NCBI GenBank assembly: GCA_035084275.1
Contig: CM068761.1
Span: 8,618,001-8,682,000 of the forward strand
Length of the DNA: 64,000 bases
Direction of reading: 5' to 3'
Source of the DNA: Hydrolagus colliei
Taxonomy: Eukaryota
In this document: positions 1 to 64,000 of the stretch, piece after piece
Position numbering within the stretch: position 1 is the first letter of the stretch
How the letters are laid out: every line of letters starts with the position of its first letter
Program-made: the position numbers and the translations under genes
Notes under the pieces: model-generated
The model's database searches: none
Seen by the model: the letters and a program-made list of their open reading frames with translations, nothing else
Told to the model about the DNA's origin: nothing

Positions 1-74
1 ATATTGAATAGAAGCAACACCACTAGTATTGAAAATAAAATTAAAATTTAATGAATATATACATAAGATAACAA

Positions 75-2660
75 CAGCAAAATTATACTGATAGAGCGCC
101 TTTCATGTCAGGAGGATGTTGCAAGGCGCTGAAGAATTAGATCATATCCGATCGGGTAAAGTGGTGGGGGGGTGGGGGCAAGAGAGTAGGAAAGGTGGGA
201 TAGTTTGGAGAGTTGGAGAAGGCACGGTCGAAGAGGAAGCTGTTGAGACTGGTCTTAAAGGAGGAAAGGGAGGAAGAGAGGCGAACGAGTTGCAGGATGG
301 AGTTCCAGAGTGTGGGACAGAGTGGCTGAAAGCCCGGCCACCGATGGTAGGTCAGTTTTGGGCGGGGGACATGGAGCATGAATGGCCTTGAAAGTGAGGA
401 CGAGGATCTGGAATTTAACTCTATTGAAGATGATGAGCCAGTGGAGATGGGCAGAGCCTAGTGCAGGAGATTCCACGAGCTGCAGAGTTCTGAATAATCT
501 GCCGTAGTCGAGCCTAGATGTGATGAAAGCGTGGATGAGTGTTTCAGCAGCATGGGGGGTGAGGTAGTGGCGGAGGAGGTGGAAGGCTGTACCGGGCATG
601 GCGTGGATTTGGGGGAGGAAGGATAGTTTGCGGTTGAACAAGCTACCCAGATTGCTGACTGGCTTCAAGAGGTGGAGAGTGCATCCTTGAATGCTGATGT
701 TGCCAGCACCTGAGGTGCTGAGGCGCTGACGCCAGTGAATCAGGATGGCCTCTGTTTGTTGATGTTTAGTTGGAGTCAGTTGTCCCTTGTCCGGGACTAA
801 ATGTTGGACAGACATGCAGTCAGAATGCCATTAGTCCAGGAGTTGAGTGTGGAAGCGGAAAGGTAGAGTTGGGTGGCATTCGCACACATGTGGAAATTTA
901 CCACCTTTCAGGTGATGATTTCACCGAGGGGAAGCACGTAGATGGTGAGGAGCAGGGAGCCAAGAACAAAGAATGCCACATGTGACTGTATGAGGGCTGG
1001 AGGAAAAACCGTTAGGGGAGACAAACTGAAAGCTGTGTGAGACATATGGCTGGTACTAGTCAAGACCCTAGAAGATTGAGGAGGGAGGAGATGCGGGAGA
1101 GGAGAATTGCATGGTCAATGGTATCAAAGGCAGTGGATAAATTGAGGAGGACGAGGAGGCAGAGGGAGGCCAGGTCACGGATTGTCAGGATGTCATTTGG
1201 GACTTTGAACAGAGCAGTTTCCCACCCCAATTGGAGGGGTTCGAAAAGTGAGTGGGTTGAGTGGAAAGAGTGGAACTGTGAAGAAACACATCTTTCGCTG
1301 ACCTTAGACAGGAAAGGGAGAATGGAGATGGGCGGGTAACTTGAGAGCTGCAACACATTGAGGGAAGGTTTCTTTAGCATGGGGGTGATAGTGGCAGATT
1401 TGAGGTGAGTAGGAATGGTGCCAGATGAAAGGTGGCAGGTTAGTGGAGTCGGCAATTAGTGGAGCTAGAAGGTGGAGCTGGGTGGTAAGAAGAGGGGTTT
1501 GGATGGGGTCAAGGGAGCAGGTGATGTGCTTGATGGAGTCGATGGTTTTTGTGATGGAGGATGGGGAGATGGTATGGAATGCGTGGAAGGAGGGATGGTT
1601 AGGAGACAGGATTTGTGGGGAAGATGACAAGGGGGTGGAAGTTGGAGGGACGGTGAATCGCAGAGCAGCTATCCTCGATTTTGGACTCAAGTAAATCCAG
1701 CATCTCCTCGCAGCGGGCGTTGGAGGAAAGGATATGTGAGGCAACGTGAGGCAGTGGGCGGGAGGACAGGACAACAATGGGGGGATGGAAGACCTGGTTG
1801 GTGTTAGAGAAAAGCATTCAGGATTTGTACTTCGCCTCCAGGATTATTCTGGAGTAGAAGGACTATTTGGTGGAGGCTAGAGTGGAGCAGTACGATGAAG
1901 TGAGGTCCAGCCAGATATGCCATTGGACAGTTAGGCGGGAATTGAGCCACGTGCGTCAGTGGCCCACATCTGGCTCTTGAGGAAATGGAGGTGAGTGGTG
2001 AACCAGATTGAGGTTCGGAAGTAGGACGCAGTTTGATAGGTGAGGGGGGCAAGTGCTTTGAATGTGGTGGAGGGGGTTTTGTGGGGGAGAGTGAGTGCAG
2101 AGGATGGGTCAGTGCTGAAGGTGTGCCAGAGGGAGAGGAGTTTGGAGGACTCTAAGGTAGCAGAGAAAGTTTGTGGGGGGATCTTCTTCCATGCGCGGTA
2201 GAAGATGGTGGTAGGTTTGGGGGTGGAGGGGAGAGTGCTCGGAGATGGCCTTGTTTGTGATCGTGAAATCAGAGACACTGAAGCTCAGGGTGATCACCAA
2301 TTTAAACCGGTGGCCGTGAATATGTGTGGCGGAATGGATGTGGAGGGAGAGGTTGAGAGAGGAGAGGAGGGAGGAGAATTCTGAGGAGGTGGAGCAAGTG
2401 AGGCTGAAGTGGAGGTTGATGTCGCCAAGGATGATGAGATGAAACATGACATCCGATCGGAGGAGGATCAGAGGTAATCTAGGAGTGTGGAGAAGTCAGA
2501 GATGAAGGTTTGGGAGAGTCAGTGCTGGAGGTGACTAAATATAAAAATAAGATAAAAAGGCAATTAAGAGAACACTGACTGGAGATGGTTGATGTGGTCA
2601 TTGCAAACACACTCTGGGTAGGTAATCCCCCCTCTTCATCTGAATGACTCCGCCCCCTCC
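75..2660 (-). mobile_element. Degenerate L2-clade LINE (endonuclease and RT remnants, 3' tail)
   Basis: Minus-strand fragments read ILGDINLH (endonuclease GDFN-like), LLNLSTAFDTIDH, and HAAETLIHAFITSRLDY. The tail ...GACATGAAAGGCGCTCTATCAG is shared with other L2 tails in the window. Many frameshifts. Confidence 0.85.
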
Positions 2661-2984
2661 CACTCACTGATCACATCCACCATCTCCAGTATGTATTCCC
2701 TTAATATTATTTAATATTTTATTTATATATTTACCAAATAACTGACATAAAATTTAATCAGCTAATATCGCTTCAATTAATCCAATTGCTAATTATTTTT
2801 TCTAGCTATTTAATAATTCGTCAATGACGTATAATCGAAACAATGTATACTGAGATATAGCGAGGAGTGCCAGTATATACGTGAGTAAAACAAGGCAGCA
2901 CATTACACACAGGTGTAGCCAACAAACCGCTGGATTTAAATGACTACTTTATTGTTTTTTTAAGGTATTGTTGGGTATGTGTTG

Positions 2985-3085
2985 TAAGAAAACTTGCGCA
3001 ATGTTTCGCCCTTCCTGGAATTGAGTCCAATTCTCTCGCTTTTAAGGCATGTGCTCTATCCACTGAGCTACTGGACTCCTCAGTT
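2985..3085 (-). mobile_element. tRNA-derived SINE head fragment
   Basis: Reverse complement reads GTAGCTCAGTGGATAGAGCACATGCCTTAAAAGCGAG...TCAATTCCAGG, with A- and B-box-like motifs. Same family as copies at 3.3, 8.1, 12.8, 31.6, 33.9, 38.8 and 62.0 kb. Confidence 0.7.
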
Positions 3086-3329
3086 GAAGGGTCCTCAGGC
3101 ATCCATCAGTATATTTATTATAATGATGATAATAGGAGGCGGCACCAATCCATGCAGATAGATGGGTAATCTGTAATAAACCAGATATTAGAATACAAAA
3201 TACATAGTAAATGTAGCAGAACATGTGTGGCTTTAATATGTGCTGACAACATAAGCAATAAGGAACTAGGGAAGATGAGGAAACAGATCGATCTGGAAAT
3301 GGAATGTGGAACACATGTAGCAGTATAAA

Positions 3330-3605
3330 TCAAACATAAATCCTATAGTTCAATGTTTAGAGTACTCGCCATACAAGCAAGTGACCTGGATTCAATATCA
3401 GACAGGGCGAAATCTTGAGCAAGTTTCCATACAACATATGCCTAATCCCTCAAAAAAGGGACTGATAAATTGCTCACTTCAATCTGCGACTGTTTGTGGG
3501 ACACTGCTGATATGTTTCGCCCACATATATTCACTATTTGTTGAGGGATATAGGTCATTGTGTAAAGCGCTTTGAGACATCTAGAAGATGAAAGGATTGG
3601 TTTTA
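3330..3605 (+). mobile_element. tRNA-headed SINE with L2/Deu-SINE-like tail
   Basis: Head TTTAGAGTACTCGCCATACAAGC...GGGCGAAATCTTGAGCAAGTTTCC, tail TGTTTGTGGGACACTGCTG...GTAAAGCGCTTTGAGACATCTAGAAG. Confidence 0.7.
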
Positions 3606-3701
3606 TTACTTAGGATTTGTTTTAGTCATCCACAAATATTTCGAAAGGAATAGAAACACGTTATTGTGTTTTGTTTTGGCTTGATGCGTCTTGTGTGCAA
3701 T

Positions 3702-3730
3702 CATCTGCAATCATCTGGAAGTATTTGCAT
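3702..3730 (+). promoter_or_regulatory. Candidate B-cell enhancer core: E-box, E-box, Ets, octamer
   Basis: CATCTG (3702), CATCTG (3712), GGAAGT (3717) and perfect ATTTGCAT (3723-3730). Retained in inverted paralogs at 33445 and 51467. Function is inferred. Confidence 0.55.
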
Positions 3731-4289
3731 TGACAGCAATATTCTTAGAGAAACAAAATAATCCATGTTTGTGATAAACGTGAATGTTTGAATGGAAATG
3801 ATACCTGTGCCTATTGAAATACAGATAGAGATTCTATTAGTTCAGTATGAATTTAATAGGGTGACAATTTCTTCAAACTTTAAAATACAACATTAATCTG
3901 GTACTTTTAGTCACACCTTGGATTTCTACCCAAGCTTCTGATAGATGAGACGTGGGCAGATTCAGGCGAGGAACATTCAATCTGTGGAGGGCGCTATCTC
4001 ACAATAAATAAAAACGTTTCCTCACTCGCACTGAGGCAACAATTTTGAATGAGTGTCGATTTGAATTTCACAGCTTATATGAAATTTACTCAGGTTGTTG
4101 CTCCTTGTAGTGTCTGTTTGTGTAGCCAAACACAGTGCTTGTTTTGCAGCAGCAATATCACGCAACAAAAGAACAACAAAAATTGTAAATAATCTTATGT
4201 ATAGACAAATGCAAGAACACATTGCATTTATGCAGCATGTTGCCAAAACTCGTCATCCGTGCTATGATTGGATTGAATTTGGGATAGTT

Positions 4290-4720
4290 GGAAGCATGAC
4301 CAAGGCACGGTGAAAGCGAAAGGACTTTTGATGAGATTTCAAAAGTGAAGCAGTACAAGACAAAGTGTTTCCAAGACAATTGTCCCAAGGAGTATGGCCA
4401 AAACATGTTGAAGGCCTTTTGCGATGAATGCAAGAATGATTGTCTCTGCAGCGTGAGTGGAGAGGCAGTGGCAGTGTTGGTCAGTGTAGTGGAAGTGCAG
4501 GAATACAGAACTGTGGGTGGCATCCATATCGGCATAAGGAAAGTTGAGCATCCACCAGAATACTGACGCTTTGTGGAAGTTTTGGCCGGTGAAAAACGAA
4601 TCTGTTAATAGTGTCGTTGTCAGTTCTTTGGGTTAGGAACTGCAGACAGGAGCCAAATAAGGCGGACTTCACTTTGTCAACAATAAACTGGAATAAATTA
4701 GCCATTATTCAGGGCTTGAT
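4290..4720 (-). mobile_element. Old L2 3' fragment
   Basis: Translates to ...CLSTHAAETIILAFIAKGLQHVLAILLG, matching the L2 ORF2 C-terminal pattern. Paralog at about 46020-46430. Confidence 0.6.
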
Positions 4721-4779
4721 CCATGAAACCATGCAACCAAACTGCGCACAGCAGTGTCCCACAAATAGTCGTGGGAGTG

Positions 4780-5290
4780 GGGTTAGGGGACAAAGGGGGA
4801 AAAGAGCATAAGGGGGAAAGTGAAGGATAGGTGAGGTGAGGTACAGTTGGCAGGAAAAGTGTAGGCGAAAGGGGGTTAAGGTGGAGAAGGAGGTAAAGCG
4901 GAGTGGTTAAAATCTGGGAGAAATGGGAGAAAGGGGTTTAAAGGGAAACAGGGAAGGAAGGGAGAAAAGGGGGAGAGGGAAAGAATGGGGGGAAAGGGAG
5001 CAGAAGGAAGAAAGAGGGAGAAGAGATGGGAGGGAAAAGAGGGAAGAAAGGAGGGAAGATAAGGAGGGGAAAGGAAGGGAAGTGGACAGAGAGGGTAGGG
5101 GTGAAAGAGCGAGAGGAAAGAAAGGGTTGGGGGGAAAGATGGAGTGAAGAGAGAAGAGGAAAGAGAAGCAATGAAAGAGGGATGTAAAGAGCGGATTAGA
5201 GATAGGCAAAGAAGGGAGTTAAAAAGGGAGGAAAGGGGGAAAGAGAGCGAGGGAAGAAAATGGGGTAAAGATTATGGTACAAAAGGGGGG
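4780..5290 (+). repeat. Polypurine (GA-rich) low-complexity tract
   Basis: About 500 nt almost free of C/T on the plus strand. The counterpart in unit C is the CT-rich tract at 45130-45790. Confidence 0.9.
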
Positions 5291-5331
5291 TATTAATCAA
5301 TGCGAACAAAAATGACAACAATAACAATAAT

Positions 5332-5484
5332 GAAGTCCTTGAGCTCACCACTCCTTGTGCTCACCATCTGCCTGGACGACCTGTTTGAGGTGGAACTGGA
5401 ACTGGGTGAAGTGGGAGGTGAGGGCCAACAGTGATGAGTTGAACACTCCTGCTCGGCCTCCAGCCACTGCAGTTGCTCGGCCAT
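5332..5484 (-). pseudogene. RUNDC1: RUNDC1-like N-terminal coding fragment with a frameshift
   Basis: Reads MAEQLQWLEAEQE/FNSSLLALTSHFTQFQFHLKQVVQADGEHKE..ELKDF. This matches the recalled vertebrate RUNDC1 motif (LNSSLLALTSHFAQVQFRLKQIV...ELEEF). Recall-based, no search was run. Confidence 0.7.
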
Positions 5485-5551
5485 GATGGTCACGGCCAGG
5501 GATTGGGCCTAGTGTGGTGACACTAGTGTGGGCCCAAAACTGACCGGCTCT

Positions 5552-5835
5552 TCAGCTGGTGTACTTTGTGATGGCCTTGATGCTCTCGGACATGGCATGT
5601 TTGGCCAGCTCACCCAGCGGCAGCAGCCTGGCCGCCATCTGGATCTCCCACCATGACAAGGTCTGCCACTTGCTATACTGGATGAGGTAATATGCGTCGC
5701 AGGCGTTCCACTCAACTATGTCGTTGACGAACGAGTTCACCACATTCATGGCCGACGATGAGATGCCCGTGTTCATGTGGAGCTGCTTCAGCACCTTGTA
5801 CATGTATGAGGTGTAACTCTGTGTCCTGCGCGTGC
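5552..5835 (-). pseudogene. H2B: Histone H2B pseudogene (diverged, N-terminal tail degraded)
   Basis: [36 protein letters not shown]...[31 protein letters not shown] aligns with the canonical H2B histone fold. No start codon or histone stem-loop seen. Confidence 0.9.
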
Positions 5836-8089
5836 GGCATCTAACCCAGCTGCCCGTCCGCCACCGTCGCATTTTTCAGGGATCACTAAAGTCGTCAGCG
5901 GCTTGTGTTGTCTTTCCAATGTGAAAGGTGCTTCATAAATGTAACTTTGTTGTTGTTGTTCAGTCCCATATTTCTATGTTCTGTTAATAAATTTGATCAG
6001 TTTAATCAAAATAATCCTAACTATGATAATGATAACTGGATACCTGGGATAAATCATCTGCTCAAATGACTTTAAACAAAATTCAATTATGACCACATGT
6101 CACAATGCACATGAAGAAGAAAACACTTTGTATCCTGTCCAGCGATGACACAATTAAAATGAGTATTGACTTCAATAACCATTATGGCTGAGAAACTGTA
6201 AGATATTAGTATGCACAAATTGGCTTCCACATTTACCTAAATAATATACGTCACTGAAGCATCACTTGAAACGAAAAGTCATCATTAAATGAAAGGTACT
6301 TTCTCAAAGGTATTATTATTTATTTCATTTTTAATACACTACAAGTGTGAGTTTTTTTATTGAAGGCCATTTTGGATTTCTATGCATGAGCAAATCATTT
6401 GTTCTTCACCTGTCAAAAATGTGCATTGAATCATCGCATGCTTCCATACAAGCGAGTTTTCAAATTTGAAGATTTGCGTGTATCACTTTCTGAAATGCAC
6501 TGGTGTGTATGTCCTACACTGGTGGAGGTGCCATGCTTTGGATTACACTTGAAACCAAATGTAATTTTCTTGTTAATTTGGAAGTTAAGGATCCCATGTC
6601 ACAATGCAAATGGGGAACAAAGCGTTCGGTGTCCTGGCCAACAATTGCCACACATAAGACTATCATTCATTTCAAGACTGTTTGTGAAACATCACCATAC
6701 ACTGATTGGCTGCTGCATTTTTCCAAAAAGCATGCACAGTATACTCCGCGAAGCATCGTGACAGGTCCTCTCGATATGAACATGCTTTGTCAAAAGTATT
6801 ATCTATTTATTTCATTTAACAGTAAATGTATTATGGAAGTGTTCAGTTTAAAAATGAATGCAGTGTTGGGTTTTCTACGCATGTTCAAGTTACTTTGACG
6901 TATCCTAAATGTGCATGGGATCAGCGCATGGACAGAATTGAATACACGTGAGTGGGAATTCTGGGGGAAATCTTCACTTCAGGACTGTTCTTCTTTTTAG
7001 CGGGTTGTGTAACATTAAACTGCTGTTACACTTCCCGTTCCAGTCTATATCACAATTTTCAGGTCAATGACATGTCCAGAAGATAGGACTTCTGTGTTTG
7101 TATATTGATGCCATTACATCTCTGTTCCCAAGAAGGAAAAGTAGATTAACAGCTGTTAATGTTCTATCAGAAAAAGGAATGGCTGCAAATTAATTCACTG
7201 TGGCATTGATCTGCCTGTGATTCACGCAGAATCACTCCAGTCTCTTTTAAAGGGAACTTAACCGAAAATATGTGTGGACAACCTGTGTGTGGATTTTATT
7301 TTGTATTTTGTTTTGAATTGGTGTCATAACAAATGTATTTATAAATATATACATGTTTTCAAAAGTCTTAAACCTATCTGTTTTCGTACAACGACTGTCT
7401 CCAGGTAAATCCCTTCGATCGAATAAGAAATCATTATCAAAAAGTCAAAACAAACCCGAATATGTCTCTATGTGTATGTGAGGGATGGATAATAGCAAAT
7501 GACAGTCGACCCTATCGATGAATGTGTTGCTGATCCCCAGGCTGGCTGATCAAGTGTGCCGGCACTGTATTCATTGTTTATATCTTTGCCTGAAAGAAAC
7601 GTTCCTTTATCATCGGGGAAAGTAAATCGCGCTATCATTCTGCTGTTAAATATATTACATCTGCAGTGAGGCATGGTGCAGTAAAGCGAATCCTAATGTG
7701 TGGGCAGGGCTGGTACCTGCCAGAAGGTGAATTGGAAAAAGTATTTCAGAAATAGACAAACAGGATCCATGTCACCGGCTGTGAAGTGTGACTTGCACGG
7801 CAGGATCTGTATCAGTTCAGGTGTGGCTTGTCAGTGTGTAAACTGTAACTGAATGAAAAGATGAAACTTTCCCAACTACAAATTATCTTTCATCGGAACA
7901 AGCTTCACAAGCGAATACATCTCTTTGTACCTGGGCAAGCGAATCTTGCAGGATTCACACACTGTAAAGCGGTGAACTACATGAATATTTAATAGAATAA
8001 GACCACGACACTGTCAATAATTGAAGTTTGTGCTATTTAATAAAAACTCTGTTTCACACTGCAAACGAAACTAGCATCAGTTTTCTAAT

Positions 8090-8370
8090 GTCATGTAGGT
8101 CAGTTTAGAGCACTTGCCTTACAATCGAGTGACCTGGGTTTGATTAGTCGGGGCGAAACCTTTGGTAAATTTCCTTACCCCACACGCCCGCTAATAATCC
8201 ATAAAAAAGCCCCCAATAATACATTTCACGACTGTTTGTTGGAAGCAACTTTGCGTAATTGGCTGCCCCTTTCGCTTACATGTATACAGTATATTCTGTG
8301 ACGCGCTATCGGACGTCTAGAAGACGTGCAAAGCACCATTTTAACTGACAGATTATTATTACTTTATCAT
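8090..8370 (+). mobile_element. tRNA-headed SINE upstream of the V promoter
   Basis: TTTAGAGCACTTGCCTTACAATCGAG...GGGCGAAACCTTTGGTAAATTTCCTTAC...GCGTAATTGGCTGCC. Orthologous copies at 12790-13090, 38810-39120 and 62020-62300. Confidence 0.75.
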
Positions 8371-8419
8371 GGTCTTCAGGTTGACACATTATTTAATGTT
8401 ACAATGAAACATCTTTTGA

Positions 8420-8642
8420 AATCCGGGCAGTAAATTGATTCAAATTTGCAAGATGCTACATCTGCTTTTCAGAACAAGGATTCCTATTGGACGATGGGAG
8501 CCGGAGGACAATTTTCATAAATTGTGAATTCAACGGGACTTGCATCACCTGGTGGTTCTTAAGGAGAAGTTTACAATCGAACAGTAAAGTGTCTTTTGTC
8601 TGTGAATCACTAATTTCTCTGATGTTCATCAAACTGTTCACC
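8420..8642 (+). promoter_or_regulatory. Ig light-chain V promoter (unit D)
   Basis: Octamer variant ATTTGCAA (8444), reverse CCAAT box ATTGG (8486) and E-box CACCTG (8546). The block is conserved before all three V genes and in unit E. Confidence 0.65.
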
Positions 8643-9173
8643 ATGGGCGATTGGCTTCGAGTTCTTGCCGCTTTGCTCCTATGTCTGCATGGTAAGCGCT
8701 GCGGAATCCGCACTGATCTCAGTTACCTTACTTTGTACAGTTAGTTCTACAGTGTGACCTATCTACAGTGTGACGTATCTACACTGTGACTTATCTGTGA
8801 CTTGTTATTTCTCCAGGAACAACCGCAGCTGTTACCCTGACTCAGCCACCGTCCATCTCAACCTCCCCGGGAAACAGCGTCAAGATCACCTGTACCATGT
8901 CCGGAGGCAGCATCGGCAGCTACTACACGAGCTGGTACCAGCAGAAGCCTGGCAGCGCCCCTGTGTTTGTTTGGTATCAGTATGGGAGTAGCTCCGCCAA
9001 AGGTCAACGGATTCCTGATCGATTCACTGGTTCTGTGGACACATCGAGCAGCGCCATGCATTTAACCATCAGCGGTGTGCAGCCGGAGGATGCTGCCGAT
9101 TAGTACTGTGGTGTCGTATATAGCAGCAGCTCTCCCTTCACCTTTGGTAAAGGGACCAAGCTGAGTTTGAAAA
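8643..9173 (+). pseudogene. IGLV: Germline-joined Ig lambda-type leader-VJ, in-frame TAG, no C exon (unit D)
   Basis: Leader exon 8643-8691 ([17 protein letters not shown]), GT..AG intron, VJ exon 8817-9173 ([58 protein letters not shown]), donor GTAAGT at 9174. TAG at 9101-9103 replaces the Tyr of YYC. Confidence 0.95.
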
Positions 9174-11145
9174 GTAAGTGATCTTGTTTCGACTTTCGAT
9201 GATTATTGTGATCACGTCAGGAGGACGTCCAAATATAATTGTATGTTTGGCTGTATTCGATATTGTTTCACAGGTTTTCTGTGATAGTCGCATCTGGTGT
9301 CCTAATGATAAACATTTTATGTGGAAATCGGAAATGTAAAAGAATCAAACAAGAACAACAAGAACAACACATTACATTTATAGAGCGCCTTTCACGTCGG
9401 GAGTAGGTCCCAAGGCGCTGCACAGGAGGTGTGTGACCCGATCTAAGAGGGGAGTGTTTGGGAACGGGTGGAACACGAAGGGGAGGTCGAAAAATTCGGG
9501 GTGGAACAAAAGGCACGGTCGAAGAGGAAAGTCTTCAAAACGGCCTTGTAGGAGGAAAGAAAAGAAACGAGAAGGTGGGATTGAGGTATGGCATTCCATT
9601 GGGTGGGAGCGGAGAAACTGAAGGCCCGGCTTCCGATGGTGGGGCGGTTCGGGCGGGGGGCTGATTTTAACTGAAATTCTGTGAAGAATTTGGACGGATA
9701 TTACAGCCAACTAACAATGGTAAAAAGGTGGAGGAAGGAATGACATTAGCGAAGAAGAGATAATCGTGGTGATATTTATAGTTAACAGTCTGAAGGACTG
9801 ACGATTCATTGTAGCACCGCTTAGAGATCGTGGTAAAGAATGTGCTACACCAGGGAAATGTGTTCACACTTTACACCTGAGATTGAAGTTAAATATCATT
9901 GTGCCAGATTATTTAACTTCTATGTTTACTTGTTAACCTCTTTCCCCAGTTTGTCAGCACGAAGTGATGTTTAAAAGCATCTCCATCATAAGGAGATCAA
10001 CAGCATCTTTCCATCTGGTGACTGTCGCTCGGGTCTAATGTACCGATTGGTGAGCGGTTCAATCTCAGAGGGAACCGGATACCCTGAAAGTAGTGTTCGT
10101 CCGTGACTAACTGATCATTTTGAAAATTTAAACTTCTTTGAGACTCAGTAACATTATGTGTAACTGATATATGGGTGATGGAGAATAACTGTAGCGGAGT
10201 TTGTTCTCAGCATCATCACGCATTCAAATCTAATCAATTAGTTTTAGAATAATTCAAATGTTATAATCTTCTTCGTGTTATTGCCATAACATGGTAAATT
10301 GTCTTCGCATTTGAACATTTTTCTATTCCAGAGTTCTATTCGGATTTCTTCAAATATTTTATATTCTCCCCATTACCCCCATTAAAATACATTTCTATTT
10401 TACCATTTATTGAACGCATTTATCTTCAGGTTTCTAATTTTACAAACGTACTATTTTCTCCCAATTTCGTGGTTGATGTCGCTAAGGGCAGCACCATTGG
10501 AGATACTCAATAATATCATGGTTTTCACCACAAGTTGCTGCAGTTGGTCAGACGGGAATCATCGCTCATTAAAGACAGAGGCTGAGTGCCGGCTCAATCT
10601 TGTCAAAATACATTTTCTTCCTTGAAAATGAACTTTATTATTTCCCTCAGGCATCATATTAAAGGGATTCCGATTTGCGTATTGTGTATTGTGATTTGCG
10701 TATTGTTTATTGTGATTTGTGTATTTTGCGCTGGTATTTATGAATTAAAATCAACAAATACGGTGCCAAATAATTTTTTGTGAAATCGGAAGCCTCTCTC
10801 TGTAATCAATCAAAGATTGGATTCTGATTGTGCTCTTGAATTGTTTTTCAGTGCAGAGTTTTTGGTCAAAAGGAAAACGTTTATTTTCTTCCTATTTTCA
10901 GGTTCTTACTCTTTAGACAAACTCTTTCGAATTAATAATGATGTTTCACTGCGCTTTTACTCAGCCGCTCCCGCCACATATTCCTTGTGACGCGACATTT
11001 AGTGTCGTGTTTTATTTCTTATGATTGTATTTACTAATTATTTGAATTGAGGAAAATTTGAGCATGTGCCCACCACTGCAAAAAAACCCTATAATAAATT
11101 GGTCATTTCAACCCACGACAGTTTGTGAGACACTGATGTGCGCAA
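9174..11145 (+). other. J-C intron remnant of unit D, truncated before the C exon
   Basis: Colinear with the introns of units A (59143-61224) and C (35957-38030) until about 11145, where it joins upstream-type sequence. Confidence 0.85.
9345..9665 (-). mobile_element. L2 3' end inserted in the unit D intron
   Basis: Reverse-oriented tail (AACAAG)n...ATAGAGCGCCTTTCACGTCGGGAG. Absent from the introns of A and C. Confidence 0.8.
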
Positions 11146-13355
11146 TAGGGATTTGCAGAGGAGTGTTGGGTCAAAAGTATTATCTATCTGTTCATTTAAT
11201 TTATCAGTCAATGTATTATGGAAGTATTGAGTTTTAAAATGAATGCAGCGCTGGGTTTTCCACGCATGTGCAAGTTATTTGACTTTGACTTGTCCTAAAC
11301 GTGCATGGGATCAGCTCATGGACAGAATTGAATACACGTGAGTGGGCACTCTGGGGGAAATCTTCACTTGAGGACTGTTCTTCTTTTAGCGGTTTGTGTA
11401 ACATAACTCTATTCTTACACTAGCCGTTCCAATCTATATCACAATTTAGATGTCAGAGACATCTCCAGAAGATGGGACTTGTGTGTTCTTTTTTCATAAG
11501 AAGGAAAAGTAGTTTCACAGCTGTTAATATTTTATCAGAAAAAGCAGCCGCTGTAATTCACTGTGGCACTGATCTAGCTGTGATTCATACAGGGGCGACT
11601 TTCCGACTGTTTTAAAGGGAATGTAACCGAAAACATGTGTGGACAACCTGTGTGCGGATTTTCTTTCGTATTTTGTTTTGAACTGCTGTCATAACAATAA
11701 ATGTGTAAATATATATATTCAAAAATATTAAACCTTCTTTTGCAGCGCCTTAGGACGTCCTCGCGACGTGAAAGACGCTTTATAAGTTTAAATTGTTATT
11801 GTTGTTTTTTCCTACCACGACTGTCTCCAGGAACATTACTTCGATCGAATAAGAAATAACTAGCATGAAGTCAAAGCAAACCCAAATATGTCTATCTGTG
11901 TGTGTGAGGGATGGGTAACAGCAAATGACAATCGCTCTTATAAATATCAGATGTAATAACATGAAGTAACCATCTTGTATTTGTGCCAGGTTGAATGTTA
12001 ATTTCCCTGGGACTGGAATGGAATCCTGAGGCTCCACAGTCTCCCACTCTCTCCATATCCCTCACACCCTTACCTTATTGTGGAAAGTATTAGCTCCAGG
12101 TGGGCTACAGTCAAGGCATGGCCACGGGATTTGCCATTGGTGGCGTTGCGGTGGCGATGCCTTGACTGTAGAGGCCAAACACTGAAGGTGATTGATAACC
12201 CACTGTCTGTTGCTGTTCCCCAGGCTGACTGATGAAGAGAGAGGTCGCTGTATTTATTATTTATAATTTTGACTGCAAGAAATGTTCGTTTATCATCGGG
12301 GAATGTGAATCGCGCTATTATTCTGCTGTTAAACATATCACATCTGCAGTGAGGCATGGTGCAGTAAAGGGAATACTAGCATGAGAGCTGGGCTGGTACC
12401 TGGCGCAAGGTGATTTGGAGAATTTATTTCAGAAATCGAGAAACCGTATAAACAATTTGATTAACACTGTCACCGGCTGTAAAATGTGACTTGCACAGCA
12501 GGGTCTGTATCAGTTCAGGTGTGGCTTGTCAGTGTGTAAACTGTAACTGAATGAAAAGATGAAACTTTCCCAACTACAAATTATCTTTAATCGCGACAGG
12601 CTTCACCAGCGTATGATCCTCTTTGAACCTGGGCAAGCGAATCTTGCAGGATTCACACTCTGCAAAACCGTAAACTATATGAATATTTACAAGGATAAGA
12701 CTTGTCCAATATACGGTAAATAATTTAAGATTGTGCAATTTAAACAAAGTACTCCTTTTTATACTGCAAATGAAAACTAACATCATCTTCTGATATACTT
12801 TACCTCAGTGTTTAGAGCTCCAAGCGGGAAACATGGATTCGATTCCAGGCAGGGTGAAACTTTGGGCAAGTTTCCTTACTCCACACGCCTGATAATAATC
12901 GCGATTTTTTTTTGTGATTTCACTTCACAGCTGTTTGCTGGACACTGCTTTGCGCAATTGGCTGCAGCGATTTGTCCACAGATATACAGTCAATTAACTT
13001 TACATTATATACCGTGAAGCGCTGTGAGACGCCGAGAACACGTGAAAAACGCCATATCAAATGGATTATTATTATTATTATTATTTATTATCATTATTTA
13101 ATCAAACTCTCTAGGGTGAAACATTATGCAGTATTATCATGAAATACCTGTTGAAATCCGGGCGATAAATTCATTCAAATCTGCATGATGTTCCATCTGC
13201 TGTTCAGAACAAGGATTCCTATTGGACGATGGGAGCCGGAGGACAATTTGCCTAATTTACGAATTCAACTGCACTTGCATCACCTGATGGTTCTTAAGGA
13301 GAAGTTTACAATCGAGAAGTAAAGTGTCTTTTGTCTGTGAATCACTAATTTCTCT
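11146..13355 (+). pseudogene. Unit E: orphan upstream and promoter region, inverted sister of unit C
   Basis: Matches the reverse complement of 38560-43365 minus the transposon, including C-specific segments at 11147-11190 and 12030-12200. It ends at ...CACTAATTTCTCT, 22 nt before the position of the ATG in unit D. Confidence 0.88.
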
Positions 13356-15764
13356 CAAGGCCGTACGCAGGGGGGGGGTGCGACGGGTGCGTACGCACCC
13401 CCCCAAATTATAAAAGGTCCACATTTTCCGGGGTAGAGAATTGCATTTTTTTATCAAATTTAAATACCAAGTAAATTTATTGAACATTTGAGTAACAATC
13501 AGTTCTTCAAAACTATATATAAATTATAAACTCACATCTTTGAATGATTTAGTATTAATATAAAATTATCGAGTCGCACACCAGAATCGGCGTCTACCCC
13601 AAAACATACCGCGTCAATAGACCAGTCCATGACGCGGCGAGTCTGTGACTCGTGATTGGATAAACATAGGCGCCAAGACTCAAATCCTCGTTTGGAAATC
13701 ATCCTGTAAACAGCCACAAAGGGACAGCACCAATGCTGGAGTTAAAATCATCTTTTCATCTGATCACCGTAAGTAAAAATGACTCAAGTTTTGAGAGGTG
13801 TGACTGTAATGCTAGCAAACAATGACAACATATTTACAAGCTTCTGAGAAATTAAAGCTTTTGAGAACCCAACAAAAAAGTTATATGCTGGACGGGAATG
13901 CCTATCTTTAAAAAAAATACTCATGGACATAGACCTAGGCTTTAGCGCCTATTCTACGTGGTGTGTCAATCGGAAATCATCCCGTATACAGTCACTACAT
14001 AAAAAGGTAGCACCACTTTGTGGAAGCTGAAATCGTATTTTAATCTGATAATGTTAGCAATTGATAATAGTGCCTTAGTACATTGTCGAGACAGCTCAGA
14101 GCGCTTCACAGAACGTACTGTAAAGTGGCCAGTTTTTGCCCAGGATTGTCCCACAAACACCGATGGAGTGAGTCACCGATTTTATTTGGGGGCGTTTGTT
14201 GGCCAGGACAACAGGAGGGAGACTTCCCTCCGCTTTTCGAGTAGTGTCAGAGGATCTTTTCACATCCATCTAAACAGACGGATCAGACCTCGGTTCAGCA
14301 TCTCAACCAAAAGAACAGAGCCTCTAACAATGGGACACCCCCACACACAGCACCACATTGAAGTGTCAGCTTCCTCTGTGTGATACCGAGTGCCGACGTG
14401 GGGTTTGAACCCATAACTTTCTGACTCAGAGGCCAGAGTGCTACTCACTGTGCCAGGCGACTCGCCAGGTGATGCTGCTGTCTTCTATCACCTGTGGGAA
14501 ACTTTCTTTCCCTCCTACTCAGTGCCTCTGAATCTGAAGACATTCCCAAGGTCGAGGTTGCATATCTGACTGATTGACAACTGAGATTTATTTTCAGGGT
14601 TTGTGGGCAGTGTCACGTAATTGGCTATAACTTAAAGGATTGTTAACCTGCACCTGTTAGAGTTGAGGTCCCCAGAACTGCTGCCTCACACCAGCGGGAT
14701 ATAAAGGACAGGTGCAGTCGAGTCTGCAAAGCAACAGCTCTTCCTACACAAATCTCTTCAACGTGACTCCTCTGAAAGTCACTCTTTCTCTCTTTGAATA
14801 ATAATATAATCCGTGCATTTCATGTAGCGAGGTAGGTTAGGGCCGGTCTACCTCGTGTTCTGTGACCGTGCAATGGTTCCCATAGGATAGTAGGACTATG
14901 GACAGTTTCCTCCCGGCTTCTCCAGCTATGTCCGCTAAACCTAAGACGCCTCTGCGGTAATGTCTGTGATACCAGTGTGGTGGTGTACCATATAGCTCAC
15001 TATTTGTCAGATGCTGTCGCCAGTAAACATTCAGGGCGTCTCTTAGAAGCCTGGTGTATACCTCACGAGTCACCTAATCTCCTGGGTTTGCCTAAGTTTC
15101 CAGCATTCTGCTCCATATAGGAGCGACTTTCAGCCCTCGCGTTAATGCACATTCATTATAATATGGAAATCGATATTGGTAGAGCGGTTGACGTATTCGC
15201 TTCAAAGCGACCGAGGCATCTCGAATACGGAACGCTATTAAATAATTAATTTCCCCTCCCTTATTTTTTCAAGTATTTTTTCGTCAGATCAGTATTGCTT
15301 GATGGGTCACTTCCTTTAATTTTGATTCTAAATAAATAAAAACTAACTACACTATTGCTCACAGTTCAACGATATTTTCAGGATAATGCTGATAACAGGC
15401 TTGTAACACGTGTGAATTAACTGTTTTACATTGATTTTCAGTTTCTGTATATTTTCTTGTCTTTTATAAAATTTGCTTTGCTGGAATTTCTGAGCACATC
15501 ATTCATACTTTACTCTTACATTATTTTTCATTACAGTCCGAAAGAAATTTAGTCTTAGGATAACAATGCAGAACAACTTATTAATTACCGTCAATCTGTA
15601 GTTTATGATCATTTTCTCTATACGCCTACATTTATCAAGCATTCGTCATTGTACTGTGTTAATTGGATTGTAATTTACTTTATCGTTCGCATTCCTTACA
15701 TCATCGAGTCAACAATCGTGTTTGCTTTTATCGGCGAACACATTCGAACTTCCCAATTAGACAC
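13356..15764 (+). mobile_element. Non-autonomous TIR DNA transposon, copy 1, right end truncated
   Basis: Starts CAAGGCCGTACGCAGG and is colinear with the complete copy at 39820-42460, but lacks the last 230 bp or so. Confidence 0.92.
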
Positions 15765-15765
15765 T

Positions 15766-18401
15766 CAGGGCCGTACGCAGGATTTTTTTTGGGGGGGTGC
15801 GAATTGCTAGTGATGGGACCAACAATGGCCGGGGGCTTGGGGGCTGCCCCTGAAGCCCCCTCGAGGTTCCGACGTTTTACACAGTTTGAGGTCTTATTTA
15901 ATCGATTCAGAAGATCTAATATGAACGGTATTTATGCCCTTGGTGTTTAAGAGCATCATTATTTATTCAGTGTTTTTATTTTCCTGGGTAGTCCGTGTCT
16001 AATTGGGAAGTTCGATTGTGTTCGCCGATAAAAGCAAACACGATTGTTGACTCGATGATGTAAGGAATGCGAACGATAAAGTAAATTACAATCCAATTAA
16101 CACAGTACAATGACGAATGCTTGATAAATGTAGGCGTATAGAGAAAATGATCATAAACTACAGATTGACGGTAATTAATAAGTTGTTCTGCATTGTTATC
16201 CTAAGACTAAATTTCTTTCGGACTGTAATGAAAAATAATGTAAGAGTAAAGTATGAATGATGTGCTCAGAAATTCCAGCAAAGCAAATTTTATAAAAGAC
16301 AAGAAAATATACAGAAACTGAATATCAGTGTAAAACAGTTAATTCACACGTTTTACAAGCCTGTTATCAGCATTATCCTGAAAATATCGTTGAACTGTGA
16401 GCAATAGTGTAGTTAGTTTTTATTTATTTAGAATCAAAATTAAAGGAAGTGACCCATCAAGCAATACTGATCTGACGAAAAAATACTTGAAAAAATAAGG
16501 GAGGGGAAATTAATTATTTAATAGCGTTCCGTATTCGAGATGCCTCGGTCGCTTTGAAGCGAATACGTCAACCGCTCTACCAATATCGATTTCCATATTA
16601 TAATGAATGTGCATTAACGCGAGGGCTGAAAGTCGCTCCTATATGGAGCAGAATGCTGGAAACTTAGGCAAACCCAGGAGATTAGGTGACTCGTGAGGTA
16701 TACACCAGGCTTCTAAGAGACGCCCTGAATGTTTACTGGCGACAGCATCTGACAAATAGTGAGCTATATGGTACACCACCACACTGGTATCACAGACATT
16801 ACCGCAGAGGCGTCTTAGGTTTAGCGGACATAGCTGGAGAAGCCGGGAGGAAACTGTCCATAGTCCTACTATCCTATGGGAACCATTGCACGGTCACAGA
16901 ACACGAGGTAGACCGACCCTAACCTACCTCGCTACATGAAATGCACGGATTATATTATTATTCAAAGAGAGAAAGAGTGACTTTCAGAGGAGTCACGTTG
17001 AAGAGATTTGTGTAGGAAGAGCTGTTGCTTTGCAGACTCGACTGCACCTGTCCTTTATATCCCGCTGGTGTGAGGCAGCAGTTCTGGGGACCTCAACTCT
17101 AACAGGTGCAGGTTAACAATCCTTTAAGTTATAGCCAATTACGTGACACTGCCCACAAACCCTGAAAATAAATCTCAGTTGTCAATCAGTCAGATATGCA
17201 ACCTCGACCTTGGGAATGTCTTCAGATTCAGAGGCACTGAGTAGGAGGGAAAGAAAGTTTCCCACAGGTGATAGAAGACAGCAGCATCACCTGGCGAGTC
17301 GCCTGGCACAGTGAATAGCACTCTGGCCTCTGAGTCAGAAAGTTATGGGTTCAAACCCCACGTCGGCACTCGGTATCACACAGAGGAAGCTGACACTTCA
17401 ATGTGGTGCTGTGTGTGGGGGTGTCCCATTGTTAGAGGCTCTGTTCTTTTGGTTGAGATGCTGAACCGAGGTCTGATCCGTCTGTTTAGATGGATGTGAA
17501 AAGATCCTCTGACACTACTCGAAAAGCGGAGGGAAGTCTCCCTCCTGTTGTCCTGGCCAACAAACGCCCCCAAATAAAATCGGTGACTCACTCCATCGGT
17601 GTTTGTGGGACAATCCTGGGCAAAAACTGGCCACTTTACAGTACGTTCTGTGAAGCGCTCTGAGCTGTCTCGACAATGTACTAAGGCACTATTATCAATT
17701 GCTAACATTATCAGATTAAAATACGATTTCAGCTTCCACAAAGTGGTGCTACCTTTTTATGTAGTGACTGTATACGGGATGATTTCCGATTGACACACCG
17801 TGTAGAATAGGCGCTAAAGCCTAGGTCTATGTCCATGAGTATTTTTTTTAAAGATAGGCATTCCCGTCCAGCATATAACTTTTTTGTTGGGTTCTCAAAA
17901 GCTTTAATTTCTCAGAAGCTTGTAAATATGTTGTCATTGTTTGCTAGCATTACAGTCACACCTCTCAAAACTTGAGTCATTTTTACTTACGGTGATCAGA
18001 TGAAAAGATGATTTTAACTCCAGCATTGGTGCTGTCCCTTTGTGGCTGTTTACGGGATGATTTCCAAACGAGGATTTGAGTCTTGGCGCCTATGTTTATC
18101 CAATCACGAGTCACAGACTCGCCGCGTCATGGACTGGTCTATTGACGCGGTATGTTTTGGGGTAGACGCCGATTCTGGTGTGCGACTCGATAATTTTATA
18201 TTAATACTAAATCATTCAAAGATGTGAGTTTATAATTTATATATAGTTTTGAAGAACTGATTGTTACTCAAATGTTCAATAAATTTACTTGGTATTTAAA
18301 TTTGATAAAAAAATGCAATTCTCTACCCCGGAAAATGTGGACCTTTTATAATTTGGGGGGGTGCGTACGCACCCGTCGCACCCCCCCTGCGTACGGCCTT
18401 G
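15766..18401 (-). mobile_element. Non-autonomous TIR DNA transposon, copy 2 (inverted, complete)
   Basis: CAGGGCCGTACGCAGG ... CCTGCGTACGGCCTTG, 2636 bp. Confidence 0.93.
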
Positions 18402-18625
18402 ATCCCAAAGACACGAAAGTGCTATATCAATTGCAAGGACTATGTTATTATTGCTATTATTATTGTTATTATTCTACATATTTTTTAAATCATAAGAACA
18501 TAAGAAGTAGGAGCAGTAGTAGGCCATTCGGCCCTTCGAGCCTGCCCTGCCATTCAATCATGGCTGATATTCCATTCTAACTCTTAACTTCTAATCATGA
18601 TATTAAGGGGATTCGCCAGTACAGT
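18402..18625. repeat. 224-bp spacer of the tandem array, containing a CR1-type 3' end fragment (repeated at 21262-21485)
   Basis: Contains CATAAGAACATAAGAAGTAGGAGCAG...GGCCATTCGGCCCTTCGAGCC, a reverse CR1-like tail. The two spacer copies look identical by eye. Confidence 0.8.
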
Positions 18626-21261
18626 CAGGGCCGTACGCAGGATTTTTTTTGGGGGGGTGCGAATTGCTAGTGATGGGACCAACAATGGCCGGGGGCTTGG
18701 GGGCTGCCCCTGAAGCCCCCTCGAGGTTCCGACGTTTTACACAGTTTGAGGTCTTATTTAATCGATTCAGAAGATCTAATATGAACGGTATTTATGCCCT
18801 TGGTGTTTAAGAGCATCATTATTTATTCAGTGTTTTTATTTTCCTCGGTAGTCCGTGTCTAATTGGGAAGTTCGATTGTGTTCGCCGATAAAAGCAAACA
18901 CGATTGTTGACTCGATGATGTAAGGAATGCGAACGATAAAGTAAATTACAATCCAATTAACACAGTACAATGACGAATGCTTGATAAATGTAGGCGTATA
19001 GAGAAAATGATCATAAACTACAGATTGACGGTAATTAATAAGTTGTTCTGCATTGTTATCCTAAGACTAAATTTCTTTCGGACTGTAATGAAAAATAATG
19101 TAAGAGTAAAGTATGAATGATGTGCTCAGAAATTCCAGCAAAGCAAATTTTATAAAAGACAAGAAAATATACAGAAACTGAAAATCAGTGTAAAACAGTT
19201 AATTCACACGTTTTACAAGCCTGTTATCAGCATTATCCTGAAAATATCGTTGAACTGTGAGCAATAGTGTAGTTAGTTTTTATTTATTTAGAATCAAAAT
19301 TAAAGGAAGTGACCCATCAAGCAATACTGATCTGACGAAAAAATACTTGAAAAAATAAGGGAGGGGAAATTAATTATTTAATAGCGTTCCGTATTCGAGA
19401 TGCCTCGGTCGCTTTGAAGCGAATACGTCAACCGCTCTACCAATATCGATTTCCATATTATAATGAATGTGCATTAACGCGAGGGCTGAAAGTCGCTCCT
19501 ATATGGAGCAGAATGCTGGAAACTTAGGCAAACCCAGGAGATTAGGTGACTCGTGAGGTATACACCAGGCTTCTAAGAGACGCCCTGAATGTTTACTGGC
19601 GACAGCATCTGACAAATAGTGAGCTATATGGTACACCACCACACTGGTATCACAGACATTACCGCAGAGGCGTCTTAGGTTTAGCGGACATAGCTGGAGA
19701 AGCCGGGAGGAAACTGTCCATAGTCCTACTATCCTATGGGAACCATTGCACGGTCACAGAACACGAGGTAGACCGACCCTAACCTACCTCGCTACATGAA
19801 ATGCACGGATTATATTATTATTCAAAGAGAGAAAGAGTGACTTTCAGAGGAGTCACGTTGAAGAGATTTGTGTAGGAAGAGCTGTTGCTTTGCAGACTCG
19901 ACTGCACCTGTCCTTTATATCCCGCTGGTGTGAGGCAGCAGTTCTGGGGACCTCAACTCTAACAGGTGCAGGTTAACAATCCTTTAAGTTATAGCCAATT
20001 ACGTGACACTGCCCACAAACCCTGAAAATAAATCTCAGTTGTCAATCAGTCAGATATGCAACCTCGACCTTGGGAATGTCTTCAGATTCAGAGGCACTGA
20101 GTAGGAGGGAAAGAAAGTTTCCCACAGGTGATAGAAGACAGCAGCATCACCTGGCGAGTCGCCTGGCACAGTGAATAACACTCTGGCCTCTGAGTCAGAA
20201 AGTTATGGGTTCAAACCCCACGTCGGCACTCGGTATCACACAGAGGAAGCTGACACTTCAATGTGGTGCTGTGTGTGGGGGTGTCCCATTGTTAGAGGCT
20301 CTGTTCTTTTGGTTGAGATGCTGAACCGAGGTCTGATCCGTCTGTTTAGATGGATGTGAAAAGATCCTCTGACACTACTCGAAAAGCGGAGGGAAGTCTC
20401 CCTCCTGTTGTCCTGGCCAACAAACGCCCCCAAATAAAATCGGTGACTCACTCCATCGGTGTTTGTGGGACAATCCTGGGCAAAAACTGGCCACTTTACA
20501 GTACGTTCTGTGAAGCGCTCTGAGCTGTCTCGACAATGTACTAAGGCACTATTATCAATTGCTAACATTATCAGATTAAAATACGATTTCAGCTTCCACA
20601 AAGTGGTGCTACCTTTTTATGTAGTGACTGTATACGGGATGATTTCCGATTGACACACCATGTAGAATAGGCGCTAAAGCCTAGGTCTATGTCCATGAGT
20701 ATTTTTTTTAAAGATAGGCATTCCCGTCCAGCATATAACTTTTTTGTTGGGTTCTCAAAAGCTTTAATTTCTCAGAAGCTTGTAAATATGTTGTCATTGT
20801 TTGCTAGCATTACAGTCACACCTCTCAAAACTTGAGTCATTTTTACTTACGGTGATCAGATGAAAAGATGATTTTAACTCCAGCATTGGTGCTGTCCCTT
20901 TGTGGCTGTTTACGGGATGATTTCCAAACGAGGATTTGAGTCTTGGCGCCTATGTTTATCCAATCACGAGTCACAGACTCGCCGCGTCATGGACTGGTCT
21001 ATTGACGCGGTATGTTTTGGGGTAGACGCCGATTCTGGTGTGCGACTCGATAATTTTATATTAATACTAAATCATTCAAAGATGTGAGTTTATAATTTAT
21101 ATATAGTTTTGAAGAACTGATTGTTACTCAAATGTTCAATAAATTTACTTGGTATTTAAATTTGATAAAAAAATGCAATTCTCTACCCCGGAAAATGTGG
21201 ACCTTTTATAATTTGGGGGGGTGCGTACGCACCCGTCGCACCCCCCCTGCGTACGGCCTTG
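18626..21261 (-). mobile_element. Non-autonomous TIR DNA transposon, copy 3
   Basis: Exact 2860-bp periodicity, shown by identical ORF-track entries at 16686, 19546 and 22406. Confidence 0.93.
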
Positions 21262-21485
21262 ATCCCAAAGACACGAAAGTGCTATATCAATTGCAAGGAC
21301 TATGTTATTATTGCTATTATTATTGTTATTATTCTACATATTTTTTAAATCATAAGAACATAAGAAGTAGGAGCAGTAGTAGGCCATTCGGCCCTTCGAG
21401 CCTGCCCTGCCATTCAATCATGGCTGATATTCCATTCTAACTCTTAACTTCTAATCATGATATTAAGGGGATTCGCCAGTACAGT

Positions 21486-24121
21486 CAGGGCCGTACGCAG
21501 GATTTTTTTTGGGGGGGTGCGAATTGCTAGTGATGGGACCAACAATGGCCGGGGGCTTGGGGGCTGCCCCTGAAGCCCCCTCGAGGTTCCGACGTTTTAC
21601 ACAGTTTGAGGTCTTATTTAATCGATTCAGAAGATCTAATATGAACGGTATTTATGCCCTTGGTGTTTAAGAGCATCATTATTTATTCAGTGTTTTTATT
21701 TTCCTCGGTAGTCCGTGTCTAATTGGGAAGTTCGATTGTGTTCGCCGATAAAAGCAAACACGATTGTTGACTCGATGATGTAAGGAATGCGAACGATAAA
21801 GTAAATTACAATCCAATTAACACAGTACAATGACGAATGCTTGATAAATGTAGGCGTATAGAGAAAATGATCATAAACTACAGATTGACGGTAATTAATA
21901 AGTTGTTCTGCATTGTTATCCTAAGACTAAATTTCTTTCGGACTGTAATGAAAAATAATGTAAGAGTAAAGTATGAATGATGTGCTCAGAAATTCCAGCA
22001 AAGCAAATTTTATAAAAGACAAGAAAATATACAGAAACTGAAAATCAGTGTAAAACAGTTAATTCACACGTTTTACAAGCCTGTTATCAGCATTATCCTG
22101 AAAATATCGTTGAACTGTGAGCAATAGTGTAGTTAGTTTTTATTTATTTAGAATCAAAATTAAAGGAAGTGACCCATCAAGCAATACTGATCTGACGAAA
22201 AAATACTTGAAAAAATAAGGGAGGGGAAATTAATTATTTAATAGCGTTCCGTATTCGAGATGCCTCGGTCGCTTTGAAGCGAATACGTCAACCGCTCTAC
22301 CAATATCGATTTCCATATTATAATGAATGTGCATTAACGCGAGGGCTGAAAGTCGCTCCTATATGGAGCAGAATGCTGGAAACTTAGGCAAACCCAGGAG
22401 ATTAGGTGACTCGTGAGGTATACACCAGGCTTCTAAGAGACGCCCTGAATGTTTACTGGCGACAGCATCTGACAAATAGTGAGCTATATGGTACACCACC
22501 ACACTGGTATCACAGACATTACCGCAGAGGCGTCTTAGGTTTAGCGGACATAGCTGGAGAAGCCGGGAGGAAACTGTCCATAGTCCTACTATCCTATGGG
22601 AACCATTGCACGGTCACAGAACACGAGGTAGACCGACCCTAACCTACCTCGCTACATGAAATGCACGGATTATATTATTATTCAAAGAGAGAAAGAGTGA
22701 CTTTCAGAGGAGTCACGTTGAAGAGATTTGTGTAGGAAGAGCTGTTGCTTTGCAGACTCGACTGCACCTGTCCTTTATATCCCGCTGGTGTGAGGCAGCA
22801 GTTCTGGGGACCTCAACTCTAACAGGTGCAGGTTAACAATCCTTTAAGTTATAGCCAATTACGTGACACTGCCCACAAACCCTGAAAATAAATCTCAGTT
22901 GTCAATCAGTCAGATATGCAACCTCGACCTTGGGAATGTCTTCAGATTCAGAGGCACTGAGTAGGAGGGAAAGAAAGTTTCCCACAGGTGATAGAAGACA
23001 GCAGCATCACCTGGCGAGTCGCCTGGCACAGTGAATAGCACTCTGGCCTCTGAGTCAGAAAGTTATGGGTTCAAACCCCACGTCGGCACTCGGTATCACA
23101 CAGAGGAAGCTGACACTTCAATGTGGTGCTGTGTGTGGGGGTGTCCCATTGTTAGAGGCTCTGTTCTTTTGGTTGAGATGCTGAACCGAGGTCTGATCCG
23201 TCTGTTTAGATGGATGTGAAAAGATCCTCTGACACTACTCGAAAAGCGGAGGGAAGTCTCCCTCCTGTTGTCCTGGCCAACAAACGCCCCCAAATAAAAT
23301 CGGTGACTCACTCCATCGGTGTTTGTGGGACAATCCTGGGCAAAAACTGGCCACTTTACAGTACGTTCTGTGAAGCGCTCTGAGCTGTCTCGACAATGTA
23401 CTAAGGCACTATTATCAATTGCTAACATTATCAGATTAAAATACGATTTCAGCTTCCACAAAGTGGTGCTACCTTTTTATGTAGTGACTGTATACGGGAT
23501 GATTTCCGATTGACACACCATGTAGAATAGGCGCTAAAGCCTAGGTCTATGTCCATGAGTATTTTTTTTAAAGATAGGCATTCCCGTCCAGCATATAACT
23601 TTTTTGTTGGGTTCTCAAAAGCTTTAATTTCTCAGAAGCTTGTAAATATGTTGTCATTGTTTGCTAGCATTACAGTCACACCTCTCAAAACTTGAGTCAT
23701 TTTTACTTACGGTGATCAGATGAAAAGATGATTTTAACTCCAGCATTGGTGCTGTCCCTTTGTGGCTGTTTACGGGATGATTTCCAAACGAGGATTTGAG
23801 TCTTGGCGCCTATGTTTATCCAATCACGAGTCACAGACTCGCCGCGTCATGGACTGGTCTATTGACGCGGTATGTTTTGGGGTAGACGCCGATTCTGGTG
23901 TGCGACTCGATAATTTTATATTAATACTAAATCATTCAAAGATGTGAGTTTATAATTTATATATAGTTTTGAAGAACTGATTGTTACTCAAATGTTCAAT
24001 AAATTTACTTGGTATTTAAATTTGATAAAAAAATGCAATTCTCTACCCCGGAAAATGTGGACCTTTTATAATTTGGGGGGGTGCGTACGCACCCGTCGCA
24101 CCCCCCCTGCGTACGGCCTTG
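21486..24121 (-). mobile_element. Non-autonomous TIR DNA transposon, copy 4
   Basis: Both TIRs are present. Last unit of the 2860-bp array. Confidence 0.93.
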
Positions 24122-24368
24122 GTACACATATAGAAAATTAATCTGTTACCAGATATTAGAATAAGGAACCCCAAATTGAATTTATATACAGTAGAATTAG
24201 TGTTGCTATACGTTGTGGTTACAACATAAGAAATATGGAACTCGTGAAGACAAAGAGACATATTGGTCTGCAAATGAAATCATAGAATCATAGAATCATA
24301 GAATTTTACGGCACAAAAGGAGGCCATTCGGCCCATCTAGTCTGTGCCGGCTCTTTGAAAAGAGCGAT

Positions 24369-27300
24369 TCAATCCCACTGCCCTGCCCGCTCCCCATAGC
24401 CTAATAGACCCGTTCTCCCTAAATAAAGATCTAATTCCCTTTTAAAAGTTATCATCGAATCTGCCTCCACCACCTTTTCAGGCAATGCATTCCAGATTTG
24501 AACAAATCGCTGAGTGAAAAAAATTCTCCTCAGCTCCCCTCTACTGCGCCTTGAAACTATTTTAAATCTGTGACCACGAGTCACAGATTCACCCACGAGT
24601 GGAAATAGTTTTTCTCTATTTGCCCTGTCGAAACCCCTCATGATCTTATAAACCTCTATTAGGTCTCCCCTCGATCTTCTCTGCTCCAGAGAGAATAGCC
24701 CTAGCCTATCTAGCCTCTCCTCATAGCTGAAGTCCCTCAATCCTGGCACCATACTGGTAAATCTTCGTTGTACCCTTTCCAATGCCTTCACATCCTTTAT
24801 GTAGTGTGGTGACCAGAATTGAACACAGTATTCCAGCTGAGGCGTCACCAAAGTCCTATAGAGTTTAGTCAGCACTTCCTGACTTTTGTACTCTATACCC
24901 CTATTTATAAAGCCTAGTATCCCATATGCCTTCTTAACTGCCTTGTCTACCTGTCCTGCCACCTTCAACGAGTCACTAACACAAATCCCCAGGTCTCTCT
25001 GTTCCTTTACACCATTTAAAATTGTACTATCTAGCCTATATTGCCTCCCTTCATTTCTTCTCCCAAAATGCATCACCTCACACTTCTCTGCATTAAACTT
25101 CATCTGCCATGTGTCTGCCCACTGTACCAATTTGTCTATATCCTCTTGCAGATGGCTACTATCCTCCTCACTGTTTACTATTCTCCCTAACTTAGTGTCA
25201 TCTGCAAAATTGGAAACTGTACTCCGTACACCCAAGTCCAGATCATTGATGTAGATTACAAACAGCAATGGTCCCAAAACCGATCCCTGTGGCACACCAC
25301 TGCTCACTTCCCTCCAATCTGAAAAACAGCCGCTCACTACAACTCTCTGCTTTCTGTCTCGCAGCCAGTTGTGGATCCACGCTGCCACTGTCCCTTTTAC
25401 GCCATGGGCCTTTAATTTCATAATAAGTCTCTCATGTGGCACTTTGTCAAATGCCTTTTGAAAGTCCATGTAAACTACATCAACTGCGCTACCATTATCC
25501 ACCCATTCCGTTACCTCATCAAAAAATTCTATCAGATTTGTAAGGCAAGATTTGCCTTTAACAAATCCATGTTGACTGTCCTTTATTAGCCTATATCTTT
25601 CTAAGTGAAGATCTACCTTGTCCCTGATTATGGACTCTAGAAATTTGCCCACTACCGACGTTAGACTGACTGGTCTGTAGTTATCAGGCTTGTCCTTCTG
25701 CCCCTCTTTATACAAGGGAGTAACATTAGCTATCCTCCAGTCCTCTGGCACGACCCCTGTGTCCAAGGAAGGTTGAAAGATCGTGGCCAGAGTCCCTGCT
25801 ATTTGCTCCCGTGCCTCACTTAGTAAACTAGGGTGCATCCCATCCGGACCAGGTGACTTATCCACCTTGAGCGACGTCAACCTTTTTAGCACTTCCTCTC
25901 TGGTTATAATTATTCTATCCATTTCTCCTACCCTCTCCTCTAATACCATGGCATTGGCTGTATCATTTTCTTTTGTGAAGACAGAGGCGAAGTACTCATT
26001 CAGTACATCAGCCATGCCCTCTGCCTCCACAATGAGATTTCCTCCTAGGTCCCTAATTGGCCCCACCCTCTCCTTGACCAACCTTTTACTCTTAATATGT
26101 TGGTAAAAAACCTTAGGGTTCCCCTTAATCTTACTCGCTAATTGTTTTTCATGCAGTCTCTTTGCCCCTCTAACTTCCTTTTTTAGTTCTATCCTACACT
26201 TCCTATATTCTGCTTTGTTCCTTTCTGAATTTTGAGCCTGACACTTATCATAAGCCTCTTTTTTTTGTTTTATTTTGGCCCCGATTTCCTTAGTTATCCA
26301 TGGAGGTTTGGATGCCTTACATTTCACCTTTGTGGGGATGCTTTTGACCTGTGCCTGAACTATCTCGTCTTTGAACGCTGCCCACTGCTCGTTAGTTGTC
26401 TTACCTGCCAATTTTTCTTTCCAATCCACCTTGGCTAGGTCCCACCTCAACTCATTGAAATTAGCCCTTTTCCAGTTGAGTGTCCTCACCTGTGATCGTT
26501 CTTTATCCCTTTCCATAATTATTCTGAATCTAACGATATTGTGGTCACTATTCCCTAGATGCTCACCTCCAGAAACCTGTTGAACTTGCCCTACCTCATT
26601 TCCCAAAACTAGATCCAGCAATGCTTCTTTCCTCGTTGGACTGGAAACATACTGATCAAGAAAGTTGTCCTGCACACACTTCAGGAATTCTTCTCCCTCC
26701 TTTCCCTTTACTCTACTATTCTGCCAGTCTATGTTGGGATAGTTGAAGTCACCCATTATCACTACTCTATTAGTTCTGCATTTCTCCGTGATACGCTTGC
26801 AGAACTGCTTGTCTATCTCCTCCCCACTATTTGGTGGTCTATAGTATACCCCTAGCAGTGTAACTGCACCTTTTTTATTCCTCATTTCTAACCAGATAGA
26901 TTCGGTTTTTAGTCCTTCTTCCACCTCGTTCCTTTCTAAGGCAGTCACTGAGTCCTTAACTAAAATTGCCACCCCGCCCCCTTTTCTCCCTTCTCCATCC
27001 CTCCTGAATACATTATAACCAGGAATGTTCAACTCCCATTCCTGCCCATGCTGGAGCCAAGTCTCTGTTACTGCTATAACATCATATCGCCTCGCAGCAA
27101 CCTGAGCCTACAGCTCACCAATTTTATTTCTCAAACTTCGTGCATTTACATACATGCACTCTAAGGCACAAATTACTTCCTCTGCATTTTTCTCCCGTCT
27201 TACCTTTACCCCTGTCCTCTTTATTACCCCTCCCGTATTTGAACTACTGATCAGTTTCCCACCCTCACCCCCCTGGATTAGTTTAAAGCCCCCCCCACAA

Positions 27301-27377
27301 AACTCGACAACCTCCCTGCAAGGAGATTGGTTCCAGCCCTGTTCAGGTGTAACCCATCCATTTTGTACAGGTTCCAC
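24369..27377 (-). pseudogene. CR1 ORF2 (AP endonuclease plus reverse transcriptase) with one in-frame stop
   Basis: Motifs YVNARSL, TETW, GDFNYP, SDH, DFQKAFD, GVPQGSVLGP and FADD. TAG at 27108-27110 corresponds to CAG in the paralog at about 54229. The frame continues open for more than 887 codons. Confidence 0.93.
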
Positions 27378-28180
27378 CTACCCCAGAATTGGTCCCAATG
27401 GTCTAGGAACCAGAAACCCTCCTTCCTACACCACTTCTCCAGCCATGCATTGATGTGCCTTATTCTAGCATTCTGGAACTGGCTTGCTCGAGGCACTGGA
27501 AGCAACCCAGAGATCACCACTCTCGAAGTTCCACTTTTTAGTTTACTCCCTAGTCTCTGGTACTCTCCCTGGAGCATCTCATGTCTTTTCCTCTCAACTT
27601 CATGGGTCCCAATATGGACCACCACAAGTGGATTTTCCCCTTCCCCTAGCAGAATTTCATGCACCCGCTCAGTCAAGTCTTCAACCCTGGCACCTGGTAG
27701 GCAACACACCTTCCGAGATTCGCGTTTCCGTTCACAAAAACGCCTATCTATACCACGGACAGTTGTATCTCCTTTTAAAATGGTCTTGATGGAGTTGGTT
27801 TGTCCAACCTTCTCACAGACCTCCTTATCCAAACAGGTTGAAAGTACTTCATACCTGTTGGAAATGGTTACAGTCTGGGGTTTCTCTGCACCAGTCTTGT
27901 GGTTCCGCACACCCGGTCGTCTGACTGTCACCCAGTCCTGACCGTGGCTGGCAACAGCGCACTCTTGTTCCCTAGGTCTTGGTGGAGTGTCAGGCTCTAG
28001 GATGAAACTATCTAAGAAGCTCTCCCCTTCCCTGATGCACCGCAATGTCTCCACCTGATACTCCAGCTCAGCTATTCTAAGCTGGAGCTTCCTCAGGTGC
28101 AGACATTTGCTGCAGATGAAGTCACCTTGGCTCAGGTTTCCCTCCATCAACTCCCACATCCCGCATTCCTCGCACATCAC
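27278..28180 (-). CDS. CR1 ORF1: zinc-finger/coiled-coil plus SGNH esterase-like domain
   Basis: CEECGMWE..CSKC, a leucine-zipper-like LQLRIAELEYQVETL, and SGNH blocks GDT / PGA / GTHE / DGLHLN. Overlaps ORF2 by 100 nt. Confidence 0.85.
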   Translation of the reverse strand: MMCEECGMWELMEGNLSQGDFICSKCLHLRKLQLRIAELEYQVETLRCIREGESFLDSFILEPDTPPRPREQECAVASHGQDWVTVRRPGVRNHKTGAEKPQTVTISNRYEVLSTCLDKEVCEKVGQTNSIKTILKGDTTVRGIDRRFCERKRESRKVCCLPGARVEDLTERVHEILLGEGENPLVVVHIGTHEVERKRHEMLQGEYQRLGSKLKSGTSRVVISGLLPVPRASQFQNARIRHINAWLEKWCRKEGFWFLDHWDQFWGRWNLYKMDGLHLNRAGTNLLAGRLSSFVGGALN

Positions 28181-28859
28181 ATGCCAGGTAATTATCTCGA
28201 CTTACTTCCCTGGGATATATAATCTGCACCTACTTCCCCCTCTGCACCTAATTCCCACTCTCACCCAATTCCTTCTCACTCTGTCCTCGCCTCACTCCGT
28301 CCGTAGCTCACTCTGGCTGGCTCTCTGCTCGATTGAGATGCAGAGAGCAGAAGATATCTAGCAGCCGACATCACTAAGAGATAGCATGTAGATGCGGGAG
28401 AGAAGGGGAGCAAGAATGGATCCTCGAGGTACCCCACTTCATCCTCGAGGTGACTACGTGGAAGTGAGAAGAAAAACTATTTGCAGAAATGTAGTGCTGG
28501 CGATTTGTGCTATACGACTCGAAACAAGCAAGTGCAGTCCAACTAAGGTGCGTAATAGAGAAAAGTTGGTAGAGAAGGAATCAATTGTGTCCTGTGCAAC
28601 TTGTTTTTGTTGCTATTCATCAATGTTACAACCAAATTTTGCAGTTGTATTATTACGGCTATTGTCCCTCTTCCTGTTTGTATCAGAAATAAAATAATTC
28701 TCCTCCATCATCTTCGTGAATATTTGAGTAGAAAATGGTCCCCTGAAACCGTCAGTTGTGCTGAGTGATTCAACACTCATTTTATTATTTGAATTGGTTA
28801 ATTGCAGCTAGTGAAGGGAGGAGCTGGGAAGGCCGACGAGGAGAGAGTTCCCGTAAGCG

Positions 28860-30700
28860 AGGATTAATGTGATGCATGCATGGATGCATTTCAGCGCCTT
28901 GGGACGTCCTCCCGACGTGAAAGGCGCTCTATAAATGTAATTTGTTGTTGTTGTTGTTGGATGAGCGTTTTGGCAGGGTTGGGTGTGAGGCAGTGGAAGA
29001 GTCTAGCAATGTTGCGGAGGTGGTGGAAGGCAGTACCGGTCATGGTGCAGATTTCGGGGAGGACGGAGTTCAGGATCGAACAAGATGGCCAGATTTCTGA
29101 CTGGCTTTGAGAGTTGGAGAGTACAGCCTTGAATGCTGATGTTGCCAGCGCTTGTGTTGAGGTGCTAACATGAGCCAATCAGGAAGGCCTCCGTCTTTTT
29201 GATGTTCACTTGGAAGAAGTTGTCCCTCGTTCAGGACTCAATATCAGTCAAACACGCAGTCAGAATGCCGGTAGTCCTGGAATCGAGGGTGGAAGTGGAA
29301 AGCTAGAGTTGGGTGTTATCCGCATATATGTGGAAATTTATCCCATATCTGTGGATGGTGTCACCAAGGGGAAGCATGTAGAGGGTGAAGAGGAGGGACC
29401 CAAGGACAGAGCCTTGAGGAACACTGCATGAAACTATGCAAGGGCTGGAGGAAAAACTGTTGGAATGCAGACAGTGTGAGAGGTATGACTGGAACCAATC
29501 AAGGACAGAGCCTTGAAGGCTGAAGAAGAAGGAGAGGTGGTGGAGGATGATTGCATGGTCCATGGTGTCAAAGGTGGCAGATAGATGGAGGAGGACGAGG
29601 AGGTAGAGGGAGCTCTGGTCGCAAATGGACAGGGTGTCATTTGTGACCTTGACTAGAGAAGAGGACAGCACGGAAACCTGATTGGAGGGGTTCATAGGGT
29701 GCGTAAAGAGCAGAGCTGGGAAGCAACCACTCTTTTAAGGACCTTGGACAGGAAAGGGAGTTTGGAGATAGGCCAGTAGCTTGAGAGCTGCGACATATCA
29801 AGGGAAGGTTTTGTTACGATTGGTGGTGATAGTTGAAGCTTTGAGGGGAGTGGGAATGGTGTCAGATGAAAGGGACAGGTTGATGCTGTCAGCTATTAAT
29901 GGGGCTAGATGGTGGAGCTGGTTGATAAGGAGAGGTGGGGGGTGGGGGCCCAGGGAGCAGGTGGTGGGCTTCATGGGGGGATGTTTTTTGTGATAGAGGA
30001 CGGGGAGATGGGATTGAAGGTATGGAAAAAGGGATAGATAGGAGCTGAAGTGTGGGAGGGAGATGGGGAGGGTGTGGAAATTGGAGGGACAGTGGAGGGT
30101 GGCAGAATGGATTCCCTCGATTTTGGACTCAAGAAAATAAATATAATAAAAGGAGTCCAGGGAAGGGGCGAGGGGGAAGGAATTGAGTGATGGAGTTCCA
30201 GAGTTTAGGGGCAGAATGGCTGAAGGCTCACCGCCAATGGTGGAGCGGGTGGGTTGCAGGACATGGGGCAGGCTGGAGCCTGCTAAGTAGAGGAGCTATA
30301 GAAGTTGTTAGGGGTTTAGAAGGTTGCAGAGGTAGGGTGGGGTGAGACCGTGGAGTGCTTTGAGTGTTAGGTCCAGGATCTTTAATTGAATCCTCTGGGT
30401 GATGGGAAGCCAGTGGAGTTGGGTGAGAATGGGGGATTTGTTGTAATGGAGCTTGTAGCGGTAGAGGACATGGACTGCAGAGTTCTGGATTATCTGCAGC
30501 CTATGGAATGGGGAATCGGGAAGGTCGACAAGCTGGGAGTTGGTGTAGTCACATCTGGAAGTGATGAAGGGATGAATGAGGTTTCATCGGCCTGAGGGGT
30601 GAGATATTGGCGGAGTCAGGCAATATTGTAGAGTGAGGCAGAGCTGGTATTGGCTTGAATGTGGGGGGGGGAAAGACAGTTGAGGATCGAACAAGGCACC
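28860..30700 (-). mobile_element. L2 LINE fragments (RT region and 3' tail)
   Basis: LLHLSATFDTMDH, VPQGSVLGSLLFTLYMLPLG and HIYADNTQL. The stretch at 28890-28960 (CAGCGCCTTGGGACGTCCTCCCGACGTGAAAGGCGCTCTATAAAT(GTT)n) is a plus-strand tail. Confidence 0.85.
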
Positions 30701-30719
30701 TAGGTTCATGATTAGCTTG

Positions 30720-31100
30720 ATGATTTAATGGTTTGCAATCAATTAAATAGTGACATGAAATGACAGCAACTTGAACGTTTGAAATAAACTACAGTGACAC
30801 CTGCAGGTGTTAAAAGGTCAACAAAATGCTGCGAAGATAAAATTGGTATGTTTTTTTAACAATAGGCTTTGGGTACACTGGCCACAGGGACAGTGTGGGG
30901 GGGAGGTTATCTCTTCTGTGAGCTCTTGGAGTTGGTATATTTTCATGTTTCATTTGCATCTGACGGACATGTAACCTTCAAATATTTTGTCACTCCTTTT
31001 AGTAATCTAAAAGCTTGGCACAATAATGGTCTTAAGTGTGTGGTTAATACATTGATTTCGTTTAGCAGATATTAGGGGGCTGGAGATGGAGAGGACAAAA
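30720..31100 (-). promoter_or_regulatory. Stand-alone copy of the conserved element found downstream of C exons
   Basis: Aligns with 34640-35000. Keeps ATTTGCATCTG (30952) and has CAGGTG. The Ets site is mutated. Confidence 0.55.
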
Positions 31101-31589
31101 GTATCTCTGTAAACATCTCTCCTGACTCCCTCTGATCCACCTGAACCACAATGAAACCTACCATTTGCTGCCTCTACCACTCCCATCGAATTGCTGATTC
31201 CCCAGCTCTCCCTCCTCTGCCCACTGCTGGAAGACACTTTAACCAGTCCTACTCAGTGTGAGCCACTTTATGACAAGGTGAAATGATGGACAACAATCCT
31301 CCTGTACACAGCTTGGGCACAGAGCCATGCAATCCGTCATATTCGTAATGGAGAATACTCAATGCGTTAACATTAAAGCTCTAACATGTATATTCTCTCT
31401 GGTGGCAGCAAACTAGATAATTTACAATGAATAATTGATACATTGCAATATCTAATTGAACATCTGTCATGATTTTATCTGTTAAACTTCAGCTAACACT
31501 GCAGTCTGTTATTGAGGGTAATGATAGATTAGGGTTAGGGAATGCTTCCCTTGGAAACTTGACTAGTTACACAGTTCCTTTGGATTCTT

Positions 31590-31688
31590 GACTAATCATA
31601 TGTAAAGGAAACTTGCCCATGCTTTGCACTGCCAGGAATCGAATCCAGGCTTCTCGCTTGTAAGGTGAGTGCTCTAACCACTGAGCAT
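31590..31688 (-). mobile_element. tRNA-derived SINE head
   Basis: Reverse complement reads GCTCAGTGGTTAGAGCACTCACCTTACAAGCGAGAAGCCTGGATTCGATTCC. Confidence 0.75.
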
Positions 31689-31689
31689 T

Positions 31690-32750
31690 TCAGATCTTGA
31701 TTCCTTGTATCGTTGGCCACCTTCGCTTCACCCTATACATGCTCCCACTGGGTGACATCATCTGCAGACATGGGGCAAACTTCCACATGTATGCAGGTGA
31801 CACCCAACTCAACCTTTCCGTGTCCACCCTCGAATCAAGGACTACTGGCGTTCGGACTGCTTGTCTGTCCCACATTGAGTCCTGGACGAGGGCCAATTTC
31901 CTCCAGCTCAATGTCCACAAGATGGAGGCCGTACTGATTTGCTCGCAATGCAGGCGCTGACAACACCAGCAATAAAGGCTGCTCTCTCCACCTATCGAAG
32001 CCAGTCAGGAATCTGGACATCTTGTTTGACCCCAAACTGTCCTTCCTCCCTGATATCCACTCCATGACTGTTACAGCCTTCCACCACCTCTGCAATATTG
32101 CCAGACTCCTCCACTACACCACCCCCAACGCCGCCAAAACTTTCATTCACGCCTTTATCACTTCCAGGTTTGACCAAGGGAACTCTCTCCTCATTAGCCT
32201 TCCTAGCTCCTTCCTTCACAGGCAGCAGATCATTCAGAACTCTGCAGCTAATGTACTCTCCCGTGCCAGGATCTGTGAGCCCATCACTCCCACCCTCGCC
32301 CGTCTCCACTGGCTCCGCCAGAGGATCAAATTCAAGATCCTCGTCCTGACATTGAAGGCCATTCACGGCCTTGCCCCCGCCTTTCTCTCCGACCTGCTGT
32401 CTCCCTAGCAGCCCGCCCATCCCCTCCGCTCAGCAGGCTCTGGCCTACTCCACATCCACTGCCCTAACCGCACTACCATCGGTGGCCGGGCTTTCAGCCT
32501 CTCTGCTCCCACACTGTGGAACTCCATCCACAGTCCCTTTGCCTCGCTTCCTCTCTTTCCTCCTTCAAGGCCAGTTTCAAAACCTTCCTCCTCAACCATG
32601 CCTGCTGGTCCCCTCCTAACTCTTCCCCCTCTCCTAATCCCCTTCCCTCACCCCGACACTTCCCCATCTTCTCGGGTCCCGTCCTGATTGTTCAGAGCTT
32701 TGGAACGTCCTCCCGACGTGAAAGGCGCTGTATAAATACAGTTTGGTTGT
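31690..32750 (+). mobile_element. 5'-truncated L2 LINE with 3' tail
   Basis: LYMLPLGDII..HMYAGDTQL, HAFITSRFDQGNSLL and RIKFKILVLTLKAIHGLAP. The tail is GACGTGAAAGGCGCTGTATAAAT. Confidence 0.9.
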
Positions 32751-33439
32751 TGTGTGATTCTGCTGCTATAAACATCTATTGTGTTTGGCTGGAAAAACGG
32801 TCGCTACAAATAAGAACGGGAATAGATTTTATAAGAACTATAAAATAGATACTAAATCATTCAAATTGTTGCCTCTGTATCACAGAGGAATCTATTTTAT
32901 TGATTGTGAAACAGTGCCAACTACCGATCGAGTGTTTAAGTTCAAGGTGATCCTTCTGCTCCTCGCCCTGATTCTGTCCACATCTGGTCGGTCAGCAGCT
33001 AAGAAAATAAAGTCAAAAAGTTTGTAGAAATTGTCAACCTGTTAAATTCATATGAAATTTTGAGAATCACTTTCCGCAGTTTAAGCAGTATAATTTATTC
33101 TCAAATATTCACAAACATTAAGGAAATTGATCCTGTTGTTTCTCATATGAACAGGAAGAATGACAATACTCCAAATAATAAAATTGCAAAATGTGGTAAT
33201 TACATCGATGAAAAACAACAACATCTTGCGTCTATATAGCGCCCATTACACAGGTAATCTCTCAGATTGCTTTACATGGATGGGGATAGACACCGACTAA
33301 GGAAGACATTAAATAAATAGCGGGAAGTTTATTTCAGATCCAGTCAGCAAAACAAAAGAACACGCCATAAGTGATGTAATGTTCTATGCATTCTTTCTTT
33401 CTTTTATTAAAATTGCAAAATTTAAACTGAGTCGAGTGC

Positions 33440-33465
33440 TGTCAATGCAAATACTTCCTGATGAT
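33440..33465 (-). promoter_or_regulatory. Octamer-Ets composite motif (paralog of 3702-3730)
   Basis: ATGCAAAT (33445-33452) directly followed by ACTTCCT. Confidence 0.5.
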
Positions 33466-33924
33466 TTTGTATGGGACACGTAAAGTGGTAACAACTGAAC
33501 ACATCGCTAGTCTTTTAGAAGTCTTCTACATTCAGTGTGCATATCGATATATTTCCTCATCTTTCGCTGAAAAACAATGATTTTGGCTGTATCAAAATGT
33601 GTTCTCAGTGGGTTTGAGTCATTGTGGCCACTAATAATATAAAATGTTCCTGAAAGATGGCCGAAGTAATCTATTTGAAGCTTCCTCCCCATAAAGAACA
33701 ATCAATAATCGCAGTTTTGACTCACAAATTAGCACATGATTCGGAATGTGTAAACATAGTAAACATGCAAACATGGCCCCGATTGTTTGTGATAACCGTT
33801 GATAACCATTAATAAATGCAACTTCTCAGGTTAAGAGACTAGCAGATTATATCGTGTGAATGTAGAAAAAAGGCCGCTTACTGTCGGTTGTGTTTCAACA
33901 GTCATTTATTGTTTTTATTGTTGT

Positions 33925-34230
33925 GTGGACTCCTGCAGCTCAGTGGTTAGAGCACACGCCTTACAAGCATGACACCTGTGATCTAATCCAGGCAGGGCGA
34001 AACCTTGGGCAAGTTTCCTTACTCCACATGCCTAATAATAATCTATCCCCCAAAAAACTATTGTAAATTGATAATTTCAACCAATGACTGTTTGTGGGAC
34101 ACTGCTGGGCTGCAAGTTTAGTCCGTAAATATACAGTCAATTCACTTTACAGTATACTTGAAGCACTCTGAGATGCCGTCCGGCATGGAGGGCGCTATAT
34201 AAATCGAAGTTGTTGTTATATATTCTGTGA
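33925..34230 (+). mobile_element. tRNA-headed SINE
   Basis: GGACTCCTGCAGCTCAGTGGTTAGAGCACACGCCTTACAAGC...GGGCGCTATATAAATCGAAGTTGTTGTT. Confidence 0.8.
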
Positions 34231-34689
34231 AGTGCTTTGAGACATCTAGAAGACATGAAAAGCGCTGAATCAAAATGCAAGGATGATTACCGGTATTATT
34301 ATTATATTTATTGGTTCCTTCAACTGCATTATACTCTTCTAAGTAATGAATTCTCCTGATTCGAATGTGAATATTTCCAATTATATTATACATAATCTGG
34401 GGATTAATGTGACATGAGTAAATCTAGAATTTTTTGCGGTATGTTTAAGATTTTCTAAATTTATTAAAAATGTGTAAGCATCACCATTATGCCATTATCT
34501 GCTGCGATTGTGACATTGCTCATTGTTGTCCCGTTATCTTCTTAAAATAGTTCCAATTAAATAAGGCAATACTTTATATTTATTTCCACATTGATCTACA
34601 AAGACACACTTTACAATGCGTACCGATTTAATGGTTTGCAATAAAGGGAAATATTGATACAAAATGATAGAACCTTGAATGATTTCAAT

Positions 34690-34870
34690 AATAGTGACAC
34701 CAGCAGATGTTAAAATGTCAAGGAAATGCTGCAATGAGGAAGTTGGTATGTTTCTTAGCAGCAGGCTTTGGGCACGCTGGCTTCGGGGGCGGGGTTGAGG
34801 GAATAACTTTTCCGTGAGCTCTTCGGGGAGGGTACATTTTCAATGTTTCATTTGCATGTGAAGGATATGT
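34690..34870 (-). promoter_or_regulatory. Candidate 3' enhancer downstream of C (unit C)
   Basis: CAGATG, GAGGAAGT (34736) and ATTTGCATGTG (34850). Conserved behind all three C exons. Confidence 0.55.
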
Positions 34871-35336
34871 AATCGTTAAATATGTTGTCACTCTTTGGGC
34901 GTAATAATTTAATTGGTACGATGGTATATAAGTGGATTTAGTTCTATAGACATTGGCGGGTTGGAGAGGGAGAAGGCAGGTGTATCTCAATGAATTGGCT
35001 TCCAAACCCAGGGTGAATGTACAGCTTTGTTGGGACTGAGCATTTCACGTGTGCCAACCATCATGACCTGATTATTGAACATCGTGCAATATTTTAAATC
35101 CATTTTAATTTATTTCCAGTTTAAGAAGGTAATTTTTTTTTAATAATGAATAAAAGACTCTCAAATAACGACCTGATTATCCAACCTTTTTCCCAAAAGG
35201 TTTGGATGGTTAATTTGAAACACATCCAAGTTTAGTTCAAAAAGTAAACCTCGTGGTATAAACAAAAATATTAATGAAATTAAGAGAAGAAATGGAAGAA
35301 AAAGAGCCACGACACGGAGGGCAATGCAGGAATCAT

Positions 35337-35342
35337 TTTATT
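35337..35342 (-). terminator. Polyadenylation signal, unit C
   Basis: AATAAA about 295 nt after the C stop. Equivalent sites at 49054 and 58500. Confidence 0.6.
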
Positions 35343-35634
35343 AAACTGCTGTATTTCTTATTTCGGTAATACTACGCAAGGGGCTTGATCAATGTAATGT
35401 GAACGCACTGTAAAATACAACCATTCATTTCCAGCAGACGCACAAATTATTGTTGCCGCTGTGAATACAACACTTCTAAATCTAAGCTTCTTTCTTTCCT
35501 TGTATACGCCAATTTCTTTCTCAATTTCCATTTCATGGCTAATTGAATTTAATTTCCCAAAGATGATAAACACAATAAAACTATTAAATGTAGATTGTCA
35601 AAGATACATTCCCCTAGCGCTATACATTCCTGAT

Positions 35635-35956
35635 TTAGGTACAACTGGATCTGGCGATGGTTTTTCCAGCGGAGTCCCCCGAGTCTCGTGTTTGACCAGA
35701 CAGGAATACAGCTCGTGTGACTCCCACTCGGAGGCTGGCAGAGTGAGATAACTGCTCACACTGTATGTGTTGTCCACCTCCTGCTTGATCGCACTCGTTT
35801 CAACACCTTCACTTCTGGCACTGCCATCCACAGTCCACTTGACCTCCACAGCTCCTGGGGTAAAATAATTCACCAGACACACCAGGGTCGCCTTGCTCTT
35901 TCCTGTGATTTGATCTGGTGACGGCGGAAGGACAGTCACCGAAGGGCCCCGTGGGT
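35635..35956 (-). pseudogene. IGLC: Ig lambda-type C exon with a 1-bp deletion (unit C)
   Basis: [44 protein letters not shown]. An A5 run at 35661-35665 (A6 in the paralogs) frameshifts away the terminal SSC motif. The exon is 322 bp against 323 bp. Confidence 0.9.
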
Positions 35957-38030
35957 CTGGAACAAAAATGTGGATACAAAAGTTTAAACTAAGTTTTTGT
36001 TCATGATAAGTTACAATCGACTGTTGAATAGCAGGACAAAACTTCAGGATCACCAATAAATAATCCTATACAGTATTTAATATTCCTGTAAATGGTAAAA
36101 CATTTTCTTGTGTGGAGTTTTAGATGGTACATTTCAACTGTGACAAAGTGTAACAATGTAAAGAGAACAATGAGTGTTGGGGTCATCATACACCATCACA
36201 CACCGTTCATTATTATACTATCAATAGTTTGCTGCTGAGAGCTCAAAGGATAATAATCGTCGCATTTGATATAGTGCTCTTGACGTCTCAAATTTCTCAA
36301 AATATACTATAGGCAGCCAATTGCGCACAGCGGTGTCTCACAACCAGTCTTGGATTGAAACGACCAATTTATGATAGTGCTTTTGGCACTGGGGAACACT
36401 TGTTCAAATTGTCCTGCGTTGAAGTAATGAATACCAACTATCATAAGAAATAACACCAGAAACTAAATATCGCGTCACAGGGAGTACGCAGCGGGAGCTG
36501 CTGATTGAAAGCTCAGTGAAACATCATTATTAATTGTATAAAGTTTGTATAGAGAGTACGAAACTGAATATAGGAAGAAAACAAATGTTTTCCGTTTGAC
36601 CAAACACTCTGCACTGAAAAACACTTCATGAGCACAATCAAAATCCAATCTTTGATTTGTTGCAGACAGGAGCTTCCGATTTCACAATAATTTATTTGGC
36701 ACCGTGTTTGCTGATTTCAGTTCATAATTAATAGCGCACAATACACAAATCACAATACACAAATCGGAATCCCTTTAATATGATGCCTGAGGGAAATAAT
36801 AAAGTTAAGTTTCAAGGGAGAAAATGTATTTTGACCAGATTGAGCCGGCGCTCAGCCTCTGTCTTTAATGAGCGATGATTCCCATCTGACCAACTGCAGC
36901 AACTTGTGGTGAAAACCATGATATTATTGAGTCTCTCCAATGGTGCTGCCCTTGGTGACATCAAGCACGGAATTGGGAGAAATTATTACGTTTCTATAAT
37001 TAGAAATCTGAAGATACATTTGCGCCATATATTGTAATGTAGAAACGTATTTTAAAGGGGGTAGTGGGGAGAAAATAAAACATTTGAAGAAATCCGAATA
37101 GAAATCTGGAATAGAAAAATGTTAAAATGCAAAGACTGTTGATGGCAACAACACGGAGCAGATTATAACATTTGAGATATTTTGAAAATAATGGATTCGT
37201 TTCGAAAGCATAATGATGTTGAGTACAAACTCCGCTACAGTTATTCTCTATCATCCATATATCAGTTACATATAATGTTACTCAGTCTCAAAGTAGTTTA
37301 AATTTTCAAAATGATCATTTAGTCACAGACGAACACTATTTTCAGGGTATCCGGTTCCCTATGAGATTGAACCGCTCACCAATCGGTCCATTAGACCCCA
37401 GCGACAGTCACCTGATGGAAAGATGGTGTTGATCTCCTTATGATGGAGATTCTTTTAAACATCACTTCGTGCTGACAAACTGGCAAAGAGGTAAACAGGT
37501 AAACATAGAAATTAAATAATCTGGCACAAAGAGATTTAACGTCAATCTCAGGTGTGAAGTGTTAACTCATTTCCCTGGTGTAGCTCATTCTTTACCAGGA
37601 TCTCTAAGCAGTGCTTCAGTGAATCTGACATCTTCAGTCCTTCAGATTGTTCAATATAAATATCACTACGATTAACTCCTCTTGGATAATGTCATTCCTT
37701 CCTCCACCTTTTTGCATTTTGTTAGTTTTCTGTACTATCCATCGAAATTCTTCACAGATTGTCAATTAAGATCAAGTTTCGCGTGTTAGTTTCTTTAAAA
37801 TTGCCGATTTCGACATAAAAGGTTTGTCATTGCGAAGATTTTAACCAAGTGCGACTATTACAGAAAGCGTGTGAAATGATATCGAATACAGCCAAACATA
37901 CAAATATATTTGGACGTCCTCCTGACTTGAAAGTCGCTACACAAGAGCAATGTTGTTGTTATTATTATTGTGAAAACTGTAGGAGAATTAGATCCCAATA
38001 ATCATACAATATTGAAACAAGATCACTTCC

Positions 38031-38540
38031 TTTTCAAACTCAGCTTGGTCCCTTTAACAAAGATGAAGCTGCTGCTATACCAGCCACCACAGTAGTATTC
38101 GGCGGCGTCCTCCGGCTGCACACGGCTGTTGGTTAAATGCATGGCATTGTTCGATGAGTCCACAGAACCAGTGAATCGATCAGGAATCCCTTGACCTCTG
38201 GCGGAGCTACTACTGTACTGATACCAAACAAACACAGGGGCGCTGCCAGGCTTCTGCTGGTACCAGCTCGTGTAGTCGCTGCCGATGCTGCCTCCGGACA
38301 TGGTACAGGTGATCTTGACGGTGTTTCCCGGGGAGGTTGAGATGGACGGTGGCTGAGTCAGGGTAACAGCTGCGGTTGTTCCTGGAGAAATAATAAGTCA
38401 CAGATAAGTCACACTGTAGATAGGTCACACTGTAGAACTAACTGTACAAAGTGAAGGTAATTGAGATCAGGGCGGATTCCGCAGCGCTTACCATGCAGAC
38501 ACAGGAGCAAAGTGGCCAGAACTCGGAGCCAATCGCCCAT
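38031..38540 (-). pseudogene. IGLV: Germline-joined leader-VJ with dead J splice donor (unit C)
   Basis: Leader 38540-38492, VJ exon 38381-38031 (..[23 protein letters not shown]). The donor is GGAAGT instead of GTAAGT, and the J motif is FVKG instead of FGKG. The frame is open to RK*. Confidence 0.92.
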
Positions 38541-38809
38541 GGTGACCAGTTTGATGAACAGCAGAGAAATTAGTGATTCACAGACAAAACCCACTTTACT
38601 GCTAAATTGTAAACTTCTCCTTAAGAACCATCAGGTGATGCAAGTCCAGTTGAATTCATAAATTATGCAAATTGTCCTCCGACTCCCATCGTCCAATAGG
38701 AATCATTGCTCTGAACAGCAGATGGAACATCATGCAGAGTTGAACCAATTTACCGCCCGGATTTCAAAAGGTATTTCGTGATAACACTGCGTAATGTTTC
38801 ATCCTAGAG

Positions 38810-39120
38810 AGTTTGATTAAATAATGATAATAATAAATAAGAATAATAATCATCCATTTGATATGGCGTTTTTCACTTCTTCTCGGCGTCTCACAGCGCT
38901 TCACGGTATATAATGTAAAGTTAGTTGACTCTATACATATGTGGACAAAACGCTGCAGCCAATTGCGCAAAGCAGTGTCCAGCAAACAGTCATGAAGTGA
39001 AATCACCAATTTTTTTTTCGCGATTATTATCAGGCGTGTGGAGTAAGGAAACTTGCCCAAAGTTTCACCCTGCCTGGAATCGAATCCATGTTTCCCGCTT
39101 GGAGCTCTAAACACTGAGGT
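38810..39120 (-). mobile_element. tRNA-headed SINE (ortholog of 12790-13090)
   Basis: Near-identical reverse complement of the unit E copy. Confidence 0.8.
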
Positions 39121-40559
39121 AAAGTATATCAGAAAATCATGTTAGTTTTCATTTGTGGTATAAAAAAGAGTACCTTGTTTAAATTGCACAAACATAAATT
39201 ATTTACAGTATATTGGACAAGTCTTATCCTTATAAATATTCATATAGTTCACGGTTTTGCACAATGTGAATCCAGCAAGATTCGCTTGCCCAGGTTCAAA
39301 GAGGATCATACGCTGGTGAAGCTTGTTCCGATGAAAGATAATTTGTAGTTGGGAAACTTTCCTTTTTTCATTCAGTTACAGTTTACACACTGACAAGCCA
39401 CACCAGAACTGATACAGACCCTGCCGTGCAAGTCACATTTTACAGCCGGTGACAGGGTTCCTCAAATTATTTGTACGGTTTCTGGATTTCTGAAATAAAT
39501 TCTCCAATTCACCTTGCGGCAGGTACCAGCCCTGCCCTCACGCTAGGATTCCCTTTACTGCACCATGCCTCACTGCAGATGTGATATGTTTAACAGCAGA
39601 ATAATAGCGCGATTCACATTCCCCGATGATAAACGAACATATCTTTCAGGCAATGTTATAAATAATGAATAAGGTGACGTCTCTCTTGATCAGCCAGCCT
39701 GGGGAACAGCAACACTTTAGAGATAGGGGGTTATCACATACAGTGTTCGGCCTCTACAGTCAAGGCATCGCCACCGCAACCCCATGAATGGCATAACCCG
39801 TGGCCATGCCTTGACTGTACAAGGCCGTACGCAGGGGGGGTGCGACGGGTGCGTACGCACCCCCCCAAATTATAAAAGGTCCACATTTTCCGGGGTAGAG
39901 AATTGCATTTTTTTATCAAATTTAAATACCAAGTAAATTTATTGAACATTTGAGTAACAATCAGTTCTTCAAAACTATATATAAATTATAAACTCACATC
40001 TTTGAATGATTTAGTATTAATATAAAATTATCGAGTCGCACACCAGAATCGGCGTCTACCCCAAAACATACCGCGTCAATAGACCAGTCCATGACGCGGC
40101 GAGTCTGTGACTCGTGATTGGATAAACATAGGCGCCAAGACTCAAATCCTCGTTTGGAAATCATCCCGTAAACAGCCACAAAGGGACAGCACCAATGCTG
40201 GAGTTAAAATCATCTTTTCATCTGATCACCGTAAGTAAAAATGACTCAAGTTTTGAGAGGTGTGACTGTAACGCTAGCAAACAATGACAACATATTTACA
40301 AGCTTCTGAGAAATTAAAGCTTTTGAGAACCCAACAAAAAAGTTATATGCTGGACGGGAATGCCTATCTTTAAAAAAAATACTCATGGACATAGACCTAG
40401 GCTTTAGCGCCTATTCTACGTGGTGTGTCAATCGGAAATCATCCCGTATACAGTCACTACATAAAAAGGTAGCACCACTTTGTGGAAGCTGAAATCGTAT
40501 TTTAATCTGATAATGTTAGCAATTGATAATAGTGCCTTAGTACATTGTCAGACAGCTCA

Positions 40560-40935
40560 GAGCGCTTCACAGAACGTACTGTAAAGTGGCCAGTTTTTGC
40601 CCAGGATTGTCCCACAAACACCGATGGAGTGAGTCACCGATTTTATTTGGGGGCGTTTGTTGGCCAGGACAACAGGAGAGAGACTTCCCTCCGCTTTTCG
40701 AGTAGTGTCAGAGGATCTTTTCACATCCATCTAAACAGACGGATCAGACCTCGGTTCAGCATCTCAACCAAAAGAACAGCCTCTAACAATGGGACACCCC
40801 CCCCCCCCCCCCCACAGCACCACATTGAAGTGTCAGCTTCCTCTGTGTGATACCGAGTGCCGACGTGGGGTTTGAACCCATAACTTTCTGACTCAGAGGC
40901 CAGAGTGCTATTCACTGTGGCAGGCGACTCGCCAG
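40560..40935 (-). mobile_element. Old Deu-domain SINE (SacSINE1-like) carried inside the transposon
   Basis: Head AATAGCACTCTGGCCTCTGAGTCAGAAAGTTATGGGTTCAAACCC, then GCTGACACTTCA...AACCGAGGTC...AAAGATCCT...GTCCTGGCCAA. Present in all five element copies. Family name is from recall. Confidence 0.7.
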
Positions 40936-41299
40936 GTGATGCTGCTGTCTTCTATCACCTGTGGGAAACTTTCTTTCCCTCCTACTCAGTGCCTCTGAAT
41001 CTGAAGACATTCCCAAGGTCGAGGTTGCATATCTGACTGATTGACAACTGAGATTTATTTTCAGGGTTTGTGGGCAGTGTCACGTAATTGGCTATAACTT
41101 AAAGGATTGTTAACCTGCACCTGTTAGAGTTGAGGTCCCCAGAACTGCTGCCTCACACCAGCGGGATATAAAGGACAGGTGCAGTCGAGTCTGCAAAGCC
41201 ACAGCTCTTCCTACACAAATCTCTTCAACGTGACTCCTCTGAAAGTCACTCTTTCTCTCTTTGAATAATAATATAATCCGTGCATTTCATGTAGCGAGG

Positions 41300-41620
41300 T
41301 AGGTTAGGGTCGGTCTACCTCGTGTTCTGTGACCGTGCAATGGTTCCCATAGGATAGTAGGACTATGGACAGTTTCCTCCCGGCTTCTCCAGCTATGTCC
41401 GCTAAACCTAAGACGCCTCTGCGGTAATGTCTGTGATACCAGTGTGGTGGTGTACCATATAGCTCACTATTTGTCAGATGCTGTCGCCAGTAAACATTCA
41501 GGGCGTCTCTTAGAAGCCTGGTATATACCTCACGAGTCACCTAATCTCCTGGGTTTGCCTAAGTTTCCAGCATTCTGCTCCATATAGGAGCGACGTTCAG
41601 CTCTCGCGTTAATGCACATT
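41300..41620 (-). mobile_element. RTE-clade LINE 3' coding fragment carried inside the transposon
   Basis: LLYGAECW..YTRLLRDALNVYWRQHLTNSELYG..LWEPLHG..RGRPTLTY with frameshifts, typical of RTE ORF C-termini. Confidence 0.75.
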
Positions 41621-43334
41621 CATTATAATATGGAAATCGATATTGGTAGAGCGGTTGACGTATTCGCTTCAAAGCGACCGAGGCGTCTCGAATACGGAAC
41701 GCTATTAAATAATTAATTTCCCCTCCCTTATTTTTTCAAGTATTTTTTCGTCAGATCAGTATTGCTTGATGGGTCACTTCCTTTAATTTTGATTCTAAAT
41801 AAATAAAAACTAACTACACTATTGCTCACAGTTCAACGATATTTTCAGGATAATGCTGATAACAGGCTTGTAACACGTGTGAATTAACTGTTTTACACTG
41901 ATTTTCAGTTTCTGTATATTTTCTTGTCTTTTATAAAATTTGCTTTGCTGGAATTTCTGAGCACATCATTCATACTTTACTCTTACATTATTGTTCATTA
42001 CAGTCCGAAAGAAATTTAGTCTTAGGATAACAATGCAGAACAACTTATTAATTACCGTCAATCTGTAGTTTATGATCATTTTCTCTATACGCCTACATTT
42101 ATCAAGCATTCGTCATTGTACTGTGTTAATTGGATTGTAATTTACTTTATCGTTCGCATTCCTTACATCATCGAGTCAACAATCGTGTTTGCTTTTATCG
42201 GCGAACACATTCGAACTTCCCAATTAGACACGGACTACCGAGGAAAATAAAAACACTGAATAAATAATGATGCTCTTAAACACCAAGGGCATAAATACCG
42301 TTCATATTAGATCTTCTGAATCGATTAAATAAGACCTCAAACTGTGTAAAACGTCGGAACCTCGAGGGGGCTTCAGGGGCAGCCCCCAAGCCCCCGGCCA
42401 TTGTTGGTCCCATCACTAGCAATTCGCACCCCCCCAAAAAAAATCCTGCGTACGGCCCTGCTGTAGCCCACCTGAAGCTAATACTTCCCACAATAAGGTA
42501 AGCGGTGTGAGGGAGATGGAGAGAGGGGGAGAGTGAGGAGCCTCAGGATTCCATTCCACTCCCAGGGAAATTACCAATCAACCTGGCACAAATACAAGAT
42601 GGTTACTTCATGTTATTACATCTGATGTTTTTAAGAGCGATCGTCATTTGCTGTTATCCATCCCTCACACACACAGATGGAAATATTTGGGTTTGTTTTG
42701 ACTTCATGCTAGTTATTTCTTATTCGATCGAAGGAATTTACCTGGAGACAGTCGTGGTAGGAAAAAAGATAGGTTTAATATTTTTGTATATATCTATTTA
42801 TACATATATTTGTTATGACACCAATTCAAAACAAAATACAAAAGAAAATCCACGCATAGGTTGTCCACACATTTTTTTCGGTTACGTTACCTTTAAAAAC
42901 ACTCGGCAGTCGCCCGTGTGTGAATCACAGCCAGATCAGTGCCACAGTGAATTACAGCGGCTGCTTTTTCTGATAAAACATTAACAGCTGTGAATCTACT
43001 TTTCCTTCCTTTGAAAAAAGAACACACAAGTCCCATCTTCTGGACATGTCTCTGACATCTAAATTGTGATATAGATTGGAACGGAGAGTGTAAGAACAGA
43101 TTTATGTTACACAACCCGCTAAAAGAAGAACAGTCCTCAAGTGAAGCTTTCCCCCAGAAATCCCACTCACGTGTATTCAATTCTGTCCATGCGTTGCTCC
43201 CATGCACGTTTAGGACAAGTAAAAGTCAAATAACTTGCACATGCGTGGAAAACCCAGCGCTGCGTTCATTTTCAATCTGAATACTTCCATAATACATTGT
43301 CTGTTAAACTAAATGAACAGATAGATAATACTTT

Positions 43335-43680
43335 TGACCCTCCACTCCTCTACAAATCCCTATCTGTCTGATCTCCCCAAACCAGCTCCCGATGACGCTC
43401 CACCGGGTCTGGCATCCTCCATGTCCCCGAATCCTCCGCTCCACCCTCAGTGGCTGTGCCTTCAGCCACTATGCCCCAAGCTTCGGGAACTCCCTTTTTC
43501 ACTCCCTTCACCTCGCCCCCTCTCTTCCCAGTTTCAGGTCACCGTTCAAGACCTTTCTCTTCGACCGCGCCTTTGGTCACCTTTCTACCCCTGCCCTTGG
43601 CTCGGTCCCGGGATCCGCTATTGTGAAGAGCTCTGACATGCCCTCCATCGGGACGGGTGTCATATATGAACATATATGAA
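43335..43680 (+). mobile_element. L2 3' end fragment
   Basis: STLSGCAFSHYAPSFGNSL..FKTFLFDRAF with an AT-rich/GTT tail. Absent at the equivalent position of unit D. Confidence 0.8.
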
Positions 43681-44649
43681 TAAAGTTGTTGTTCGCAAAG
43701 CACCTTTCATATCAAGAGGACACGATGCTTCACAGAATATACTGTACATGCTGTTTAGAAAAATGTAGCAGCCAATTTGCGTGTGGTGATGTTTCACAAA
43801 CAGCTTTGAAATGAATGATAATTTTATTGGGGCAATTGTTGTCCAGGACACCAAACGCTTTGTTCCCCATTTGCATTGTGACATGGGATACTTAGCGTGC
43901 ATATTAACAAGAAAATGGTATTTGGTTTCAAGTGTAATCCAACGGATGGCACCTCCAACAGTGTAGGACATACACATCCGTGCATTTCAGAAGGTGATAC
44001 ACTCAAGCCTTCAAATTTGAAAACTCACTTTTATGGAAGTCTTCACATGCGATCATCCAATGCATGTTTTTGACAAGTCAAGGTCAAATGATTTGCTCAT
44101 GCATAGAAATCCAAAGTGACCATCAATAAAAAAAACTCACACTTTAAGTGTATTAAAAATGAAATAAATAATAATACCTTTGAGAAAGAACCTTTCAATT
44201 AATGATGACTTTTCATTTCAAGTGATCGTATACTGGATATATTGCGTATATTATTTAGGTAAATGTGGAAGCCAATTTGTGCATTTTAATATCTCACAGT
44301 TTCTCATCCATGATGGTCATTGAAATGAATGCTAAATTTACTTGTCATTGCTGGACAGGATACGAGGCGTTTGCTTCTTCATGTGCAATATGACATGTGG
44401 TCATAATTGGATTGTGTTTAAAGTCAGCAACTGATATCCAGTTATCATTATCATAGTTAGCATTATTTTGATTCAACTGATCAAACTTATCAACAGAGCA
44501 TAGACATATGGGACTGAACAACAACAACAAAATTACATTTATAGAGCAACTTTCACATCAGAAAGACATCCCAAGCCGCTGACCACTTTGGTGGTCTCTG
44601 AAAAAGGCGCTGGCAGCGGACAAACAGCAGGGTTACACGCCACTACGGC

Positions 44650-44920
44650 AAGCGCAGTACACAGAGATACACCTCATACATGAACAAGGTGCTGAAGCAG
44701 GTCCACCCAAACACGGGCATCCCATCGTCGGCCATGAATGTGTGAACTTGTTCTTCAATGACATCTTTGAGTGGATCGCCTGCGAGACCTATTACCTGAT
44801 CTAGTATAGCAAGTGGCAGACCATCTCATCGCGGGAGATCGAGATGGCGGTCAGGCTGCTGCTGCCGGGTGAGCTGCCGTGTTCAAGAGCATCAAGGCCA
44901 TCACCAAGTACACCAGCTAA
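44650..44920 (+). pseudogene. H2B: Histone H2B pseudogene (unit C copy)
   Basis: [49 protein letters not shown], with several indels. Confidence 0.9.
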
Positions 44921-44967
44921 GGAGCCGCTTGGTTTGGGGCATGTCAACACACTAGGCCAAATGCCTG

Positions 44968-45114
44968 ATAAACTGCAGCGGCTGGAGGCCGAGCAGGAGC
45001 TGTTCAACTCATCACTGTTCGCCTTCTCCTCCCACTTCACCTACGTCCAGTTCCACTTTAAGTAGATCATCCAGGCAGATGGTGAGGAAAAGTAGTGGCG
45101 AGATCAAGGACTTC
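44968..45114 (+). pseudogene. RUNDC1: RUNDC1-like fragment (unit C copy)
   Basis: KLQRLEAEQELFNSSLFAFSSHFTYVQFHFK*IIQADGEEK. Confidence 0.7.
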
Positions 45115-45129
45115 AGTATTGTTATTGTT

Positions 45130-45790
45130 GTTTTTTTGTTGCCACTAATTAATCATCTCCCTATTGCCCTGTAACCTTTCCCCCCTTTTCTTCCCTCGCT
45201 ACCTTTCCTCCTTTCTCTCCTCCCCTTTTACCTCTCTTCTTTGCCTATCTCTACCCCCCACTCTACTTCACTTCCCTCTTTCATTGCCTCTCTTTCATCC
45301 TCTCTCTCCCCCCCCCCCACCTCCTACCCCTTTCCTTCCACTCGCTCTTTCAACTCCACCCTCTCTATCCCCTTCCCTTTCTTTCCCCTCCCTCTCTTCC
45401 CACCTTTCTTCCCTCTTCCACCCCCCCTCTTCTCCCTCTTCCATCCAACTGCTCACTTTTCCCCCATTCTTTCCCTTTCACCCCTTTATCCCTTCCCTCC
45501 ATGTTCTCTTTTAACCCCGTTACTCCCCCCATTTCTCCCTGATTTTAACCACCCCACCATCTTTGCCTCCCTCGACACCTTACACCCTTTCTCTTTCCCT
45601 TTTCCTCCCCGACGTTACCTCACCCCACCTTTCCCTCCGTCTCCCCACTTATGCTCTTTTCCACCTTTCTCCCATAACCGCACTCCCACGATTATTCGTG
45701 GGGACTGCTGTGCGCAATTTTTGGCTGCCGTTGTTTTGCTCAAAAATATACAGTCACTTCTCTTACTCTCCTTCCTCCTACTCTGACCCT
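45130..45790 (+). repeat. Polypyrimidine (CT-rich) tract
   Basis: Low complexity, inverse paralog of 4780-5290. Confidence 0.9.
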
Positions 45791-46019
45791 TGCCCCCCTG
45801 CTCTTGTTCCTACCTGATTGCTCAGTGCTTGGGACGTCCTCCCAATGCGAAAGGCGCTATAGAAATGGTATTTTGTTGTTGCCGTTTACAAATAAACATG
45901 TGTTCAACCTGCTCCCCCATATTTCTCAATGTGTTTCCTGCCTTGTTCAGGCAAAAAGCCCTGAATAATGGCTAATTTTCTCCAGTTTAAAGTTGACAAG
46001 GTGAAGGCCATCACATTTG

Positions 46020-47370
46020 GCTCCTGTTTGCAATTCCTCACCCAAAGAACTGACAACAGCACTCTTCACAGTTATATTTTTCACCGCCCATAGCTTCTAC
46101 AAAGTGTCAGTATTCTCTTGGATGCTGATCTTTCCTTTTCCCAATATGGATGCCACCCAAAGTTCTGTATTCCTGCACTTCAACTGCATTGAACAACACT
46201 GCCACAGCCTGTCCACTTCTGCTGCAGAGACAGTCATTTTTGCATTCATCATGAAAGGCTTTCATCGTGTTTTGGCCATACTCCTTGGGAAACTTGTCTT
46301 GGAAACACTTTGCCTTGTACTGCCTTCCCTCTTTGAAATCTCATCTAAAGTACTTTCTCTTTGATCGTGCCTTGGTCGTGCTTCCACCCATCCCAATTTC
46401 AAACAAATCGCAGCACGGATGATGAGTTTTGGGCATACTCCCAATATGTATGCGGAAGACACCCAACTCTACCTTTCCGCTTCCACCCTCAACTCAAGGA
46501 CTAATGCAATTCTCACTGCATGTCTGTCCATCATTTAGTCCTCGACAATGGACAACTTCCTCCAACTAAACAACACAAGACAGAAGCCATCCTGATTCAC
46601 TCACATCAGCGCCTCCACAGCTCAGGTGCTGGCAACATCGGCATTCAAGGGTGCACTCTCCACCTCTTGAAGCCAGTCAGGAATCTGGGTGTCTTGTTCA
46701 ACCGCAAACTGTCCATCCACCCCCAAATCCGCTCCATGACCAATACAGCCTTCCAACACCTCCGCAACATTGATAGACTCCACCACTACCTCATCCCTCA
46801 TGCTGCTGAAACACTCATTCACGCTTTCATCACATCTAGACTTGACTACAGAAGAATATACAGAACTCTGCAGCTCATGGACTCTCCTGCATTAGGCTCC
46901 ACGACCACATCACTCCCAACCTCGCCCACCTCCACTGGCTCCCCATCATCCACACAGTTAAATTCCAGATCCTCATCCTCACTTTCAAGGCCATTCATTG
47001 CCTTGCCTCAGCCTATCTTTCCAACCCACTGACTCCGTATCAGCCTGCCCATCCCCACTGTTCAGCGGGCTCTTTCCTGTTCCATGTACCCCACCCGAAA
47101 CTGACCTGTCATAGTGGCCCGGCTTTCAGTCACTCTGCCCCACAATCTGGAACTCCATTCCACAACCTGTTCACCTCTCTTTCTCACTTTCCTCCTTTTA
47201 GGTCGGTCTCAAGGTCTTGTTCTTTGACCGTGCCTTCTCCTCACTGCCTAAAACACCCCCCCTGTCCTATTATCCTTCCCCCCACCCCCCACTTAACTGA
47301 TCGAGACCTGACCTGTCTATTCAGCGACTTGGGATGAAAGGCACTCTATCAATGTAATTTTGTTATTATT
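46020..47370 (+). mobile_element. Two joined L2 fragments (paralogs of 4290-4720 and 105-900)
   Basis: CTLHLLKPVRNLGVLFNRKLS..HAAETLIHAFITSRLDY. The junction near 46435 skips about 3.3 kb present in unit D. Confidence 0.8.
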
Positions 47371-48409
47371 ATCCAACTTAGATGTTTACTAAATTTAAAA
47401 CTTTGATTTTATTTTTATTTTCAATACTAGTGGTGTTGTTTTTAATCTTTATTTAGTATTAGTGTAAGAAAATGTAAACCAGAAATGTACTCAAGACACG
47501 TAATCCCTGTTGATAGCATTAGGGCCTATGCTAATTTAGGTTTCCCTATATGGTGTTTCACTTCAAATCACATTTTTTAACAACAAATCCCCAACGTTGC
47601 TTGAGCAGATCCAGTACTGATAATTACTTAAAGAGATTATATATCCACTATGTTAAAACGATTTCCTAAGTATCGTTGTCATTAAACACAAGTCTATGCC
47701 GTATCAATATGTGTTTTCCGGCATTAGGCCCACCAAAATAGAATATAAAATGGTGGTGAACGATGACCAAAAGAACATGTTTTAATCCTCCTCCCCCATG
47801 AAGTACAATCAACACTTACAGTTTTTACTCACAAATTAGCGCATGAGTCAGAATACGTCAACGTGGATCTCGGACCTGGTTGGTTGTGACAACCATTCAT
47901 TAACATTAACAAATGCAAATTCTTAGGTTACGAGAGCAGCAAACTATATTACGTGAATGGAGAACATGGTCCGCTCACTGCCGGTTGTGTTGAGTGTTTC
48001 ATTCATTTTATTATTTTATTGTTTGTATTGGTTCAATCAATTATACTATTCGCTTCCAAATAATCAATTCTCCCAATTCAATCATAACTATATGCTATTA
48101 TATTGTTACATTAGCCAGAGCTTGGGATTCATTCCATATGATTTATGTGAACATCTCGATTACAACAGTACCTGCTGCGATAGGAATATTCCAGACACGT
48201 AGTTGTCCAGCTTCCTCTTACCATAGTTCCATTTCAATGTTTTTTTCTTGCTTTGATATCGACCCACAAAGAACAGATGTATTTAGTGGTTAAATTGTAC
48301 TTATTGAATGGTTTGCAACAAAGTGAAAACATTGACAAGAATGGACAGAAGATTAAAGTATTTAAAGAAACCCCAGGGAAAACTGCGTGTGTTAAAAGGT
48401 CTGTGCAAT

Positions 48410-48540
48410 GCTGCAATGCGGAAGTTGGTAGTTTTAAGGCAGGTTTGGAGCTCACTGACCACGGGGTGGGGAGGGGAGGAACTCTACTATGAGCTCTTCG
48501 GAGTGGGTACATTATGATATTTCATTTGCATCTGATGGTC
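48410..48540 (-). promoter_or_regulatory. Candidate 3' enhancer downstream of C (unit B)
   Basis: GCGGAAGT (48418) and ATTTGCATCTG (48524). Confidence 0.55.
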
Positions 48541-49372
48541 ATATAACCTTTCAATAGGTTGTCACTCCTTTTGACAACACAAAAGCTCAGCACAATGATC
48601 GAGTGAAGCACTTGAGCAATACTTTGATTTAGTTCTATAGAGATTGGCGGGCTGGAGAGACAGGGGGCAACAGTATCTCAATGAATTATCTTCCAAACCC
48701 AAGGTGGATGTACAGCATTGTTGGGGGAGCATTTCACACGTGCTCAGCCTGTAACAACAATCATCACTTAACACTGAATATTGTGCGATAATGTGAATTC
48801 ACTTTAATTTTAATTGATGTTGAGTTTACTTTTAAGGATGGTTCTTTTTAGCAACAACATGAAAAGGATCCCAATTAACGACAAAGATCAAGAAGTTTCC
48901 AAAATTCTGCCCGATAAATTTCGAAGGCATATAAGTACTGCTTGCATGTTTAATTGATCAGATCAACTTCGTGTTTTAGACAAAATAATAATGAAACTAA
49001 GAGAAGAAATGGAAGAAAAATAGCCATGGCACAGATGGCAATGAAATATTTGTTTTATTAAGCTGTCGTATTTCTTATTTCTGTAATGGTACATAGGTCG
49101 TTTGATTATTGCATCGTGAACAACTATAAAATGCAACCATTTAATTCCAGGAAACAGAAAAATTATTGTTGCCGTATTGTAATACTCTACTTAAAAATCT
49201 AACAGCTTCTTTCCTTTAGCTGGCAATTTATCGGAGGTATTTAAGCGAATTTATTTTTCAATTCGGGGATTCCTGACAGAATTACTTTAATTTCCAAACA
49301 CTTATTAACACAGTTCTTATTATTAATGTAGATTGCCAAAGACAAATTCTACTAGCTCTGTATGTTCCTAAT

Positions 49373-49695
49373 TTAGATACAACTGGATCTGGCGATGGTT
49401 TTTTCCAGCGGAGTCCCCCGAGTCTCGTGTGTGACCAGACAGGAATACAGCTCGCGTGACTCCCACTCGGAGGCTGGCAGAGTCAGATAACTGCTCAAAC
49501 TGTACGTGTTGTCCACCTCCTGCTTCATCGCACTCGTTTCAACACCTCCACTTCTAGCACTGCCATCCACAGTCCACTTGACCTCCACAGCTCCTGGGGT
49601 AAAATCATTCACCAGACACACCAGGGTCGCCTTGCTCTTTGCTGTGATTTGATCTGGTGACGGCGGAAGGACAGTCACCGAAGGGGCCAGTGGGT
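49373..49695 (-). CDS. IGLC: Intact orphan Ig lambda-type C exon (unit B; promoter, leader and VJ deleted)
   Basis: Acceptor TTCCAG, a 323-bp open exon [39 protein letters not shown], and AATAAA at 49054-49059. Intron homology ends near 50990. Expression is unknown. Confidence 0.85.
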
Positions 49696-51466
49696 CTGGA
49701 ACACAAATGTGGATAAAAAAGTTTTAATTCATTTTTTAATATTTTACGTTACAATCGACCGGTTGAATAGCACGACAAAACTTCAGGATGACCAATAAAT
49801 AACCCTATACAGTATTTCATATTCCTGTAAATGGTAAAACATTTTCTTGTGTAGAGTTTTAGACGGTACTTTTCAACTATGACAAAGTGTAACAATATAA
49901 AGGGAACAATGAGTGTTGGGGTCATCACACACCATCACACACCATTCATTATTATACTATCAACAGTTTGCTGCTGAGAGCTCAACAATAATCATAATAA
50001 TCGTCGCGTTTGATATAGTGCTCTTGACGTCTCAAATTTCTGAAAATATACTGTAGGCAGCCAATTGCGCACAGCAGTGTCTCTCAAACAGTCGTGGATT
50101 GAAACGACCAATTTATTATAGGGTTTTTTGCAGTGGGTAGCACACGTTCAAATTTTCCTAGACACTAGACACTAGACACTAATTACCGCGTCACAGGGAG
50201 TACGCAGCGGGAGCTGCTGAATGAAAGCGTAGTGAAACATCAACATTAATTGTATAGAGGTTGTATGGAGAGTAAGAACCTGAAAATTGGAAGAAAATAA
50301 ATGTTTTCCGTTTGACGAAACACTCTGCACTGAAATACAATTCAGGAGCACAATAAGAATCAAATGTTTGATTGGTTGCAGAGAGTAGCTTCCTATTTCA
50401 CAATCATTCATTTGGCACCGTATTTGCGGATTTTAATTCCCAAATAATAGCGCACAATGCACAAATCGGAATCCCTTTAATATGATGCCTGAGGGAAATA
50501 ATAAAGTTAGTTTTCAAGGGAGAAAATGTATTTTGACCAGATTGAGCCGGCGCTCAGCCTCTGTCTTTACTGAGCGATGAATCCCATTGGACCAACAGCA
50601 CCAACATGTGGAGAAAACCATGATATTATTGAGTCTCTCCATTGGTGCTGCCCTTTGCGACACGAAACTCGGAATTGGGAGAACATAAAACGTTTGTAAA
50701 ATTAGAAATCTGAAGATAAATGCGCGCGATAAATTATAAAAATACAAACCTAGTTTAATGGGGATAGTGGGAGCAACATAAAATATTTGAAGAAATCTGA
50801 AGAGAACTCTGGAATGGAAGAATGTTAAAATGCAATCACTCTTTATGGCAAAAACACGGCTCAGACAATAACATTTGAATTATTCTGAAAATAATGGATT
50901 CGATTTCAATGCGTAATGATGTTGAGAACAAAGTCCCCTACAGTTATGCTCTATCATCCATATATCAGTTACACATAGTGTTCCTGATGCTCGAAGAAGT
51001 ATAAATTTATTTACTATTTTTGTCGTTCAATTGTGGAGTGATATTGCTGCTGCAAACAACCGCTGTGTTTGGCTACAAAAACAGACACTACAAGTAGCAA
51101 CAACCTGAGTAGATTTTATATAAGCTATGAAATTCAACCTGCCACTCATTCAAAATTGTTGCCTCCCTGAGAGTGCGGAAAAGTTTTTATTTATTGTGAG
51201 GCAACACCCTCTACCGATTGAGTGTTCCTCGCCTGAATCTGTCCACATCTGATCTATCAGAAGCTTGGGTAGAAATGCAAGGTGTGCTAAAATGTACCCT
51301 ATCAATGTAACATGTTATGTTTGCTGAAATTGTCTCTCTGTGAAATTCCTTCTGAACTATGAGAACCTCTGTCTATACTTCAATAGGCGCAGGTATAATT
51401 TCCACTGAAACATTCATGAACATCACAAACATGAATTATTTTGTTTCTATAAGAATATTATTATCA

Positions 51467-51496
51467 ATGCAAATACTTCCAGATGTTTGCAGATGA
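51467..51496 (-). promoter_or_regulatory. Octamer-Ets-E-box-E-box composite (paralog of 3702-3730)
   Basis: ATGCAAAT ACTTCC AGATG tttg CAGATG: all four motifs are kept. Confidence 0.55.
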
Positions 51497-51609
51497 TTGC
51501 ACACAAGATGAATCAAGCCGAAACAAAACACAACAACATGTTGCAATTACTTTAAAAATATTTATGCAGAATTAAAGCAAATATTAAGTAATAACACCAA
51601 TCTTTGCAT

Positions 51610-53370
51610 CCTTTCCTCCAACTCCTACTGTGAGGAGATGTTGGATTTCCTTGAGTCCAAAATCAAGGAAATCCGTTCTGCGGTCACCGTCCTTCCAAAT
51701 TCCACCCCCTTGTCAACTCCCTCCCAAACTCTGTATCCCACCCATCGCTCCTTCCCTACCTTCCATCCCATTTCCCCATCCTCCATCACAAAAACCATCG
51801 TCTCCATGGAGAACATCACATGCTCCCTTGACCACATCCGCACCCCTCTCCTTATCACCCAGCTCCACCTTCTAGCCCCACTAATTGCCGACACCATTAA
51901 CCTGCCCTTTCATCTGGCATCATTCCTACTCACCTCAAAACTGCCACTATCACCCCCATCCTAAAGAAACCTTCCCTCCAAGTGCTGCAGCTCTCAAGTT
52001 ACCCGCCCATCTTCAATCTCCCTTTCCTTTCTATGGTCAGGAAAGGGAGAGTTGTTTTCCAGTTCCACTCTTTCCTCTCAACCCACTCACTTTTCGAACC
52101 CCTCCAATTGGGGTGAGAAACTGCTCTGGTCAAGGTCACAAATGACATCCTGACCATCTGTGACCAGGCCTCCCTCTGCCTCCTTTTCCTCCTCAATTTA
52201 TCCACTGCCTTTGACACCATTGACCACGTAATTCTCCTCCCCCGCATCTCCTCATTCCTCAAACCTGAAGGGTCTGTTCTTGATTAGTTCCAGTCAGATG
52301 TCTCACACAGCTTTCACTTTATCTCCCTGAATGGCTTTTCCTCCAGCCCTCGCACAGCCACACGTGGCATCCTCCAGGGCTCTGTTCTTGGCCCCCTACT
52401 CCTCACCCTCCACAAGCTTCCCCTCGGTGACATCATCCCCTGATATGTGATAAATCCACATGTATGCGGGTGACACCCGCTTCCACCCTCAACTCCAGGA
52501 CTAATGGCATTCTGACTGCAGGTCTGTCCAACTTTTAGTCCTGGACAGGAGACAACTTCCTCCAACTAAACATCAACAAGTCAGAGACCATCCTGATTCA
52601 CTCGTGTCAGCGCCTCCGCACCACAGATGCTGGCAACATCGGCATTCAAGGCTGCACTCTTCACCTCTTGAAGCCAATCAGGAATCTAGGCATCTTGTTC
52701 AACCCCAAACTACCCTTCCTTCACCAAATCCGCACCGTGACCAGTACAGCCTTCCACCACCTCCGCAACTACCTCACCCCCCATGCTGCTGAAACACTCA
52801 TGCACGCGTTCATCACATCTAGGCTCGACTACGGCAGATTATTCAGAATTCTGCAGCTCATGGATCCTCCTGCACTAGGCGCTGCAACCACATCACTTAC
52901 ACCTTTGTTCATCTCCAATGGCTCCGCATCTCCCCTTGGGTTAAATTCCAGTTCCTCATCCTCACTTTGAAGGCTATCCATGGCCTTGCACCCACCTATC
53001 TTTCTAACCTACTGACTCCCTATCAGACTGCCCATTCCCGCCGGTCAGTTAACTCTTTCCTGCTCCATATACGCTGCCCGAAACTGACCAAACATCGGTG
53101 GGCAGGCTTTCAGCCATTCTGTCCCACACTCTGAAACTCCATCCTGCAACCCATTCGCCTCTTTTCCTCCCTTTCCTCCTTTAAGGCCAGTCTCAAGACT
53201 TTCCTCTTGGACCGTGCCTTCTCCATCCCTCCAAACGCTCCCCCCTTTCCTGCTCTCCTGCCCCCGAACCACTCGCCCTATACCCAATCGACACCTGACC
53301 TGACTGTTCAGCGCCTTGGGACATCCTCCTGACATGAAAGGCGCTCTATCAGTGTAATTTTGCTGTTGTT
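51610..53370 (+). mobile_element. L2 LINE remnant (ortholog of 105-1730)
   Basis: Colinear with the reverse complement of the unit D L2, including the unique flank beyond the tail. Confidence 0.85.
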
Positions 53371-53599
53371 ATATTATGTATATATTTATTAAACTTCAAA
53401 ATTATTTTTATTTTAAAAACTAGTCGTGATGCTTTTGGTCTTTGTTTAATATTAGTGTAAGAAAATTTAAACCAGAAACTTTTGGTAATTTAGGTTTCGC
53501 AATATGGTATTTCACTTAAAATCACATTTTGTTAAGAACACATGCCCAACATTACTTGGGCAGATCCAGTACTGATAATTACTTAAAGAGATATACATC

Positions 53600-56500
53600 T
53601 AGGCGTTTTTGTGAACGGAAACGCGAATCTCGGAAGGTGTGTTGCCTACCAGGTGCCAGGGTTGAAGACTTGACTGAGCGGGTCCATGAAATTCTGCTAG
53701 GGGAAGGGGAAAATCCACTTGTGGTGGTCCATGTTGGGACCCATGAAGTTGAGAGGAAAAGACCTGAGATGCTCCAGGGAGAGTACCAGAGACTAGGGAG
53801 TAAACTAAAAAGTGGAACTTCGAGAGTGGTGATCTCTGGGTTGCTTCCAGTGCCTCGAGCAAGCCAGTTCCAGAATGCTAGAATAAGGCACATCAATGCA
53901 TGGCTGGAGAAGTGGTGTAGGAAGGAGGGTTTCTGGTTCGTAGACCATTGGGACCAATTCTGGGAACCTGTAAAAAATGGATGGGTTATACCTGAACAGG
54001 GCTGGAACCAATCTCCTTGCAGGGAGGTTGTCGAGTTTTGTGGGGGGGGCTTTAAACTAATCCCGGGGGGTGAGGGTGTGAAACTGATCAGTAGTTCAAA
54101 TACGGGAGGGGTAATAAAGAGGACAGGGGTAAAGGTAAGACGGGATAAAAATGCAGAGGAAGTAATTTGTGCCTTAGAGTGCATGTATGTAAATGCACGA
54201 AGTTTGAGAAATAAAATTGGTGAGCTGCAGGCTCAGGTTGCTGCGAGGCGATATGATGTTATAGCAGTAACAGAGACTTGGCTCCAGCATGGGCAGGAAT
54301 GGGAGTTGAACATTCCTGGTTATAATGTATTCAGGAGGGATAGAGAAGGGAGAAAAGGGGGCGGGGTGGCAATTTTAGTTAAGGACTCAGTGACTGCCTG
54401 AGAAAGGAACGAGGTGGAAGAAGGACTAAAAACCGAATCTATCTGGTTAGAAATGAGGAATAAAAAAGGTGCAGTTACACTGTTAGGGGTATACTATAGA
54501 CCACCAAATAGTGGGGAGGAGATAGACAAGCAGATCTGCAAGCGTATCACGGAGAAATGCAGAACTAATAGAGTAGTGATAATGGGTGACTTCAACTATC
54601 CCAACATAGACTGGCAGAATAGTAGAGTAAAGGGAAAGGAGGGAGAAGAATTCCTGAAGTGTGTGCAGGACAACTATCTTGATCAGTATGTTTCCAGTCC
54701 AACGAGGAAAGAAGCATTGCTGGATCCAGTTTTGGGAAATGAGGTAGGGCAAGTTCAACAGGTTTCTGTAGGTGAGCATCTAGGGAATAGTGACCACAAT
54801 ATCGTTAGATTCAGAATAATTATGGAAAGGGATAAGGAACGATCACAGGTGAGGACACTCAACTGGAAAAGGGCTAATTTCAATGAGTTGAGGTGGGACC
54901 TAGCCAAGGTGGATTGGAAAGAAAAATTGGCAGGTAAGACAACCAACGAGTAGTGGGCAGCGTTCAAAGAGGAGATAGTTCAGGCACAGGTCAAAAGCAC
55001 TAAAAAAGGAAGTTAGAGGGTCAAAGAGACTGCACGAAAAACAATTAGCGAGTAAGATTAAGGGGAACCCTAAGGTTTTTTACCAACATATTAAGAGTAA
55101 AAGGCTGGTCAAGGAGAGGGTGGGGCCAATTAGGGACCTAGGAGGAAATCTCATTGTGGAGGCAGAGGGCATGGCTGATGTACTGAATGAGTACTTCGCC
55201 TCTGTTTTCACAAAAGAAAATGATACAGCCAATGCCATGGTATTAGAGGAGAGGGTAGGAGAAATGGATAGAATAATTATAACCAGAGAGGAAGTGCTGA
55301 AAAGGTTGACGTCGCTCAAGGTGGATAAGTCACCTGGTCCGGATGGGATGCACCCTAGGTTACTAAGTGAGGCACGGGAGCAAATAGCAGGGAATCTGGC
55401 CACGATCTTTCAATCTTGCTTGGACACAGGGGACGTGCCAGAGGACTGGAGGATAGCTAATGTTACTCCCTTGTATAAAAAGGGGCAGAAGGACAAGCCT
55501 GGTGACTACAGACCAGTCAGTCTAACGTCGGTAGTGGGCAAACTTCTAGAGTCCATAATCAGGGACAAGGTAGATCTTCACTTCGAAAGATATAGGCTAA
55601 TAAAGGACAGTCAACATGGATTTGTTAAAGGCAAATCTTGCCTTACAAATCTGATAGAATTTTTCGATGAGGTAACGGAATGGGTGGATAATGGTAGCGC
55701 AGTTGATGTAGTTTACATGGACTTTCAAAAGGCATTTGACAAAGTGCCACATGAGAGACTTATTATGAAATTAAAGGCCCATGGCGTAAAAGGGACAGTG
55801 GCAGCGTGGATCCACAACTGGCTGCGAGACAGAAAGCAGAGAGTTGTAGTGAGCGGCTGTTTTTCAGATTGGAGGGAAGTGAGCAGTGGTGTGCCACAGG
55901 GATCGGTTTTGGGACCATTGATGTTGGTAATCTACATCAATGATCTGGACTTGGGTGTACGGAGTACAGTTTCCAAGTTTGCAGATGACACTAAGTTAGG
56001 GAGAATAGTAAACAGTGAGGAGGATAGTAGCCATCTGCAAGAGGATATAGACAAATTGGTAAAGTGGGCAGACACATGGCAGATGAAGTTTAATGCAGAG
56101 AAGTGTGAGGTGATGCATTTTGGGAGAAGAAATGAAGGGAGGCAATATAGGCTAGATAGTACAATTTTAAATGGTGTAAAGGAACAGAGAGACCTGGGGA
56201 TTTGTGTTAGTGACTCGTTGAAGGTGGCAGGACAGGTAGACAAGGCTGTTAAGAAGGCATATGGGATACTAGGCTTTATAAATAGGGGTATAGAGTACAA
56301 AATTCAGGAAGTGCTGACTAACCTCTATAGGACTTTGGTGAGGCCTCAGCTGGAATACTGTGTTCAATTCTGGTCACCACACTACAGAAAGGATGTGAAG
56401 GCATTGGAAAGGGTACAACGAAGATTTACTCGGATGGTGCCAGGATTGAGGGACTTCAGCTATGAGGAGAGGCTAGATAGGCTAGGGTTATTCTCTCTGG

Positions 56501-56908
56501 AGCAGAGAAGATCGAGGGGAGACCTAATAGAGGTTTATAAGATCATGAGGGGTTTCGACAGGGCAAATAGAGAAAAACTATTTCCACTCGTGGGTGAATC
56601 TGTGACTCGTGGTCACAGATTTAAAATAGTTTCAAGGCGCAGTAGAGGGGAGCTGAGGAGAATTTTTTTCACTCAGCGATTTGTTCGAATCTGGAATGCA
56701 TTGCCTGAAAAGGTGGTGGAGGCTGATTCGATGATAACTTTTAAAAGGGAATTAGATCTTTATTTAGGGAGAACGGGTCTATTAGGCTATGGGGAGCGGG
56801 CAGGGCAGTGGGATTGAATCGCTCTTTTCAAAGAGCCGGCACAGACTAGATGGGCCGAATGGCCTCCTTTTGTGCCGTAAAATTCTATGATTCTATGATT
56901 CTATGATT
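53600..56908 (+). mobile_element. 5'-truncated CR1 LINE with internal deletions and stops
   Basis: Nearly identical to 24278-27730, with an (ATTCTATG)n tail. The empty site is visible in the paralog at about 47630-47660. Confidence 0.95.
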
Positions 56909-57854
56909 CCACCATGTTAAAGCGATTCCCCAAGTCTCGTTATATTTAAACACAAGTTTATGCCGTATCAGTATGTGTTTTCCGGCATTAGGGCCACTTA
57001 AATAGAATATTAAATGCTGGTGAACGATGACCAAAATAACATTTTTGAATCCTCCTCCCTCATGAAGTACAATCAACACTTTCAGTTTTTATTCACAAAT
57101 TAGCGCATGAGTCAGAATGTGTAAACGTGGATCTTGGGCCGGTTTGGTTCTAATATCCATTCATAACCATTAACAAATGCAAATTCTTAGATTAGGAGAG
57201 CAGCAAACTATATTACATGAATGGAGAACATGGTCCGCTTACTGCCGGTTGTGCTCAGTGTATCATTCATTTTATTGTTTTTATTGGTTCAATCAATTCT
57301 ACTATTCTCTTCCAACAAATGAATGCTCCCAATTCAATCATAACTACAGGTTATTATCTTATTACATTAGCCAGAGCTTGGGATTCATTCCATAAGAGTT
57401 ACACAAACATCTCGATTACATCAGTAAAAGATGCTGCGGAAACTCAGCAGGTCAAGCAGCATCCAAAAGAAATTTGCTTGATTGTGTTTGATTGTGTGTT
57501 CTCCAAAATCTGTTTACACAGCCACATTTTGGATGCTGTTTGACCTGCTGAGCTTCCCCAGCAACTTTTGTTTTTGTTTCAGATTCCCAGCATCTGTAGT
57601 ATTTTGTATTTCGATGACATCATTACCAGCTGCGATTGTATATTCCAGACAAGTCGTTGTCCAGCTTCCTCTTACCATAGTTCCATTTCAATGATTAAAC
57701 TTGTTTTGATATCGACCAACAAAGAACAATTCTATTTAATGGTTATATCGTACCGATTTAGTGGTTTGCAATAAAGTGAAAATATTGACTAGAATTGACA
57801 GCAGCTTAAACAACTGAAGGAAACTGCAGAGACACATGGGGGTGTTAAAAGGCT

Positions 57855-57985
57855 GCAATGCGGAAGTTGGTACGTTACTCAACCGCAGGCTTGGAGCTCA
57901 CTGGCCACGGGGTGGGGAGGGGAGTAACTCTACAATGAGCTCTTCGGAGTGGGTACATTTTGATATTTCATTTGCATCTGATGGT
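57855..57985 (-). promoter_or_regulatory. Candidate 3' enhancer downstream of C (unit A)
   Basis: GCGGAAGT (57860) and ATTTGCATCTG (57970), about 0.85 kb past the stop. Confidence 0.55.
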
Positions 57986-58499
57986 CATATAACCTTTCAA
58001 TAGGTTGTCACTCCTTTTAACAACACAAAAGTTCAGCATAATGATCGAGTGAAGTACTTGAGTAATATTTTGATTTAGTTCTCTAGAGATTGGCGGGCTG
58101 GAGAGGCAGTGGGCAAAAGTATGTCAATGAATTATCTTCGAAACCCAAGTTGGATGTACAGCATTGTTGGTCAGAGCATTTCACACATGCTCAGCTTGTA
58201 ACAACAATCAGGACTTAACACTGAATATTGTGCGAAATCTTGAATTCACTTTAACTTTAATTGATGTTGAGTTTACTTTGACGGATGGTTCTTTTTAACA
58301 ACAACATGAAAAGGCTCCCAAGTAGCGACCAAGACTAAGATGTTTCCAAAATTCTACAACATAAATTTCAAACGCATATAAGTACTGCTTGCATGTTTAT
58401 TTAATAAGATCAAAGTCGTGGTTCAGATAAAATAATAATGTAATGAAAAGAAGAAATGAAGAAAGATAGCCACGGCACAGAGGGCAATGAAAGAGTCAT

Positions 58500-58505
58500 T
58501 TTATT
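58500..58505 (-). terminator. Polyadenylation signal, unit A
   Basis: AATAAA on the minus strand, about 315 nt after the stop. Confidence 0.65.
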
Positions 58506-58819
58506 AAACGATAGTATTTCTTACTTCTGTATTGTTACACAGGGGGCTTTATTATTGCAGCGTGAACACACTGTAAAGTACAACCATTCAATTCCAGCAA
58601 ACAGACAAATTATTGTTGCCGTATTGTAATACTCTACTTAAAAATCTAACAGCTTCTTTCCTTCCGTTGGAAAGTTACCGGACGTATTTAATCGAATTTG
58701 TTTCTCAATTTGGGAGTTCCTGACAAAATTACTTTAATTTCTAAAAAATCATTAACACAATTCTTATTCTTAATGTAGATTACCAAAGATAAATTCGACG
58801 AGCTCTATATGTTCCTAAT

Positions 58820-61748
58820 TTAGCTACAACTTGATCTGGCGATGGTTTTTTCCAGCGGAGTCCCGCGAGTCTCGTGTTCGACCAGACAGGAATACAGCTC
58901 GTGTGACTCCCACTCGGAGGCTGGCAGAGTCAGATAACTGCTCACACTGTACGTGTTGTCCACCTCCTGCTTGATCGCACTCGTTTCAACACCTTCACTT
59001 CTGGCACTGCCATCCACAGTCCACTTGACCTCCACAGCTCCCGGGGTAAAATCATTCACCAGACACACCAGGGTCGCCTTGCTCTTTGCTGTGATTTGAT
59101 CTGGTGACGGCGGAAGGACAGTCACCGAAGGGCCCCGTGGGTCTGGAACAAAAATGTGGATAAACATTTTTTTAATTATTTTTTTTCATCTTAAGTTACA
59201 ATCGACTTATGAATCGCAGGACAAAACTTCAGGATCACCAATAAATAATCCTATACAGTATTTCACATTCCTGTAAATGGTAATTCATTTTCTTGTGTAG
59301 AGTTTTATACGGTACTTTTCAACCGTGACAGAATGTAACAATGTGAAGGGAACAATGAGAGTTGGGGGTCTTCATACACCATCACACACCGTTCATTATT
59401 ATACAAGCAATATTTTGCTGCTGAGAGCTCACCAATAATGATAATAATCCTCGCATTTGATATAGTGCTCTTGATGTCTCAAATTTCTCAAAATATACTG
59501 TAGGCAGCAAATTGCGCACAGCGGTGTCTCACAAACAGTCGTGGATTGAAATGACCAATTTATGATAGTGTTTTTGGCAGTGGGGAACACGCGTTCATAT
59601 TGTCTTGTGTTGAAGTAATTAATACCAGCTATCATAAGAACTAACACCAGACACTAAATATCGCGTCACAAGAAGTATGTGGCGGGAGCTGCTGATTGAA
59701 AGCTCATGAAACATCATTATTAATTGTATAGAGTTTGTATAGAGAGTAAGAAACTGAAAATAGGAAGAAAATAAATGTTTTCCTTCGGACCAAACATTCT
59801 GCACTGAAAAACAATTCAGGAGCACAATCAGAATCCAATCTTTGATTGGTTACAGAGAGGAGCTTCCGATTTCACAATAATTTATTTGGCACCGTATTTG
59901 CTGATTTTAATTCATAATTAATAGCGCACAAAACACAAATCACAATACACAACACACAAATCACAATACACAATACACAAATCGAAATCCCTTTAATATG
60001 ATGCCTGAGGGAAATAATAAAGTTAATTTTCAAGGGAGAAAATGTATTTTGACCAGATTGAGCCGGCGCTCAGCCTCTGTCTTTAATGAGCGATGATTCC
60101 CATCTGACCAACTGCAGCAACTTGTGGTGAAAACCATGATATTATTGAGTCTCTCCAGTGGTGCTGCCCTTAGCGACATCAACCACGGAATCGGGAGAAA
60201 ATAATGCCTTTGTAAAATTAGAAATCTGAAGATAAATGCGCGCAATAAATGGTACAATATAAACTTATTTTAAAGGGGTTAGTGGCAGAAAATAAAACGT
60301 TTCAGGAAATCCGAATAGAACTCTGGAATAGAAAAATGTTAAAATGCAAAGATTGTTTATTGCAATAACACGGAGCAAATTATAACATTTGAATTATTCT
60401 GAAAATAATGGATTCGATTTGAATGCGTAATGATGCTGAGAAAAACCTCCCCTACAGTTCTTCTCTATCAGCGACCTATCAGTTGCACATAATGTTACTC
60501 AGTCTCAATGAAGTTTAAATTTTCAAAATGATCAGTTAGTCACGGACGAACACTATTTTCAGGGAATCCGGTTCCCTCTGAGATTGAACCGCTCACCAAT
60601 CGGTCCATTAGACCCCAGCGACAGTCACCAGATGGAAAGATGCTGTTGATCCCCTTATGATGGAGATTCTTATAAATATCACTTCGTGCTGACAAACTTG
60701 GGAAAGAGGTTTACAAGTAAACATAAAAATTAAATAATCTGGCACAAAGAGATTTAACTTCAATCTCAGGTGTGAAGTGTTAACTCATTTCCCTGGTGTG
60801 GCTCATTCTTTACCAGGATCTCTAAGCGGTGCTTCAGTGAATCTGACATCTTCAGTCCTTCTGACTGTTAAATATAAATATCACCACGGTTAACTCCGCG
60901 TGCCTAATTTCTTTCCTTTCTCCACCTTTTTACCTTGGTTAGTTTGCTGTAATATTCGTCGAAATTCTTCACAGATTTTCAATTGAGGTCAGTTTTGGTT
61001 TAAAATTTGCGATTACCAAATAAAAGGTTTATCATTCCGAAGATTTTCACCAGGTGCGACTATCACAGAAACCGTGTGAAACAATATCGAATATAGACAA
61101 ACATACAAAATATTTGGACGTTCTCCTGACCTGAAAGGCTCTGTACAAGAGCAACGTTGTTGTTATTATTATTGTGGAAAATTACATCACAATAATCATG
61201 GAAAGTCGAAACAAGATCACTTACTTTTCAAACTCAGCTTGGTCCCTTTACCAAAGCTGAGGCTGAGATAACAACAGTAATAATCGGCAGCGTCCTCCGG
61301 TTGCACACCGCTGATGGTTAAATGCATGGCGTTGCTCGATGAGTCCACAGAACCAGTGAATCGATCAGGAATCCCCTGACCTCTGGTGGAGTCATAATCA
61401 GCCCAAACAAGCACAGGGGCGCTGCCAGGCTTCTGCTGGTACCAGCTCGTGTAGCTGCCGATGCTGCCTCCGGACATGGTACAGGTGATCTTGACGGTGT
61501 TTCCCGGGGAGGTTGAGATGGACGGTGGCTGAGTCAGGGTAACAGCTGCGGTTGTTCCTGGAGAAATAACAAGTCACAGATAAGTCACACTGTAGATAGG
61601 TCACACTGTAGATAAGTCACACTCTAGAGAGGTCACACTGTAGAACTAACTGTACAAAGTGAAGCTAATTGAGATCAGGGCGGATTCCGCAGCGCTTACC
61701 ATGCAGACACAGGAGCAAAGCGGCCAGAACTCGGAGCCAATCGCCCAT
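58820..61748 (-). CDS. IGL: Intact germline-joined Ig lambda-type (type II) light chain, 234 aa, three exons: 61748-61700, 61557-61225, 59142-58820
   Basis: Exons of 49+333+323 = 705 nt are in frame with all splice sites GT-AG. V has C..W..YYC, J has FGKG, and C has CLV..W..YSC with terminal SSCS*. Confidence 0.95.
61565..61645. repeat. 16-bp minisatellite in the leader intron
   Basis: GTCACACTGTAGATA(A/G) occurs 4 times here, 3 times in D and 2 times in C. Intron lengths are 142, 125 and 110 nt. Confidence 0.85.
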
Positions 61749-61975
61749 TGTGAACAGTTTGATGAACATCAGAGAAATTAGTGATTCACAGACAAAAGCC
61801 ACTTTTCTGCTCGATTGTAAACTTCTCCTTAAGAACCATCAGGTGATGCAAGTCCAGTTGAATTCACAATTTATGCAAATTATCCTCCGGCTTCCATCGT
61901 CCAATAGGAATCCTTGTTCTGAACAGCAGATGGAACATCATGCAGATTTGAACTAATTTACTGCCCGGATTTGAA
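61749..61975 (-). promoter_or_regulatory. V promoter of the intact gene
   Basis: Octamer variant ATCTGCAT (61940-61947), CCAAT and CACCTG conserved with the other units. Confidence 0.65.
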
Positions 61976-62019
61976 AAGATGTTTCATAGTAACATTGAAT
62001 AATGTTTTAATCTGAAGAG

Positions 62020-62300
62020 CTTGATAAAATATTAATAATCCTTCATTTGATATGGCGCTTTTCACGTCTACTAGACGTCTGATAGCGCTTCACAGAATAT
62101 TCTGTATATATGTGGGCGAAAGGGTCAGCCAATTGCGCAAACCAGTTTCCAACAACAGTCATGAAATGACCAATGTATATTGAGTATTTTCCGGATTATT
62201 ATCAGGCGTGGAGTAAAGAATTTTCCGCAAGGTTTCGCCCTGACTGGCTTCAAGCCCAGATCTCTTGATTGTAAGGCAAGTGCTCTAAACACGGAGCTAC
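62020..62300 (-). mobile_element. tRNA-headed SINE (ortholog of 8090-8370)
   Basis: Same family, at the same position relative to the promoter. Confidence 0.75.
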
Positions 62301-63396
62301 AGGATATCAGAAAGTGATGCTAGTTTTCATTTGCAGTGTGAAACACTTTGTTAAGTAGCACAAACTTCAATTATTGACAATATCGTTAAAACGTCTTAAT
62401 CCAATTAAATATTCATGTAGTTCACCGCGTTGCAGTGTGTGAATTCTGCAAGATTCACTTGCCCAGATACAAAGAGCTTTATTCGCTTGTGATGCTTGTT
62501 CCGATGAAAGATAATTTGTAGTTGGGAAAGTTTAATCCTTTAATTCTGTTACACTTTACACACCGACAACCATACCTGAACTGATACAGTTAAACTCACA
62601 CTTCACATCAGGTGACAGGGTTCCTCACATAGACGGTTTATCTTTTTCTAAAATACTTTTTCCAATTCACCTCGTGGCAAACATCAGACCTGCCCTCACG
62701 CTAGGATTCCCTTTACTGCAACATGCCTCACTGCAGATGTGATATACAATAGAGCCACAATGAATTGTAGCGGCTACTTTTTCTGATAAAACATTAACAG
62801 CTGTTAATCTACTTTTCCTTTCAGGGCATCAATACACAAAAACATAAATCCCATCTTCTGGATATGTCACTGACATCTAAATTGTCATACAGACTGGAAC
62901 GGGGAGTGTAAAAGCAGATTCATGTTACACAACTCGCTAAAAAAAGAACAGTCCTCAAGTGAAGATTTCCCCCAGAGTTCCCACTCACGTGAATTCAATT
63001 CTATCCATGCGCTGATCTCATGCACGTTTGGGACAAGTCAAAGTCAAATAACTTGCACATGCGTGGAAAACCCAACCCTGCATTCATTTTCAAACTGAAT
63101 ACTTCCATAATGCATTGAATGATAAATGAAATAAATAGATAATGCTTTTGACAAAGCACCTTTCATATCAACAACAATAACAACTTCGATTTATATGGCG
63201 CCTTCCATACCAGGCGGCATCTCAAAGCACTTCACAGAAGCGGATCCCAGGACCAACCCAGGGCAGGGGTACAAAGGTGACCAAAGGCACAGTCGAAAAG
63301 AAAGGTATTTAGCTGTGAAGAGGACCTGTCACGATCCTCGCAGAATATGCTGTACATGCTGTTTATAAAAATGTTGCAGCCTATTTGTACATGGTA

Positions 63397-64000
63397 ATAG
63401 ATTCATAGATTCATAGAATTTTACGGCACAAAAGGAGCCCATTCGGCCCATCTAGTCTGTGCCGGCTCTTTGAAAAGAGCGATTCAATCCCACTGCCCTG
63501 CCCGCTCCCCATAGCATAATAGACCTGTTCTCCCTAAATAAAGATCTAATTCCCTTTTATAAGTTGTTATCGAATCAGCCTCCACCACCTTTTCAGGCAA
63601 TGTATTCCAGATTCGAACAACTCGCTGAGTGACAAAATTTCTCCTCAGCTCCCCTCTACCTCGCCTTGAAACTATTTTAAATCTGTGACCACGAGTGGAA
63701 ATAGTTTTTCTCTATTTGCTCTGTCGAAACCCCTCATGATCTTATAAACCTCTATTAGGTCTCCCCTCAATCTTCTCTGCTCCAGAGAGAATAACCCTAG
63801 CCTATCCAGCCTCTCCTCATAGCTGAAGTCCCTCAATCCTGGCACCATCCTAGTAAATCTTCGCTGAACCCTTTCCAATGCCTTCACATCCTTTCTGTAG
63901 TGTGGTGACCAGAAATGAACACTGAGGCCTCACCAAAGCTGTATTCCAGCTGAGGCCTCACCAAAGTCCTATAGAGGTTAGTCAGCACTTCCTGACTTTT
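63397..64000 (-). mobile_element. CR1 LINE 3' portion, running off the window
   Basis: ALERVQRRFTRMVPGLRDFSYEERL, a 3' UTR and an (ATCTATGA)-type tail. Confidence 0.92.

What the first reader, a model, noticed from the sequence alone, without database searches (positions are those of the whole stretch)
13356..18401. Double-Ds-like structure: a transposon inserted in inverted orientation into its own sister
A forward copy is cut about 230 bp from its right end, exactly where the right TIR of an inverted complete copy begins. The result is a palindrome with arms of about 2.4 kb at roughly 99% identity and a spacer of about 230 bp. The left arm shares variants with the 39.8-kb copy (GTAACACG, ACATTCG, CTACGTGG) and not with its neighbour, so this is nesting rather than fold-back. 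It sits 22 nt upstream of the lost ATG of unit E, and no TSD partner is visible. This resembles the chromosome-breaking double/sesqui-Ds of maize, which causes adjacent deletions, and could explain the loss of E's coding region.
Basis: partly seen in the sequence, partly recalled or inferred. Interest (0 to 1): 0.72.

Follow-up and report, generated by a model that had tools for sequence, protein, structure and literature searches.

The report
Transposon rearrangement scar beheading antibody gene
In a chimaera-type fish's antibody light-chain gene array, a small jumping gene has left a mirror-image pair plus a triple tandem of itself in place of one gene's coding part; this is a clear natural example of a known kind of transposon-made deletion, not a new system.

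Summary
The palindrome is real. Copy A (13356-15764, forward) lacks its last ~230 nt. After one extra T it abuts the right terminus of a complete inverted copy B (15766-18401). The arms are 2409 nt at 99.5% identity, with a 230-nt centre.

B is the first of three inverted copies (B, C, D) at an exact 2860-nt period, each separated by an identical 224-nt spacer. B's other flank is that spacer, not the rest of A. So this is a one-and-a-half ("sesqui") structure, not a double-Ds nest.

The element is a 2641-nt non-coding TIR element. A 5-bp TSD is shown by an empty site in a paralogue. D sits at an original insertion site. C is best read as an unequal-crossover product of B and D. B has unrelated flanks, both joined exactly at its termini.

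Best reading (0.7): one aberrant transposition deleted A's tail and the leader-VJ-C part of light-chain unit E. Whether B nested in A first cannot be decided.

This is a new member of a known kind, of moderate interest. The scan has already noted this kind of element elsewhere in the same genome.

The parts
11145..13355 (+). Remnant of light-chain unit E: upstream and promoter region only, ending 22 nt before where the leader ATG should be. Its octamer is mutated (ATTTGCCT).
   Evidence: It is 91-93% identical to 43363-38563 of unit F. The alignment with three paralogues breaks exactly at 13355/13356.
13351..13355 (+). TCTCT, the presumed 5-bp target of copy A. No partner copy is present.
   Evidence: Flank table. 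No second TCTCT lies beside any terminus.
13356..15764 (+). Copy A: forward, with an intact left terminus, truncated after element position ~2409. It lacks the last ~230 nt and the right TIR.
15765..15765 (.). A single T at the A|B junction (J1). It is not in the element consensus, which has G here. C and D also have a T next to their right terminus.
15766..18401 (-). Copy B: complete and inverted. Its right-terminal 229 nt (15766-15994) form the centre of the palindrome. Its two flanks are unrelated (A interior and spacer start) and show no TSD.
18402..18625 (+). Spacer 1 (224 nt), holding the tail of a CR1/SINE-like repeat. It is joined exactly to B's left terminus (junction J2).
   Evidence: Identical to 21262-21485.
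18626..21261 (-). Copy C: complete and inverted. Its right flank equals D's and its left flank equals B's. It is read as an unequal-crossover product of B and D.
21262..21485 (+). Spacer 2, identical to spacer 1. Its last ~32 nt plus the flank beyond D align as one contiguous stretch to paralogue 3118-3299.
21486..24121 (-). Copy D: complete and inverted, at the original insertion site of the B/C/D lineage. GTACA lies on both sides, offset by 2 nt (GT) on the right-end side.
24122..24274 (+). Unique flank beyond D's left terminus. It was contiguous with the spacer end before the insertion.
   Evidence: The artificial join of spacer end and flank aligns to 3118-3299 at E = 1.5e-19.
39820..42460 (+). 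Solo complete copy in unit F (2641 nt). TIRs are CAAGGCCGTACGCAGG and CCTGCGTACGGCCCTG. It has a 5-bp TSD, CTGTA, at 39815-39819 and 42461-42465.
12106..12110 (+). Empty site of the solo copy, preserved in unit E (TACAG). It proves a 5-bp TSD and real transposition.
3118..3299 (+). Related stretch (67% identity) that reads straight through the site where D is inserted. It acts as an empty-site equivalent.

Best explanation
The 13.4-24.1 kb block is the scar of activity by a recently mobile, non-autonomous 2.64-kb TIR DNA transposon that makes 5-bp target duplications.

Shown by the sequence. Copy A was an ordinary insertion 22 nt upstream of the leader ATG of light-chain unit E. Copy D was an ordinary insertion some kilobases downstream, in inverted orientation. 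Copy B lies 224 nt from D and has flanks from two different places. Its right terminus is joined to position ~2409 inside A. Its left terminus is joined to the start of the 224-nt spacer. Both joints are exact at the terminus, and neither has a target duplication.

Inferred mechanism. One aberrant (alternative) transposition joined a cut terminus of B to a nearby site. Everything in between was discarded: A's last ~230 nt, E's leader-VJ-C, and intergenic DNA, probably about 8 kb in all. Two orders of events fit equally well.
(a) B first inserted normally into A, giving a double-Ds-like nest. Then the directly oriented pair, B's left end and A's right end, transposed aberrantly to the spacer start and deleted the interval.
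(b) B first hopped 224 nt from D. Then its right end struck A's interior in a reversed-ends type deletion.

Copy C then arose by unequal crossing-over between B and D. This explains three elements with only two spacers, and why C carries D's right flank and B's left flank.

The structure has no evident present function. It is a pseudogenising rearrangement and a possibly unstable palindrome.
For: - The family is mobile. The solo copy has a clean 5-bp TSD, and its empty site survives in unit E. The copies differ by only 0.04-0.65%.
- The element is non-autonomous. It has no ORF over 121 aa and no transposase domain.
- A is an independent insertion. Its left terminus abuts E's promoter exactly where three paralogues continue to the ATG.
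- D is an independent insertion. The spacer end and the flank beyond D align contiguously to 3118-3299 at E = 1.5e-19. GTACA lies on both sides, and a 5-mer match at offsets 0-2 has a chance of about 0.003.
- B has non-matching flanks, and both novel joints sit on a terminus to within 0-1 nt. For random breakpoints this has a chance of about 1e-3 per joint and about 1e-6 for both.
- The variant tree is (solo,(A,(B,C,D))), with C-D closest. This fits C being a late crossover product.
- E's coding half and A's right end are absent from the window.
- Published precedent exists. Ac/Ds alternative transposition makes terminus-precise deletions and element-initiated tandem duplications, in which the second element shares a TSD on one side only (PMC3744419).
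Against: - The palindrome and the copy number of three rest on the assembly alone.
- No transposase or autonomous partner was found in the window or in earlier notes, so the superfamily and its end requirements are unknown.
- The deleted DNA is gone, so no reciprocal TSD can be shown. The two event orders cannot be told apart.
- D's TSD is imperfect: 2 nt (GT) lie between GTACA and the right terminus.
- The T at J1 is unexplained. It may be one carried-over flank base or filler from end-joining repair.
- Order (b) needs two right ends, or a single end, to act together. Many transposases do not allow that.
Confidence: 0.7

Rival explanations
1. Assembly artefact. The palindrome, the three-fold tandem, or both were produced by mis-assembly of near-identical transposon copies or of two haplotypes.
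For: The copies are 99.5-99.96% identical and tandem, which is hard to assemble. Exact look-ups of junction-spanning ORFs in public collections found nothing.
Against: The arms differ at 9 sites plus an indel. B and C carry private variants, so the copies were resolved separately. The window has no N. Every novel joint falls on a transposon terminus to the base, which mis-joins would not do. The palindrome centre is asymmetric, unlike chimeric fold-back reads.
Confidence: 0.08
2. Fold-back or replication-based palindrome. A break at B's right terminus was repaired by fold-back priming or template switching, which copied B in reverse to make A.
For: The junction lies at a transposase cleavage site and carries a 1-nt filler-like T. 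The A-B divergence of 0.37% could have built up after such an event.
Against: A copy made from B would continue past B's left terminus into the reverse complement of the spacer. Instead A ends exactly at its own terminus against E's promoter, at a site that is uninterrupted in three paralogues. There is no microhomology at the base of the loop. A keeps three ancestral states that B, C and D have lost.
Confidence: 0.05
3. Transposase-independent rearrangement. Ordinary deletion, end-joining or non-allelic recombination in a repeat-rich Ig array removed E's coding part, and the breakpoints lie at element ends by coincidence. Alternatively, E was never complete.
For: The array is a patchwork with other truncated units that have no element terminus at the break: the D|E junction at 11145-11149 and the orphan C unit at 48.3-51.0 kb. 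E's octamer is already decayed.
Against: Two independent joints fall exactly on termini, with a chance of about 1e-6. E's homology stops exactly at A's terminus.
Confidence: 0.1
4. Functional hairpin locus. Read-through from E's orphan promoter across the 2.4-kb palindrome makes double-stranded RNA that silences the transposon family, in the way maize Mu killer silences MuDR.
For: The geometry alone: a promoter remnant ends at the start of a long inverted duplication of a partial element. The Mu killer comparison comes from my own knowledge, not from a tool result.
Against: E's octamer is mutated. An Ig light-chain promoter would act in B cells, not in the germ line. No expression data could be obtained. 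Nothing shows selection for the structure.
Confidence: 0.04

Closest known systems
Maize double-Ds and its one-and-a-half derivative 'sesqui-Ds' (Ac/Ds, hAT superfamily). The structures are recalled from my own knowledge. Double Ds is mentioned in PMC3260210.
   Same: Two near-identical copies of a non-autonomous TIR element lie in inverted orientation. One is complete and the other is cut. The joint lies exactly at the complete copy's terminus. This puts termini into the abnormal relative orientation that supports aberrant transposition and adjacent deletions.
   Different: Only one half of the host copy is present, so it is not a double Ds. The TSD is 5 bp, not 8 bp. The superfamily is unknown and no transposase was found. 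The host is a holocephalan fish. Chromosome breakage has not been observed. The complete copy is also part of a three-fold tandem array.
Alternative transposition of Ac/Ds (reversed-ends, sister-chromatid and single-chromatid transposition) and P-element hybrid element insertion (Zhang et al. 2013, PMC3744419).
   Same: Terminus-precise deletions and duplications occur next to elements. Tandem repeats are each initiated by an element, where the first has a full TSD and the next shares it on one side only. That is exactly the relation of D to C.
   Different: In maize the reciprocal products and shared TSDs were recovered. Here the reciprocal product is lost. The tandem here can also be explained by a local hop plus unequal crossing-over (three elements, two spacers), with no need for reversed-ends duplication.
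Maize Mu killer, an inverted duplication of a partial MuDR element (from my own knowledge).
   Same: A natural inverted duplication of a partial transposon lies beside a foreign promoter.
   Different: There is no evidence here for transcription, small RNAs or silencing. The promoter is an Ig promoter with a decayed octamer.

Membership tests
Double Ds-type nested pair | Both parts of the host copy flank the inverted insert | tested here: not met
   B's far flank is the 224-nt spacer shared with C, not A's last 230 nt. The window has only 4 right termini for 5 left termini.
Double Ds-type nested pair | Target-site duplication of host-element sequence on both sides of the insert | tested here: not met
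   On the element's own strand, B's flanks are GGGAT and AGTGT.
Double Ds-type nested pair | Two near-identical copies in inverted orientation, joined at a precise terminus | tested here: met
   99.54% identity over 2410 nt. The joint lies at 15764/15766 with one extra T.
Sesqui-Ds-type (one complete copy plus a partial inverted copy) | A complete element abutting a truncated inverted copy at the complete element's terminus | tested here: met
Sesqui-Ds-type (one complete copy plus a partial inverted copy) | Causes chromosome breakage or adjacent deletions when transposase is present | not testable with these tools
   This needs genetics or population data. Only the static loss of E's coding part is seen.
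hAT superfamily | 8-bp target-site duplication | tested here: not met
   The TSD is 5 bp, proven by the empty site at 12106-12110.
hAT superfamily | hAT transposase (BED and dimerisation domains) encoded by an autonomous member | tested here: inconclusive
   No transposase domain was found in the element or the window. None is recorded in earlier notes. The rest of the genome could not be searched.
Transib / RAG-like transposons (the classic 5-bp TSD group, PMC1131882) | 5-bp TSD | tested here: met
Transib / RAG-like transposons (the classic 5-bp TSD group, PMC1131882) | Termini with an RSS-like CAC heptamer (CACAATG or CACAGTG) and a nonamer at 12/23 spacing | tested here: not met
   The termini read CAAGGCC and CAGGGCC. 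No nonamer lies at 12 or 23 nt (read directly).
Transposon-initiated tandem direct duplication (Zhang et al. 2013) | Each repeat begins with an element. The first element has a full TSD. The next has the same flank on one side and a non-matching flank on the other. | tested here: met
   D has GTACA on both sides. C has D's right flank and a non-matching left flank, GGGAT.
Transposon-initiated tandem direct duplication (Zhang et al. 2013) | A reciprocal deletion product sharing the TSD | not testable with these tools
   The reciprocal chromatid is not recoverable from a single assembly.

The most novel reading that the evidence does not exclude
The A-B-C-D block is a still-active chromosome-breaking composite in a vertebrate. 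Its seven closely spaced termini, in abnormal orientations inside an antibody light-chain array, would keep generating terminus-precise deletions and duplications. The transposon family would then be a main driver of birth and death of Ig clusters in chimaeras. Earlier notes on this genome report another beheaded cluster beside a transposon copy about 69 kb beyond the window, a 4.5-kb fold-back of one transposon end, and 2.6-kb inverted transposon copies around an MHC-II beta exon. A bolder variant is that this 5-bp-TSD family represents an undescribed vertebrate superfamily.
Probability: 0.12. Interest if true: 0.7.

Novelty: new member of a known kind. Interest (0 to 1): 0.38.

Why it matters
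It gives base-level evidence that a recently mobile DNA transposon removed the coding part of a cartilaginous-fish antibody light-chain gene, where unequal recombination is the usual explanation. It did so through terminus-precise joints of the kind worked out experimentally for maize Ac/Ds and Drosophila P elements. Natural examples in vertebrates are few. If reads and other haplotypes confirm it, the locus would be a compact case study combining a palindrome, a tandem array and a deletion. It would also be a starting point for finding the autonomous element of an unclassified family with 5-bp TSDs. It reveals no new mechanism.

Tried and rejected
The assembly could not be verified.
- Exact look-up of eight junction-spanning ORFs in the public protein collection, as an indirect probe for independent assemblies: none was present.
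- Earlier-findings search by sequence with the spacer and the element start: blank. The operators had warned that a blank there means nothing.
- Search for a transposase. Pfam on all ORFs and stop-free pieces of the element, and on neighbouring ORFs, gave no transposase hit. It found only a CR1-like LINE (esterase ORF1 plus APE/RT ORF2) beside copy D.
- RAG/Transib reading of the 5-bp TSD: rejected, because the termini lack a CAC heptamer and a nonamer.
- One concerted aberrant insertion making both J1 and J2: rejected, because the 5-nt flanks differ (ACACT versus ATCCC).
- Composite transposition of A+B (13356-18401) or A..D as a unit: rejected, because the outer flanks TCTCT versus ATCCC or GTACA give no TSD.
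- The spacer as part of a longer element form: rejected, because the spacer start has no TIR-like sequence.
- Microhomology-mediated fold-back at the loop base: none found.
- Literature search for 'sesqui-Ds', and for this kind of element in chimaera Ig loci: nothing in the held library.
Full report
**1. Observation**

The repeat finder gives arms 13372-15764 and 15995-18387 with 230 nt between them. BLAST extends the arms to the element terminus: 13355/6-15764 versus 18402-15995, 2410 nt at 99.54% identity, with 9 mismatches and one gap. The window has no N.

The same arm also matches 18855-21262 and 21715-24121. In addition, 15761-21261 equals 18621-24121 at 99.89% identity. So the inverted partner is the first of three head-to-tail copies at an exact 2860-nt period. 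A fifth, solo copy lies at 39820-42460.

**2. The element**

The solo copy is 2641 nt long. Its TIRs are 16 nt: CAAGGCCGTACGCAGG and CCTGCGTACGGCCCTG. A shared subterminal motif, GGGGGGGTGCGA, lies inside both ends.

Unit E itself preserves the solo copy's empty site. The solo's two flanks overlap on 12106-12110 (TACAG). This proves real transposition with a 5-bp target duplication.

A pattern search finds nine termini in the window, five left and four right, where none is expected by chance.

The element has no ORF above 121 aa. Pfam gives no transposase hit on its ORFs or stop-free pieces. One minus-strand stretch looks, by eye, like a LINE ORF2 C-terminal fragment. The element is therefore non-autonomous with a mosaic interior.

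Its superfamily is unassigned:
- A 5-bp TSD argues against hAT, which makes 8 bp.
- Termini reading CAAGG and CAGGG, with no nonamer, argue against Transib/RAG-like ends.

**3. Context**

The window is an array of immunoglobulin light-chain clusters with germline-joined VJ. V-set and C1-set domains were confirmed. Earlier notes place the genome in a chimaera/ratfish.

Unit E (11145-13355) keeps only its upstream region, which is 91-93% identical to unit F. In units D, F and G the sequence ...AATTTCTCT continues for 22 nt to the leader ATG. In E it continues into copy A.

The leader motif occurs only three times in the window, so E's leader-VJ-C is absent. E's octamer is mutated, ATTTGCCT against ATTTGCAT in F and G.

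**4. Junctions**

- P_E|A: TTTCTCT|CAAGG. This is a normal-looking left junction.
- J1, A|B: A stops at ...TTAGACAC (15764). One T follows, then B's right terminus CAGGG (15766).
- J2, B|spacer and C|spacer: the left terminus ...CCTTG is joined directly to ATCCC..., the start of a 224-nt spacer. The two spacers, 18402-18625 and 21262-21485, are identical.
- Spacer|C and spacer|D: ...CCAGTACAGT|CAGGG.
- D|flank: ...CCTTG|GTACACATAT.

An artificial join of the spacer end to the flank beyond D aligns as one contiguous stretch to 3118-3299, at 67% identity and E = 1.5e-19. One search shows the alignment at base level. So spacer|D|flank is an original insertion site. GTACA lies on both sides, but it is separated from the right terminus by GT. 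A 5-mer match at offsets 0-2 has a chance of about 0.003.

B has flanks from two unrelated places and no TSD.

**5. Relationships of the copies**

- The solo copy is the outgroup, 0.53-0.65% from the others.
- B, C and D share three derived sites against solo plus A.
- Private substitutions: A has five plus a GG indel, B has three, C has one, D has none.
- Pairwise divergence: A-B 0.37%, B-C 0.15%, B-D 0.11%, C-D 0.04%.

These are ancestral states. They show that A separated before B, C and D separated from each other. They do not by themselves exclude an old fold-back.

Fold-back copying is instead excluded by A's left junction. A copy templated on B would run on into the reverse complement of the spacer. 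A does not. It stops at its own terminus against E's promoter, at a site that is intact in three paralogues.

**6. Interpretation**

The array holds three elements but only two spacers. C has D's right flank and B's left flank. The simplest reading is that B and D are the primary copies, and C is an unequal-crossover product of them.

D is an ordinary insertion. A is an ordinary insertion whose right part is gone. B marks a rearrangement. Both of its termini are joined, to the base, to non-matching DNA. For random breakpoints this would happen with a probability of about 1e-6. That points to transposase-made joints.

Two orders of events fit:
- (a) B inserted normally into A, giving a double-Ds-like nest. 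The directly oriented pair, B's left end and A's right end, then transposed aberrantly to the spacer start. This deleted A's tail, E's coding part and the intergenic DNA. It uses a canonical left-plus-right end pair.
- (b) B hopped 224 nt from D. Its right end, with A's right end or alone, then struck A's interior in a reversed-ends type deletion.

The deleted DNA carried the diagnostic TSD partners, so the sequence cannot decide between them.

By analogy with units F and D, the lost interval is about 5 kb of leader-VJ-C-3' region plus about 3 kb of intergenic DNA. This size is an inference.

**7. Comparison with known systems**

The A+B part has the one-and-a-half architecture of maize sesqui-Ds (from my own knowledge). 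It fails two defining features of a double Ds: both host halves present, and a TSD around the insert.

The D/C relation meets the published signature of transposon-initiated tandem duplications (PMC3744419, section 10). Here, however, a local hop plus unequal crossing-over explains it equally well.

Alternative transposition (reversed-ends, sister-chromatid, P-element hybrid element insertion) is the known class of mechanism. The present case is a new instance in a holocephalan Ig locus, with an unclassified 5-bp-TSD element.

**8. Limits**

- Exact look-ups of junction-spanning ORFs found nothing.
- An assembly artefact therefore cannot be formally excluded. It is unlikely, given the private variants in each copy, the asymmetric centre and the terminus-exact joints.
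- No autonomous partner was found.

Earlier notes on the same genome were not tested here. They mention:
- a recently active hAT-like transposon with 5-bp TSDs;
- a 4.5-kb fold-back of one transposon end;
- two inverted 2.6-kb transposon copies, plus 239 bp of neighbouring sequence, around an MHC-II beta exon;
- another light-chain cluster beheaded beside a transposon copy about 69 kb beyond this window.

So the scan has met this kind of element before on other DNA of this genome.

**9. Verdict**

The structure is a rearrangement scar of a known kind, with no evidence of present function. Interest is moderate.

Noticed in passing
window 24275-28200 (minus) and 53600-56911 (plus): Two copies of a CR1-like LINE, 98% identical. 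The first has an uninterrupted 887-aa ORF2 (APE endonuclease plus reverse transcriptase) and a 300-aa ORF1 with a GDSL-esterase domain. Its 3' tail carries 8-nt repeats (ATTCTATG). It may be a recently active LINE family.
   Followed up: partly
window 8643-11149, with a junction at 11145-11149: The plus-strand unit before E has a promoter, a leader and a V exon that ends at a stop (100 aa open), but no C exon. Its homology to the other units stops at 11149, where E's upstream region begins. This is a second truncated cluster, and no transposon terminus lies at its break.
   Followed up: partly
window 48297-51008: A partial light-chain unit with a C exon (49400-49699 family) and 3' region, but apparently no promoter, leader or VJ. 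No terminus of the 2.6-kb element lies nearby.
   Followed up: no
window 13246-13253, 8511-8518: The promoter octamer ATTTGCAT is intact in units F and G. It is mutated in E (ATTTGCCT) and in the unit at 8.6 kb (ATTTTCAT), in line with both being dead clusters.
   Followed up: partly
window 28958-30633 versus 31720-32528; blocks 1-30.6 kb versus 31.7-64 kb: Light-chain units are plus-oriented in the left part of the window and minus-oriented in the right part. The switch lies around 30.6-31.7 kb, inside an old diverged inverted repeat (68-77% identity) of a strongly G/C-skewed repeat. That repeat is also present at 6-1733, 46.4-47.4 kb and 51.6-53.4 kb.
   Followed up: no
window 3000-3090: A stretch that looks by eye like a tRNA-derived SINE head on the minus strand lies next to the empty-site-like paralogue. 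ARAGORN calls no tRNA gene anywhere in the window.
   Followed up: partly
window 13257-13487 (minus), 18272-18580, 23992-24141, 39734-39949 (minus): Every copy carries an ATG ORF that starts about 130 nt inside the left end and reads outward across the terminus into the flank (shared start MFNKFTWYLNLIKK...). It is probably fortuitous, but it gives a different tail at each insertion site.
   Followed up: partly
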